A DNA stretch of 64,000 nucleotides, from positions 310,001 to 374,000 of the forward strand of contig CAUYUJ010000026.1 in assembly GCA_963575745.1 (NCBI GenBank), given 5' to 3'. This DNA is from Prorocentrum cordatum. Taxonomy: Eukaryota. Each line of letters opens with the position of its first letter. Positions within the stretch are counted from its first letter, which is position 1. Shown piece after piece: positions 1-64,000 of this stretch. The notes beneath the pieces are model-generated. The model was not told the DNA's origin and ran no database searches. It saw nothing but the letters and a program-made list of their open reading frames with translations. The position numbers and the translations under genes were made by a program.

Positions 1-160
1 GGGGCCTCTGGCCGTGCTGGCCTCCGGGATTGCGCCGAGAGGACCGCGACGAGCTCGGCCACCACGGCGACCACCACGGCGTCTTCCACCACGAGCCGGA
101 CGCTTTCTTCCAGCGTCAGCACGACGACCGGCAGCAGCACCACTGCGGGGGAACAGACAC
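1..160 (+). CDS. Possible exon fragment of a Ser/Thr-rich protein, open at the window edge
   Basis: Frame 1 from base 1 reads GASGRAGLRDCAERTATSSATTATTTASSTTSRTLSSSVSTTTGSSTTAGEQ with G/C-ending codons (ACC/ACG/GCG/AGC). Exon boundaries are not determined. Confidence 0.3.
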
Positions 161-849
161 TTGGTGGAAGCACCTCTTCTCAACCTCCCTCCCTCCTCCT
201 CCTTATCCTCCTCCTCCTCCTCCTCTGGGCCAAAACACGCGTCATGCCCCCTACCCCCCCGACCCCCCCCTTTAACGCAACGCTCCCCCCCCTCAACGCC
301 ACGCTTACGCCCCCACCCGCCTCCGCCAGCTCTGCGGCCCGGTCCCCGGATCAAGTTTTTCCCCGCCGATGCAGGCGGCGCCGAAGGCCCCACCAGCTCC
401 AGCGATCCCCGTGTCCTTGACGTGGCCCCTGCTGCCCAAGCAGGGGGGGAGCCCTCCCTGCTCCTCCCCCTCCCTCGTTCCGCCCCCTCCCTCCGCCTGC
501 CCTCGCCCCTCCCTCCTTCGAGCTTCGGGCTGCTGACCTTCGTCTCCATGGTGGCTGCGGCCCCTCGTACCTCGCCCCTCCTCCCTCCTCCCTCCTGCTC
601 TTCCTCCTCCACCACCCCCTCCTCCTTCCGCTGCCCATCGGAGCACTTTTTTTCCATCCAGCCGAGCCCTGTGGCAGAGAAGCAGGAGTGGGAGGGAGGG
701 AGCGGGGGGGGGGAAAGCCAGGCGCGCGGCTCGCAGCCCGGCCGCGTGCACCTAATTTGTCTGGCGCCCTCGGGCGGGCCTCCCGGCGAGCCTGGAGGGC
801 GCCCCGCCAAGCCGCCTCCGCGCCGCCCGCGCGCGCTGCTGGGAGCAGG

Positions 850-1179
850 AGCAGACCTGCTGCCCATGGCGGCAGCGCCGGCGCCCACCCTGCGCAGGGG
901 CGGTTGGCCAGGATCTCCCACGCGGGCGCCCAGCAGCCGCATCGCATGCAGGCCACCCACCCTGGCCCCTGCGAGGCGACGTGCGCGCGCCAGGCGCCGC
1001 CGGCGAAGAGCGCGCGGGCCGCCTCGCTGCCCATCGGAGCACGCCTCGCGCCAATGCCCCCTGTCGCCCACGCGCCCCCCTTCCCCGCTCGGCCTCGCGT
1101 GCGCGCGGGCGGGGGCGAGGACGAAGGCGATGTCGTCATTATTGGCGACGACGACGACGATGACGACGTGATGTTATGA
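850..1179 (+). CDS. Possible terminal exon of an unknown low-complexity protein ending in an acidic SIM-like tail
   Basis: ORF 688..1179 ends ...GGGEDEGDVVIIGDDDDDDDVML*, which is non-repetitive and protein-like. The 5' boundary is approximate. Confidence 0.35.
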   Translation, partial: SRPAAHGGSAGAHPAQGRLARISHAGAQQPHRMQATHPGPCEATCARQAPPAKSARAASLPIGARLAPMPPVAHAPPFPARPRVRAGGGEDEGDVVIIGDDDDDDDVML

Positions 1180-1735
1180 TGTTTGCTTGGTTGCGTCCTG
1201 CGGGGCCGCTTTCGGGCCCCCCGGCCGGCACACGTCGATCCGTGCCAAGCTGGGCGAGGATGGGCCCCGGAAGGGGTCGGGTGGCGCAGTTGGAACGGAT
1301 TCTCAGGTTCTGAGTTTCGGGGGACGTCTTTGGGAGCTCTCGTCACCGCGGCCGGACGCACTTCTCAGAACCGATCGTGATGGTCCCTGTCGAGGGGCCC
1401 AGCGTATATTTTGAGCGTTTCTGAGGCGACGACGCCGACGACGACGACAACGACGACGACGACCAGCAGACCCACGGTGGAGGCCTGAGAATGTCGTAGA
1501 GCAAGGGATCGAGGAGGTTCAAGGATCGAGGAGGTTCGAGGATTGAGGAAGGTCAAAGATGGAGCTCCTGTTATGGGGGGCGTGTTTTGCTTCTCTCTGG
1601 GCCCCCGCTGGGTCCTCGGAGGGAGCCTTGCAGGCCCTCGGTGGAGGCCCCGTGGAGCCTGGTGCGGTGCAGAAGCTGCGGCCTGGACTCCTGGAGGGCT
1701 TGCAGGCCCTCTGGAACAATCATAATTAGGGTTAC

Positions 1736-1884
1736 GTCGGGCCTGTCCCTCTACAGGGGACAGTTCAAAAATCGTAGAAAAATAGTCGGGGGATTATTTT
1801 TGGAGCATTTTTGCAACATTTGTTTGATACTTTTGACCTCTTCATTGGTCTTCCAAAGTCCCCTTGTGGGGGGACGTGCCCTAC
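1736..1884. mobile_element. MITE family B, diverged copy (~149 bp)
   Basis: Left end GTCGGGCCTGTCCCTCTACAGGGG, degenerate inverted right end CCTTGTGGGGGGACGTGCCCTAC, AT-rich interior. Same ends as 13901-14050 and 31942-33406. Confidence 0.65.
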
Positions 1885-2104
1885 CTGAACATAGGGGGGG
1901 GCCTGATTCCCGCGGATGACGGCGTGCATCTCCGATGGGACCAGCGCTGCCGCCCCATTCGGCAGCTCGGACTGGTCGCACACCTCCCAGTGCACAGCAC
2001 ACTGCTCTGGAGTGTCTGAGGCCGCCCGTGCACTCCTTGGGGCACATTCCCCAATCAGTGCTTGCACTGAAGGGGTCCTAGCGGAGATTGAAGGATTTGG
2101 CGAA

Positions 2105-2490
2105 AGTTCCAGGCCGATTTCGCTGGGCCGCCAGGTTCCCGGGTTCCCAGGTTCCCGGTTCAGGGTTCCCAGGGCCCCGTTTCCAGGTTCCGGGCCGATT
2201 TCGGTGGTCGGCGGGGTTCCCGGGTTCCTGGGTTTTTGGTCGATCTTCTTATCGATCGGTCTCACCATCGATCTCATTACCCACCTCTCTATCGATTTTA
2301 CCATCGATCTCGCAATCGATCCCACAATCGATTTCACAAGGGATATCACTATAGATCGCAAGGGGGATCTCGCGATCGATCTCACTGTCGATCTCATTGA
2401 ACCGACTTCACTCTCGGTCTCACGATCGGCCTTACGATCGTCCTCACTATCGACTCCACGATCGATCTCACAATCGATCCGAATATCCAT
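2105..2490. repeat. Degenerate GGTTCCC(A/G) short repeats followed by an ATCGAT-rich tract
   Basis: Repeated ggttcccgg/ggttcccag at ~2105-2235, then dense atcgatc motifs at ~2240-2490. Confidence 0.8.
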
Positions 2491-2870
2491 ATCATTAATT
2501 TTCAAGCCATCCACTGATTGGGTTTCTCTTTGGTTTTATATGTTCTGCGCCCGAAACCTCCCGCGTGCCCCCTCCGCGGCCGCCCGCCTCGTCCCCCCAG
2601 TTGCCTCGTGCGCCCCTGGTCCGGAGCGCCCCAGTTGCCTCGTGCGCCCCTGGTCCGGAGCGGCCACCGCTTTTCCGAACGCGTTGGCCCCCGCCCTTGC
2701 TGCAAGGGCTCCCTCGAGGGCGCGAAGTTATTCGCGCTTCGCGGTTCGGCTCCGATACCTTCTCATCCTCACCTTCTCCCCTGGGAGGCGGCGCGAGAGC
2801 GCGAAGTTATTCGCGCTTCGCGCAGCGCGAAGCGCGAAGTTGGGAGCCCTTGCCTGCTGCTGACCACAGA

Positions 2871-3033
2871 TACGGTGGGGGCGTTGGATAAGGAGTGTGC
2901 CCAAGAGGTTGCAGACCCTGGAGGATTCCTTCTCTGAGGAGGGCGGCGGTGATATCCGTGGCCACTCCACGATTGGCTTCCAGACCCTGGGTTCCCTATC
3001 CCTAAGGGTTCCTTATCCAATGCCCCCACCGTA
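2871..3033. mobile_element. MITE family A (TA-flanked, Tc1/mariner-like)
   Basis: TA-CGGTGGGGGCGTTGGATAAGGA ... TCCTTATCCAATGCCCCCACCG-TA terminal inverted repeats. Other copies at 3211-3356, 4047-4218 and 37636-37811. Confidence 0.85.
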
Positions 3034-3210
3034 CTCCAGGTCTCTCCATAAGCGTGGGGGGGGGATCGCGTGGGGGGGTGGGAAACCGCTGTCCTTCGGG
3101 GGGCGTGGGGAGGTTTGGGAGCGAGAGTGGGTGGGTTTGGGGCGCGTCGGGGGGCGGGCAAGGGGCGTCGGACAGGTTGGCACGGGGGGAGCTTATTGAA
3201 GGATCTGGAG
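3034..3210. mobile_element. MITE family C (TA-flanked), between two family A copies
   Basis: TA-CTCCAGGTCTCTCCATAAGC ... GCTTATTGAAGGATCTGGAG-TA imperfect inverted ends with a G-rich interior. Confidence 0.65.
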
Positions 3211-3356
3211 TAAGGAGTGTGCCCAAGAGGCTGCAGACCCTGGAGGATTCCTTATCTGAGGAGGGCCGCCTGTGATATCCGTGGCCACTCCACGATTGGC
3301 TTCGAGAAAATGGGTTCCCGATCTCTAAGGGTTCCTTATCCAATGCCCCCACCGTA
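3211..3356. mobile_element. MITE family A, copy lacking most of its left TIR
   Basis: Highly similar to 2889-3033 and ends CCTTATCCAATGCCCCCACCGTA. Confidence 0.8.
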
Positions 3357-4046
3357 ACAGTTCCAGATCTCCGGCGCTCGGATGTTTCAACTGGTGGCTT
3401 CTCCTAGACTTCGGCCCCGAGGGCCCCTCTTCGGGCCCTGGAACCATCAAGGACAGATCCGGAGCGAAGCGCTGCCCGTGGGGCAGGGTGTGGGACCTTT
3501 TGGGCCGCGTTTTTTGTTGTTGTTTCCTTTGTTCTTATATATATATGTATATATGTATGTATGTATATGTATGCTTATAAGCAAAAGAACACAAAACATC
3601 ACATCGGCGGAAATCAGGGCTTCGAGCTTGGAGGTTCGAGAGCTTTCCGGCGCGTTGCGTCCCGCCTTGGACTCTGGGGCGCCCTCGTGGCCATGGCTGC
3701 CCCCCCTCCAGCATGATGGCCATGTGGGGGCGCAGATTTCGTCCTTCGGGCTCAGCCTTCTGGCGGCTCGGGGTCATATTTTCCCTCGCTCCCGGCGCCC
3801 TGGGCCCTATCCAGTCTTGGCCCTCATCGTAACTTAGGATATTCCGCCGCAAGGGTGTCATTCTTCCCTCGGCGCCAGCTGTTTCAGGACGTCCGAAAAC
3901 TACGCCATGCCCTCACGAGCCTCCAGCGAACCGACCTGTTCGAGAAACCCGACCTATTCTGGCCACCTTCCCTGGGACCGTCTTTCCAACCCGAGCCGTT
4001 CCGTTGAGGGCACAGGCTCAAGAACAAGTGGATAAGGGACCCATGG

Positions 4047-4218
4047 TACGGTGGGGGCGTTCGTTAAGGAACGCTTCCAGGAGGCTTCAGACCCTGGAGG
4101 GTTCCTCATCTGATGAGGGCGGCGGTGATATCCACTGCCACTCCACGGTTGGCTCTCCACTGGTTTCCAGACCCTGGATTCCTTGTCGAAGGCTTCCTTA
4201 TCCAATGCCATCACCGTA
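4047..4218. mobile_element. MITE family A copy
   Basis: TACGGTGGGGGCGTTCGTTAAGG ... CCTTATCCAATGCCATCACCGTA, with shared internal CAGACCCTGGAGG and GGGCGGCGGTGATATCC. Confidence 0.8.
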
Positions 4219-4279
4219 TGGAAGACAGTGGGGGACTCCAACCGTGGACATGGCCATGGATATCACCGATGCCCCCACT

Positions 4280-4635
4280 GGGCAGGGCGCCCCCTCTGCG
4301 CTGGGCGCGGGCTGGGCTTGGAGTGCCGTGGGGGGGGAGGTGGGCGGAGCCCCCCCTTTGCGCGCGGGACGGGCAGAGCTTGGAGTGCCGAGGGTTTTTC
4401 TAGGGAAGTAATTTCCCTCTGCGCGCGGCGCGGGCAGAGCTGGGAGTGCCGAGTGCCGAGGAGGGGGGGTGGGGGCGGAGCCCCCCCTTTGCGCGCGGGA
4501 CGGGTACAGCTTGGAGTGCTGGGGATGGAGGAGAAAGGGGGGGGGAGGGAGGAGAAAGGGGGGGGGGCTTCCCTCTGCGCGCGGCACGGGCAGAGCTTGG
4601 AGTGTCAGGTGGGGGGGAGCCCCCCCTTCGACTCC
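4280..4635. repeat. G-rich minisatellite, ~55-90 bp degenerate unit
   Basis: About five recurrences of GCGCGCGG..CGGGCAGAGCTTGGAGTG followed by G runs. Confidence 0.75.
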
Positions 4636-6079
4636 CCCCCCGCACCTTTTGTGCACCCCCGGTGGAGGGAAGGCTCCCTCTCCCTACGTATCCCCCCTCG
4701 GTTGGCTGAGGCTATTTTGTTGTTGGAGATCTTCCCTACCAATTGGAGGGTCGGCATGGGGGACGGGATAGGCACAGGGGCAGGGATACAGGGAAAAGGA
4801 GAGAGGATCTAGGATTTGGGCTGGGGATATGCGGGGTACTGATAGGCATCAGGATCGGGATCGGGGCAGAGGGGTAGGGATGCAACCGCCGTGCTGCCAT
4901 AAGGATCCCTGAGGTGCTTCTCTGTCCACGGTGAGCCTCGGCCGCGCGCAGGCTCCTCGACCTAGGCACGAGGAGCGGGCCGAAACCCAGAGCCCTATCT
5001 GAGATCACAGCGGTCTTTATCTCAGAGCGCATTCTGTGGACGCTGGGGCCGGTCGGGTGTGGGGGGGGTCGTACCGCCCCCCCCCCCCCCGAGGGGTCGA
5101 ACTGGGTGAGGGGCGGGGTCTGGATTGCAAGGGGGGGTGGTTTGAACAGAGGAGCGCCCCCACCCTTCCTCCATATCTGACAACCGATCACGGCGAGCGC
5201 CGGCGACGACGACGATCGAGCCTCAGCGGGATGCTATTACGGCTGGGTTGGGCCGTCGTAAGATTGGTGTGGCAGTTGGACCGAGCCCTAGTAGGATTCA
5301 ATGAGAGCTTGATCCTGCCGTAGTAGGCCTATATTTGAGTTGGATTGGGCTTTAGTGGGATTCCGCTATCGCTGGGTCGAGCTACAGTGTGACTCTATAA
5401 GAGGTGAACCGACTCTGATAAGCATGCGACTAATTTTGGGCCCAGCTACTGTTGGATTGTATGAAAGCTGGATCGAGCCTCACTAGGAGCCCGCCTCGGA
5501 CTGTGAGAAAATGGGTCCATCTATCGTACAACTCTACTTCGGCTTGATCGAGCACAAGCAGGATCGGATGAATGGGGGGGAGGAAGCGGGGGCGTTTATT
5601 TCGCTCCCCCCCCCTCGAGGGGGAAGTAACGGTTCGCCCCTCCCCTCTTTTCCACGGGGGGGGGGGGGGGGGGGGGAGGGGAGGGGGGGGGCGAGGCTGC
5701 TGCTATCCGCCAGAGAGGGGGGAGGTGAGGGTGTTTCCGAAGGGTTAGGCGACCCCGTCCGCCTCCTCCTCCTCCTCCACCTCTCCTCCCTTCCTCCCCT
5801 CCTCCTCCTCCTCCTCCTCCTCCTCCTCCTCTTCCTCCTCGTCATCCCCCTCCTCATCATCATCCTGTTCCTCTTCCTCCTCCTCCTCCTCATCCTCCTC
5901 CTCCTCCTCTTCCGAGCCTGCTGCCCGAACCCGCAGCGCCCAAGGGGGCAGCGCGCGGGGCGGGCGGCGGGCCAGCGCGGCCTTCGGCGGCCCGCGCCTT
6001 GCGGCGGCGGCAGCGCGGGAGGGCGCTGCCGAGAGCCAGGTCGCCAGCCTGGCATAGACGCGCCCGCAAGCAGAGGGCG

Positions 6080-9000
6080 CAGGGACGTGTGCTGGTCAGA
6101 CATGGCAAAACCGCAGGGCTGCTGGCAGCACAGCACTCGAGTGTACTGTGCATGACTAGGAAGGCGATGCAGAGCAAGAAGGATGAGGATGCGAGAAGTC
6201 GACGCTCGCGGCTCGCGGTGGGAAGCCCGATCTCGGATCCTTCAGATCCCCCACATGCTCGGGATCGCGATAGGGATTGGGATCGCGATCGGGATCGTCG
6301 ACGTGACGGCCGCTCCACCAGTGCGGCGCGTGATAGCGGGGCATCAGAGAGGCGTTCCAGAAGCTGCGGCCGCTACGCGGATAAGATCTTCTCAGCCAGC
6401 CAGCTTGAGATGGCCCCGACCTTCCCGGCCAGTCAGCAGGAGCAGATTCGGTAGCATGAGCAGCGGCAGCAGCGCGCAGAAGACGAAGGAACGGCCACCC
6501 CGCTCGCCGCTGCTCCTGGACAGCACCCAGTGCCGTGGCCAGTTCCCCCCTCGCCGCTCCGCGCACTCGGGGGAGCAGCCCCACTGGCGGGGCAGCAGCA
6601 GCAGCACCACCACCAGCAGACACAGCAGACACATCCCCGCGAACTCGACCCGTGGGCGGCGGCAGCAGATGAGCAGCTCAAGATGGCGCGTGGCCAGACA
6701 GTTCGGGAGCTCGCGGCGGCGGCGATGGCAGCGCCGCAGGCCCAGCTACCCAGCGCGCTCTGCGTGGCCATCTTGCCGATGCAGACCGCATTCGGGGCGA
6801 AGTCCGAATGGCACATGCAGAGCAGAGGCTCCGAGCACAGGTGGCGGACCAGGGCGCACGGCTGAACTCGCGCGAGGCGGTCAGTGCTGATTTGGAGCGG
6901 CGCCTGGCCCACTCTGAGAAGGGGCTGGACTTGGCGAGGCTACGTCCGGGAGATGCGCCGTCGGATCGGGGCCGATGCGTCGACCCGACCATCATGGCGG
7001 CGCGCGTTGCCGAGGAGGCGACCAAGAGCCTGGTGCAGGAGGCTGTCGTGGAGTGACTGGGCGCGGCAAACTTCGCGTTCGGCAGCGTGGTGGAGTTGCT
7101 TGGCGATGAGACGTCGAAGCATTTTGCGATGGCCTTCTCAGGCTCCTTGGCAGTGACGAGAGAGTCCCGTCGCAAGCAGGCGCGCGCGGCGCTGCGGCTG
7201 GGCTCAGGGAAGTGGAGAGACTACTACATCACTCCGCACTCGAAGTCGGCGCGCCTGCGCGCGTTCAACGATGAGGATTGGAGGGGGGTGGCGACGGAGA
7301 TGGCTTGCAAAGGATTGCGACGGGCATTCCTGGACAATTGCCACATTCGCGCTTTCCTGGGCCGCGGGGGCGGGCAGGTACTATCGCGCCGGGATCTCCG
7401 GCCAAAGTTTCGCCTTCGCCCTCGAGTCGCACCCCGAAGATCTCTCGGGGCGCGGCGGCTCTGGCTGACGAGGGCCTTGCTAGAGAGGATGGCATGGCGT
7501 TGGCGAAGATCAAGGAGGTTCAGTGGTGTGGGTAACAGGTTCGTGGGTGGTGATAGAGTGCGATCTGCGACGTGGGGTTCGAGTTCTCTTTCGCACATTT
7601 CACTTGCGACCGTGGCGAAAAAGGCCAGCCGTTCGAGAGTCCTGGCCTCCATTGGTGCTATCGCTCCAGTGCAAGAGGCCCGCCCCCGTTGATGAAGGCG
7701 CTGTTCGTAGGTTATCTCAGGAAGCAGGCGTGCGTCATCGCGCGTGCCGTTTGCAGCGTGAGTCACCGCATTCTGCAGGTGTGCGCACCTTGTTTCCTGA
7801 TCGACCCTCGCTACAGATCTCATCGGGGAGTTTTGTTCGTGGCAGGGCGCTGCGTTTACTCACCGGGCATCTTGGGTCGGGCTTCGCAGCGCGTCGCTGG
7901 AACGTGCGCAACGTTGATCTGACGAAGTCTGAGGGGGCAGAGATATGCCAGACTATACGCGCACAGGCTCGTGAGACTCGGCGACTCGGCAATCACCAAT
8001 GACGTCGACACCCATGCTGACTGGCGATTTCCATATTGCTGATGCGCCCTTGGAGCGGGCCACAGCTGTTTCTCGAGTCCCGGTGGTGAGTCGCCGCTGG
8101 CTGGGGCGCCGTCTCGCGCGAGGGCTTCAGGTGCCTCTACAATGGCAGGCTCGTCGAGGGCAGCGCGGTCGGGGGATGGCTTCTGAAAGCGCCTCTTCCG
8201 CTCTCTCGCGGACTTCGCATCCGACGCGCCGGCCCGCCCGCGATCGAGCTCGGAGGCGGCGGCGAACATGGGCGGGCTGTTCGCTTCGCCCACCCTCGGC
8301 TTCTCTGCCAAACGCATCAGGCAGCGCCGACGCTGGAGGGGCCTCGAGAGGCTTGTTCGGAAAACAAGCTGTTCTCATCATGTCTCCGTTGCCGTCACCT
8401 GGGGACCTCGGCCTCCCGAAGGGGAGCAGCGCCCGCGCCCGATACCCGAATGGGAGTGCCTGGGCAAGATCCTCAAGCCCGCAGTGGACTGGCAGGAGTC
8501 CAAGGTGCTCTCGGAGAGGCTCTCCCCGGACCCCCCGCAGCTCCTCGACGTCGCCGCCGAGGTTCGGCAATGCGCGGGGCGTCTCGTTCGGGGTGCTCGA
8601 CTGGCCTCGGGCGGCCACGAGTTCACCCCCAGGGCCATGGTGTTTCGGCCCGTTTGCGGGTGTTTGGCGCCAGAACATCTCCCTCGCGCGGGCCCTGGTG
8701 GCCCGGCATCCTCGGCTTCATGGTAATTTCGAGTTCTCGGAGAACGCCGCCAAGCTCGTCGACCCCAGTGCTTTTTTTTCCAGGATATTCGCGCTCACCG
8801 TCAGAAGCAGGAGTCAGGGATGCGCCGACGCGATCTCGACGCTGCTGCCCGCGGGAAACCCCGCGCGGGGAAACGGCCTCGGACCCGAGGGCATTTGGGC
8901 GCGCAGCTCACTTGTGGAAACCGCTGGCGAGACGCACGTTCCTGGCAGGCGCCGTCTGCGAGGAGCCGTTGGTGGAGGTGGGTGGCGAGATTAACATTCA

Positions 9001-11390
9001 GGAGTGGATGGAGGCGGAGGCGGCTAGGATGCCGGGGGCGGCCGCGACAGGGAAGGGGGGTCAGCGGGAGGCGAGGTCGCTCGCAGTCTCTCGTAGTGCT
9101 GGGCGCCTGTCTTCGAGCGTTCTCATCCCGCGCCTCGCCGAGCAGAGGCGCGCGCTCGTCACTTCGCTTCCTCGGGGGACTTTGCAACCTGAAGCCGCCC
9201 CTCCTGGACGACGTCTCGGGGCTCATCCCTAGGGCGCCCAGGGCTGCGCCGTGGCCTGGTGGCCTCCGCTACTGCGCGTGGGGCGTGGGGCAGGGCCCCG
9301 AGATCCGCCTCGAGGTCCTCCGCTGGGTATCCGCTGGCCACTGCCTGTCATGTGATTTCGCAGCCCCGTTGGCCGCGTTCTTGCCGAAGCCCCCGCGAGC
9401 CCCCGACTGCGCGCCCGCAGCTGGAGTGGCCCTCGGAGACCCTGGAGACATGAGGCACCTTGGGCTGAAGAACGCTGGCAATGGGGCGGTCTGCGGGGTC
9501 CTCAACGGTCGCCGCTCTGCGGTCGCCGAGAAGGTAGGGCCCCGTGCCCGCGACGGCTTCATCAGGGGCCGCCACGTCCTCGCGAACGTCGTGGAGCTCG
9601 ACGCCCGCGCCCGCCAGGCCAGCATCAGAGCCCACATGTTCCCTGAGGGCTCCCCATGCACCCATCACCTTCGACTTTGCATAAGCCTTCCCATCAGTAA
9701 GTCATCCATGGATGTTTATATGCCTGGAAAGCCTGTGCCTACCGCGTCCGTCGTTATGCGCTCTCAGACATACATATCAGATGACGCTGTGGTTCTGTCG
9801 TACATATACATGATGTCTTCGGGAGTATTGAAAGGCTGTCCACTGAGCGGATCGCTTCGCGTCGTTGCGGCCAACCCGTTCTTGGAAGATATGATTGCGA
9901 TCTTCTCGAGTCCACGACCTCGTTGGGTCATGCCCGCGCGTGCGTTGATGATCCAGGCGCTATCATGATACAGAACCGTGGCTATAGAAGGATGGCTCGA
10001 ATCTTTCGCAAAGCAGTGCTGATCGCGAACCTGTGCTTGAAATTGCCCAAATGTTGGGCCATCCTTTTGGGCCGACCATTGAATGCGGATGCGGGGCAGT
10101 GCTTGCGCAGGGCCCTGGAAGTGGCGCGAGCGGAATGGCGAGGGCGTGGGATCTCTGATGCGAGTGCGCATCTTGGCCTCCAGATTGGCCCAAGGGCCGC
10201 AATTGCTGCTGAATGGGATGGGTCATCCCCGAAGATGCACAGTCGGCTGTTGGGTCTGACTGCGTCGGGCGCCCCGCGCTCTGCGATGCTGCAGTTGTGC
10301 CGTGAGAGGGCGCTCTCAGTTATGTCGTATGCGGCGCAGATGGCATCGTTCAGTTCGGCGCAGGGTCAGCGCCGGAGGCATCGCGTGGCACGACTACTCC
10401 GACCGGCCAGCGGCATACTCGGGATGGGGGTGATTGCTTGAACATGTACGAACTTGGTGGCCAAAGGATCTCGCCGATGTATGCAATGACGGCGGCGGCT
10501 CGGATGCGGGCGAGTCTCATCACCTGCTTGTCGTGGAGAACGCTCTTATTTTGACGGCTTCGCCACCTGGTGCAATCTCCAGCAGTTGGCTCCGCCGTTC
10601 TGGAGGCCCCTACCATCCGCGAGTTGTTGGGAAGCGGCGTAGGAAGGGAATCCATCGGGCGCGAGACTCGGACGCGCTGGCCCACTATCTCTATCTGTGT
10701 GGAGACGAAGAGGGACGGAGATTTGACCTGCAGTCGCGGAGCTGTTTGGCGACCAGCTCCTCCGCCATATCAGTTCAACTCCTGAGAGAGCGACGAGAGC
10801 ACGTGCCTCCGAGCGGTCCCCGCGGGTAAAGTGGCAGGTCGTTTCCCAGGTCGTTCTGCAGCGCAGCGTTTTCCCACCTCACCTTGGACAGATCATGCGA
10901 CGACGTGTTGCCAAACACTTTGGCATTCATGATCTTAACACTGCCCGAGATAAGCGCCCGATGAGGATATCCCTCGCGCGTGGAGACCCATTGTAATGAA
11001 GAAGATGCTGGGCGGCTGGGTCACCGACACTCGTATGCAGCGTGAAGCTGGTTGTGTATACAGACGCCCTGACGATCGAGACTCTGTTGCCCATTCTGTA
11101 TGTGGGTGTGGAAGGCTCCACCACTTCGCGGCGCTGGTCTTGCACGTCAGCTTGCCTGCCACGCCGCATGGCCGACTATGTCGGACAGAGTCTGCTGCGC
11201 TCGTTGTGGCCATGTTTCAGCACTATCGACTGGTGTCCCATCGGTTCTCGCAGATCCCGAGCTACCCTGAGGCACATGCGCTCAATGACGTTGCGAGGAC
11301 AGCGTTGCGTCTACCTCTGCGGGGAGCTCAAAGGAAGCTGCAGGCTCGCGGTGTGCTGCGCGAAGCCTCGACGAAAGATCGTCAATGTAT
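6080..11390 (+). mobile_element. Decayed, near full-length non-LTR retrotransposon (LINE-like: ORF1, APE endonuclease, RT, C-terminal CCHC)
   Basis: Collinear motif remnants across frames: ORF1-like DPTIM..KHFAMAFSG..LRLGSGKW (6980-7300), APE-like LTGDFH (8017) and SHHVSV (8373), RT motifs (9230-10200), and GGWVTDTRMQ..C..D...H..C (11000-11120). Many stops and frameshifts; ends approximate. Confidence 0.8.
9230..10320 (+). pseudogene. Reverse transcriptase domain of the LINE (frameshifted)
   Basis: APWPGGLRYCAW (~APGPDG), MRHLGLKN (~RPL.L.N), DGFIRGR (~Q.GF..GR), SGVLKGCPLSGSL (~GV.QG.PLS), ACVDD (~YADD) after a frameshift, LCLKLPKC, AHLGLQIG (~YLG). Confidence 0.85.
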
Positions 11391-12129
11391 TTCGACTTCG
11401 TCGGCCGCGTCGTCGGCCAGCAGCTCTTCGGCCATATCATCATCTTACCGCTTGTGGCCGAGCAGCTCATCTTCAAGTTCCACGGGCGGCCCGGCGGCCA
11501 TCCCTTCGTCCGCTCCTGTTGGTTCAGCGCAGGGTTTAGCGACTTCGGATATCGAAGGGCCGAAGAGCGATCTTTCGCCATCGGTTCATCGGACGGTACC
11601 CGCGAGGTCCAGCTGTGCCTCAGGACCTGAGACAGGCGGGAGCGTGGGGCGATAGGCGGCGAGACGGACCACGCCTCCAGCCCACGCTCCGCCTCCTCCC
11701 CCCCCTCCTCCTCCATTTCCTCCTCCTCCGCCTCCATCCCTTCCTCCTCCTCCCTTTCCTCCTCCTCCTCCTCCTCCTCCTTCCCTCCCCCCCTCCTCCC
11801 CCTACCTCCTCCTATCGTTCCCCCTCCTCCTCCTCCTCCTCCTCCTCCTCTCCTCTCCTCCTCTCCTTCCACCACCTCCTCCTCCTCCTCTCCTCCCCTC
11901 CCCCCCTCCTCTTCCTCACGTCGCCCACGGCCCGGGGGAAACCGTGATAGGGGGGGGGGGGGGGGATGGGGGGGGGCAGTTCGCCTGGCGCCTCAACTTC
12001 AGGGGGGAGCTATTCCGAACTGTTCAGGAATTCGAACTGTTCAGGAATCTGTTCCAAACGCGCGTCCAAGAGACGCTATCACGGCAGGTACAGAATAGGG
12101 ATGTGGATGTGGATCGGGGTGTGGACAGA

Positions 12130-12705
12130 CCATGGAAGACAGCGGGAGACTACGGGAGACAATGAGATGGCGTGTGTGACAACGGGGGACAACATGAGAC
12201 AATGGGAGACTGTGGGAGACTGTGGGAGACAGTGGTTAGCAACGGGAGCCCAATGAGAGACCATGGGAGACGAGGTCGCCCGACCGACTCTCAACGGGAT
12301 GCAATGGGGAGACAAAGGCGGACAACAGGAGACAACGTCGCCCAACCGCTGCAGGATCTGGCAATCTCCGTTTTAGCTTTGCTAAGCATCGCCCCCGCAG
12401 GCTATGTGTTTTCGGGAAGCGCTGGTTACATCCGTGCGACAGAAAACCCTTAACACTTTTAATTGAAGGTGGGCCGGAGAAGGGCATACCGGAGGCATCG
12501 TGAGACAACGGAAAGTAACGTGAGGCAAAGGAAGACAGTGGTAGGCAACGGGAGGCTATTGGAAACAACGGCAGGCGACGGGAGTCAGACAATGGGAGTC
12601 AACGGGCGACAATGGGAGACAGCGGGCGAAAACGGTAGACAGCGGGCGACAACGGGAGACAGCGAAAGACAGCGGGAGGCAACGGGAGACGCCGGGAGAC
12701 AGTGG
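12130..12705. repeat. Degenerate ~10-bp GGGAGACAAC/GGGAGACAGC satellite
   Basis: Many gggagac(a/t) units at 12140-12340 and 12500-12700. Confidence 0.8.
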
Positions 12706-13900
12706 CGCCCCGCCAGATTCCAGATCAGGCGATCCCCGCAGTCGGCTTCTCAACAACAAACCTGGTTTGGGACGCTCACAGGCAAAACTGCTTGGGGAAT
12801 GATGACCAAAATGTAACGGAATCTCGTGTTTCGTCGACGCCGATATTGGTCATGGTCCATGTTGGCCTCCGCCCATTCGTGAGGAAGAACCCTAAGGTGA
12901 CGATGACCAGCATGGAACGTGTTCAAGATCGGCATTAACGTTTCCACGTTCAGCCTTGGTCATGGTCATCGGCTTCTTTCCCTCAACAGTGGTTTCTCGC
13001 ACCCAGCGTTTGGCACCTCATGGGGCGCCGGCCATGGGGCACCAGGGCCGCCAGAAGTCGCGACGAGGGAGAATCGAATAACACCAGCAATATACCAGAA
13101 GTCGAGACAACCAGCGCATCACGGGGCATCGGCCCTAGGGCACCAGGGCCGTAGCCAGACATCGCGACATACAGTTCATCGTATGGTAGGTTCGCGTCGT
13201 GTCAACCGTCGGAGATCCCGCCGCTGGCGCTCGACGTGGAGCGCCGCCAGCGGCCCAGACTAGGTCGACGTGCGTCGATTTGCCGTTTCGTCAACGGCCG
13301 ATCGTTTCAGGTTGCACGATCCCCGCGGTGTCAGCAACCAACCCCGAAGTCGGCACGGCACGAACCTGCCGTAGGGGGCCAGGGCATCCGCCAGAATGCA
13401 CACTTGCAGCAGCCAGGAGTCGCGGCGGGCGGGGCATCACAGCACATCAGCCACAGGACACCATCCACAAGGCCACTTGGCGGCCACCAGCGGTCGCGGC
13501 AAACGGTGCATCACAGCGCCCCAGCCATAGTGCCGCCACCCATGGCGCACCCAGAAGTTTTTGGAACCTTCACAGGATCGCCCCCTCCCCCCGACTTCCC
13601 TGAGACCTGGGCGCTGCACTTGCTTCGCAACGGGCGTTTTCGTCCACTTCGGGCCCCTGGGTCGACCTGGCGAGAGACCGCAGCAGAAACATGGGTTTCA
13701 GGGCTCGGGTCGTGATTGTTTGTACGATGTTCCAACTTCGTCGGCGCGTCGGATCTCGTGGCCCCCCCGCCCCCGCACAGGTGGCTCCCTGAGCATCTCC
13801 GTGTCCGAGCCGGCAGCTTTCGCCAGCGACCCGTTGGCTCAGAGCGCCGTCGCGTCGGTGCCGCCGAGCGCCTCTCTTTTTCTGTTGGTGGTGGCACTAC

Positions 13901-14050
13901 GTCGGGCGTGTCCCTCTGCAGGAGCAGTATTCAAACATGATAAGACAGTCTGGGGACGACTTGCTGAGAATGGTTTGTTTATTTGTTTGAATAGTTGTTG
14001 CGTCTTTTAAATGTTCGTCCAAAATCCGCCTGCAGGAGGACACGCCCGAC
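13901..14050. mobile_element. MITE family B copy (150 bp)
   Basis: GTCGGGCGTGTCCCTCTGCAGG ... CCTGCAGGAGGACACGCCCGAC, 22-bp near-perfect TIRs with an AT-rich interior. Confidence 0.85.
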
Positions 14051-15769
14051 TTAAAATGGTGGCACCAGGGGAGGGCGAGTCCGTCAATGTGGTTCTGAGG
14101 GGCAGCGTGAGGGGGAACAGGCTCAGGGTGGAACGCATCAACCCCCACTCGCCCATGCATCGCCGAGAGGGGCCCGATGGCCTATAGCCCCGCACAGGAG
14201 CGTGCGGACTCGCCATCGGGGGCCTGCTGCCGATCATTCTCCCTTCTCCCTCCGCATCCTTCTTCCCTCCCTCCCTTCTTCTTCTTCTTCTTCTTCTCCT
14301 CCTCCTCCTCCTCCTCCTCCTCCTTATGCCTTATGCCTCTCCTCCTTTCCGCTCCGTAATGCAAACGACTTGTGGAGATTCGTTCGTGACAGCGTTCAGC
14401 TTGTTCAGTCATGTCGCTCTGATCGGCTAGCGCAAACCTTGGTGACGACTCATCCTGGACGTGGTAGCTGAACGCGGGCCTCGTTGCGCGGGGCAAAGCT
14501 CGCTAAGCTTGGCGGCGGCGAGAGACAGCCGATTCACGCCATCTATCCAGAACAAGCCCCTGCGAGTTGTGATCGGACGCTAATCCATGCCTCAGCGGTT
14601 CTCGCAGCGGTGCTCTCAGCGGTACTTTCAGCCTTGCGGGCAGCGGATCACCGCTCGCACCACGCCTCGAAAGAATGCCCCCAGCCGTCGCCAAACACCG
14701 CCCCACCCACCAAGCACCGGCCCAGCTTCTCGCAAGAACATCTGCTTCTCCTGCATAGGGCTTAGGACGGTTAGGAGGCTGCATGACTGCATTGGGGGGC
14801 AAAGGGGGAGAACAACGAGGAATTGGGGAGGGGGGCGACATCGAGTCATTAGCAGGATGATCGCGCGAGAACGGAGGAGCGAGCGCGAAGTGGGCTCCTG
14901 GTGGCGTTGTCGCGTCCCCTCTTGCTGACGCCAGGCTGGTGGTGCCGAGCATCACAGGACGGCAATGTCCTTCGCCGAAGCGTTGTAAAGACGCTGTGGG
15001 TACCCAGTCGAGAGCGGAGGAGGGACGCAGCAACAGGAGGGGGTCAAGGTCAATGCCCCCCCCTCCTGGGGGCAGCCCCCCCTTCTCGTCTCCATCCCGT
15101 TCATCCTCACGGCCTCCCTTGGGGCCCCTGAGCCACTGTCAAAAATCCTCACGGCCACAGGCTCAAAGCAGCAGGATGAGACGCACCGGGTAAGGACAAG
15201 CAGGAGGAGGAGGAGGAGGAGGAGGAGGAGGAGGAGTTGGAGAAGGAGGAGGAGGGGGAGGAGGAGGAGGAGGAGGAGGACAAGAACCACAAGGAGGAGG
15301 TGGAGGAGGAGGAGGAGGAGTACAACGAGGGCAAGGAGAGGGAGGAGGAGGAGGAGGAGGAGGAGGAGGAGGAGGAGGAGGAGAAGGAAGAGGAGGCGGA
15401 GGAGGACCAGTGCAAACCCAAGGCTCATTAACGAGATTGCAATCAACCCTCCCTCCAATTCCCCTTTCCATTGGGCCCTACAGGGGCCGTTTTCGCCGAG
15501 TGGAGTGCCCTGTTCGCAAACAGCCGTTTGAAAATCTTGAACTGTGCCAGAACACCGTTACTGGGTTTGAACACCACGATTCACTGTAGTTGTTGCGTCT
15601 TGACGGTTCTGAATCGTGCCTGAACACCTTTCCTGGGACTTCAACTCCGCGAATCAACCTGACTGTTGCGCCCTGGCAGTCTGACATGTTGACAGAACAC
15701 TGGTTCTGCGCGTTGGCTATGAGAATTCTTGAAATGAAGCTGCAGTTAATTAACTCTTTAGACGAGTTT

Positions 15770-16037
15770 TGAAACGGAGCCGCCCATCCGTGAAGCTCCT
15801 GCAGTTGTTTGAACAAATGCGCGCTGCGCCATGGCCAGAGCCACATTCTGAAAACGACCCGCCCTCCATCCGTGAAGTTCTTATAGGTGTCTAAAAGAAT
15901 GTGCGTGGCGCCAATGCGAGAGCCACATTTTGAGAACGACCCCCCCCATCTGTGAAGCTCTTGGAATGTTTGAAAGCGACTGTGCGCGGCGCCAAGGCGA
16001 GAGCCACATTTCGAAAGCGACCCGCATTCCATCCGTG
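15770..16037. repeat. ~80-bp tandem repeat, about 3.3 copies
   Basis: CCATCCGTGAAG and GAGCCACATT(C/T)(T/C)GA recur with a period of ~80 bp. Confidence 0.8.
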
Positions 16038-16804
16038 TAATGGTTGCCACTTTGACGATTGAGGATCCTATTTGGCGAGGACGTCTCAGGCGGAACGCCC
16101 AGCCCACCCTTTCGACCAGCCTCGGGGTGCGACAGGGAGGAGCTATTCTAAGTAAAGGAAAATGAAGGACAGACAGGATCAACAGGATTCACCGGCCCTC
16201 ATTCTACCGTGTAGGACGGACTTGCCGTTGCCCAGGGGCCCTCACCCCAAAGGCCTTCACGTGGTCGGGTTTTGGCCCTTCCGCAGACGATTCAATCTGC
16301 CTTGTGCATTGGCTCGGCGGCCCCTGCACACGCTCCTGCAGAGACTCTGCCAACGCTGCTGAGCGTGGCAGGCGCACTTTACAAAACGCACAGCCTGGTC
16401 GGATCACGAGCTGGTGCCGATATGTCTGTGCCAGCTCTGCCCTGCGAGCCGCGTCTGGGCCGACCTGGCCGAGGGGCGTCCAGCCTCCTCCGAGGGCCCG
16501 TCCGCTTCCCTGGCCCCCCCACGCTGCTACACGACGCAAGCACCCGTCCCACTAGTACTCGGGGCCCGCAGCGGCCCGTCATTGGATGTGCTAGTTACTT
16601 CTGGTGACAGGGCCAGGACTTTCGCATTGAATTTCAACGTGAAGTGCTCCGGACCTGTTCACAAGTGCGCAGGTGAATCTCGACGTGCCGCCCCGGGTAT
16701 GCTAGCGAGGCTGCTTCTAGCTTTGCACCTCCGTCTGCGGCCTTACCGTGAGCGGCTCGAACGAGGAACACTTACTTTTCAAAAGGGGTTCGGTCGTTCC
16801 TTCG

Positions 16805-16926
16805 GCCTGCATGCGTTATTTATCGTTCCTTATGCGTTGCTTATTATGTATCGTGTGCGTTACTCCCTGGAAAAAAGGGGACTTCGTTCCTTATTTACCG
16901 TTCCCTAGGTCAGGCCGATGACTGTA
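16805..16926. mobile_element. Dispersed repeat ending in a putative DNA-transposon terminus (minus strand TA-CAGTCATCGGCCTGACCTA)
   Basis: Shared with 52890-53013: gcatgcgtta..ccttatgcg..aaagggg..cttcgttc..taggtcaggccgatgactgta. Similarity stops at the TA in both copies. Confidence 0.65.
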
Positions 16927-17100
16927 TTGCCCTGGATGCGTTTCACATCTATGGCTCGGCGTTCGATTACCGTGGCATGTGCCTTCACATTTTTGACCTG
17001 GTGCGCCTGTGGGCCCATTCCGCCTAGCTCCGAAATAGGGTGCTCGGCTGGCACGCGGGCTCGAAATGCGCGTGTATAACTCCAGCCGGGCCTTCTACAC
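16927..17100 (-). pseudogene. RNase H C-terminal fragment of a non-LTR retroelement
   Basis: QVKNVKAHATVIERRAIDVKRIQGN matches the RNase H V.AH...GN..AD pattern and resembles the copy at 41060-41160. It is cut off at the GN motif. Confidence 0.55.
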
Positions 17101-19516
17101 GAGGCGCTGCGCAATTGACAACTCGGCCGCCGACCCATCCCAGAGCAATTTCCACACTGCGCACGATTTGACGCCTGTGCTTCATCCCGGTCTTCTTCTG
17201 TCTCTCCCTCCTCGTCGTTCTCCTTCCCGCTGGCGACCGGGTCGGGGAAATGGGCGGTCTCTGTCGAACTGTCATCACTTGTCAGACCAGCTTTGCCCGC
17301 ACCATTCCGCATCCTGGCAGCAGGCCGCGCACATCCCAGATGATGTACCTCTTTCGTCGCGCTTTGGCAGGCTTCTGCTGTCCAGAGCCCCACCCGTTTC
17401 CTCCCCGCCTTGCGTGCATGCGTTCCTTGCTTTCCCTCCTCGGCCTTCCCCTCTGCCTCTCTCTTGGGTCGGGTCGGGGTGAGGGGGCTGGCACTGGGGG
17501 GAGGACGCGCGACGAGCTCTGGACCAGAGTAGTTGGCCGCAGTTGTGCCAGCGGGACCCGTCCAGCGAATGATCTAACATGAGACTCACTCGGCATTCCC
17601 ATTGCGGGCGCATTCAATGCCAATGGCAAGCCTGTCAGAGCCGTCACACCCAGAAGCGGTTGCGCTTGAACCGCGATCGCTGTTCACCTCCTGCCCACAA
17701 CACTGTGCAAACCGCAGGAGGGAGCATTTGAAACACAGTCTATTCCCCACCTCCCGCCCCACGCTTCACCCGTACGTTCTTCATCACACGGGTAAGCATG
17801 GTCACGCAAGCCCTTCCGCCCATATGCTCATCCGCGCGGCTGACCAAGAGGGAACAGGACGCAGGGGGGGGAGCTGAGGATGGGGCGGGTGTTGGAGAAA
17901 GCGACGTGCTTTGAACCAGACTGGTCGTCACAGCCGTGACGGCGCGACTGGTCCAGCAAATGCCTTCAGGCTTGGACATGACTCACCCGCTATCCACTGC
18001 GCGCGCCACAGGGATGCAACCCTCGACTTGTCAAAGCCGTCCTGTCACCAGACAACTCCGGCGACGGCGACGTTCCTCCCATCTCCTCCCCCCTTCCTCC
18101 CCTTTCTTTTTCTTCGTGAACCTCTCCGGGGGCTCCACCGTCTCCGCGGCCGTTGCCCGGGGTTCGATTCGCCCATCTCGACTACTCGCGCAGCTGACCA
18201 ACAGGGATCGGGAGTCAGGGGAAAAGCTGGGAGGATTCGCGACGAACTCTGAACCAGACGGGCCGCAGCCGTGCCGGCGCGACCTGGCCAGCGAATGATC
18301 TAACGTGAGACGCATTCGGCATTCTCACTTTGAGCGCCGCAGGTTCGCAACCTGCAGTGCGAACGCCAGACCTGCCATAGCCACGGTGTCCATGGCAGGG
18401 CTGGGTTGACGGTGTCATCAGACTGGCCGGAGCCACGCCCAGCGAGAACGCCACCGCTGATTGCTCATTGCAACCCGGCCACGCTCGGCGAGAACGCCAC
18501 CGCTGACGGCCAACCAACCAGCGGTTCATCAGCGAAAACACCGCCGACGCTGGCGACCGCACCCAGCCTCCCCCAATCCTTCTTTCATCCTCGCCTTCCT
18601 CCGTCCTATCCCTTGGCGCGCGCCCGTGGCACAGCCACAACGGGGTCCGTGTTGGCGGCGGGGGGGTGGGATGAATCGGGAGGGGAGGTCGCATCAGCGT
18701 GTGGATGACGAGGGCGAGAATCCTTCTTTTGCCCATCTTCGCCGGTGGCACGGCGCAGCCAGGGAGTCGACCAACCCCACCAGCAGCGACCGCTGCTGGG
18801 GGGGGGGGGGAGCTGGGGGGCGCGTTCGAAGAACTCTGAGGCCGTCAGTCCTGAGTCCTGCTACGGAGGAGGAGGACGAGAAGGAGGAGGAGGCGGAGGA
18901 GGAGGACGAGGAGTAGGAGGAGGGGTAGGGAGGAGGAGGAGGAGGAGGAGGACGAGGAGGACGAGGAGGAGGAGGAGGACGAGGAGGACGAGGAGTAGAA
19001 GGAGGACGAGGAGGAGGACGCAGAGGACGAGGAGGAGGAGGACGAGGAGGAGGAGGAGGAGCCTGGGAACGCGCTGGGCTCAGCCACCCCCCCCTGCAGT
19101 CGCTCGCCACCGTCTTCGGCCTCACGCAGCAGCAGGCCGACAACAACCTCGCGGTGTCGCTCTCCGTGGCCAGGCGCCCCTCCTACGCGATCCCCCCTTG
19201 CCCCCTTTACCACGAAGGAGGGCCCAGAGCTCTTCTTGGCGCTCGGGGGAAAAATCAACACAGTCAACCCGCATAGCTGGCCAGCCTCGCTCGAAAAACG
19301 CGAAGGTGCCCCCCCCAAGGCCCTTGCATCCTTATCGCGCGTCCTTATTATCCGTAAGGGCTTCGCCCCCTGCTGCCGGCTCCTTCTCGATCATAATGGG
19401 TCAGAATGGGATCTATCAGAGTCGCGTCGGTGCGTCTCAGCGCTGCCTTGGCGCATCTGGGAACAACATGCGGGGGCGGATAGGAATCATCAGCGCAAAT
19501 GAAGACGTTGCCGTTA

Positions 19517-22500
19517 TCGAAGACGCCTACGGCGAATCACCGCCGCTCCCTGCCTTTTTGGAAGCGCCTGCGTGGCCGAAAGTTGGGTTGGAGCTTGGCC
19601 AAGCTATCGGGCCACGCGTTCCCCGAGTGGGTTTCGAAAGCTTTCGGGGAACACGGAGTCGGGCGAGCTATCGGACCAGGTGGTTTCCGAGCTTTCGGGT
19701 TTACTGGAGGACGTCTTGGAGGGCTCTTGGGCCGTCTTGGAGGCCTCTTGCGGGCCGTTTGGGCCGTCATACGCCGTCAGTAGCCGTCTTGGCGGCCTCT
19801 CTGAACGGACTTGAGGTCCTCTTGGGGCGCTTCAGGGCTGTCTTGGAGACCATCTTGGGCGTCTTGGAGGCCTCTTGGGCCGTCTTGGGGCCTTCTTGAG
19901 GCCCTCTAGGGGGCCTCTTGGGCTGACTAGGGCCATGGGCTGACTGGGGCCATCTTAGAGGCCTCTTGGGCGCTCTTGGGTCGATGTTGGGGGCCGCTTG
20001 GACCGTCTTGGGCCGTCGGAGAGCTGAAAAGGAGCGAACGCTACAATCCTTGGAACACCTAAGGCAATTCAATGATTTGGGCCCTTTCGGGCCTTCCTGG
20101 AGGACGTCTCGGAGGGCTCTTGGGCCGTCTTGGGGGCCTCTTGCGGGCCTATAGGGTCGTCTTAGGCCATCTTGAGGCCATGTTGGGCCGTCTTGGGCGC
20201 TCCTTCGGGCCACCTTAGCCGTTTTGACAACCATCTTGGGCGTCTCGGGGGCATTTTGGAGGCCATCTTGGCTGTCTTGGAGGCTATCTTGGGCGTCTTG
20301 GGGGCCTCTTGGGCCGTCTTGGGGCCTTCTTGGAGCCCTCTTGGGGGCCTCTTGGGCTGTCATGGGGCCATCTTGGAGGCCTCTTGGGCGCTCTTGGGTC
20401 GGTGTTGGGGGCCGCTTGGGCCGTCTTGTGCCGTCGGAGAGCTGAGAAGGGCAACGCAATGATTTAAACCCTGTCGGGCCTTCCTGGAGGACGTCTTGGA
20501 ATGCTCTTGGGCCGTCTTGGGGGCTCTTGCGGGCCTTTTGGGCAGTCTTAGGCCGTCTTGAGGCCATCTTGGGCCGTCTTGGGTGCATTTTGGGGCCATC
20601 TTGGCCGTCTTGGAGGCATCTTGGAGACCCATCTTGGGCGTCTTGGAGGCCATCTGGGGCTTCTTGGGAGCCTCTGGGGCCGTCTCGGGGCCTTTTAGTG
20701 GCCGTCTTTGGGGCCTCTTGGGCCGTCCATGGGCCGTCTTGGAGGCTTCTTGGGCACTCTTGGGGCGATCTTGATGGCCTCTTGGGCAGTCTTGGGCCGT
20801 CAGAAGGCCGAAAAGGAGCAAAAGCCAAAATCCTTGGAAAACCCAAGGGAAATCAATAATTTTGACCTCTTCGGGCCGTCCTTGAGGACCCTGGGGGACC
20901 TGTTCGAGGCCTCTTGGGCCGTCTTGGAGGCCTCTTGGAGGCCTCTGGGGCCGTCTTGGGCCGTCTCAGGTGTTTCTTGTGCGAACTTGGAGGCATCCTA
21001 GACTTTTCTGGGCCGTCTTCGAGGCCATCTTGGACCATCTTAGGCGATCTTGGAGTCCATCTTGGAGACCATCTTGGCCATCTTGGAGGCCATCTTGGAG
21101 TCGTCTGGAGCCGAAAAACTTTTTGCAACCGCCTGTTGTGCATCTCTGCGCGCCCTTCCGGATGGCCGAAGCCCAGGGGGAGTTCTTTTGGAGAAGAACC
21201 GAAACCAAAAGCGAAAGGGTTCAGCACGCCGGGCACCCCTGTGATGAATCAACAGGGGGCGGCGGATCGAAGACGCCTGCTGCGAATCACCGGCCCCCCC
21301 CTGCCCTTGTGGAAGCGCCTATGTGTCCAACAGCTAGGCTAGAGCTTGGCCAAGCTATCGGACCATGTGTTCCCCGAGTCGATTTGGAAAGGTTTCGGGG
21401 AACGCGGGGGGGAGGAAGGGGAGGAGGAGAAGAACGAGGAAAAAGGAGAAGGGGGAGGATGCCTCTTCGGAGCTTCTTGAGGCACTCTTGGGCTCGATTG
21501 GGCCATTCTTGGAGGCCAAGTTGGGGCTATCTTGGGCTCTCTTGGGGCCTCTTGAGGGCCTCTTGGGGTCCTTTTGGGGCTTCTCGGGGCTTCTTCCGTC
21601 GGGAGTTGTCTTGGAGCCCTCTCTGGGCCGTCTTGGGGCCCTCTTGGGGCGCTTCAGGGCCGTCTTGGAGACCATCTTGGGCGTCTGGCAGTCCTTTTGT
21701 GCCGTCTTGGGGCCCTCCTGGGGGCGTCTTGGGGGCCTCTTGGGCCGTCATGGGGCCTTCTTGGAGGCCTCTTGGGCGATCTTCGGAGCCTCTTGGGCCG
21801 TCCTCGGCCGACGCAAAGCCCAAAAGACGCACAGGCCAACATCCTTCAAAAACCTGAGGGGAATTCGTGATTTTGGCTTGTCCAGGTCTTCTGGAGGACC
21901 TCTTGGAGGCCTCTTGGGTCGTATTGGAGGCCTCTTGGGGGCCTCTTGCGTCGTCTTGGTCCATCTTGATGCCATCTGAGGCTGTCTTGAGTGCATCTTG
22001 GCTTGTCTTGGAGGCTCTTGGAGGCCATCTTGGCCGTTGGGGATGCATCTTGGAGGCTTGGAGCCGTCTGGAGCAGGACAAACCCTTTGCAACTGGGTCT
22101 GGAAAATCTTTCCGGGTGGCCGGCGGGACGGGCCGAAGCGCCAGGGGGAGCTCTTTTGGAAAAAGAGCCAAAACAAAAACCGAAAGGGTCTTGCACGCCA
22201 GGCACCCCTTTGATGAATCGACAGAGGGCGGCGGATCGAAGACGCCTACGGCGAATCACCGCCGCCCCCTGCCTTTTTGGTAACGCCTATGAGGCCGAAC
22301 GTTGAGGCCAGACCTGCCAAGCTATCGGACCATGTGTTCCCCGAATCGGTTTAGATGAAAGCCTTCGAGAAACACGAAGCGGAGAGTGAGCACGAAGAGG
22401 AAGCGGAAGCGGAAAAGGACAAGGAAGAGTAGGAGGAGGGGGGTTCTTGGAATCCTCATCGGGGCCTCCTTGGCTCTCTTGGGAGAGGGTTCCCAGAGGC

Positions 22501-25500
22501 AACCTTTGCAGGATGTCTCGAACGAAACGCTTATGTTCGAACAAACGTGTCAAACAAACAAGGTGTTTTCAAGATTCTGGCTTCTTGGACTATCTTGGAT
22601 GTCATTCGAGAGCTTTCAGACATGATCTTCGAACCAATGATATACACCATTCAATGTTTTAAGGATGTCCCTAGCGAAACTGTCTTTTTGAACATCCGAA
22701 GACGAAGCGAAGTCATCGAGGTCCCGATCCCAAATGTCTAAGGATGTCTCGAGCGAAACGCTGATTTTTATCATAAGGCTTTTTAGGCTGGAATCCTCCA
22801 GAGAGCGATTTGTTGAGGATGTCCCAAGCGAAACAGCCGTTTTTGAAGCACGAAACCAAAGCCGAAAGGGTCTAGCACGCCAGGCACCCCTGCGATGAAT
22901 CGACAGGGGGCGGCGGATCGAAGACCGTCTTCGATCCGCCGCCATGGGGCCGTCTTGGGGCCCTCTTGGGCCGTCATGGGGCCCTCTTGGGGGCCTCATG
23001 ACGGCCGTCATGGGGCCCTCTTGGGGGCCTCTTGGGCGATCTTTGGGGCATCTGGGGCCGTCTTGGGCCGTCGGAATGCAGAGAAGAAGCAAATTCCAAA
23101 AACCAAAGGAAAATCAATGATGTTGGCTTCTTCGGGCCCTCCTGGAGGACCTCTTGGAGGCCTCTTGGGCCGTCTGGGAGGCCTCTGGGGGGCCTCTTGG
23201 GCCGTCTTGGGCCGTCTTGGACTCCCTTGGGCCGTCTTGGAGGCCGTATTGGACCATCTTGGGCGGACTTGGAGGCCATCTTGGGCCATCTTCGCGATTG
23301 TTTGAGGATATCCCGAGCGAAACGGCCGATTCAGGGAGGATGTTTCGTGGAGTTTGCGGTCCTGGAGGAGCCTCCCCGTACCCCGGCGGGACGGGCCGAA
23401 GCGCCAGTGGGAGTTCTTTTGGAAAAAGAACCAAAACCAAAACCGAAAGGATCCAGCACGCCATGCACCCCTGCGATGAATCAACAGGGGGCGGCGGATC
23501 GAAGACGCCTTCGGCGAATCACCGCCGCCCCCTGCCTTTGTGGAAGCGCCTATGTGGCCGAACGTTGAGGCCAGACCTGCCAAGCTATCGGACCAAGGTT
23601 TTCCCCAAATCGGTTTGGAAAGCCTTCGGGGAACACGTGGGCATCTTGAAGGTCATCTTGGCCGCCTGGAGGCCATTTTGACCTTTTCGGGCCTTTTTGG
23701 AGGACGTCTTGGAGGGCTCGTGGGCCATCTTGGAGGCCATCTTGAGGTCTTGGAGGCCTCTTGGGCCGTCTTGGGGCCTCTTGGGGCCGTCTTGGGCGCC
23801 TCTTGGGCTGTTATGGGGCTATCTTGGAGGCCTCTTGGGCGATCTTGGGTGATCATTGGGAGCTCTTGGGCCGTATCGGGCCGTCGCAAGGCCGAAACGA
23901 AGCAAATGTCAAAATCCTTCAAAAACCTTACGAAAATCACTCTTTTTGGCCTTTTCTGGCCTTCCTGGAGGCCCTCTTAGAGGCCTCTTGGGCCGTCTTG
24001 GGCCAGCTGCGAGCCACCTTCGGCCATCTTGGTGGGCTCCTGGCACGTCTGACGCCGTCGGAAGCTGTTTCGGGGGCCTTTCTGGGCCGACTTGGGGCCC
24101 TCTTGGGGTGCTCCAGGGCCGTCTTAGAGGCCATCTTGGGCGTCTTCGAGACCTCTTGGGCCGTCTTGGCGCTTTCTTTGGGCCGTTTTGGGCGCCTCAA
24201 GGGCCGTTTTGAGCCCATCTTGGAGGCCTCTTGAGCGATTTTGGGGCGACCTCGGCGGTCTGTGGAGCCGTCAAGGGCTGTCGGAAAGCCGAAAAGGCGC
24301 AAATGCCAAAATCCTTCAAAAACCGTTGGGAAATCTGGCGGAACTCTTGAAGGCCTCTTGGGCCGTCTTGGAGGCCTCTTGCGGGCCTTTTGGGTCGTCT
24401 TAGACCATATTGGGGCCGTCTTGGGCCGTCTTGGATACATCTTGGTGCCATCGTAGCCGTCTGAGAGGCCATCTTGGCTGTCTTGGAGGCATTTTGCAGG
24501 CCATCTCGGGCCATCTTCGCGATTTGTTGGGGATGTCCCGAGCGAAACGGATTTTTTTGGCGATGGCAACCGGGTCTTCCGGGTGGCCGGCGGGACGCGC
24601 CGGATCTTCTTTTCGACAAAAGAACCAAAACCAAAACAGAGAGGGTCTAGCACGCCAGGCACCCTTGCGATGAATCGACAGGGGGCGGCGGATCGAAGAC
24701 GCCTACGGCGAATCACCGCCGCCCCCTGCCTTTTTGGAAACGCCTATGAGGCCGAACGTTGAGGCCAGACCTGCCAAGCTATCGGACCATGTGTTCCCCA
24801 AATCGGTTTGGAAAGCCTTCGGGGAACACGTGGGCATCTTGAAGGTCATCTTGGCCGCCGGGAGGCCATATTGACTCTTGCGGGCCTTTTTTGGGGGACG
24901 TCTTAGAGGGCTCTTGGGCCGTCTTGGAGGCCATCTTGAGCGTCTTGGAGACCTCTTGGGCCGCCTTGGGGGCCTCTTGGGGCCGTGTCTTGTGCCTCTT
25001 GGGCGATCTTTGGGGGCACTTGGGCCGTCTCGGGCCGTCGGAAGGCCGAAACGAAGCAAATGCCAAAATCTGTGAAAACAAAACCTCAAGAGAATCCATG
25101 TTTTGGGCTTCATCTGGCCTTCCTGGAGGCCCTCTTGGAGGCCTCCTGGGCCGTCTTGGGCCATCTTAGGGCCATGTTCGGCCGTCTTGGTGGGCTCCTG
25201 GTCCGCCTGACGCCGTCGGAAGCCGTTTGGGGGGCCTCTATGGGCCGACTTGGGGCCATCTGAATGCTCCAGGGCCGTCTTGGAGGCCCATCTTGGGCGT
25301 CTTAAAGGCCTCCTGTGCCGTCTTGGGAGCCTCTTGGAGGCCTCTAGGGCGATCTTTCGGCGGTCTTTGGGGACATTTGGGCCGTCTCGGGCCGTCGGAA
25401 GGCCGAAAAGAAGCAAATGTCAACATCTGTGAAACAAACCTAAGGAAAATCAATGTTTTGGGCCTCGTCTGGCCTTCCTGGAGGCCCTCTTGGGGGCCTC

Positions 25501-28500
25501 TTGGGCTGTCTTGGGCCAGCTTCGAGCCAACTTCGGCCATCTTGGTTTCCTGGCACGTCTGACGCCGTCGGGAGCCGTCTTGGGGGCCTTTCTGGGCCGA
25601 CTTGGGGCCCTCTTGGGGCACTTCGGGGCCGTCTTGGACGCCCATCTTGGGCGTCTTGGAGGCCATCTTGGGCGTGCTGGAGGCCTCTTGGGCCGTCTTG
25701 GGGCCCTCTTGGGGCCATCTTGGAGGCCACTTGGGCCGTCATGGGGCCCTCTTGGGGGCCTCTTGGGCAATCTTGGGGGCCTCTGGGGCCGTCTTGGGCC
25801 GTCGGAATGCCGAGAAGAAGCAAATTCCATAATCCTTCAAAAACCTAAGGAAAATCAATGATGTTGGCGTCTTCGGGCCCTCCTGGAGGACCTCTTGGAG
25901 GCCTCTTGGGCCGTCTGGGAGGCCTCTGGGGGGCCTCTTGGGCCGTCTTGGGCCGTCTTGGACTCCCTTGGGCCGTCTTGGAGGCCGTCTTGGACCATCT
26001 TGGGCGGACTTGGAGGCCATCTTGGGCCATCGTCGCGATTATTTGAGGATGGGATGTCCCGAGCGAAACGGCCGTTTCAGGGAGGATGTTTCGTGGAGCT
26101 TGCGGTCCTGGAAGAGCCTCCCGGTACCCCGGCGGGACGGGCCGAAGCGCCAGAAAACCGAAAGGATCCAGCACGCCATGCACCCGTGCGATGAATCAAC
26201 AGGGGGCGGTGGATCGAAGACGCCTACGGCGAATCACCGCCGCCCCCTGCCTTTGTGGAAGCGCCTATGTGGTCGAACGTTGAGGCCAGACCTGCACAGC
26301 TATCGGACCATGTGTTCCCCAAATCGGTTTGGAAAGCCTTCGGGGAACACGTGGGCATCTTGAAGGTCATCTTGGCCGCCTGGAGGCCATTTTGACCTTT
26401 TCGGGCCTTCTTGGAGGACGTCTTGGAGGGCTCTTGGGCCGTCTTGGAGGCCATTTTGAGCGTCTTGGAGGCCTCTTGGGCCGTCTTGGGGGCCTCTTGG
26501 GGCAGTCTTGGGGGCCTCTTGGGCCGTTCTGGGGCCATTGGGGCAGTCTTGGGGGCCTCTTGGGCCGTTCTGGGGCCATCTTGGAGGCCTCTTGGGCGAT
26601 CATTGGGCGATCTTTGAGAGCTCTTGGGCCGTATCGGGCCGTCGCAAGACCGAAACGAAGCAAATGTCAAAATCCTTCAAAAACCTTACGACAATCACTC
26701 TTTTTGGCCTTTTCTGGCCTTCCTGGATGCCCTCTTGGAGGCCTCTTGGGCCGTCTTGGGCAAGCTGCGAGCCACCTTCGGCCATCTTGATGAGCTCCTG
26801 GCCCGTCTGTCGCCGTCGGAAGCCGTTTCGGGTGCCTTTCTGGGCCGACTTGGGGCCCTCTTGGGGTGCTCCAGGGCCGTCTTAGAGGCCATCTTGGGCG
26901 TCTTCGAGGCCTCTTGGGCCGTCTTGGGGCCCTCTTGGGGCCGTCTCGGGGGCATCTTGGGCCGTCATGGGGCCGTCTTGGGGGCCTCTTGGGCGATCTT
27001 GGGGCGACCTTGGGGGCCTCTGGGGCCGTCACGGGCCGTCGGGAAGCCGAAAAGGCGCAAATGCCCAAATCTTTCAAAAACCTATGGAAATCAAGGATTT
27101 GGGCCTCGTCGGGCCTTCCTGGAGGACCTCTTGGAGGCCTCTTGGGCCGTCTTGGAGGCCTCTTGCGGGCCTTTTGGGCCGTCTTAGACAATATTGAGGC
27201 CATCTTGGGCCGTCTTGGATGCATCTTGGGGCCATCTTAGCCGTCTTGGCCATCTTGGCTGTCTTGGAGGCCATCTTGGAAGCCATCTTGGCTCGCTTGG
27301 AGGCATCTTGCGGGCCATCTTGGGCCATCTTCGCGATTTGTTGAGGATGTTCCGAGCGAAACGGCTGTTTTGGGCATTGACTGATGCAGTTTCCGGGTGG
27401 CCGGCGGGACGGGCCGGAGCCCACTGGGGAGTTCTTTTGGACAAAAGAACCAAAACCAAAACCGAGAGGGTTCAGCACGCCAGGCATCCCTGCGATGAAT
27501 CGACAGGGGGCGGCGGATCGAAGACGCCTACGGCGAATCACCGCCGCCCCCTGGCTTTTTGGAAGCGCCTATGTGGCCGAACGTTGAGGCCAGACCTGCC
27601 AAGCTATCGGACCACGTGTTCCCCGAATCGGTTTGGAAAGCCTTCGGGGAACACGTGGGCATCTTGAAGGTCATCTTGGCCGTCTTGGAGGCCTCTTGGG
27701 CAAGCTTTGGGCGATCTTTGCGGCTTTTTGGGCCGTCTCGGGCCAGCTTCGAGCCAACTTCGGCCATCTTGGTGGGTTCCTGGCACGTCTGAAGCCGTCG
27801 GAAGCCGTTTGGGGGGCCTCTATGGGCCAACTTGGGGCCCGCTTGGAAGGCCCAGGCGTCTTGGAGGCCATCTTGGGCGTGTTGGAGGCCTCTTGGGCCG
27901 TCTTGGGGCCCTCTAGGGGCCATCTTGGAGGCCACTTGGGCCATCAGGGGGCTCTCTTGGGGGCCTCTTGGGCGATCTTGGGGGCTTCTTGGGCCGTCTT
28001 GAGCCGTCGGAGAGCCGAAAAGGCGCAAATGCCAAAATCCTTCAAAACCAAGGGAAAATCAATGATTTTGCCCTCTTCGGACTCTCCTGGAGGACCTCTT
28101 GGAGGCCTCTTGGGCCGTCTGGGAGGCCTCTGGGGGGCCTCTTGGGCCGTCTTGGGCCGTCTTGGACTCTCTTGGGCCGTTTTGGAGTCCGTCTTGGACC
28201 ATCTCGGGCGGACTTGGAGGCCATCTTGGGCCATCTTCGCGATTTTTTGAGGATGTCCCGAGCGAAACGGCCGTTTTTGGGCATTGACATACGGATTTTC
28301 GGCAATTTACGCGTGGCCGGCGGGACGTGCCGGAGCCCACTGGGGAGTTCTTTTAGAAAAAGAACCAAAACCAAAACCTGAAACGTCCAGCACGCCGTGC
28401 ACCCCTGCAAGCAGGGGGCGGCGGATCGAAGACGCCTACGGCGAATCACCGCCGCCCCCTGCCTTTTTGGAAACGCCGATGTGGCCGAAAGTGGGACTAG

Positions 28501-29406
28501 AGCTTGGCCAAGCTATCGGACCATGAGTTCCCCGAGTCGGTTTGGAAAGCTTTCGGGGAACACATGGGAGAGAATGATTATGAACAGGAAGAGGAAGAGG
28601 AAGAAATAGAGTAGGAGGATGAGGGTTGTTAGGAGTCTCTTGGGGCACTTGGGGTCTGTTGGGGGCTTCTTGGGGGCCTCTTGGAGGCCTCTTGGAGGCA
28701 TCTTGGGGGCCTCCTTGGGCCTCTTGGGGGCCTTTGGGGGCTTCCTGGGGGTCTCTTTGGCCGTCTTAGGGCGTTCCTGGTCCGTCTGACGCCGTCTGGA
28801 GCCGTCTTGGGGGCCTCTCTGGCCGTCTTGGGGCCCTCTTGGGGCGCTTCAGGGCCGTCTTGGAGGCCATGTTGGGCGTCTTGGAGGCCTCTTGGGCCGT
28901 CTTGGGGCGCTCTTGGGGCCGTCTTGGGGGGCCCTTGGGCCGTCATAGTGCCTTCTTGGAGGCCTCTTGGGCGATCTTGGGGGCCTCTTGGGCCGTCGGA
29001 AGGCCGAAAAGAAGAAAACGCAAAAAACCTTCAAAAACCTAAGGAAAACCAATGATTTTGGCCTCTTCGGGCTCTCCTGGAGAACGTCTTGGAGGCCTCT
29101 TGGGCCATCTTGGAGGCATCTTGGGGCCATCTTTGCCGTCTTGGAGGGCATCTTGGGCCGTCTTGGAGGCATCTTGGAGCCATCTTAGCCGTCTTAGAGA
29201 CCATCCTGGCCGTCTTAGAGGCATCTTGGAGGCCATCTTGGAACCGTATGGGGCAGGAAATTGGGGAATTGAGCTCCTGGGCATCCTTTCCGGGTGGCCG
29301 GCGGGACGGGCCGAAGCCCACTGGGGAGTTCTTTTAGAAAAAGAACCAAAACCAAAACCTGAAACGTCCAGCACGCCGTGCACCCCTGCAAGCAGGGGGC
29401 GGCGGA
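19517..29406 (-). mobile_element. Head-to-tail concatemer of ~9 non-coding Helitron/Helentron-like units filled with TCTTGG-type satellite
   Basis: The junction CAGCACGCC..CACCCCTG..CAGGGGGCGGCGGA|TCGAAGACGCCTACGGCGAATCACCGCCGCCCCCTG recurs at ~21266, 22235, 22917, 23498, 24692, 26213, 27517 and 28425. The array starts exactly at TCGAAGACGCC (19517) and ends at GGCGGA (29406). Interiors are 9-10 bp GGCCGTCTTG/GGCCTCTTG repeats. The repeat structure is clear; the transposon class is inferred. Confidence 0.75.
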
Positions 29407-29920
29407 TCCTAGTGGCCTTCGGCCCATCCCGCCACCGTGCCTGGGTTGTGGGTTATATGTGCTTGGGTGTCGTGGGAAGCCTTTCAGAAGCATCCTGGAG
29501 GCCGGTTTGGCGCCTCTTGGGGGCCTCTTGGGGCCTCGTGCGGTATCTTTCGGTTCTCTTGGAGGGCTCTCTGGCGCCTCTTGGGGCGCCTCTTGGGGCG
29601 CCTCTTGGGGCATCTTGGGGCCTCTTGGCGCCGTCTTGTGGCCTCCCGGGGGCTTCTCGGAGCGCTTCTTGGACCATCTTGGGGCCCTATTTGGCTGTCT
29701 TGGGGGCCTCGTGGAGGCGTCTTGGGCTGTCTTGGCGCGGTTTGGGGAGCTTCTTGAGCCGTCCTGGAGCGTCGAAGAGCCGGAAATGCGAGAAAGCCGA
29801 CATCCTTCAAAAACCCTTGTAAAATCTACGATTTTGGCCTATTGGGGCTCTCTCGGGAGGCCTCTTGGAGCGCTCTTGGGGCCCTCTTGGGCCGTCTTGG
29901 AATCATCTCTGGGCACCTTG
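29407..29920 (-). mobile_element. Related rolling-circle-like unit of a different subfamily abutting the array; far end not found
   Basis: Begins TCCTAGT-GGCCTTCGGCC-CATCCCGCCACCG (7 nt, hairpin, subterminal motif), followed by CTCTTGG satellite. Confidence 0.55.
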
Positions 29921-29924
29921 GAGT

Positions 29925-30250
29925 TGGCCTCGGCAGTGCGAATATGGAATAATTTTCACGAGTTTATGGCCTCGGGCACGCGAATATGTTTTACATGTGC
30001 GAGGATATGTTGCCTTGGGGATGCAAGAATTGCATGCTTTGCAAGGGCTTGTGGCCTCGAGGAGGCGAGCATTCTATAATTTAGCATGGATTATGGCTTC
30101 GGGGGCGCGAGCACGGCGTGATTTACGAAGGTTTGTTGCCTCGGGGGCGCAACAATTGCATACATTACAAAGGTTTGTGGCTTCGGGGACGCGAGCATTG
30201 TGCAATTTTCGCTGGATTTGGGCATCGGGGGCGCGAATATCGCGTATTTG
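29925..30250. repeat. Degenerate ~40-bp tandem repeat
   Basis: GGC(C/T)TCGGGGGCGCGA-like motif recurs about eight times, separated by AT-rich spacers. Confidence 0.65.
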
Positions 30251-31941
30251 ATGTGTCCCACGCCCGCCCTGGGAATTCAGGCAACGTGATTTGACGTGGT
30301 ACATGTGCTGGTTTGGGGCGGACAGTAAGTCCGGATTGTAACATTGGAGACTTGAAACTGCAATTGGCGCAGGGAGCAGCAACCTAATCCTGCAGCGTGC
30401 AAAGGGGCCAGCGGATACGGGCTGACAGCAAGAATAATCTGTCAGAGCTCCGTGTGGATTCATTAGAGCGGCCCTGGACCCTTGTGGCGGCGCCTCCTGC
30501 GCCGCCCCTGTCGCGCTCCGCACACCAGTCAGAGGGTCTAGCGCCGATCCAAGAGATTCGCGCGAACCTCCTTCGGGACGCCCCCCTCCTATAGCATGAA
30601 GCGCTGGAGGGTGCCAACCCAGATCTCTGACAAGATGTATTATGCAGTCCAAGCGTTTTTCCTGGATTCCGGCCTCCTGGGCCCATCATCGGGCCCCAGG
30701 GGGATCAGGACCGGATTTGCTGCGCAAAGCTGGCCCTGGGGAATGGGTTGAGACCTCTGGGCTGCGGATCGAAACAAATCAGGTTGGCGGATGTTAGGGA
30801 ATGTGGCTTCGGCCTAACCTAGCATACGAGAGGGCTACAAGTGCCATGGGCGGCTCTCAGGGGAGGTAGGGATCTGGGCCAAGTGGGCTCCGCCCACTCG
30901 GCGGAGTGATCTGCCCCCCTGGGCCGCCTTGGGGCACTTGTAGCCCACTGATAGCTCGGTCAGGTCAGATATGTACCCAGCGTAACCTCCGCTTCTCACC
31001 CACCTATCACCGCAGCGCCCCTCGCGCTGATCCAAGCGGCCCTCTTCTCGGCGTGGCAGGTAAGCTCGACTGGAGCATTTCCGTGATCTTCGGGATCTTT
31101 GGTGCCCTCGCTGGGCCCCGCGGACCGCCAGAAGACGGCTCGGGATGCAAAACAGGCCCGCTCTGGACATTTGGTGGTCCACGCTGGAAAAAAAACGCGA
31201 CGTCGGAGATCTGGGTCATTGTCATCGTCATCGTCATCGTCGATTCGGCCCCCGCCGCTTCGCATCGCCCAGCCGGCGGGCCGCCGTCGAGAGGATCGTC
31301 GGCCACGGGCCCTGGCTCGCCGCCTCCCCCTGCCTGGCTCGCCCTCCTGCCTTACCTCAGCGCGCGTTGCGCGCCGCCAAAGGGTCCTTCTGAAGAGGGC
31401 TGCTCACTGTACGATTCGATCCACCCCGATCATCTCCGCCGCGATCCGCGATCCAAAGCCACCCGATCCCGATCCGGCCCTGCGTCGAAACGCTCTGGTC
31501 GTTGAAAGTAGGTGTTGCTGGATGCCCAGGTCCTGATCGACTTTAGGTGCCTTCCTGCTTCAAGGGTCCCGCGGTCTGCCCCCCTCCTCCTCCTCCTTCT
31601 CCTCCTCCTCCTCCTCCTCCTCCTCCTCCTCCTCTCCCTCTTCAGGGGGAGGGCGGAAGCCCAATCCATGTTTCGAGCGGTTTGCCCTCCTCCGCCTCCT
31701 CCTCCTCTTCCTCCTCTTCCTCCTCCTCCTCCTCCTCCTCCTCCTCCTCCTCTTCCCTCCTCCTCAGGGGGCGGGCGGACACCCAATCTTTTTTCGACGC
31801 CGTCCTGCTTCACTGTTTCGGGCTGCTTCTTCCGGCCGACGCGTGCAGGCGCGAGCCGAGCCGTTGCCAGTCCGAGCCGGCCTCGCGAGTCGACCCTGGC
31901 TAAGGTCTCGCCCGTCTTGGCACGAAGGAGAGCAGTCTGAA

Positions 31942-33406
<1,465 letters not shown>

Positions 33407-33742
33407 TTAATCTTAGCACGAAGGAGAGCGGTCCTGCAGGACGGGGCCATGGGATCGTTTCGCCGTCGCCTGGCCCTCAAGGGGGTCGTCAGAAGCGACG
33501 CTCGCTGCGCGGGGCTGGCTCCTCGAGGAAAGCTGTCCAGGTCTGGGGGTGGTTGGAAATGCCTGTGGAGCCACAAGAGATACGTGCCCATGCGCAGGGC
33601 AACCTCTTGGCGAATGCTGCCGACATGCGTCACTGACGTATGCTCTTGTGACATGGTCCTGATGGATTGCAGTGGATGTCGATTCTTGACGTGCGCAGTT
33701 GGTGCGTCTTGTGTGTTTAGTGATGCACGTTGTTGGCGTGTA

Positions 33743-33980
33743 TTGCGAAGGCCTTACGGCCGGTGCCGCCGACCCTGCACGGCGGCGACAACCACGACCA
33801 CAACGACGAAGCGTTCGGGGGCCTCCTGGGGGTAGCTTGGGGGCCCCTTAGATTGGGGGCCCCCTGGGAAGATCTTGGGGGCCGCTCGGGGGCCTCGTGG
33901 GGGCCTTTTGGGACTTCCTGGGGGTCTCTGGGGGGCCTCTTGGGGCCTCTTGGGCTCGCCGCGCGTCGCTGGGCGCTTCC
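33743..33980 (-). mobile_element. End of another element of the same family; other end not identified
   Basis: A|TTGCGAA-GGCCTTACGGCC-GGTGCCGCCGACCCTG, nearly identical to 32050-32084, followed by GGGGCCTCTTGG satellite. Confidence 0.6.
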
Positions 33981-36504
33981 CGCGCGGCCCCCCGCTTGGC
34001 CGCGGCTGGCCCCCGCCTGCCCGCGCCCCCCTCCGTCTCCCGGGCCCCCGCGCCCCGCCCGGCAGCGCGCGTCCAGCCGCGCTCGAGCCCGCCGCCGCTG
34101 CCGCCGTCGACGTCGTCGCCGTCGTTGCGCGTCGTCGTCGTCGTCGTCGTCGTCACTTCGAGCCCTCCTCCTCCTCCTCCTCCTCCTCCTCCTCCTCCTC
34201 CTCCTTCTCCTTCTCGGCCCCATCGGGGGGCGCCCGGCCGCGTCCGAGCTCGTCGTCGCCCGTCGTGCCGCCGTCGTTGTTCGTCGTCGTCCCGTCGCCC
34301 ACCGCCGCCCGCCTGTTGCGGCAGGTTCGCGTCGTGTCGGCGCGGCGGCGGCCCCGCCGCAGGCGCTCAAGGCGGAATGCCGTCAGTGGCCTGGAATCGG
34401 CCAGCACTCACCGAGCGCGTTCCACTACTCGCAGAGTGCCTATCGCAAACGTCCGAATAGCAAACGTCCGAAGGACAGGCGTCTGTTGCGATGGACTTTC
34501 TCGAGCATCCCCCGCGACGGATTCAGGCCAATTTGCGAGTAGTCCCTTGCGAGTAGTTTGCACGCGCTCGCCTCTTATACGGAACGATCCGACGTTCGAG
34601 AGGCCGCCCAACCGTGGCAGGTTTAGGGGGGGCTGGGTGGGGGGTGGTGGGCCGCGGTGTGGGGGTGGAGGGGGGGCCGTCTTGGGTGGTTTCTCTTGGT
34701 CCTTAGTTTGGTGTGCTGAGTTCGTGTGTTGTTTTGTTGTTTGTTTAGTTCTTCTTGTTCAGACTTTGATCGTGGCAGTGTTGTTTGCGCGGAAGGTATT
34801 TTTTTTTGGTTTTTTATTGTTCTTGTGTTATTTTACTTTTTTCGGAGGGGGGGTGTCAGGGGTGGTTGGTTCTTTTTCTTGTTCTTTTTTTTTTGTTCCT
34901 TTTTGTCTTCTTTTTTTTGAACGACCCACGCGGTGTCAGAAGCCAACGTGGGAGTCCAAGGTCCAAGATACGAACCTGCCATTTGTTGCATCTCCAGGGG
35001 GCTTATCCTGTCCAGGAACTGGCGGTCATGTCTTGCACTGCCAGCGTGGGTCCGGCGCAGACTCGACGCGGATCCGGCGCGGTTTGTACACGCGGATTCG
35101 ACGTGCACTCGACGCGAATCCGAGTCGGACAGCTGTGGCGCAATGGAACAGGCGGGGCCTCCCGAAAATGCAAAACGTCGTCTTGCCAGGCGCTTGGACC
35201 GCGCGCAACGGCCCCGAGAGCTCAGCGGGCAGAGCGTCGCGGCGAACTTCGTGCTCACGCTCGAAGCAGGCGCCGCCAGCTGCTCGCGCCGCCCACTAGC
35301 CAACGGGGCGCCTGCGACCGATGCCGTCTTCCTGGAGCTCAGATGTCGGGGGCACGCCTGGGAATCCGAGCCTGTCTCCTCTTAGGCGATCGCAAACATG
35401 GATTAAGTGGGCGTGGATTAGCGACGGGTCCAGTTTCCATAGGACATCGCGGATTTCCACCGCCGAACGAGGCGGCATCGGCCGCATTTTGGGGAGGGCA
35501 CCTCCCCCGATCCATGGATTTGGCGACCGCGCGCCAAGTCCATGGATCGCTAATCCATGTCTGTGCGCCCCCGAGATTCGGGCCTCCGGGGCCCGTTGGT
35601 GGGCACAAGGGCCATCAAACACGGATCCGGAAGCGGTCGTAACCTTGATTGAAAATATCCGATCGGCGGATGTGAGGGGTGAGGATTCGGGGTGACCGCA
35701 TGGTTTTGGGATTTGGGTCCTTCTCCGAGGACGCATCGGGCGTCTGGGGCCTCCAGGGTCCCAAGACCGTGTGGTGATGGTACCATGTGACGAGATCTCT
35801 TGGGTTTTCGAGGTCACCTCACGGTCGCCGCATCGTTGCGGGACCCCTACGTTCCCGCAGCCCCCTCGCGCCGAGGGCCTCGTCCTCGATTGGTCGCAGT
35901 AGTTGGCGCCTCTTCCTCCTTGGCAGGATCTGGTGGAAGCGGAGCGGCAGCGGGCTCGTTGGCGGAAGCCGCCAGACGCAGAAGTCGGCCCTCCAGGAGA
36001 TGCATTCTTTTTTGGAGTCGGGGTTTTCTCCTCCCTCCTCCTCCTCCTCCTCCTCCTCCTCCTTCTCCTCCTCCTCCTCCTCCTCCTCCTCCTCCTCCGC
36101 ATCCTTCTCCCCTCCTCTTTCTCCTCCGCCTCCTCCTCCTCCTCCTCCTCCTCCTCCTCCTCCTCCTCCTCCTCCTGTGGGCGCAAGGATCAGCCTTCAT
36201 GGGGGCCCCTGTTGGGCCATGGGACCGTCAGAGAGCGGCCCGGGATGGAGGAGCAAAAGCATGTCCCCGGAGAAGGGGCCGACGCTGCAGACAAAGTCAC
36301 GGCTTCGGCGATCAGGGCTTGTCCTCGACGTCAATTTCGTTTTTGTTACTCCTCCGGGGGGGCGCTTCGGAGGCTCTTGCCAACGCGGCGGGGCGCGGCT
36401 CGACAACCCGGCCAGAGCGGCCCCCACGGCAGGGGCTCCGTCCAGGCCGCCCAGTGTGGGGCCAGAGCAGGGGTCGCAGGATCGGGCCGCATCGGCGATG
36501 CGGC

Positions 36505-36623
36505 GTCATAATCATCAGCATCATTATCTTCATCAGCAGCATCAGCATCAGCATAGTCATAGTCAGAGTCAGAGTCAGAGTCAGAGTCAGAGTCAGAGTC
36601 ATAGTCATCATCATCATCATCAG

Positions 36624-36655
<32 letters not shown>

Positions 36656-36744
36656 GCAGCATCAGCATCAGCATCATCAGCATCAGCATCCGCATCAGCA
36701 TCCGCATCAGCATCAGCGTCAGCGTCAGCATCAGCATCAGCATT

Positions 36745-36807
<63 letters not shown>

Positions 36808-36810
36808 GTC
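36505..36810. repeat. Compound (CAT)/(CAG)/(CAGAGT) microsatellite
   Basis: Directly visible. Confidence 0.95.
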
Positions 36811-36909
36811 CGTTTTTCCTTCCTTGCTGCGCGCTCTGAGTTCCGCTCGCATCGCTTCTCCCGCCCGCCCACATACACCCTACGGTGAGGGCAGTGGAGA
36901 AGGAACTAG

Positions 36910-37026
36910 TGGATCAGGAATCCAGGGTCTGGGAGCCAGTTGAACACACATTGAAGCTTGGCCATGGATATTACCACCGCTGCTCCCATGAGAGAAGGAG
37001 TCCCCCCAGGGTCTGAAGCCTCCTGG
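36910..37026 (-). mobile_element. MITE family A, internal fragment in reverse orientation
   Basis: Reverse complement of GGAGGCTTCAGACCCTGG..GCGGTGGTAATATCCATGGCCAAGCTT..CAGACCCTGGATTCC. Confidence 0.6.
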
Positions 37027-37635
37027 TCGGGGGCTGCTAAAGGTGCCTCCCGTGTTTCGTTCAATGTTTGGGCTCCCAGGGCCCTCTGGACCTCGTTAGG
37101 GGTGCTCTGGAGGCCGTGGGGGCCTCCCTGAAAATCCTGGGGGCACCATTGGCCAGGGGCACTTCTGGCAGCACCCGAACTCCGTCTTCCTGTCCTCCTT
37201 TCCCCCTTGTGTTGATGAGTCGTGGGTTTCCACTCCTCATTATCCTCCTCCTCCTCCTTCTCCTCCTCCTCCTCCTCCTCCTCCTCCTCCTCCTCCTCCT
37301 CCTCCTCCTCCTTCTCTCCCTCTCTGCACTGCAGCGTCGTCGGCCTGCACGCGCCCGCCCGCGCGGGCTGCCAAACGCAACCATAAAGCAACTGATCTCC
37401 TTTTTTTATCTAACCCAAAAACTGCGGCTCGCAGGCAGGAGGGGGTTCAGCGAAGGGACTTCCTCTTGAGATCCGACGTAATTTCCTCCATCCCGACGTC
37501 GCTTGTGCATCTTCGACACACGGTCGGTGCTGGCCAGCCGCTTCTCGGCGCGACGCGCGAGCCACTTCCCAGCCCCCCAGCGTCAACGTTCCGAGCCTGT
37601 CCCAACCTCACGCCCCGCGGAGCGGAGCAACACGC

Positions 37636-37811
37636 TACGGTGGGGGCGTTCGTGAAGGAATGCGTCCAGGAGGCTTCAGACCCTGGAGGGTTCCTTATCC
37701 GATGGATGAGGGCGGCGGTGATATCCATGGCCAAGCTTAGATTGGAGTTCCACCGGTCTCCAGACCCTGAATTCCTTATCGAAGGTTGCCTTATCCAATG
37801 CCCCCACCGTG
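37636..37811. mobile_element. MITE family A copy
   Basis: TACGGTGGGGGCGTTCGTGAAGG ... CCTTATCCAATGCCCCCACCGT. Confidence 0.8.
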
Positions 37812-37817
37812 CCCAGA

Positions 37818-37940
37818 CCCCGACGTCATGATTTTTCATTGCGTCGACCCCTAGAGTTCTCGACACATTCCCCCGGACCGGTTTTTCATCCTGAGTCGTT
37901 TTTTGACGGACCCGAGGGCCGGTCAGGGCCCCCAGAGGCC
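37818..37940. repeat. Dispersed ~120-bp repeat; other copies at ~42620-42710, 47072-47190, 48544-48660 and, reversed, 57985-58104
   Basis: Shared CCCCGACG..ATGATTTTTCA..CCCCGG(G)ACC..TTTCATCC(T/C)GA..TGACGG..GGGCC. Confidence 0.7.
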
Positions 37941-38805
37941 GAACATCGCACCCGAGGGGGTCTGGGTGTGCGCCCTCCGGGCATAACCTGTCGCCGGGAC
38001 CGCCGCCGCGACACGCTGAGGGACACGGTGCGGTCTTCCGACCCCTTCTCCTTCGTCCTGCCTCGGCGCAGCGCGGGGGGGGGAGGGGGGCACGCGGCGC
38101 GGGGGGGGTGGGGGGGGGGCGTCCTGGCGGGGCGGCTGTGGTCGCCAGGGCGGGCGAGCGCCGTGGCTCCGATCCTCCTCGACCCTCCTCGATCCTCGAT
38201 CCTCCTCGATATGGCTCAATCCTCCTCCCTCCCTCCTCCGCCTCCTCCGCCCTCCGTGTGTTATTTCTGCTTGTCAACGGGGTGGCCGCCGCCGCTGTGC
38301 CGGCACCTGCCGCACGGCGGGTGCGGAGGGTGGCGGAGGCGAAGGGCGGGAAGGTCGGAGGGGCTCGACATGTGCCCCAGGTCTCTTGGTCGGCTGGGGA
38401 GCCAAAAGCAGTTCGGCTCGGCGGTGAAGGTCGGAGTATGTAGCGCCCCGCAGTTGCGGGTAAGAGTGAGGGGGCGGCGGGCGGGGTCGCGGGCGGGTCG
38501 AGGCTGGGTCGCGGGTGAGCCGTGGGTGGGTCGTGGGTGGGTCGCGGGGTGGGTCGCGGGTGGGTCGCGGGGTGGGTCGCGGGGTGGGTCAAGGGGTGGG
38601 TCAAGGGGCGGGTCGCGGGCGAGGACGACGACAGCAAAGAACAGCATCAGCAGCAGCAGTAGCAGCAGCAGCAACAAGAACAACATCAATCCGCACCGCT
38701 GAACCCTCTTCAGCCACGCGCCCAGGGACAGTGAAATCCCGCTCGGCCCCCTCACTCTAGTGGACGCTCCAGCTTCCCCCATGCGGGGCAGGTGGCGCGT
38801 CCAAA

Positions 38806-39364
38806 CTCGGCCACGCGCAGAGGGGGGGTAGGGCGAGGGGGGAAGGCTTCTTGGAACCACCCCTGCTTCATAGAAGGCGCCAGCCTTCTCCATAGACGTA
38901 AGGCCAGGGCCTACTAAGAATCAGGGTGCTGGTAAGAAGCCTTCCCCCCTCCCCCTATATACCCCCCTGTACGCGCCGCCAACCAAACACCGAGCTCCTT
39001 GGCCGACCGAGCGACGCTGTGCGCAGACTGAGCCCCTCCCGGAAGGCGCGCCGCGGACTCTTCAGGGGGAGGCCTCGCGAGGGCGCGGAGAGGGAGCTTC
39101 ACGTCGGGCACCGCGGGGCGCCGCGAGGCGCGACGCCTGGTGGCCCAGGACTGCGAGCTCGCGCGCGGGCCGTTCGCGTCACGAGCCAAGCTCGGCCACG
39201 CGCAGAGGAGGGTTAGGGCCAGGGGGACCGGCTTCTTAGAGGCACCCCTGCCTGTCAGAAGGCGCGGGCCTTGTCTACAGATGTGGGGCCGGCGCCTTCT
39301 AAGAAGCAGCCTCCTTCTGAGAAGCCTCCCCCCCTCCCCCTGCCCCCCTTGTGCGCGCCGCCGA
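38806..39364. mobile_element. Two copies (38806-38982, 39191-39364) of a ~175-bp MITE-like fold-back repeat
   Basis: Both start CTCGGCCACGCGCAGAGG..GGCTTCTT and end with the imperfect inverse AGAAGCC..CCCCCTCCCCCT..CCCCCT..GCGCCGCC. Related AGAAG/CTTCT motifs occur at 58250-58430. Confidence 0.65.
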
Positions 39365-40939
39365 CAAGCGAGAGGAGACCGTAGAGGGGTGCAGGCCGAT
39401 GCTGCACCATGCAGCGCTCAGCCGCCCGCCCGGGCCGAAGCAGCGGCCCAAACGCATTGTCGCAGCACGCCGCCATCTGGGACGCCAAGAGCACGCGAAG
39501 CCTGGCTATCGCCAAAGCAGGCAATGGTGGAGGGGAAGGCGCGAGGGGGGAACGCGTGAGGGGAGAGATTGCCAGACGCACGTCCGCAGAGCAGCAGACA
39601 CATCTCGTACTTGCATAGACCGAACCCTCCGGGCACTGCCAGAGGCGGCAGCCCGCACAGAGCTCCCCCACGAGCCTGGAGCTGACGATTCAGAGCAGGG
39701 CAGCACGCCAAGGTACACGGGGCCGAGCCAAAGGGACGACCGGGACGACATCGAAGCGGACGGGTGCTGCTGCGAACGGAATGGCCAGGTGTCTCAGAAC
39801 GAGTAGCGACACGGAGCGGTGGCACGGCCCTCGGCCAGAGGCACCGGAAGCTTCACGTGCGTTTCTCGTTGCGCTGCGCCCCGCAGCCCCGCGCACGCCC
39901 TCGGCTCACGGAGGGACGGGCGGGGCCCGCTGGCCCGATGGCAGGCGGCCTTTTCCTTCTCCTCTCCCTGCCCCTGCGGCGCAGTTCGGCGGCACCCTGC
40001 TCCTGCGCGCGCGTGCTGGCAGGAGGGAGGGCCTCGGCCACCTTGCACCGGGGGTGCGCATCAAGAAACCACATGCGTTTTTCATCAGGGTCTCCTGGGT
40101 CTCTTCGCTCCGCGCGCTGCGCGGTGACTTCCTGCAGCCGTTGAAGAAGCTGCTGCGTTCAGGGTGCTCCAGTTCTTCCCTCAGATGCACTTCGCGCGCT
40201 GGTTTTCAGGGTCAGGCTTCTTGCGAGGGCGTCTTGCCGCCGCGCCCGCACTGTAGCCCAGGCCAGGCTGCAGAAGCGGCGTTGCCGCCGAAAGTTCACG
40301 CAGCGCGCCCGAACAAAAGCCAGCCGTCCCAACCCCGGCCCCGAGATCGCGAACAGGTGTGCTGCGCGCGCATATTCGGCATGGACGCAGGTGGGGCGGC
40401 TCGGGCGGGGCGGGAAGGCGGCGTGGCCGCCAAGAGCCCCCTCGGAGCGCCCGACGAGAGAGCGATCTGTCCCAACCACGGGCCCGAGATCGCGGACACG
40501 CGGCAGGGCCGCAGACGGGGCTGCCCCGAGCAAGGCGGGAAGGCGGCGTGGCCGCCGAAAGCCCACTCGCAGCGCCCGAACAGAAAGCGGGCCCGAGATC
40601 GCCAAATGCTGTGCTGCGCGGGGCAGCACGAGCGGGGCGGGACCGGCCGCGGCGGCGAGGGAGCTGTCTGCAAGGGGCAGGGCGCCCGGCGCGCCTCGGG
40701 CCCTCCCGCCGGCGCGGGGCGGGCCCTCCGTGGCTCGATTCGGCGGCGAGCCCAGGGGGGGAGGTTGGTCAAGCAGTGGCGAAGCGTCCTGGCGCGCCTA
40801 TAGGCCCACCAAGCATTGTTCTAAGAACCTGTTGCGGTGTCTACAGCATGCTATCGGAACATGTTTGGACCTCGGGCGTCTGTTCTGAGAGCCTTGCTCT
40901 TGTTCTGAGAACGTTCTTGGGCTCCGCGTCGCGAAAGGG

Positions 40940-42130
40940 GCCTTGGTAAGAGGGCCCGCTGGCACTACGAAGATCATTGCTGCATGGGCTGCGTCTGGAA
41001 GAGGGTGTCGCAGGCCCTAGACGACTTCGGCGGCATTGGCGACGGAGGCCTTGCCATCCGGGAGGTCAAGGCGCACGCGACGGTGAAGGATGTGCGCGAT
41101 GGGGTTATCTCAGCCAGGGACCGCCGCGGCAACATGGAGGCCGACAGGTGCGCGAAGTTTGTGGCTGATGCGGCGCGGGCCCCAAGCGACCTCAGACAGG
41201 CGCGGCAGCGACGCGCGCTCACGCTGGACGGGGTGGTCTTCTGGGTGACCAGGGCTGGTTGCGAGGCCGCCGGCTTGAAGCTCGACGTGGATTTCGACTT
41301 TCGCGAGCAGCGCAAGGGGCCGCAGCTGCCCATCACCAGGCGCGACCTCATCGAGCTGACGGGCGGAGGCACACACTGCAGGGTCTGCCTCGGGTCGGCG
41401 TTCACGTCCCAGGGGGCCAAGCGTCTGCTGGGCGACCCGTGTATTCCGAAGCCCTTCGCCGCCGACGTCAGCGGCGCACGCCGCAGGCCAGCGGCCTCGG
41501 CTCCCCCTGCGGCCGGTGCTGCGGCGGTGGCGCTGGCGGCAGCCAGGCGCCTCGAGGCAGAGGCCGGCGGCGTGCAGGACGACGCCCCTGCAGCCTCGCG
41601 TGGTAGGCAAACCGTCCCTCTGCCGCCGCGCAGGGCCCAGCTGCCGCCGCGTCCGACGGCGGCGAGCGGGCGGGCGGTGCGCAGGACGGCTTCCCCGCGG
41701 CCGCTCAGGGCATCCTGGGCGTCCAGACTGACAGCGGCGCCCGAGGCAGCACGCAGGCCGACCACCCTGCGGCTGCCCGCGGCCTAGCGCCTGCCACGAC
41801 CGACGGCTGCGGTCGGGACAGCGGCAGCGGGATGCAGGTTGACTCCCCTGCGCCCGCGGGCTCTGGCAGCACCAGGGCGGCCAGCGACGGAGGCCACCAG
41901 CTGATCAGCATGGGCGGCTACAGAGTGCGCACCAGATGCAGAGCCTACGCCAAGGAGGTGAAAAGGCAAGCATCGCTCGCTGGGCAAGACCTGCGAGGTG
42001 GTGTCGGGCAACGCCTTGAGGTTGAGGAACCTCAAGATCGAGAACATCCGCCAGGGCCGCGGTCCCAAGACGGGCAGGCGGCCTGGCGGAGCGTGATGCT
42101 CGGCTGCGGCAACGCTCGAGAGATTTGTCT
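40940..42130 (+). pseudogene. 3' part of a non-LTR retrotransposon with an RNase H domain and Cys/His-rich tail
   Basis: VWKRVSQALDD..LAIREVKAHAT..ISARDRRGNMEADRCAK is an RNase H C-terminal V.AH / GN..AD..AK pattern. Downstream are HCRVC and GHQL..RCRAY zinc-knuckle-like remnants. Confidence 0.75.
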
Positions 42131-42738
42131 TTGCATTTTTCTCACAGGCTGTTCAACAAGAGTGGCTGCCGTCAGCCCGAGCCTCCACAGCGGACGGTGC
42201 TCGCAGCGAGCGCCGCGCAGGCGATGTAAAGCAAAAGTGACTCCAATCCGCGGTGTTTTATGCACGTTTGTTCCTGTAGATTGCCCCCCTCTTCCTGGGG
42301 CACGAATCCTCCCCGGGATGCCCCAGGAGGCTCCAGGAGGCCCCAGGACGCCACGCGAGGCCCCAGGAGGCTCCAGGAAGCTCCAGGTCAAGGGGCCCCA
42401 GAAAGCCCCAGGCTCATTCGCAGAGACGCGCTCGTACTCCTGAGTCTCACTCACACCGTAACTCATTCACAGTGAGATTCGCTCCCAGACCAGCCAATCC
42501 TCAAGCCCGTGAGAATTCGACACTTTTTGCGCCTAGACGCCCACGGCGGACAGGCCCATGCCAATATATGCACATTTGGGAAGCCCCACGCAGTGAATAT
42601 TTTGTTGTTTACCACGTGGGCCCCCAGACGTCCCGACCCAGTCCCCGGAACCCGCCTTCTCAATCCTGGAGCATGGTTTGACGGTCATGGGGCGGGGCGA
42701 GGGCCCCGAACGCCCGAAGACACGGCAGAAGGAAAGAA

Positions 42739-42966
42739 TTGTTGACGCTCCGCGGATCCCCACCAGCCCATCCAGAATCGATGCCCAGAGGAATTGCCTC
42801 GATCAGGGAAGTTGGCACTCCCAGAGGAAACCATTATGATACATCTTGGGATATCTTGAGCCATGGGGAGGGGGTAGGGGGAGGGGTACACCCCTCCCCG
42901 AAGGAGAAGAAGGAGGGGTGGAAGAGGAAACGCCCTAAACCACCGACGCCCAGAGGGCTGATGGGA
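42739..42966 (-). mobile_element. Short (228 bp) element with the same Helitron/Helentron-like end grammar
   Basis: A|TTGTTGA-CGCTCCGCG-GATC-CCCACCAGCCC ... GGGCTGATGGG-A|T. Internal palindrome GGGGAGGGGTACACCCCTCCCC. Confidence 0.6.
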
Positions 42967-43884
42967 TTAGTGGACACCCCCCCGCCCCCCCAAACTCAAG
43001 GCTGGCACGCGCGGGGAAGCCTGCGGTCGAGGTGCAGCTCATTCAACCCACCGCCAGCATTGATCCTTGAGGGTGGGGGACATGGATGGATGAATGCGGC
43101 AGAACTGTTCGCCAATTTTCCGAGGCCTGTAGCAGCACTGCAGAGGCCCTCCGTCATTTTTCTCGAGGCCCGAGGTCATCCGGCCCGCTCGCTGCCCGGT
43201 GGCCCAGGCTCGCAGCCCACACTCCTTGGACGAGGGGCGGCAGCACAACAGGCGGGCGACCAGACGCAGCCCTCGCACCATGCCCGGGCCCCGCCCAGTC
43301 CGAGCGTGCGGGAGAAGGGGCGGCCAATCGCGGGCGATGTCCCGCCGCCGATTCCAGAGTTCGCCTCCAAACACTTTGCCGTTCAGAGAATCTAGGCCTC
43401 CCAGATGGGGTCCGAGGAGACGGTGTCGAAGGATCGCGCCGCACCGCCGATGCATCGCCGATGAGGCTCGATGTGGAGTCCCATGCTCTCTGCGGTGGCG
43501 CCGCCGATGCATCGCGATCCTCCGACCCCATCTACGAGGAGGCCTCTAAAGAAGAAGTGGGGATTCGGGGGGGTTGTAACACCCAGGGAACTGGCGAGGC
43601 CCGCCGCGGCGACAAGGGCGCCTGCGGGGGGCCCAGAGAGGAGCAAGCAGACGCCCAGGGGCGTCGTTCTTTCGTTTCTGCTCCCTACCTCCCGCCCCGC
43701 GTGGTTCCATCCCCCGATCCCTCCCTCCCCTCTGCTCCCCCCTGATACGAAGGCAGCCAGTCCTCGAACGCTGGCAGCCTGGTCGCCGGGCTCAGCGACG
43801 CCGTGAGCTCTGGCAGCTTAACCGACAGCCTGACCTCGGCGCTCTCAGACCTGGTTGGGGCGGAGGAGGGTGGGCGGGTCGAGG

Positions 43885-44362
43885 GGGAGGAGGAGGAGGA
43901 GGAGGAGGAGGAGGAGAAGGAGGAGGAGGAGGAGGAGGGAGGAGGAGAGGAGGAGGAGGAGTGAGGAGGGAATAGGAGGAGAAGGAGGAGGAGGAGGAGG
44001 AGGAGGAGGAAGAGGAGGAGGAGGAGGAGGAGGAGGAGGGGGAGGAGGAGGAGGGAGGAGGAGGAGGAGGAGCAGGAGGAGGAGGAGGAGGAGGAGGCAG
44101 GAGGAGGAGGAGGAGGAGGAGGAGGAGGAGGAGGCGGCGGCGGAGGATGAGGAGGAGGAGGAGGAGGAAGCAGGAGGAGGAGGAGAGGAGGAGGAGCAGG
44201 AGGAGGAGGAGGAGGAAGGAGGAGGAGAGGGAGCGGAGGAGAAACGGAGGAGGAGGAGGGAGGAGGAAGAGGAGGAGGAGGAGGAGGCAGGAGGGAGAGG
44301 GAGGAGGAGAGGGAGGTGGAGGAGGAGGAGGAGAAGGAGGAGGAGGAGGAGGAGGAGGAGGA
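43885..44362. repeat. (GGA)n microsatellite
   Basis: Directly visible. Similar GGA/TCC tracts occur at ~5760-5910, 11690-11915, 15200-15405, 18865-19060, 31580-31765, 36030-36176 and 48330-48440. Confidence 0.95.
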
Positions 44363-47300
44363 GCAGACGCTTGCGCCAAAGGTTGCGCGATCGGCGGCCG
44401 ATCATCAAACGCCTGCCATCGGTGGTGCTCTGCAGCCGAACACAGAACGGCTTGCTGACGGGTGCGACCAGGCCAATCCAGCCCGGTCATGTAACCACTC
44501 GGGTGTTAGATAACGGGGAGCCAGAGGAGGAGGGGGAGGATGAGGAAACCAGAGCAGAAGGAGGAGGAGTCCAGAGGCGGAGGAGGGACAACATGAGAAG
44601 GAGCAGCAGAAGGAGTAACATGTCGAAGGGTGTCTCAAGAGCTGGCTCTACCAGTGTTCGCGTGTGTTCATTTTTGTTTTTGTTGTTGTGCTCTTGCTCA
44701 CTTCTCCTGGTCGGGTGTTAGATTCCCTGTCCGTCTTCCGGTGTGACTGGCAGTCGTTCTGGTATTTGAGTTCTTTTCTTGCTCGTCTGTCTGTCTGTCT
44801 GCCTCCGTCTGTCGTCCTGGCCCTCCGCATGACTGGGCGTCCGCCTGCCTGCCCGTCAGTCTATATAGTGGTTGGCCTGCTTGCCTGGTTGTGTGTCTGA
44901 TTGCCTGTTTGCTTGGTTGTGTACCTATGGGTTTGTACCTTCTTATTTCGTTTCATTGTTTCTGCCAGATTGTTCACACCTCTGCGTGTGGACTCGTGGC
45001 TAGCTATCAGCTTGCTGGCCCGCCTTTCTGTCCGCTGGTGCGCTTCTTTGGTATGTTGGCAGTAAGTTGGGCAGCAATTTGTAAAGCTGGTTGTGCGTGC
45101 GTGTGAGTGTGTGAGTGCGCGCGCGCGTGCGCGTGCGTTTGTGTGTGTGAAATGTATATGCGTCACCTTGGATTACCGCCCCTGCGGGGCTCCTGTTTGC
45201 TGCCGCGCGCCCCCCCTGCAGCGTGCCCCCTGGTACGACTGGCTGCCTGTCCTGCCGCCGGCGCCGCCGGTCCCGCTGCTGCTGCCCAACCCGCCGCCGC
45301 CCCTTTGGGGCATGGCCCGCCGGAGCTCGTTTGGCGCCGCCACCCGCTGCTGCCGCTGCCCGCCGCTCCACGCCACTGCCCCGTGAGGGGCCGGACTCCC
45401 CCCTTACACTTGCTGGCATTCTAGGGTCGATCTTTAGTAGCCTCGTTGAGTCCAGTTTTGACTCTCTGAGCGCTCGGGCGGCTTGGACCGAGATACGTGC
45501 GAACGAAAAGTGAGCGCGAGTGTGTGTATGTGTGTGGGTGTGTGCGTGTTTGCGTGCATGTGTGAGCTGAACCGGCCCGCGCTCTTCCGTTTGATTTGCC
45601 CTACGGCGCGCCGCCGCGCGCGTGCCCGCGGCGCCAAAACATGTGTACGTTTGTGTGTTTGTGCGTGTGCGTGTGTGTGTGTGTGTGTGCGTGTGTGTGT
45701 GTGTGTGTGCGTGCATCTGTGTTTGCGTGTTCCAGTTTAGCGCTTCGCGACGATGCTGTCACTTCGCCGTTGGAGGAACATGTGTGTGCCGTTGTGTTGT
45801 TGTTGTTGTTGTTGTTGTTGTGTGGATTAATATGGGTGTTTGCCTGTACGGCTACTTACCTCTTTCGCTCTGAATGCATGCTGGTGTGGATGTGTGTTAA
45901 CTTATGTGCGGATGTGCTCGATTGGCTGGCTGACCTAGTGTCTTCGGTCAGGTGGGGGGATGTTAGTTTGTTTGGGCATGTACTTCTCCAAGTCCGTTTG
46001 TCTGACGGTATGCTTGACTACTTGCTTGTGTGCTTGTCTATGTTGCTTTGTTTGTTGTCCGTTCGCGCGGACTGTTGGCAGTCTGCTGGAGAGGATTCGG
46101 AGGATCAGAAGGAGGAGTGATTTGAGGAGAAGGACGACGAGGTGGAACACTTCAGCTTCCAGGCATAAGCTGATCTCAAGGGTGCCGATCAGTTCGAGGA
46201 GGATGAGGAGGGGGGATCTGGAGCAGGAGCACCAGCAGAAGGACACGTAGGCAGCGGATCATGAGGAATAAGAGGGAGAAGTTGAGGAGAAGGGAATGGT
46301 GTCAGTGCCAGAGCAATGATGCGACCGCTTGGAAGGCCCCCCTAATCAATACTATCGCTGTGAAGTTTTATGTGGTCGGAGGCGAACGAGCACATGTGCC
46401 AGTTTTTATAGTGTTGATGGCCAGTCCTTCCTCAGAGAAGCGCAACGCGTCGGTAACACCTGATCTGAGCAGGGACCCCATGAGAGGGCGTTGGGCAGGG
46501 CGCCGTTTACTCCGTGACCGTGACGGGCGTGGAGGTGGCACCCTGCAGCCTCATTCAGTGCTGTTTCCGCGCGATTATGCTTGGGCTTCTCATCGTTGTC
46601 GTCTTCGCCGTCGTGGCCGACGCCGCCGCCCCCTCACGCTGCGCCCGCCCCTCTCCTCCTCTCCTCTTCCGCCATCTCCGTCCCGTGTCCCTGTTGCGCC
46701 TCCCCCCACCTCGACCCTCCTGTGCTGACAGTGGTTAGTTGCGCTCTCGGGTTTTGCGGCCACTCGCCTGCCGCCTTGTTCTGCCGCCGCCGTATGGTAG
46801 AACCCAGGGCAACGAGACCAACTTGATTATCGCACCCGAGGGTTGTTAAACAAAGTATGTACGTTTGGATCCTCAGGTCCTAATATACTCTAGGGGCCTC
46901 CTCGTCTAAAGGGTCGCGTGGTGTTCCCTCGTCCTTCGTCTTCAGGCGGCTGGCGCAGATCCAATCTGTTTCCAGCGCCTTACTCCTTCGTGCTTCTGCC
47001 CACTTGTTTCGACCGACAGGTGGTGGAAAGCAGCGGCTTTCTGTCAGTTCTAGTATTTGCTTCAGGAGGGACCCCCGACGGCATGATTTTTCATGACGCG
47101 GATCTGGGGAGGTCTTGACCCCTTCCCCGGGACCAGCTTTTCATCCCGAGTCGTTCGGTGACGGTCCCAGGGCCCCGCGAGGGCCCCCGCAGCCCGGAAA
47201 GAACAACACACACAGACGTTGGTCGTGGTTCTTGCCGCGACGCGAGGGAGTCTGGGACAGCTCCCTCGTCTCAGAGGCCCTCAGCTGCCGAAGCTTTCAG

Positions 47301-48983
47301 GCGATGTTTCGCCTCGAACACCCGCGACTTTTCGAGTCAAAGTGAAGCCGCTCAGAAGAGGAGGGAAGCTCGGGGATACACCCCCAGTGGGCTATTCGAA
47401 CGCACCCCTATGGAGGATGCACGCCCCCTTCGTAGATCCCTGGGTTGGGCCCCAGATTTCTCGCCCCGTCGAAAACCCCATGGAGCCTGGCACAGGGGTC
47501 CGCATATCCCCCGCTAGAAGCGGCTCCGAAGCCCGGGCCAGCGGAGGAAAGCTCAACTGGCCCCCGTGCTTGCGGCTCCGCCCCGGCCCACAGGGGGGCA
47601 CCCCGGGCGTCGCCCGAGGGCTGCGGCTCGACTTCTCGCGCTGCCGCCGGGCCGCCACCAACAGGCCCCCATGGGCGGCGCAGTGGGCGCTTCCGAGCAC
47701 GCTTGCCCCCTTGCCAGGGAGCCCCCTTGGCGTCGTGACGTCGGGCGCCCGGGTCCCCCGCTCCACCCCCTCCCCCTTCTGCCTCCGCCCCCCTGGCATC
47801 GCTCGGGCGAGTGCATTTTTTCCTCGGCGAGGGCCATCGAGGAGCACCCTCGATCATCGAGCCGCAAGAACACACACGAAATCGACAAATGCACGGGGAA
47901 TGGACGTCCGAGCGATGGCGAGCCCCCCCTCCCCTCCCCCCTCCTTGCCTGGGCCACCGGCACCACGCGGCGAGCAGCCCCGAGCCATCTCCAGCGCGGG
48001 CGATGAGGCGAGCGGGCCAGCGTGCGAGGGCGGGACGGTGCGCACGACGGCCTCCGACGAGGCCTCCGCTCGGGAGCCTGCGGAGGCCTCCCCTGGGGCC
48101 CAAGAGGCCTCCACGCCCAACGGCTTGCCAGAGCGCGCGAAATGAGGGAGCTCGAGCTAGAGCCTGCAGTCTGAACTGCGGAGGTCGCGGAGGGAGAGAG
48201 ACAGAGAGAGAGAGAGAAAGAGAGAGGAAGAGAGAGAGAGAGAGAGAGAGTGAAGCCCAGGCGGGCGGAGCAGGAGCGACAGGAGGCGGATGTGTGAGGA
48301 GCAGCATGGGGAAAGGAGCCAAGAGCAAGGAGGAAGAGGAGGAGGAGGAGGCGCAAGAAGAAGGAGGAGGAGGAGGAAGAGGAGGAGGAGGAGAAGCAGG
48401 AGCAGGAGTAGGAGCAGGAGGAGGAGGTGGAGGAGGAGGAGGGGGGCGAGGCATCGGCAGCATTCGCAACAGAAGCGGTGTACGCATCGGCAGCAGCCTC
48501 ATTTACCATGATGAGGGTGATGAGAAGACAGAGGATCCCATATCCCCGACGTTATAACTGTTGACCACATCGACCCCCCGAGGTCTTGCACCATCCCCCG
48601 GGACCCGCTATTCATCCTGACTGATTTTTTGACAGTCCTGGGGCCCGGCGAGGTCCTCCTAAAGCAGTCAAATACAGCAACACGCCCATCGTGTTTTTTT
48701 ACACGACACGATGGAGTCTAGGTGAGGAGGAGGGAGGAGGAGGAGGAGGAGGAGGAGGAGGAGGAGGAGGAGGAGGAGGACAAGGAGGAGGAGGAGAAGG
48801 GTTTGTTGCTGGTTTTGAGACTGGGAGCGGCAGCAGATTCCTCCCTGGTTGCTTTTTTGCCTCCCTGATTCCGGGGCGGCGCGCCGTGCACAGGCCGACG
48901 TCTTCACGAGCACGACCACGGTCTCCACGGGGTCCGAGACCACGACCGGGACCACGAACACGACCACCTCGACAGAGACCGTC

Positions 48984-49180
48984 TCGGGCCGAACGAAAGG
49001 GGGGGGATAAGGAAAGGGGGGGGGTACGAAATCTGCTGCATGCAGCTGGTTTCGGCCCGCCACAAGGCCAATTCCTCGATACATGGGCGCCTCCCGGCGC
49101 CGGGAGGCGCCGGGAAAATTAGCTACGTGAGCTGATTCTCAACCCCCCCCTTTGCTATCCCCCCCTTTCGCCCGGCCCGA
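48984..49180. mobile_element. MITE-like element with ~45-bp imperfect TIRs
   Basis: TCGGGCCGAACGAAAGGGGGGGATAAGGAAAGGGGGGGG ... CCCCCCCCTTTGCTATCCCCCCTTTCGCCCGGCCCGA. Confidence 0.6.
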
Positions 49181-49319
49181 CCGTCGACTACCGCACGACC
49201 ACCGAGACGGGGACGGCCACTGTCCGCGAGGCTTCCTGTGCCCACGCCGCCGGCCCCCGACGGAGCACAGCGCTGCCGACCCCTGGCGACAAGCGGGAGC
49301 TGCCAGGGGGGGAGGGGCC

Positions 49320-49580
49320 GTCACGACTTTCGCCAGCGCCGTCTGGGAATGCTTCGGAATGGCTACACGCCGGTCGTTGAAAGTAGGTATTGTTGGACTC
49401 CCAGATCCCAATCTACTTCAATCGTCTTCCTACTTCAAGAGTCGGCATGCTTTTGCTGTGTTGTGTTTTTCTTTGGGATGACCTGGACCCAATATACTAT
49501 ATCCACCTTCCTACTTCATGTTTCTACCTACTTCTTCCGACCGACGTGTAATTCCCAGACGGCGCTGGCGCGAGCCATGA
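49320..49580. mobile_element. MITE-like inverted-repeat element enclosing a smaller repeat also seen at ~31497-31565
   Basis: CGCCAGCGCCGTCTGGGAAT ... ATTCCCAGACGGCGCTGGCG (20-bp perfect IR). The internal GGTCGTTGAAAGTAGGT..CTTCCTACTTCAAG is shared with 31497-31564. Confidence 0.6.
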
Positions 49581-50117
49581 CATTACCGGGGTTGGGGGGG
49601 TGGGCAGGGGCGGTAATGGGCGTTATCGCGAATCAGAAATATATTGTTTCAAGGCGGATGGGCGAATGTGCGCCTGCTTGTTCCCCACGGGCGAACAGTC
49701 GGGAGCAGGGAAGTACATACAAGCACACAGTGGGACATATATGCCACCAGTGCTGAACATATATACCTCTGTAAGATCCTCTTGAAGGCCGCTTGGTGTC
49801 ATCTTGCAGGTCTCTCGGGGGCCGTCGTGACGCATTTGAGACCCGCTTCGATCTTTGTTGTGGCACTCTTTGAGGCCGTGCGAGCCGTCTCGGAGCCATC
49901 AACGAGGCCATCGGTCCAAAAGAACGGAGGCGTTTCTAGCTAGCCAGAAAAATCAACCTGTTGGGCCACGTCGGGGCGCTCTGGGGGCGTTTTGGGAGCA
50001 CGTCGAGGCCGTATTGGAGCGATTCTGAGCCTCTTTTGGGGCTCTCTTGGGCTGTCTTGGAGTCACTTGAGGCATCATAAGCCCATCGGAGGCGAAAAGG
50101 CGAGAAGGTAAACCATG

Positions 50118-50119
<2 letters not shown>

Positions 50120-50164
<45 letters not shown>

Positions 50165-50385
50165 GTATATTTATATATAATGTATGTTCGTATATAAACA
50201 TATATAATACATACATAAACACATACACATCCATTGCATACATTTATATACTGTGCACATGAACATATGTAGTGTAACTATGTGTGTGCGTTCCTGTAGT
50301 GAGGGGTATGTATATATATATTTAGATATATTTATACAGATATATGTGTATATATATATACATATGTATATATACATATATATGT
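50120..50385. repeat. (AT)/(ACAT) microsatellite
   Basis: Directly visible. Confidence 0.95.
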
Positions 50386-50559
50386 GTCCTCTGGCATCTC
50401 GGATGTAGCCTTGGGAGGCTCCACGGTCACCTTGGAGCCGCTCTGGGGCTCAGTGGTCGTGTCGGAGCTCTTCTGGAGCCCCTTCTCGGAGGGCATATTG
50501 GGCATTTTGGATGCGCCGCGGGGTGGCTCTGGAGGCTCCGGGGCTGGGTGGGGCGTCGA

Positions 50560-51407
50560 GGAGCTCGCATCCCCCCCTTCGACAACACTTTGGACCCCCT
50601 GAAGAGAGGGAACAACGGGCATGGATCATCGCCGCCGACACGGCACAGGGCGCGCAGGAGCGTTCGGGGGCGGTCCAGAGGGGAGCGAGGACTAGGGGGG
50701 GAGGCCCTGGGCCGTGCACATGCCTCCGGCCATGATTTGCGAACCTCCCCCAAGTCCCTAGATTGCCCTGGGTGCGCCTACGTCGCAGGCTCTTGGCTCG
50801 AGCTCAGACTGCACCTGGCTCGACACCCTCCATTTCTTCCAGACCAGAGAGCCCCAGCTACTGTGGGCAAAAACATCCTCTATGGCGGCGGCAAGCTCAA
50901 GCTCGGGCAGCGTGCCGCAGTGGATGGCCGACGCGGGCATGGACCTCGACGTCGGGTGGGGCCTCAAGAAGAGCAACAAGAGGGAGCTCGCATCCCCCCC
51001 TTCGACAACACTTTGGACCCCCTGAAGAGAGGGAACAACGGGCATGGATCATCGCCGCCGACACGGCACAGGGCGCGCAGGAGCGTTCGGGGGCGGTCCA
51101 GAGGGGAGCGAGGACTAGGGGGGGAGGCCCTGGGCCGTGCACATGCCTCCGGCCATGATTTGCGAACCTCCCCCAAGTCCCTAGATTGCCCTGGGTGCGC
51201 CTACGTCGCAGGCTCTTGGCTCGAGCTCAGACTGCACCTGGCTCGACACCCTCCATTTCTTCCAGACCAGAGAGCCCCAGCTACTGTGGGCAAAAACATC
51301 CTCTATGGCGGCGGCAAGCTCAAGCTCGGGCAGCGTGCCGCAGTGGATGGCCGACGCGGGCATGGACCTCGACGTCGGGTGGGGCCTCAAGAAGAGCAAC
51401 AAGAGGG
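50560..51407. repeat. Apparently exact tandem duplication, period 423 bp
   Basis: GAGCTCGCATCCCCCCCTTCGACAAC starts at 50561 and 50984, and the ORF translation repeats identically. Confidence 0.9.
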
Positions 51408-52182
51408 GGGCCGACCTCGGCTCCACAGCAGAGGTCGAGCAGCGCACGGCGGCGAGGCACAAGAAGGGCGAGGAGTGCTCGCGGACGCGAAGTCGGCCGC
51501 GGGCAAAGGAGCCAGCAAGGCGCAGGTGGTGCAGCAGCTCGTCGCCATCGTAGGCAAGCTCGTGCTGTCGCTCGCGGGATACCTGCGCTCGGTCCTCAGC
51601 GTGGTGTTCGTCACGGCGCTGGTGCCAGTGGGCTTGCCGTTCATCAAGGCGGCGACTCAGGCGGGCAAGGACTACCACGAGGATGCGATGCAGCTCAGGG
51701 AGGCGCACAACACGGACGAGAACATCGACACTGCGCAGCTGGGCTCGCTGCGTCTCCACGTGTGGAAGGATTTCGTGCGTGCTCTTCTCGCGGGTACAGA
51801 GGAGGGCCAGGCCAGGGACACGCTCTCGAAGTACTGGGAGGATCACGTGATGCAGTACGACCTCAAGGATTCGGACCTGGACATCAAGTACTTCAGGGCG
51901 AGAGTCCCACAGGGGAAGGAGCTCCAGAAGCGCTCCAAGAGGATGGAGAACAACATCAGACTCCAGCTGGCCCTCACGACCACGCAGATCGCCACGGAGC
52001 TCAATCCCATCCTGCGCACGGAGATCGTACGCCACGGGGGGGAGATCACGATTGGAGCGGCGCCGAGGGGTGTTTTGGAGGTGAACTCGCAGGCGCTCTT
52101 GAACAAGCTCGAGCAAAGCTCGACGAAGTGGGTAGAAGGCGCATGCAGCAGCTCCTGTTCAGCGACGGGCTCGGGCAACTAA
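51347..52182 (+). CDS. Intronless, probably helical uncharacterised protein (possibly a retroelement ORF1-like gene), likely frameshifted near its 5' end
   Basis: The 3' ~230 codons of ORF 50344..52182 (VVQQLVAIVGKLVLSL..AGKDYH..LGSLRLHVW..YWEDHV..GAAPRGVLE) are complex and strongly GC3-biased. A plausible start MADAGMDLD lies in another frame at 51347. Confidence 0.55.
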
Positions 52183-52889
52183 TTGCACACGGGGTCGTCA
52201 GCAGGGAGGCTGCTTTTTCCTCCCTCACCTCTCCTCTCCTTTTGAGCTTTTCCCCCTCCGACTCCCAGGGCCGAAACATTCCTGCGGCCATACTTCAGCC
52301 GCGTCCAAGAGGGCGCGGGAAAGGGCAGAGGGAAATCCCGCCCCCCTTGAGCGTGCTGGCGTAGGCTCTGCGCCGTGTGACTTCGGGGTGGGATGCCGTT
52401 GGGCGCCCATCTCCTAGGTGACTCGCGAGCGGAACCGAACCCAGCATGGGTAGGTCAGAGTGGGCTGCCACCCCTGCGCCCTGTGCTCGTTCCTCTTGGG
52501 TTGCAGGGGGGTCAGCGTGTCTCCCGCCAGTGCCAGCGAGATCAACAGTTGCAGCCCAAACCTCGGAATGCCGCCCAGCGAAGCTTATCGGAGGGTAGAC
52601 CACCCATTCTCTCGTCGCCAAGGGATGTCTAAGTCTAAGTCTCCTCCTCGTCCTCCTCCCTTCTTCCTCCTCCCTTCCTCCGCCTCCTCCTCCTCCTCCT
52701 CCTTGGGGCGCCCCCCCCCCCCCCTGTGACAGCGCACGGGACGCCCCCGAAACGTTGCGCAGGAGCACTGCAGCAGGAGACGGAGAGCGCCCCCTCTCCT
52801 TCGTCGGCGCAGCTCCTCGCCTGCTGCGTACAGCGAGCGGTTCGAATAAGGAGCGCTTGCTTGTCAAACGGGGCCCGATCGTTCCCTAG

Positions 52890-53013
52890 GCTTGCATGCG
52901 TTACTTTTCTTTCTTTATGCGTTACTTATTATTTATCGTCCCTTATGCGCTACTGTTTGGAAGAAAGGGGCTTCGTTCTTAATCTATCGTCTTAGGTCAG
53001 GCCGATGACTGTA
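52890..53013. mobile_element. Second copy of the repeat ending TAGGTCAGGCCGATGACTG-TA
   Basis: Similar to 16805-16926. Confidence 0.65.
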
Positions 53014-53059
53014 CCCCTCAGGCTTTCGCTGCATGGGGGCATCGAAACATCGCTGAACT

Positions 53060-53215
53060 CATTTCGATCCGATCGATTCGATTCGATACCCGCTCAGGCC
53101 AGCCCGATATGGTTCGATTCCGATCCTGTCGCCGCCGATTCGATTCGTTTCCGATTCTGTGCCGATGAAGTCCGGTTCGACGCACGCTCTGATCCGATCC
53201 GATTTCCCGATTCGA
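53060..53215. repeat. Degenerate (CGATT/CGATC)n pentamer repeat
   Basis: Directly visible. Confidence 0.8.
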
Positions 53216-53989
53216 TGCTGACCGTTGCTGACATGCCCCGCGCCCTCAAACATTCCGCAAGCGTCGAAGGAGGAACACAACATAAACATACCTGATCGGA
53301 GGTCCGCGCGGGTTTCTCCGATCGGCGCCCCTCTCCATGGCGCGCGAAGCGCGCCAGGGGAAGCGCTGGAGGCGCCGCCAGGGGGTCCATCGTGCCGGCC
53401 TGAGAAATCTGCCAGCGGGTCGCGCTTGGGCCAAGGGCAGAAGCAGACGTCGAGGAGAAGCGGGCGGAGGAGGAAAGCGGGAGGAGGAAAGCGAGAGGAG
53501 GAAAACGGGAGGAGCGCAAGACGTTGAGAGTTTTCCCCACGAGGAGTGCGCGGGCGGCCTCAGGCCCGCGGTTCAAATGTAGGGTTTTTTGGGGTAGGAA
53601 GGGTTGCAAGGATGTGTCTACATTGTTTGAAGCACCTCGTCCTTGGGGTCCTACCCCTCAGGACCCCATCTTTGAACCACCGATCAGGCACTGGGTGCCG
53701 GTGTACCGACAGGTGCACACGCCCCGCAAGCGGGGGTCGGCGGATCACCACGACTTCTGTCACCACGATTTCTGTCAGCACGACCTCGATCACGACCACG
53801 ACGCAGGACGGGGAGGGATCGGGCGCGGCTCTCTCGCGGGGCCGAGGGGGCTCGTCTCTGCCTGCTGCTGCCGCTGCCTCCTCCTCCTCCTCCTCCTTTT
53901 CCTTCTCCTCCGTCTCCTCTTGCGCCAGCGACAGGCAGTGACATCGACGCATGCCACTCCGTGAAGGTTATCGGACTGCCTTCATGTCG

Positions 53990-54388
<399 letters not shown>

Positions 54389-55385
54389 ATCCTCATTTCT
54401 GAAAAATAATGATTGCTGATCCCCCCCCCACCGGTGCAGACTGTTTTTTCTAAATCAAAGTGTGCCCCTCGACGCTCGCACCCTGTTTTTTGACAGGGAA
54501 AGTCTTCCTGCTCAAACTGGGCCCCTGGCCTCCAGGTTACAACAACAACGGCTCCCGCCTAAGACTTCCTTACAATTTAGCTAGGACCCCCGCTCCCGCC
54601 CGAGAAATCCTCGCATTTTATTCAGGGATCGCGCTCTCGCTTGGGACTTCCTTGCAATTTATTCAAGAATCGCTCTCCCGGCGCTCTGGAGTCGCGCTCT
54701 CGCTGGAGACTTGCTTGCAACTTACTGAAGGATGGCCTTGCGTCGGATTTTTTTGCAATTTGCCCAAGCGCCGCGCTCCCGACACCCAGGCACCCAGGAG
54801 TCGCGCCCGTTGTGGCTCCATGTGCATGCCCTTCGTGCCCCCGCTGTCGCTATTTGTGTCCCCCTCAGTGTCCTACGTGGCCCAGTTGCTACCCTCAGTG
54901 GCCCGATAGTTGCCTTCTGTGGCCCCGCATTATCTGCACTTCGTGGCCCCCGCTCGTTCGTGCTCTTCGTGGCCCCATACGCATTCCCTTCGTGTCCCCG
55001 CTGTCCCCTTCGTGGCCTTTCGTGCCCTTCGCGGCCCTGCTGTCGTTCTCTCTCGCTCTCGCTTTCGCTCGTCGTCGCCGTCGTCGTCGTTGTCGCCGTC
55101 GTCTTCGACGTCGTCGTCGTCGTCGTCGTCGTCGTCGTGGTCGGTCCCCTGTCCGTCCCTCTTGGGGTCGGGTCGACGGTTCGCGGCCGCCCCGCCGATC
55201 AGCGCTGCTGCTGGCCAGGCCGACGGTCCGCGGCCGCCCCGCCGCTTGCCGGGGCCCGGCCTGCAGGGAAGAAAGGTATACCCCCCAAAAGGGGTTCGAT
55301 CGAAGACGAAGAGGGCGGTCATCGAAGGTTTGGGGAATACGCGTTTTTGGACACTCGAGCATATAAGGGCGAACAGTCTTAACAT

Positions 55386-55386
55386 T

Positions 55387-55471
<85 letters not shown>

Positions 55472-55561
55472 TTGTTGTTGTTGTTGCTGTTGTTGTTGTT
55501 GTTGTTGTCGTCGTCGTCGTCGTTGTTGTTGTTGTTGTTGTTGTTGTTTGTTGTTGTTTGT

Positions 55562-55602
<41 letters not shown>

Positions 55603-55612
55603 TTGTTGTTGC

Positions 55613-55655
<43 letters not shown>

Positions 55656-55693
55656 GGTGTTGTTGTTGTTGTTGTTGTTGTTGTTGGTGTTGG

Positions 55694-55727
<34 letters not shown>
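55386..55727. repeat. (GTT)/(GCT) microsatellite
   Basis: Directly visible. Confidence 0.95.
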
Positions 55728-55728
<1 letters not shown>

Positions 55729-57379
55729 CTCACCGCTGCCCCTGTTCCCCCTCCCCCGACATGTGTCATATCATCTAGCCTCTGCTTCTCCTCCTCCTCC
55801 TCCCGCCCGCAGATCTACGGCGTCCTAGTTGTCTCGCAGCGTGGAGTTATCCCTAGTTCCCTTCCCTCTGGCCGGCTCTTCTTCACGAACCGTTTTTTGT
55901 CGGACCCAGGTCTTGGCGAGGGCAACCAGAGGCCCCAAGTACACAGTCGCGATTCCAAGTTCACGGGACCACCTCCCACCCTAGATTTCCCGCCCCGCAG
56001 TTCTGGCGCAAGACAAAGCGGACGCTAAGAAGAGGACCCCTTCCCTGGAACCGTCTTCTCATCTCGAGTCGTGAGGGTCTCAACGGCGTTGATTTGCCAG
56101 AAGTTGTCCGTTCTTTTCGTGCAGCGAGGGGGCGTGGATGCGAGGGTCAGAGGTCGACCCAAGTTTTGTCTAGGGGTGCAGTCTGGTCAGAACCTTGAGG
56201 GGAAGTCCGGCGAAGCCTCCCGTACCCACACATCTGGCGTTTCGATGTTTTCGAGACACCCCCCGCCATCGTGACCACTTCCCCGGGATCTATTCCGCAG
56301 CGATGAAAAAACCTCCGTTTCGATCTTGTCTGAGGAAGCCTAGGCAGTGCGAACGGCTACAGAAATCTCGATCCTCGAACCTCCACTGCTGACCCTCGAT
56401 CCAGGCGGGGGGGGGGGCGGGGCGGGGGAGGTGCGCGCGCGCGCGTGGCCGCGCGCCGCCCAGCCGCCGCGGAAGCGCTGGGACACCGCAGGAAGCCGCC
56501 GTCGTTCACCGAGCGCGTTCCACGACTTGCAAGGCGGCTCCACTCGCGAACCTCTGAAGGAGCCTGCTCGCCTCGATACCATGGATCCGCTTTGCCTCGA
56601 GGCAACGGGTCCGGGCCACTTGCGACTAGCCACTCGGCGAGCCGTGGAACGCGCTCGCCCAGTCGCAGCACGCCACGGCCGCCGCAGCCGCAGCCGCCGC
56701 GCCGCCGCGGCCGCGGGCGAACGGCGAGCAGCTCGCTGCTCGAGGGCTGCGCGGCTCCAGCCGCGGCCTCTCTGCCCCCGGGGCGCCGCGAAGCGGCGCG
56801 GAGGGGCGGGCGGGGCGAGTGCACGGGCCGGCGGAGTCGGGCCGGAGCAGGCGGGGCCCCCAGTGGCAAGGAGGGTTCTCGGGACGCGTGTTGTCGTCGA
56901 GGGTGCAAGAGCCCCCCACCCGAACAACATCGGGGGGGCGTGGCCTCACTCGTGCCCCCCCAGCTCTGTAGGAGGGCGACACGCTATCCACGTCCCTGTC
57001 CCCGAGCGTCAACGTCCCAAGCCTTTCCCAGTCTCCCGCCCCGCGGAGCGTAGCGACGCGCAATCTGCTTGCAGGGCACAGCGTGTCGCTGGGGCCGCCG
57101 CCGCAGCACGCTACCCAAGAGTTCCTGGCCGTGAGGCTTCGGGCTGCGCGCAGGCAGTCCCCTGGGTAGTCCCGGCGGGCCTCAACAGGACCCCAGGGTA
57201 CAGTCGGGCCGCTGAAAGAAGGAACGCTAAATCAGGAACGAAGCCCCTTCTTGGCCCTGTAAGCGCCTCCGTGCCCAAGGAGGGCAAGAGGAACAGCACT
57301 GGATGAACCGAAGGAACATCGAGCCCTTTCCGAAGCCAAATTGTCCCTTATTTAAGCGTCTTGACTGAAGCTGGCCTTC

Positions 57380-57500
57380 ACAGGCCCCCCGAGCAGCCCA
57401 GGGCGGTCTCAGCACCCCCGCGCCGCCTCCGGCGCCGCCGGGCGCTGCGCGCCCCGGGGTGGGGGTGCTGAGACCGCCCTGGGCTGCTCGGGGGGCCTGT
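57380..57500. mobile_element. 121-bp fold-back element (MITE-like) with perfect 40-bp TIRs
   Basis: ACAGGCCCCCCGAGCAGCCCAGGGCGGTCTCAGCACCCCC (57380-57419) is the exact reverse complement of 57461-57500. Confidence 0.85.
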
Positions 57501-59066
57501 TGACGCCAGCTGGGACTATTCAGAGGCCGGCCGGGACTGCCTCAGTCGGGGGTGGCAAAGAGGGGGGTGATGACTTAGGGGGGGGTGGATATCATGGCGG
57601 GGGCCACGATATTTCCCCAGATGTTCTGGCGCCTCTTCATATTTCATTACGTCCCTGGCCCCCCCGCTGGGCCGCGCACATGCCGCCGGTCATGATTTGC
57701 ACCCCCCCCTCTTGGACACCCCCCTCTTGGCCGCTCGCGACTCAGGGGGGGGAACCATCTGTGCGCAACCCGAAGTTCTATCACCTCAGGACAGCTCCTC
57801 CGCTAGCACGCAGCCTGTGTCCGCCCTCATTACACCGCCTGCGCCGTATTCAAAGGCTTCGGGGGACAGGCGCACCTCGGCTCTAGCACACGTTCTGAGA
57901 ATCCGTGGCGGAATCCGGGCCGACGTCCCCCGCGTCGTGAAACCATAAGAAATGACGGATGCTTTCCCCCAGTGCTCAGACTCTGGGGGCCCTCGCCAGG
58001 CCCCGGGACCTTCCACAGAACGAGGGGGAATGAAAAGCTGATCCCGGGGAAGCGGTCCCAACCTCGGGGTGTCTACGCTGCGAAGCAGACCACGACGTCG
58101 GGGGTCGTTGGGCAGGGATCCCTCGGGGCCGAGAGGTGCCCTTGCCTTCCCCGGCGGGAGGCGGAGGAGGGGCCGCGCGAGCGGAAGCCGACGGAAGTGG
58201 AACGGCGGCTGGTCCGCGGGCGGAAATCAGCGGGGAGCGATGGGGGGGAAGTGAGGAGGAGAAGGCCTTATATCAGAAGGCGGCGGGACTTCTCAGAAGC
58301 CCTGCAGCCTTCTGAGAAGCTTCTTGTGTCTTCGGGGAAGGCTTAGCACACTCCTCGGAAGGCCGGGGGACTTCCGAGCCTCCTGAGAAGGCCCGCTCCT
58401 TCTCACTTCCCCCCGCGCTCGCCGCCAAGAACCATTGATTCGGCCCCCCAAGAGGTGCACACCCTTTCGGGGGTGAAGTCTCTGGAACGCGCCATGGTGA
58501 GGCCCAGAAGGCCCCGGGGGTCCAACGCAGCTCGGAATGACGGGATCAGCCGTGGCCAGGAGCACCGTTGGCGACCCACAAGGATTGATTAATCGTTTCA
58601 ATCTTGGCGTTTTCCTCTGATCTTGATCACGGTGCTCCAGGGGCCGGGGACTTGTGACCTCTGCCACCCGCGGGTGGAACAAAAACATGTCGCAGGATGT
58701 CTGGGTAATTCATGTGGTCGGAGGATCGCGCCACATCGCCGATGCATCGTCGATGCGGCGCGATCCAGATCGCGATGTGTTCCGTTCCGACGTCGACACT
58801 GCATCGCTGGCGCATCGCCGATGCATCTCAGAGCGTGAATTACCTACCCCGCATTCGCTTCCAGGCAAAACCAAGTCATACCACGCGCCTCCTCGTCAAG
58901 CGGCCTGATCAGCACAGGCCGTAGTTTGGCATCGCTTGATATTTCTTGGAAGCGAGGGTGGTCAAAAGCGAGGTAGGTTTGTTTGCCCCCTAGCATCGGC
59001 GACACTGTGCGGTCAACCAGCCCCATCTGCTTCGGTCTCATTTTGGCGGCCTCCACAAGCACAGCA

Positions 59067-59138
59067 ATGGGCGGCGGGGCCTCCACCTCCAAGAAGCCAA
59101 AGTGGAAGCGGATGTTCCATCTCACATCGAACGTGGAG
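59067..59138 (+). CDS. WD40-repeat protein, exon 1 (MGGGASTSKKPKWKRMFHLTSNVE)
   Basis: ATG in GCAATGG context and an MGxxxS myristoylation-like start. The GAG|GATC donor joins exon 2 in phase 0. Confidence 0.65.
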
Positions 59139-59296
59139 GATCTCAGAAAAGAGACAAGCCCCCTATACTGATACGCTGCGCTAGTTTCTGCACTCTTGGA
59201 GGCCCACGTCACCATGGCTGGATATGCATCGAAATCCTGGTCAGAGTGTGCTGGGGGTGGGGTCAGCGGAGTAGCGGTATCGGCATTTCCCTCCAG

Positions 59297-59909
59297 GATC
59301 GGACAGGGGAGAGTTACCAGCAGATATTCCCCATTTGGTCCATGGCGATGACCAGGAACCAGAGGCAGCTGGCTACCGCCACCAGCGACAATCGTATCAA
59401 CCTGTGGTGCCTAGTCACTCACAGGTTGCTGATCCCACTCGCTGGCCATGCCGACACGATCTGGCGCGTGGCGTATTCACCCGACGACACAATGCTCGCT
59501 TCCGCGAGCGCGGACGGCACAGTGCGGCTGTGGGAGGTGGGCACCGGCCTACCCCTGATGACGCTGCCGAGGAATCACGCCAATTGGGTGTGGAGCCTCG
59601 CGTGGACACCTGACGGCTCGCGGCTAGCCACGGGGGGGTCGGACGCGCGGATCATGATGTGGGACGTGGGCCAAGCGGTGGAGGCGTCGATCAAACTGCA
59701 GCAGGCCACCGAGGAGGCGCGCCAGGACGCTTATTTCCTCGAGGACCTGGCCAACCGGATGGAGGAGATGTCTGCGCTAGCCAAGCCGGTGCTGTATTGG
59801 CAGGCCCACGAGAAGAGCATCACGGACCTGCAGTTCTCCCCGCCAGAGCCGCAGCTTCTGATCTCGACGGGCTCTGAGGGGTCCATAGCCGTCTGGGACT
59901 CCAGCACAG
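59297..59909 (+). CDS. WD40-repeat protein, exon 2 (four WD repeats)
   Basis: Acceptor ttccctccag|G. Encodes LATATSDNRINLW, GHADTIWRVAYSPDDTMLASASADGTVRLWE, NHANWVWSLAWTPDGSRLATGGSDARIMMWD and AHEKSITDLQFSP..GSEGSIAVWD. Confidence 0.92.
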
Positions 59910-60104
59910 GAACCGGTATCGTTTAACCAATCCCCATCCCCATCCCCATCCCCTTCGAGACCCCCACCTAATTACCACCCCAGTGGGGGATCCGCCCCTC
60001 GAATCCCGAAGGGAACGACCTATATCCCCATCTAGGGGGATAAATCGGCCAGTGGGGCCCAGGCCACGCCGCTGGGGATGGGGACCGGTTAAACGATACT
60101 CAAG

Positions 60105-60259
60105 GAATTCTGGACTGCCGGGTCATGGGCCACATTGGAGCGGTCAACTGCGTCGCCGTGAGCCCCATCTTGGGCGAGGTCGTCGCCTCGGGCGGCGAGG
60201 ACCACACCGTGCGCCTGTGGGACATGCGGGACCTGGAGCCCGGCGGCGGGAATGCCAAG
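60105..60259 (+). CDS. WD40-repeat protein, exon 3
   Basis: caag|GA acceptor in phase 1. Reads (G)ILDCRVMGHIGAVNCVAVSPILGEVVASGGEDHTVRLWDMRDLEPGGGNAK, then an AAG|GC donor. Confidence 0.88.
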
Positions 60260-61151
60260 GCCTGGTCAGACGCCTCGGGGGGGCAAACCCATGGACAAGC
60301 GAAGCCAGCCAGAGTTTCCGTTGAGAGTTGCCGCCCCCCCCACCCCCCGAAGGGCTGCCGAGGTGCCCCAGTATACTGGGGCTCCATCATGGACACAAAC
60401 TACCACTGCTCTTCTTCTTATAACGCATATAAGAATAATACTAATAATAATAATAATATGAAGAAGACGAGAATTGGTAGTGTGTGTTTAGGTCGTGCCT
60501 TGACGTCCTCCACTTTCCATGCCGACCACTAGGACTACGAGTTTACGAACCATCCAGCATGACAGCATGGAGGAAAGGGCCCCTGAGGGCAAGGTGTCAC
60601 AGAGCCGACAGAAGCAGCTCAGGAGAGGGCCCCTGGGATCCAGGGCCCGCTCTCCAGGGGAAGAGCGACACCCCCGCCACCAGGCGGCCCACCTGCAGCG
60701 AGGAGGTCCTCGATGCCTCCCCGACGCTGGGGATAGGGGATGTCTCCAGCGAGAGGGGGGGACCACGCTACCAGGATGACCGCCCCCTGGCTCCTCCCAC
60801 AGGTGGTTCCTGGTGGTGGTGGTGGTGCCGCTTTTCTTTTTCTTGCGTTTTCGCTAGGACCCGCTTGTGTCACTCGTGGCAAAGTTGCGGATCCCCTGAT
60901 GCGGTTCGGCCCCGGGGGGGGTAGGGGAAGATCGCGCCGTGGCGCGGGGGAGGTTGCACTCTTGATATTCTTTACCTCTGCCCGGAAGTCTGAAATACGG
61001 AGCGGCACAGGGGGTCACGCTCCCATGGATGCACACCGGTTCCTAGGGAGTGCATTCTGCGATCGTTCGTGATATGAGGGCGGCCTTTTGCTTGGCTTGG
61101 CTTGGCGCGCATGGGTTGGCACGCGCGGCCTCTTGGGGCTCCCAATTCAAG

Positions 61152-61271
61152 GCGAGCCGGGAGAAGCACACGGGCTTCAACCTCCCGCATTTCACCCTCA
61201 AGGGCCACACTGGCGGCATCGCGGCGGTGCGGTTCTGCGGGGACGGGAGGCTCTTGGCGAGTTGCTCGAAG
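61152..61271 (+). CDS. WD40-repeat protein, exon 4; gene continues beyond the window
   Basis: ttcaag|GC acceptor in phase 0. Reads ASREKHTGFNLPHFTLKGHTGGIAAVRFCGDGRLLASCSK, with a probable AAG|GA donor. Confidence 0.85.
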
Positions 61272-61377
61272 GACCAGGGGCAGCTCAAAGCACCGTGATC
61301 GCTTGATTGTCCTTCCCTTTCCTCTCCCTCCGAGCTTCATCTGCGTTTGGTTTCATTCGAACCACTTCGGGGAGCCT

Positions 61378-63622
61378 GTCATCATCATCGCCATAATCAT
61401 CACTGTCAACATCATGTTCTCATCATCAGCGCACACCAGCACAACCACTGTGGTCATGATGATCAGTATCATCGCCACAATCGTCAGCGTCACACTCATC
61501 ATCAGCACCAGCACAGTTACAGTCAGCATCATCATCAGCATCAGCATGACCACATCATTTTGGCCATCATCCTGATCGCCACCACAATCAGTATCAACAT
61601 CAATAATTATCATCATCCGTAGAATGGTCATCGTCATCATCACCACAGTTAGCATCATCATGAGCACCATCATCACCGTCACGATCAAACAGCATCCCAC
61701 CGCCATACTACCAGCGCAGACATGTTACTCATCAGACTTCTCGGCATTAGCACCATCGTCATTATACGCATCATCGACACCACTATCACCACCAACATCA
61801 TCGCCAACCTCGCCGAAATCAAGCATCAGAATCAACAGCCTCATCATCAGTACCATCGTCAGCATCATCGTCATAGTATGCATCATCCTCCTCATCCTGA
61901 TCATCATCAACATCATCATCCCATTCATCATCACCATCAGCATCATCGTCACCGTCACACTCATCATCAGCATCCCGTCGTCATAATCCCTATCATTAGC
62001 ATCCCCATGTTTATGCTCATCAGCAGCAGCACACTTACCAACATGTTCAGCATTCTCATCACCACCACTCCCACCACCGTAATGAGCATCACCGTCCGCA
62101 TCATTATCAGCATCATCAGCATCATCATGCGCATCGTCATCGTCATGACCATCTTCCTCCTCCTCATCACCATTATATTCATCATCAACGTTAGCACACT
62201 CAACACGGCCACAGCTGTCACACACCGTCGTCAGCATCCCACCGTCATTCTCTGATTCTCATCTTCATTTCACCACCAGCACACTTTTCATACCCATCAT
62301 ATTCATCGGCATAGGTATCATCATGCTCGTCATCAGCATCGCCACCATCACCATTATGAACCTCAGCCATCATTGGCATCATCATCATCATCACCATCGA
62401 CATCATCATACCATCATCGCACACACCATCATCTGCACCATCAGCATCATCATCATCATCATCATCATCATTATCTCCATCGTCATCATCAGTATACTTG
62501 TCATCGCCATCTGAGACGTCATCACCGCCACCACCATCATCAGCAACCCACCCTGGCAATCACCATCCTCATCCTCGACTTTATTGCCATCACAAGCAAC
62601 GCAACCATCTTCATTATCCTCCATCGCATGATCATCAGTGTCTTCGCCATTACCATCCTCATCATCATCAGCTTCCGCATCATCCTGACCAGCATCATCA
62701 TCATCATCATCATCATCGCCATCATCCTTGTTAACACCTTCATGGTCCTTATCATCACCATAATCATCCTCATCTGCATCATATTCGTCATCATCATCAT
62801 CCTCCTCATCCTAACCCGCATCGTCATCGTTGTCATCATCGTCGTCGTGGTCATTATCCTCTTCGTCATCATCATCTTCATCCTCTGCATCATCATCGTC
62901 GTCGTCGCCAACATCATCATCATCGTCATCATCAGCATCAGCATCAGCAGCATTTTCAGCATCTTCATCGTCGTCATCATCATCATCATCCGCATCATCC
63001 TTACCCGCATTACCAGCATCACTATCATCATCGTCGTCGTCATCATCATCAGCATCATCATCGTCGTCGCAGTTGTCGTGTTCGTCGTCGTCGTTACATT
63101 TGCCGTCATAATCATCATCGTCGTTATCAGATTGTTGCGCATCATCGCCGGCAGCATCACCATCATCATCCTCATCAGCATCATCAACCGCATCAGCATC
63201 ATCATGGAGATCGTCGTCATCAGCAGCATCATCAACACTGCCATCATAGCCATCATCCTCATTTTCATTATGAGCATCGCCATCGCCAGTATCATCGTCA
63301 TCATGGTCCTCATCATAGGCATCATCGTCGTCATCACCATCGTCATCATCATCATCAGCAGCATCATCATCACCATCATTGGCGTGAACGTCGTCAACAT
63401 CATCATTACCACAATCATCATTAGCACTATCACCATCGTCGTCGTTATGGCCGTCATCATCATCGTCATTGCCATCAACATCATCATCATCGTCGTAGCC
63501 TCCATCATCAGCATCATCATCGCCATCATTATGCTCATCAGCATCGCCATCCTCATGCTTATCCTCGTTCCCATCGTCCTCATGGTCCTCATGGCCATCA
63601 TCGTAATCATCGTCATCATCAG
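61378..63622. repeat. 2.2-kb degenerate (CAT)n tract, probably intronic
   Basis: Continuous CAT/CGT/CAG/CAC triplet variants. Confidence 0.92.
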
Positions 63623-63799
63623 AATCCTCTTCCTCCCAGGTCTCTGTACCGTTGGCCACCCCTGTCGCCTATTTCCTTGCTCTTCAGGGTTCCCTGTCCT
63701 CTCAGGCGGGAGCCTCATCCACCTCGTCCACGGAGGGCCAGGATTTTGGTGGGGGGCCATGTTAGGCTATGGTAGGCACCCGCCTGAGAGAGGTGCAGC

Positions 63800-64000
63800 C
63801 AGAGAGAGAGAGAGGGAGAGAGAAACATACACATAAAACACAAACACATGAAACACACATATTGACAGAGAAAAAGAGAGAGAGAGAGAGCGAGAGAGAG
63901 AGAGAGATAGAACACATAAAAGACACACCTACAGAAAGAGAGACGACGACGGAGGGAGGGAGGGAGGGAGGGAGGGAGGGAGGGAGGGAGAGAGAGAGAG
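63800..64000. repeat. (GA)n/(GGGA)n simple repeats
   Basis: Directly visible. Confidence 0.9.

What the first reader, a model, noticed from the sequence alone, without database searches (positions are those of the whole stretch)
19517..29406. A 9.9-kb 'satellite' is a precisely bounded head-to-tail concatemer of rolling-circle-like elements
Seen: nine units of unequal length (~0.6-1.75 kb) with hypervariable TCTTGG-repeat interiors and strongly conserved ends. On the minus strand each unit starts TCCGCCGCCCCCTG, which can pair with the adjacent CAGGGGTG..GGCG. Each ends CAGGGGGCGGCGG (inverse of the start), TGATT, hairpin CGCC-GTA-GGCG, then TCTTCGA. The array begins and ends exactly at unit boundaries, with no spacer or duplication at the joints. 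Established: Helitrons start with TC, have a subterminal 3' hairpin, insert between A and T without a TSD and form tandem arrays; Helentron/DINE-1-type elements have subterminal IRs and internal tandem repeats. Inference: this is a non-autonomous rolling-circle family mixing both sets of hallmarks, lacking the canonical CTRR end, and acting as a satellite generator.
Basis: partly seen in the sequence, partly recalled or inferred. Interest (0 to 1): 0.85.

Follow-up and report, generated by a model that had tools for sequence, protein, structure and literature searches.

The report
Tandem array of Helitron2-type transposon relics
The 9.9-kb "satellite" is a head-to-tail chain of nine protein-less copies of a rolling-circle (Helitron2/Helentron-type) transposon family that is very abundant in a GC-rich marine eukaryote; this is a known kind of element seen in a little-studied host.

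Summary
The array is real. Nine head-to-tail units lie at 19517-29406 and read 5'->3' on the minus strand. Eight are complete. One (U4) lost its 3' end to a palindromic rearrangement. Each unit has a 13-nt repeat at its 5' end that sits inside a 5' hairpin. An inverted copy of that repeat lies 23 nt from the 3' end, followed by a 4-bp hairpin and a 7-nt tail. The interior holds variable repeats phased at about 10.6 bp. This is the published Helitron2/Helentron (HLE2, HINE/DINE-1-like) architecture, not a mix of Helitron hallmarks. The termini are about 96% identical between units, against 77-81% just inside them. The same termini cap an unrelated interior in a metagenome contig. Two further families keep the architecture with different repeat and hairpin sequences. 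No Rep/helicase gene is in the window and no genome was held, so the autonomous partner, the target site and empty sites are untested. Only the left edge meets unrelated DNA; the right edge abuts a tenth, diverged unit. A 2.1-kb higher-order duplication shows that unequal recombination also enlarged the array. Verdict: a new member of a known kind, of moderate interest.

The parts
19517..21266 (-). Unit U1 (1750 bp), complete; two full internal spacer modules by the automatic count, plus a shorter one read by eye; 3' module of variant A
   Evidence: the truncated third spacer near 20440-20470 was read by eye and not counted by any search
21267..22235 (-). Unit U2 (969 bp); 3' repeat and hairpin are degenerate (GGGGGGGGCCGG; CGCA-GCA-GGCG)
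22236..22917 (-). Unit U3 (682 bp); the interior lacks the TCTTGG block and instead holds about four copies of a GGATGTC..GCGAAAC sub-motif that also occurs in the 5' module
22918..23498 (-). Unit U4 (581 bp), truncated at its 3' end: no 3' repeat, hairpin or 3' module
22909..22943 (.). 35-bp perfect palindrome (17-nt arms around one base) made of the U3 5' end plus tail and its inverted copy. It lies just before the left limit (22948) of the aligned 2.1-kb duplication
   Evidence: read directly; duplication limits
23499..24692 (-). Unit U5 (1194 bp), complete
24693..26213 (-). Unit U6 (1521 bp), complete; three spacer modules
26214..27517 (-). Unit U7 (1304 bp), complete; the reference unit for folds and alignments
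27518..28425 (-). Unit U8 (908 bp), complete; short-loop variant of the 5' hairpin
28426..29406 (-). Unit U9 (981 bp), complete; short-loop 5' hairpin combined with the variant A 3' module (a mosaic)
29407..29914 (-). Tenth, diverged and 5'-incomplete unit. Its 3' end reads GGTGGCGG-GATG-GGCC-GAA-GGCC-ACTAGGA, followed inward by TCTTGG repeats and one spacer module. No matching 5' repeat was found
   Evidence: contigs of run X9 lose their match exactly at 29406 (table 7)
27504..27517 (-). Example of the 5' end: T plus the 13-nt terminal repeat CCGCCGCCCCCTG (U7). It lies inside a 5' hairpin with CAGGG..GGCG about 11 nt downstream
   Evidence: -10.9 kcal/mol, z -2.58
26214..26249 (-). Example of the 3' end (U7): inverted repeat CAGGGGGCGGCGG, TGATT, hairpin CGCC-GTA-GGCG, tail TCTTCGA. 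The repeat ends 23 nt from the terminus
22948..24941 (.). One copy of a 2.1-kb higher-order duplication. The other copy is 25682-27754 (84.8% identity over 2123 columns). It spans two unit junctions
19516..19516 (-). The only element-to-unrelated-DNA boundary. On the minus strand it reads ...TCTTCGA | T | AACGGCAACG. This T is either the host base or the last base of the element
   Evidence: the left flank shows no similarity to element modules above chance

Best explanation
The region is a head-to-tail concatemer of non-autonomous Helitron2/Helentron-type (HLE2; HINE/DINE-1-like) rolling-circle transposons, oriented on the minus strand.

Each unit has this layout:
- 5'-T, then a 13-nt terminal repeat folded into a 5' hairpin.
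- A 5' module of about 150-200 nt.
- Central repeats: blocks of 10-11-bp CCAAGA units separated by A-rich spacers of about 65 nt, 0-3 per unit. Their number sets the unit length.
- A 3' module of about 100 nt.
- The inverted copy of the terminal repeat, then a 4-bp/3-nt hairpin, then a 7-nt tail ending in A. A T follows the tail.

Inferred mechanism. A Rep/helicase encoded elsewhere nicks at the 5' T, peels off one strand and stops where the 3' hairpin and repeat pairing mark the end. Joining the 3' end to the 5' end gives exactly the junction seen between units.

Arrays could then arise in two ways, neither shown here. Termination could fail, or a circle could be copied more than once. Alternatively, new copies could insert right behind the 3' end of a resident copy, which resembles a cleavage site.

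What is shown: later growth of this array included at least one 2.1-kb unequal-recombination duplication and one fold-back rearrangement. The anatomy, the conservation pattern, the shared termini on unrelated interiors and the abundance are also shown. What is inferred: rolling-circle mobilisation, the Rep/helicase partner and the way the array began.
For: 1. Fit to the definition. The 5' repeat starts 1 nt from the unit start. The 5' hairpin uses that repeat (U7 -10.9 kcal/mol, z -2.58). The 3' repeat ends 23 nt from the terminus, directly upstream of a hairpin. These match the passages read in PMC3627910, PMC4067079, PMC11417382 and PMC7492417. The last three describe 11-16-nt repeats, a 5' inverted repeat nested in the terminal repeat, central repeats or a microsatellite, and a 3' stem-loop.
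2. Constraint on the termini. The last 39 alignment columns at the 3' end have 95.6% mean pairwise identity among 8 units, against 80.9% in the next 61 columns. The first 14 columns at the 5' end have 96.8% among 9 units, against 76.7% in the next 46. Variable columns number 6 of 39 against 30 of 61 (p = 6e-4), and 2 of 14 against 27 of 44 (p = 5e-3).
3. Same termini, different cargo. Metagenome contig L002 carries the identical 50-nt junction on an unrelated interior, itself tandem with a period of about 1013 bp (85.7% identity over 217 columns). Its 5' hairpin has a different and longer stem (z -4.46).
4. Same architecture, different sequence. In L001 the neighbouring element starts TCCCACCAGCCC. 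About 1 kb away it carries the exact 11-nt inverse, 22 nt from a 4-bp hairpin (ACGC-GAA-GCGT) and tail. The tenth unit in the window has the hairpin GGCC-GAA-GGCC. That makes three different 4-bp stems at the same place.
5. Junctions between different families (L001, and U9 with the tenth unit) cannot come from duplicating a single unit.
6. All four combinations of the 5' hairpin variant and the 3' module variant occur among the 8 units, so the units are mosaics.
7. No protein domain was found in any of the 47 ORFs of the array, and no Rep, helicase or transposase in any of the window's 251 ORFs of 130 aa or more.
8. Abundance. 2,727 to 236,297 short contigs from four runs lay on the stretch, and summed depth on the array was far above that on the flanks. 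The tool warns that this figure is not a copy number.
9. Head-to-tail Helitron junctions and tandem arrays are in print, and one paper reports them as more frequent for Helitron2 (passages in PMC5876387; PMC12001565).
Against: - No Rep/helicase gene with these termini was found. None could be looked for, because no genome is held.
- No solo copy, no empty site and no 5' end next to non-element DNA was seen. All 11 5' ends examined (9 in the window, 2 in metagenome contigs) abut another element.
- The T-T target expected for HLE2 could not be tested. None of the four possible phasings of the shared ATC gives T/T at this array's edges, though the right edge is another element rather than host DNA.
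- Units are only 70-85% identical, and a 2.1-kb higher-order duplication exists, as in an ordinary old satellite.
- The 3' hairpin is very small (4 bp). The isolated 3' end does not fold better than shuffles (z -0.21).
- The L001 neighbour's 3' end has no significant sequence similarity to the canonical one (score 4, 663 of 2000 shuffles reach it). Its assignment rests on architecture alone.
Confidence: 0.75

Rival explanations
1. This is an ordinary satellite. A roughly 1-kb unit that happens to contain a 13-bp inverted repeat around a 24-nt loop was amplified only by unequal crossing-over and replication slippage. No transposition took place. The hairpins reflect DNA-structure or protein-binding constraints of the satellite.
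For: There is a higher-order 2.1-kb duplication at 84.8% identity. Units have diverged to 70-85% identity. Every copy seen, in the window and in L001 and L002, lies in an array. No transposase is nearby.
Against: Termini are far better conserved than adjacent non-repetitive modules. An identical 50-nt junction sits on an unrelated interior in L002. Junctions join different families (L001; U9 with the tenth unit). Another family has a different but still matching pair of terminal repeats. The left edge of the array falls at the predicted 3' terminus, about 23 nt beyond the inverted repeat.
Confidence: 0.12
2. This is a mobile element of another class. One option is a 13-bp terminal-inverted-repeat or foldback element that inserts into a specific 24-nt target. 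Another is a circular element integrated by site-specific recombination through the shared ATC core, with multimers formed by repeated integration.
For: The 13-nt arms are perfect inverted repeats. ATC is present at both edges of the array, and once at each junction, as expected for a crossover core. The junction forms a strong stem (-27.3 kcal/mol, z -4.41).
Against: The 24 nt between the arms, including the hairpin, travel with the element in other families and vary together with them. They are therefore part of the element and not a host target. The right-hand ATC belongs to a neighbouring related element, which removes the evidence for a core or duplication. The asymmetric placement of the repeats (1 nt from one end, 23 nt from the other) is the Helitron2 signature. 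No recombinase or DDE transposase was found in the window.
Confidence: 0.08
3. This is an assembly artefact. Dispersed copies of an abundant repeat were wrongly chained together by the assembler.
For: The family is very abundant, and no laid contig spans more than a few hundred bases of the array.
Against: Units differ in length and sequence and carry unit-specific variants. Two independent metagenome contigs show the same head-to-tail junctions. Short contigs from other runs match unit-specific parts of U9 with 0-2 differing letters plus 1-2 gaps over 166-290 nt (table 8).
Confidence: 0.04

Closest known systems
Helitron2 group (Bao & Jurka 2013, PMC3627910), also called HLE2 (HELIANO, PMC11417382)
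   Same: Asymmetric terminal inverted repeats of 13 nt. The 5' repeat lies 1 nt from the end and inside a 5' hairpin. The 3' repeat lies 23 nt from the end, directly upstream of a hairpin. The 5' base is T and there is no CTRR.
   Different: No Rep/helicase partner has been identified. The T-T target is untested. The host appears to be a GC-rich marine protist. The passages and supplement table I read in these papers describe no Helitron2 element from a haptophyte. I could not name the organism of the window.
Helentron-associated interspersed elements: DINE-1 in Drosophila, HINE in mites and mosquitoes (PMC4067079), Cg_HINE in oyster (PMC7492417)
   Same: Non-coding. Subterminal repeats of 11-13 nt. 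An inverted repeat nested at the 5' repeat. Central tandem repeats or a microsatellite that make up much of the length. A 3' stem-loop. A source of satellite-like DNA.
   Different: Here whole elements are chained head to tail, in addition to the internal repeats. The central repeat is a 10-11-bp unit phased at about 10.6 bp, with A-rich spacers of about 65 nt. No strings of T were seen at the ends.
Tandem arrays of whole Helitrons in bats, plants and Xenopus (cited in PMC5876387 and PMC12001565)
   Same: Precise junctions of a 3' end to a 5' end, identical to the junction of the circular transposition intermediate. Arrays of two to several units.
   Different: This array has nine or ten units of unequal length and mosaic make-up, and it includes junctions between different families. 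The bat and plant cases cited are canonical Helitrons; PMC12001565 reports Xenopus arrays mostly from a Helitron2 family.
Canonical Helitron (HLE1)
   Same: A 5' TC is possible. There is a hairpin near the 3' end. A T follows the 3' end. No target-site duplication is evident.
   Different: No CTRR end (the tail is TCTTCGA). Terminal inverted repeats and a 5' hairpin are present. The hairpin is 11 nt, not 16-20 nt.

Membership tests
Helitron2 / HLE2 (Helentron-type) rolling-circle transposons | 5' terminal inverted repeat 0-2 bp from the 5' end | tested here: met
   9 of 9 units start T + CC(G/A)CCGCCC(C/T)CTG directly after the previous unit's tail. The absolute end is ambiguous by up to 3 nt.
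Helitron2 / HLE2 (Helentron-type) rolling-circle transposons | 3' inverted repeat about 20-30 bp from the 3' end, immediately upstream of a hairpin | tested here: met
   8 of 9 units carry CAGGGGGCGGCGG (degenerate in U2), then 23 nt to the end, beginning TGATT + CGCC-GTA-GGCG. U4 lacks it. The distance is 22 nt in two other families.
Helitron2 / HLE2 (Helentron-type) rolling-circle transposons | 5' hairpin that involves part or all of the 5' repeat | tested here: met
   U7 z -2.58 and L002 z -4.46, with a different stem sequence. The U8 short-loop form is weak (z -0.91).
Helitron2 / HLE2 (Helentron-type) rolling-circle transposons | 3' hairpin kept by compensating changes | tested here: met
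   Three stems occupy the same position: CGCC/GGCG, GGCC/GGCC and ACGC/GCGT. Only three families were available, so the sample is small.
Helitron2 / HLE2 (Helentron-type) rolling-circle transposons | Insertion between T and T without target-site duplication | tested here: inconclusive
   Two 3' ends meet non-element DNA and both are followed by T (window 19516; L001 near 595). No 5' end meets host DNA. No empty site is available.
Helitron2 / HLE2 (Helentron-type) rolling-circle transposons | An autonomous relative encoding Rep/helicase with the same termini | not testable with these tools
   No genome is held. No such domain occurs in the window's 251 ORFs. Viral and prokaryote collections gave 0 hits.
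HINE / DINE-1-like non-autonomous Helentron derivatives | Non-coding, with central tandem repeats or a microsatellite between conserved end modules | tested here: met
   No Pfam hit in 47 array ORFs. The bins that hold the array and the tenth unit contain 277 of the window's 311 + strand TCTTGG. Spacer modules number 0-3 per unit and track unit length.
Canonical Helitron (HLE1) | 3' CTRR end and no terminal inverted repeats | tested here: not met
   The tail is TCTTCGA, and 13-nt inverted repeats are present.
Classical satellite DNA (no mobile origin) | Uniform decay along the monomer, and one monomer family per array | tested here: not met
   Termini are about 96% identical against 77-81% for the neighbouring columns. 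Junctions between different families exist.

The most novel reading that the evidence does not exclude
These elements may be obligate array-builders. All 11 5' ends seen (9 in the window, 2 in two independent metagenome contigs) sit directly on the 3' terminus of another element, and that element sometimes belongs to a different family. This would fit terminus-targeted insertion. In that model the Rep enzyme treats a resident 3' end (hairpin + tail + A|T) as its preferred target, because it resembles its own cleavage site, and so builds mixed concatemers. If so, this superfamily, with its central repeats phased at 10.6 bp, could account for a sizeable part of the still unclassified repeat fraction of a major marine phytoplankton genome. 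It would then be a natural system in which a rolling-circle transposon generates satellites by design rather than by accident.
Probability: 0.25. Interest if true: 0.65.

Novelty: new member of a known kind. Interest (0 to 1): 0.42.

Why it matters
The result assigns a very abundant, previously unlabelled repeat of a GC-rich marine eukaryote to a defined transposon group. That helps with repeat masking, gene annotation and assembly in genomes where a large repeat fraction is still uncategorised; PMC5963040 (passage read) cites 30.9% uncategorised sequence for Emiliania huxleyi.

It also gives a clean natural example of a whole-element Helitron2 concatemer that includes junctions between different families. 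This bears on how rolling-circle transposons seed satellite DNA.

The terminal motifs defined here are ready-made probes for finding the autonomous Rep/helicase copy.

Tried and rejected
- Whole-genome search: no genome is held for this window.
- Earlier notes of this scan, by place, by sequence and by words: nothing.
- Scans of the viral and the prokaryote collections with a 26-nt terminal motif: 0 hits each.
- Naming the organism through the window's only recognisable gene, a WD40 gene: the search returned generic WD40 proteins and was uninformative. 'Marine' rests on the labels of runs that hold part of the stretch. 'Haptophyte-like' is my guess from GC content and repeat style.
- Expression: no RNA holder was listed. 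Run X9 is only guessed to be RNA, so its high depth says nothing about transcription.
- Confirming the array and looking for an empty site by laying four runs: only short contigs were available and none spans the array. The 15 joints shown of more than 13,000 all lie within the repeats. No conclusion is possible on assembly or on empty sites.
- Rfam (E up to 0.1) over 18500-30500 and a tRNA scan of the whole window: nothing, so there is no SINE-like or known RNA origin.
- Similarity of the left flank (19000-19516) to the end modules: not above shuffled controls. My by-eye idea of a further degenerate 3' end near 19333-19380 is therefore dropped.
- A matching 5' repeat for the tenth unit: not found (2 hits against 1.54 expected, and neither is in the right place or orientation).
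- Sequence similarity of the L001 neighbour's 3' end to the canonical end: not significant.
- An approximate-regex count of spacers timed out. A short-word BLAST was too strict. Both were replaced.
- Literature. The four terminal strings occur in no relevant paper (5 papers hold a term and the 3 listed are unrelated; the two 18-nt strings occur in none). The search for 'Emiliania huxleyi' with 'Helitron' found 5 papers, 4 listed. Judged by titles and abstract starts for all 4, and by passages read in two of them, none describes such an element. Read et al. 2013 is not held. The HELIANO supplement lists one haptophyte genome among the species surveyed, but no result row for it appears in the held text.
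Full report
**What is there**

Reading 19000-30400 and cutting at the recurring junction gives nine head-to-tail units. On the + strand they are:
- U1 19517-21266
- U2 21267-22235
- U3 22236-22917
- U4 22918-23498
- U5 23499-24692
- U6 24693-26213
- U7 26214-27517
- U8 27518-28425
- U9 28426-29406

Their lengths range from 581 to 1750 bp.

The recurrence is far beyond chance:
- The 50-nt junction (13-nt repeat, 24 nt, inverted 13-nt repeat) occurs 6 times with at most 1 mismatch, against 0.00 expected.
- The 13-mer occurs 19 times with at most 1 mismatch, against 0.67 expected. Sixteen of these lie in the array. The other three (31320, 38468, 46623) each have one mismatch.
- The 18-mer around the small hairpin occurs 8 times, all in the array, against 0.05 expected.

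Of the eight internal junctions, six are canonical. One (U1|U2) is degenerate. One (U3|U4) is rearranged.

**Anatomy of a unit on the minus strand**

1. T, then CCGCCGCCCCCTG.
2. After a loop of about 11 nt (4 nt in U8 and U9), CAGGG..GGCG pairs back onto that repeat to form a 5' hairpin.
3. A 5' module of about 150-200 nt with further small palindromes.
4. A central region of CCAAGA-type 10-11-bp repeats (TCTTGG on the + strand), broken by A-rich spacers of about 65 nt.
5. A 3' module of about 100 nt.
6. CAGGGGGCGGCGG, the exact inverse of the 5' repeat.
7. TGATT, then the hairpin CGCC-GTA-GGCG, then the tail TCTTCGA.

The number of spacers per unit found by the automatic count is 2, 1, 0, 1, 2, 3, 2, 1, 1 for U1 to U9. 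By eye, U1 also holds a truncated third spacer. The count tracks unit length, so length variation comes from copy number of an internal repeat of about 350-400 bp.

TCTTGG is strand-specific and almost confined to this cluster. The 1-kb bins 19001-30000, which also hold the tenth unit, contain 277 of the window's 311 + strand occurrences and none on the minus strand.

Spacings between CTTGG words peak at 10-11, 21, 32, 42-43, 53, 63-64 and 74-75 bp. That is a period of about 10.6 bp.

No ORF of the array has a Pfam match (47 ORFs). The only domains above Pfam's cut-offs among the window's 251 stop-to-stop ORFs of 130 aa or more are WD40 repeats at 58994-60529. There are no Rfam or tRNA matches.

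**Where the description needs correcting**

- U4 has no 3' end. At 22909-22943 there is a perfect palindrome with 17-nt arms. It is built from U3's 5' end plus the tail and their inverted copy, and it runs straight into central repeats.
- This palindrome sits just before the left limit (22948) of a 2.1-kb segment, 22948-24941. That segment recurs at 25682-27754 with 84.8% identity and spans two junctions. So part of the array grew by ordinary segmental duplication, and I read the palindrome as a fold-back scar beside its left end.
- The right edge is not a boundary with host DNA. Bases 29407-29451 align to the canonical 3' terminal 45 nt (score 15; null 4.09 +/- 1.83; 0 of 2000 shuffles). They have the same layout (GGTGGCGG, GATG, GGCC-GAA-GGCC, ACTAGGA). 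TCTTGG repeats and a spacer follow up to about 29914.
- This tenth unit has no detectable 5' repeat.
- Contigs of one run lose their match exactly at 29406, with varied sequence beyond (table 7). That fits a family terminus at that point.
- Only the left edge meets DNA unrelated to the element. On the minus strand it reads ...TCTTCGA, T, AACGG.
- Because ATC is shared at both edges, the termini are uncertain by up to 3 nt.

**Evidence from elsewhere**

No genome is held. One metagenome scan with a 31-nt 3' motif gave two short contigs.

L002 has the identical 50-nt junction, but its interior is unrelated beyond about 45 nt at the 3' side. Its 5' hairpin is longer and of different sequence (z -4.46). 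It is itself tandem with a period of about 1013 bp.

L001 has a canonical 3' end joined to the 5' end of a different element, which starts TCCCACCAGCCC. About 1 kb away that element carries the exact 11-nt inverse. This is followed by GAT, a hairpin ACGC-GAA-GCGT and the tail CAACAATA, 22 nt in all, and then by a T and unrelated DNA. That 3' end has no significant sequence similarity to the canonical one (663 of 2000 shuffles score as well). The match is one of architecture: the two terminal repeats changed together.

Across the three kinds of 3' end, the 4-bp stem is kept with three different sequences.

Four public runs, some labelled as organisms and others as marine metagenomes in the listing, gave 2,727 to 236,297 short contigs that lay on the stretch. 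Summed depth on the array was far above that on the flanks. The tool warns this is not a copy number, so I take it only as a sign of a very abundant family. Viral and prokaryote collections had no match.

**Conservation pattern**

Among the window's units:

| Region | Mean pairwise identity | Variable columns |
|---|---|---|
| 3' last 39 columns | 95.6% | 6 of 39 |
| 3' next 61 columns | 80.9% | 30 of 61 (Fisher p = 6e-4) |
| 3' further in | 65.5% | not counted |
| 5' first 14 columns | 96.8% | 2 of 14 |
| 5' next 46 columns | 76.7% | 27 of 44 (p = 5e-3) |

All four combinations of the 5' hairpin variant (long or short loop) and the 3' module variant (A or B) occur among the eight units that have both ends. 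The units are therefore mosaics.

A satellite decaying in place would not keep just its ends. A family whose members each had to be recognised at their ends would.

**What it is**

The passages I read define Helitron2 as follows (PMC3627910):
- short asymmetric terminal inverted repeats;
- the 5' one 0-2 bp from the end and forming a 5' hairpin;
- the 3' one 20-30 bp from the end and upstream of the hairpin;
- a 5' T.

HELIANO describes canonical HLE2 as 12-16-nt repeats at both ends, a stem-loop after the right one, and insertion between T and T (PMC11417382).

The non-coding derivatives (DINE-1, HINE, Cg_HINE) have 11-13-nt subterminal repeats, an inverted repeat nested at the 5' repeat, central repeats or a microsatellite, and a 3' stem-loop (PMC4067079; PMC7492417).

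The units here meet every structural point. So this is not a blend of Helitron and Helentron hallmarks. It is the Helitron2/Helentron layout.

Head-to-tail junctions and tandem arrays of Helitrons are known, and one paper reports them as more frequent for Helitron2 in Xenopus (PMC5876387; PMC12001565). The precise joint of 3' end to 5' end is that of the circular intermediate shown for Helraiser (PMC5876387).

**How it most likely works**

This part is inferred.
1. A Rep/helicase encoded elsewhere nicks at the 5' T and unwinds one strand.
2. The 3' hairpin, and pairing of the two terminal repeats, mark the stop. The junction stem folds at -27.3 kcal/mol, z -4.41.
3. Joining the ends gives the circle junction seen between units.

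Arrays can start in two ways: by missed termination or multiple rounds on a circle, or by insertion just behind a resident 3' end. The second route is the only simple way to get junctions between different families.

All 11 5' ends seen abut another element's 3' end. Both 3' ends that meet unrelated DNA are followed by T. Unequal recombination then reshaped the array, and that step is shown.

**What remains open**

- The Rep/helicase partner.
- The target dinucleotide.
- Empty sites.
- Circular forms.
- Long-read confirmation of the assembly.
- The identity of the organism.

Searches of the paper library found no description of these terminal sequences. They also found no Helitron-type element described in Emiliania huxleyi among the papers listed. 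Repbase could not be consulted, so the family may already be deposited there.

**Verdict**

This is a well-supported new member of a known kind. Interest is moderate. It would rise if terminus-targeted insertion or a large genomic share were shown.

Noticed in passing
window 19517-29914: The central repeats are phased at about 10.6 bp. CTTGG spacings peak at 10-11, 21, 32, 42-43, 53, 63-64 and 74-75 bp. This is close to the DNA helical repeat and might mean curved DNA or nucleosome positioning.
   Followed up: partly
window 22909-22943: A perfect 35-bp palindrome (17-nt arms) replaces the 3' end of unit U4. It lies just before the left limit (22948) of the 2.1-kb duplication and looks like a fold-back repair scar at a junction.
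   Followed up: partly
window 30008-30236: A 126-bp tandem repeat (1.8 copies, 79% matches) lies directly beyond the tenth unit. It is unrelated to the array.
   Followed up: no
window 33810-33963: An isolated patch of about 150 bp of the same TCTTGG-type repeat, in the same strand orientation, without recognisable element ends.
   Followed up: partly
window 5758-5913, 11687-11917, 15202-15406, 18865-19061, 31583-31765, 32120-32368, 32389-32841: Many long trinucleotide arrays (TCC/GGA/CTC/AGG, and GAT x84 at 32120-32368). The CCT and GGA arrays at 31.6 and 32.7 kb form long inverted repeats.
   Followed up: no
window 15784-16037: An 82-bp tandem repeat, 3.1 copies, 76% matches.
   Followed up: no
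window 33139-33267: A T-rich tandem repeat with a 13/26/53-56-bp period.
   Followed up: no
window 58994-60529: The only recognisable protein-coding signal in 64 kb: WD40 repeats in two + strand ORFs (E 1.3e-32 and 2e-06), probably exons of one gene.
   Followed up: partly
window 54001-56000: Extreme AT skew (-0.597) with lower GC (0.536) than the surroundings.
   Followed up: no
L001 1-470: A long (GTCG)n-type microsatellite lies a little over 100 bp beyond the 3' end of the divergent element in this metagenome contig.
   Followed up: no
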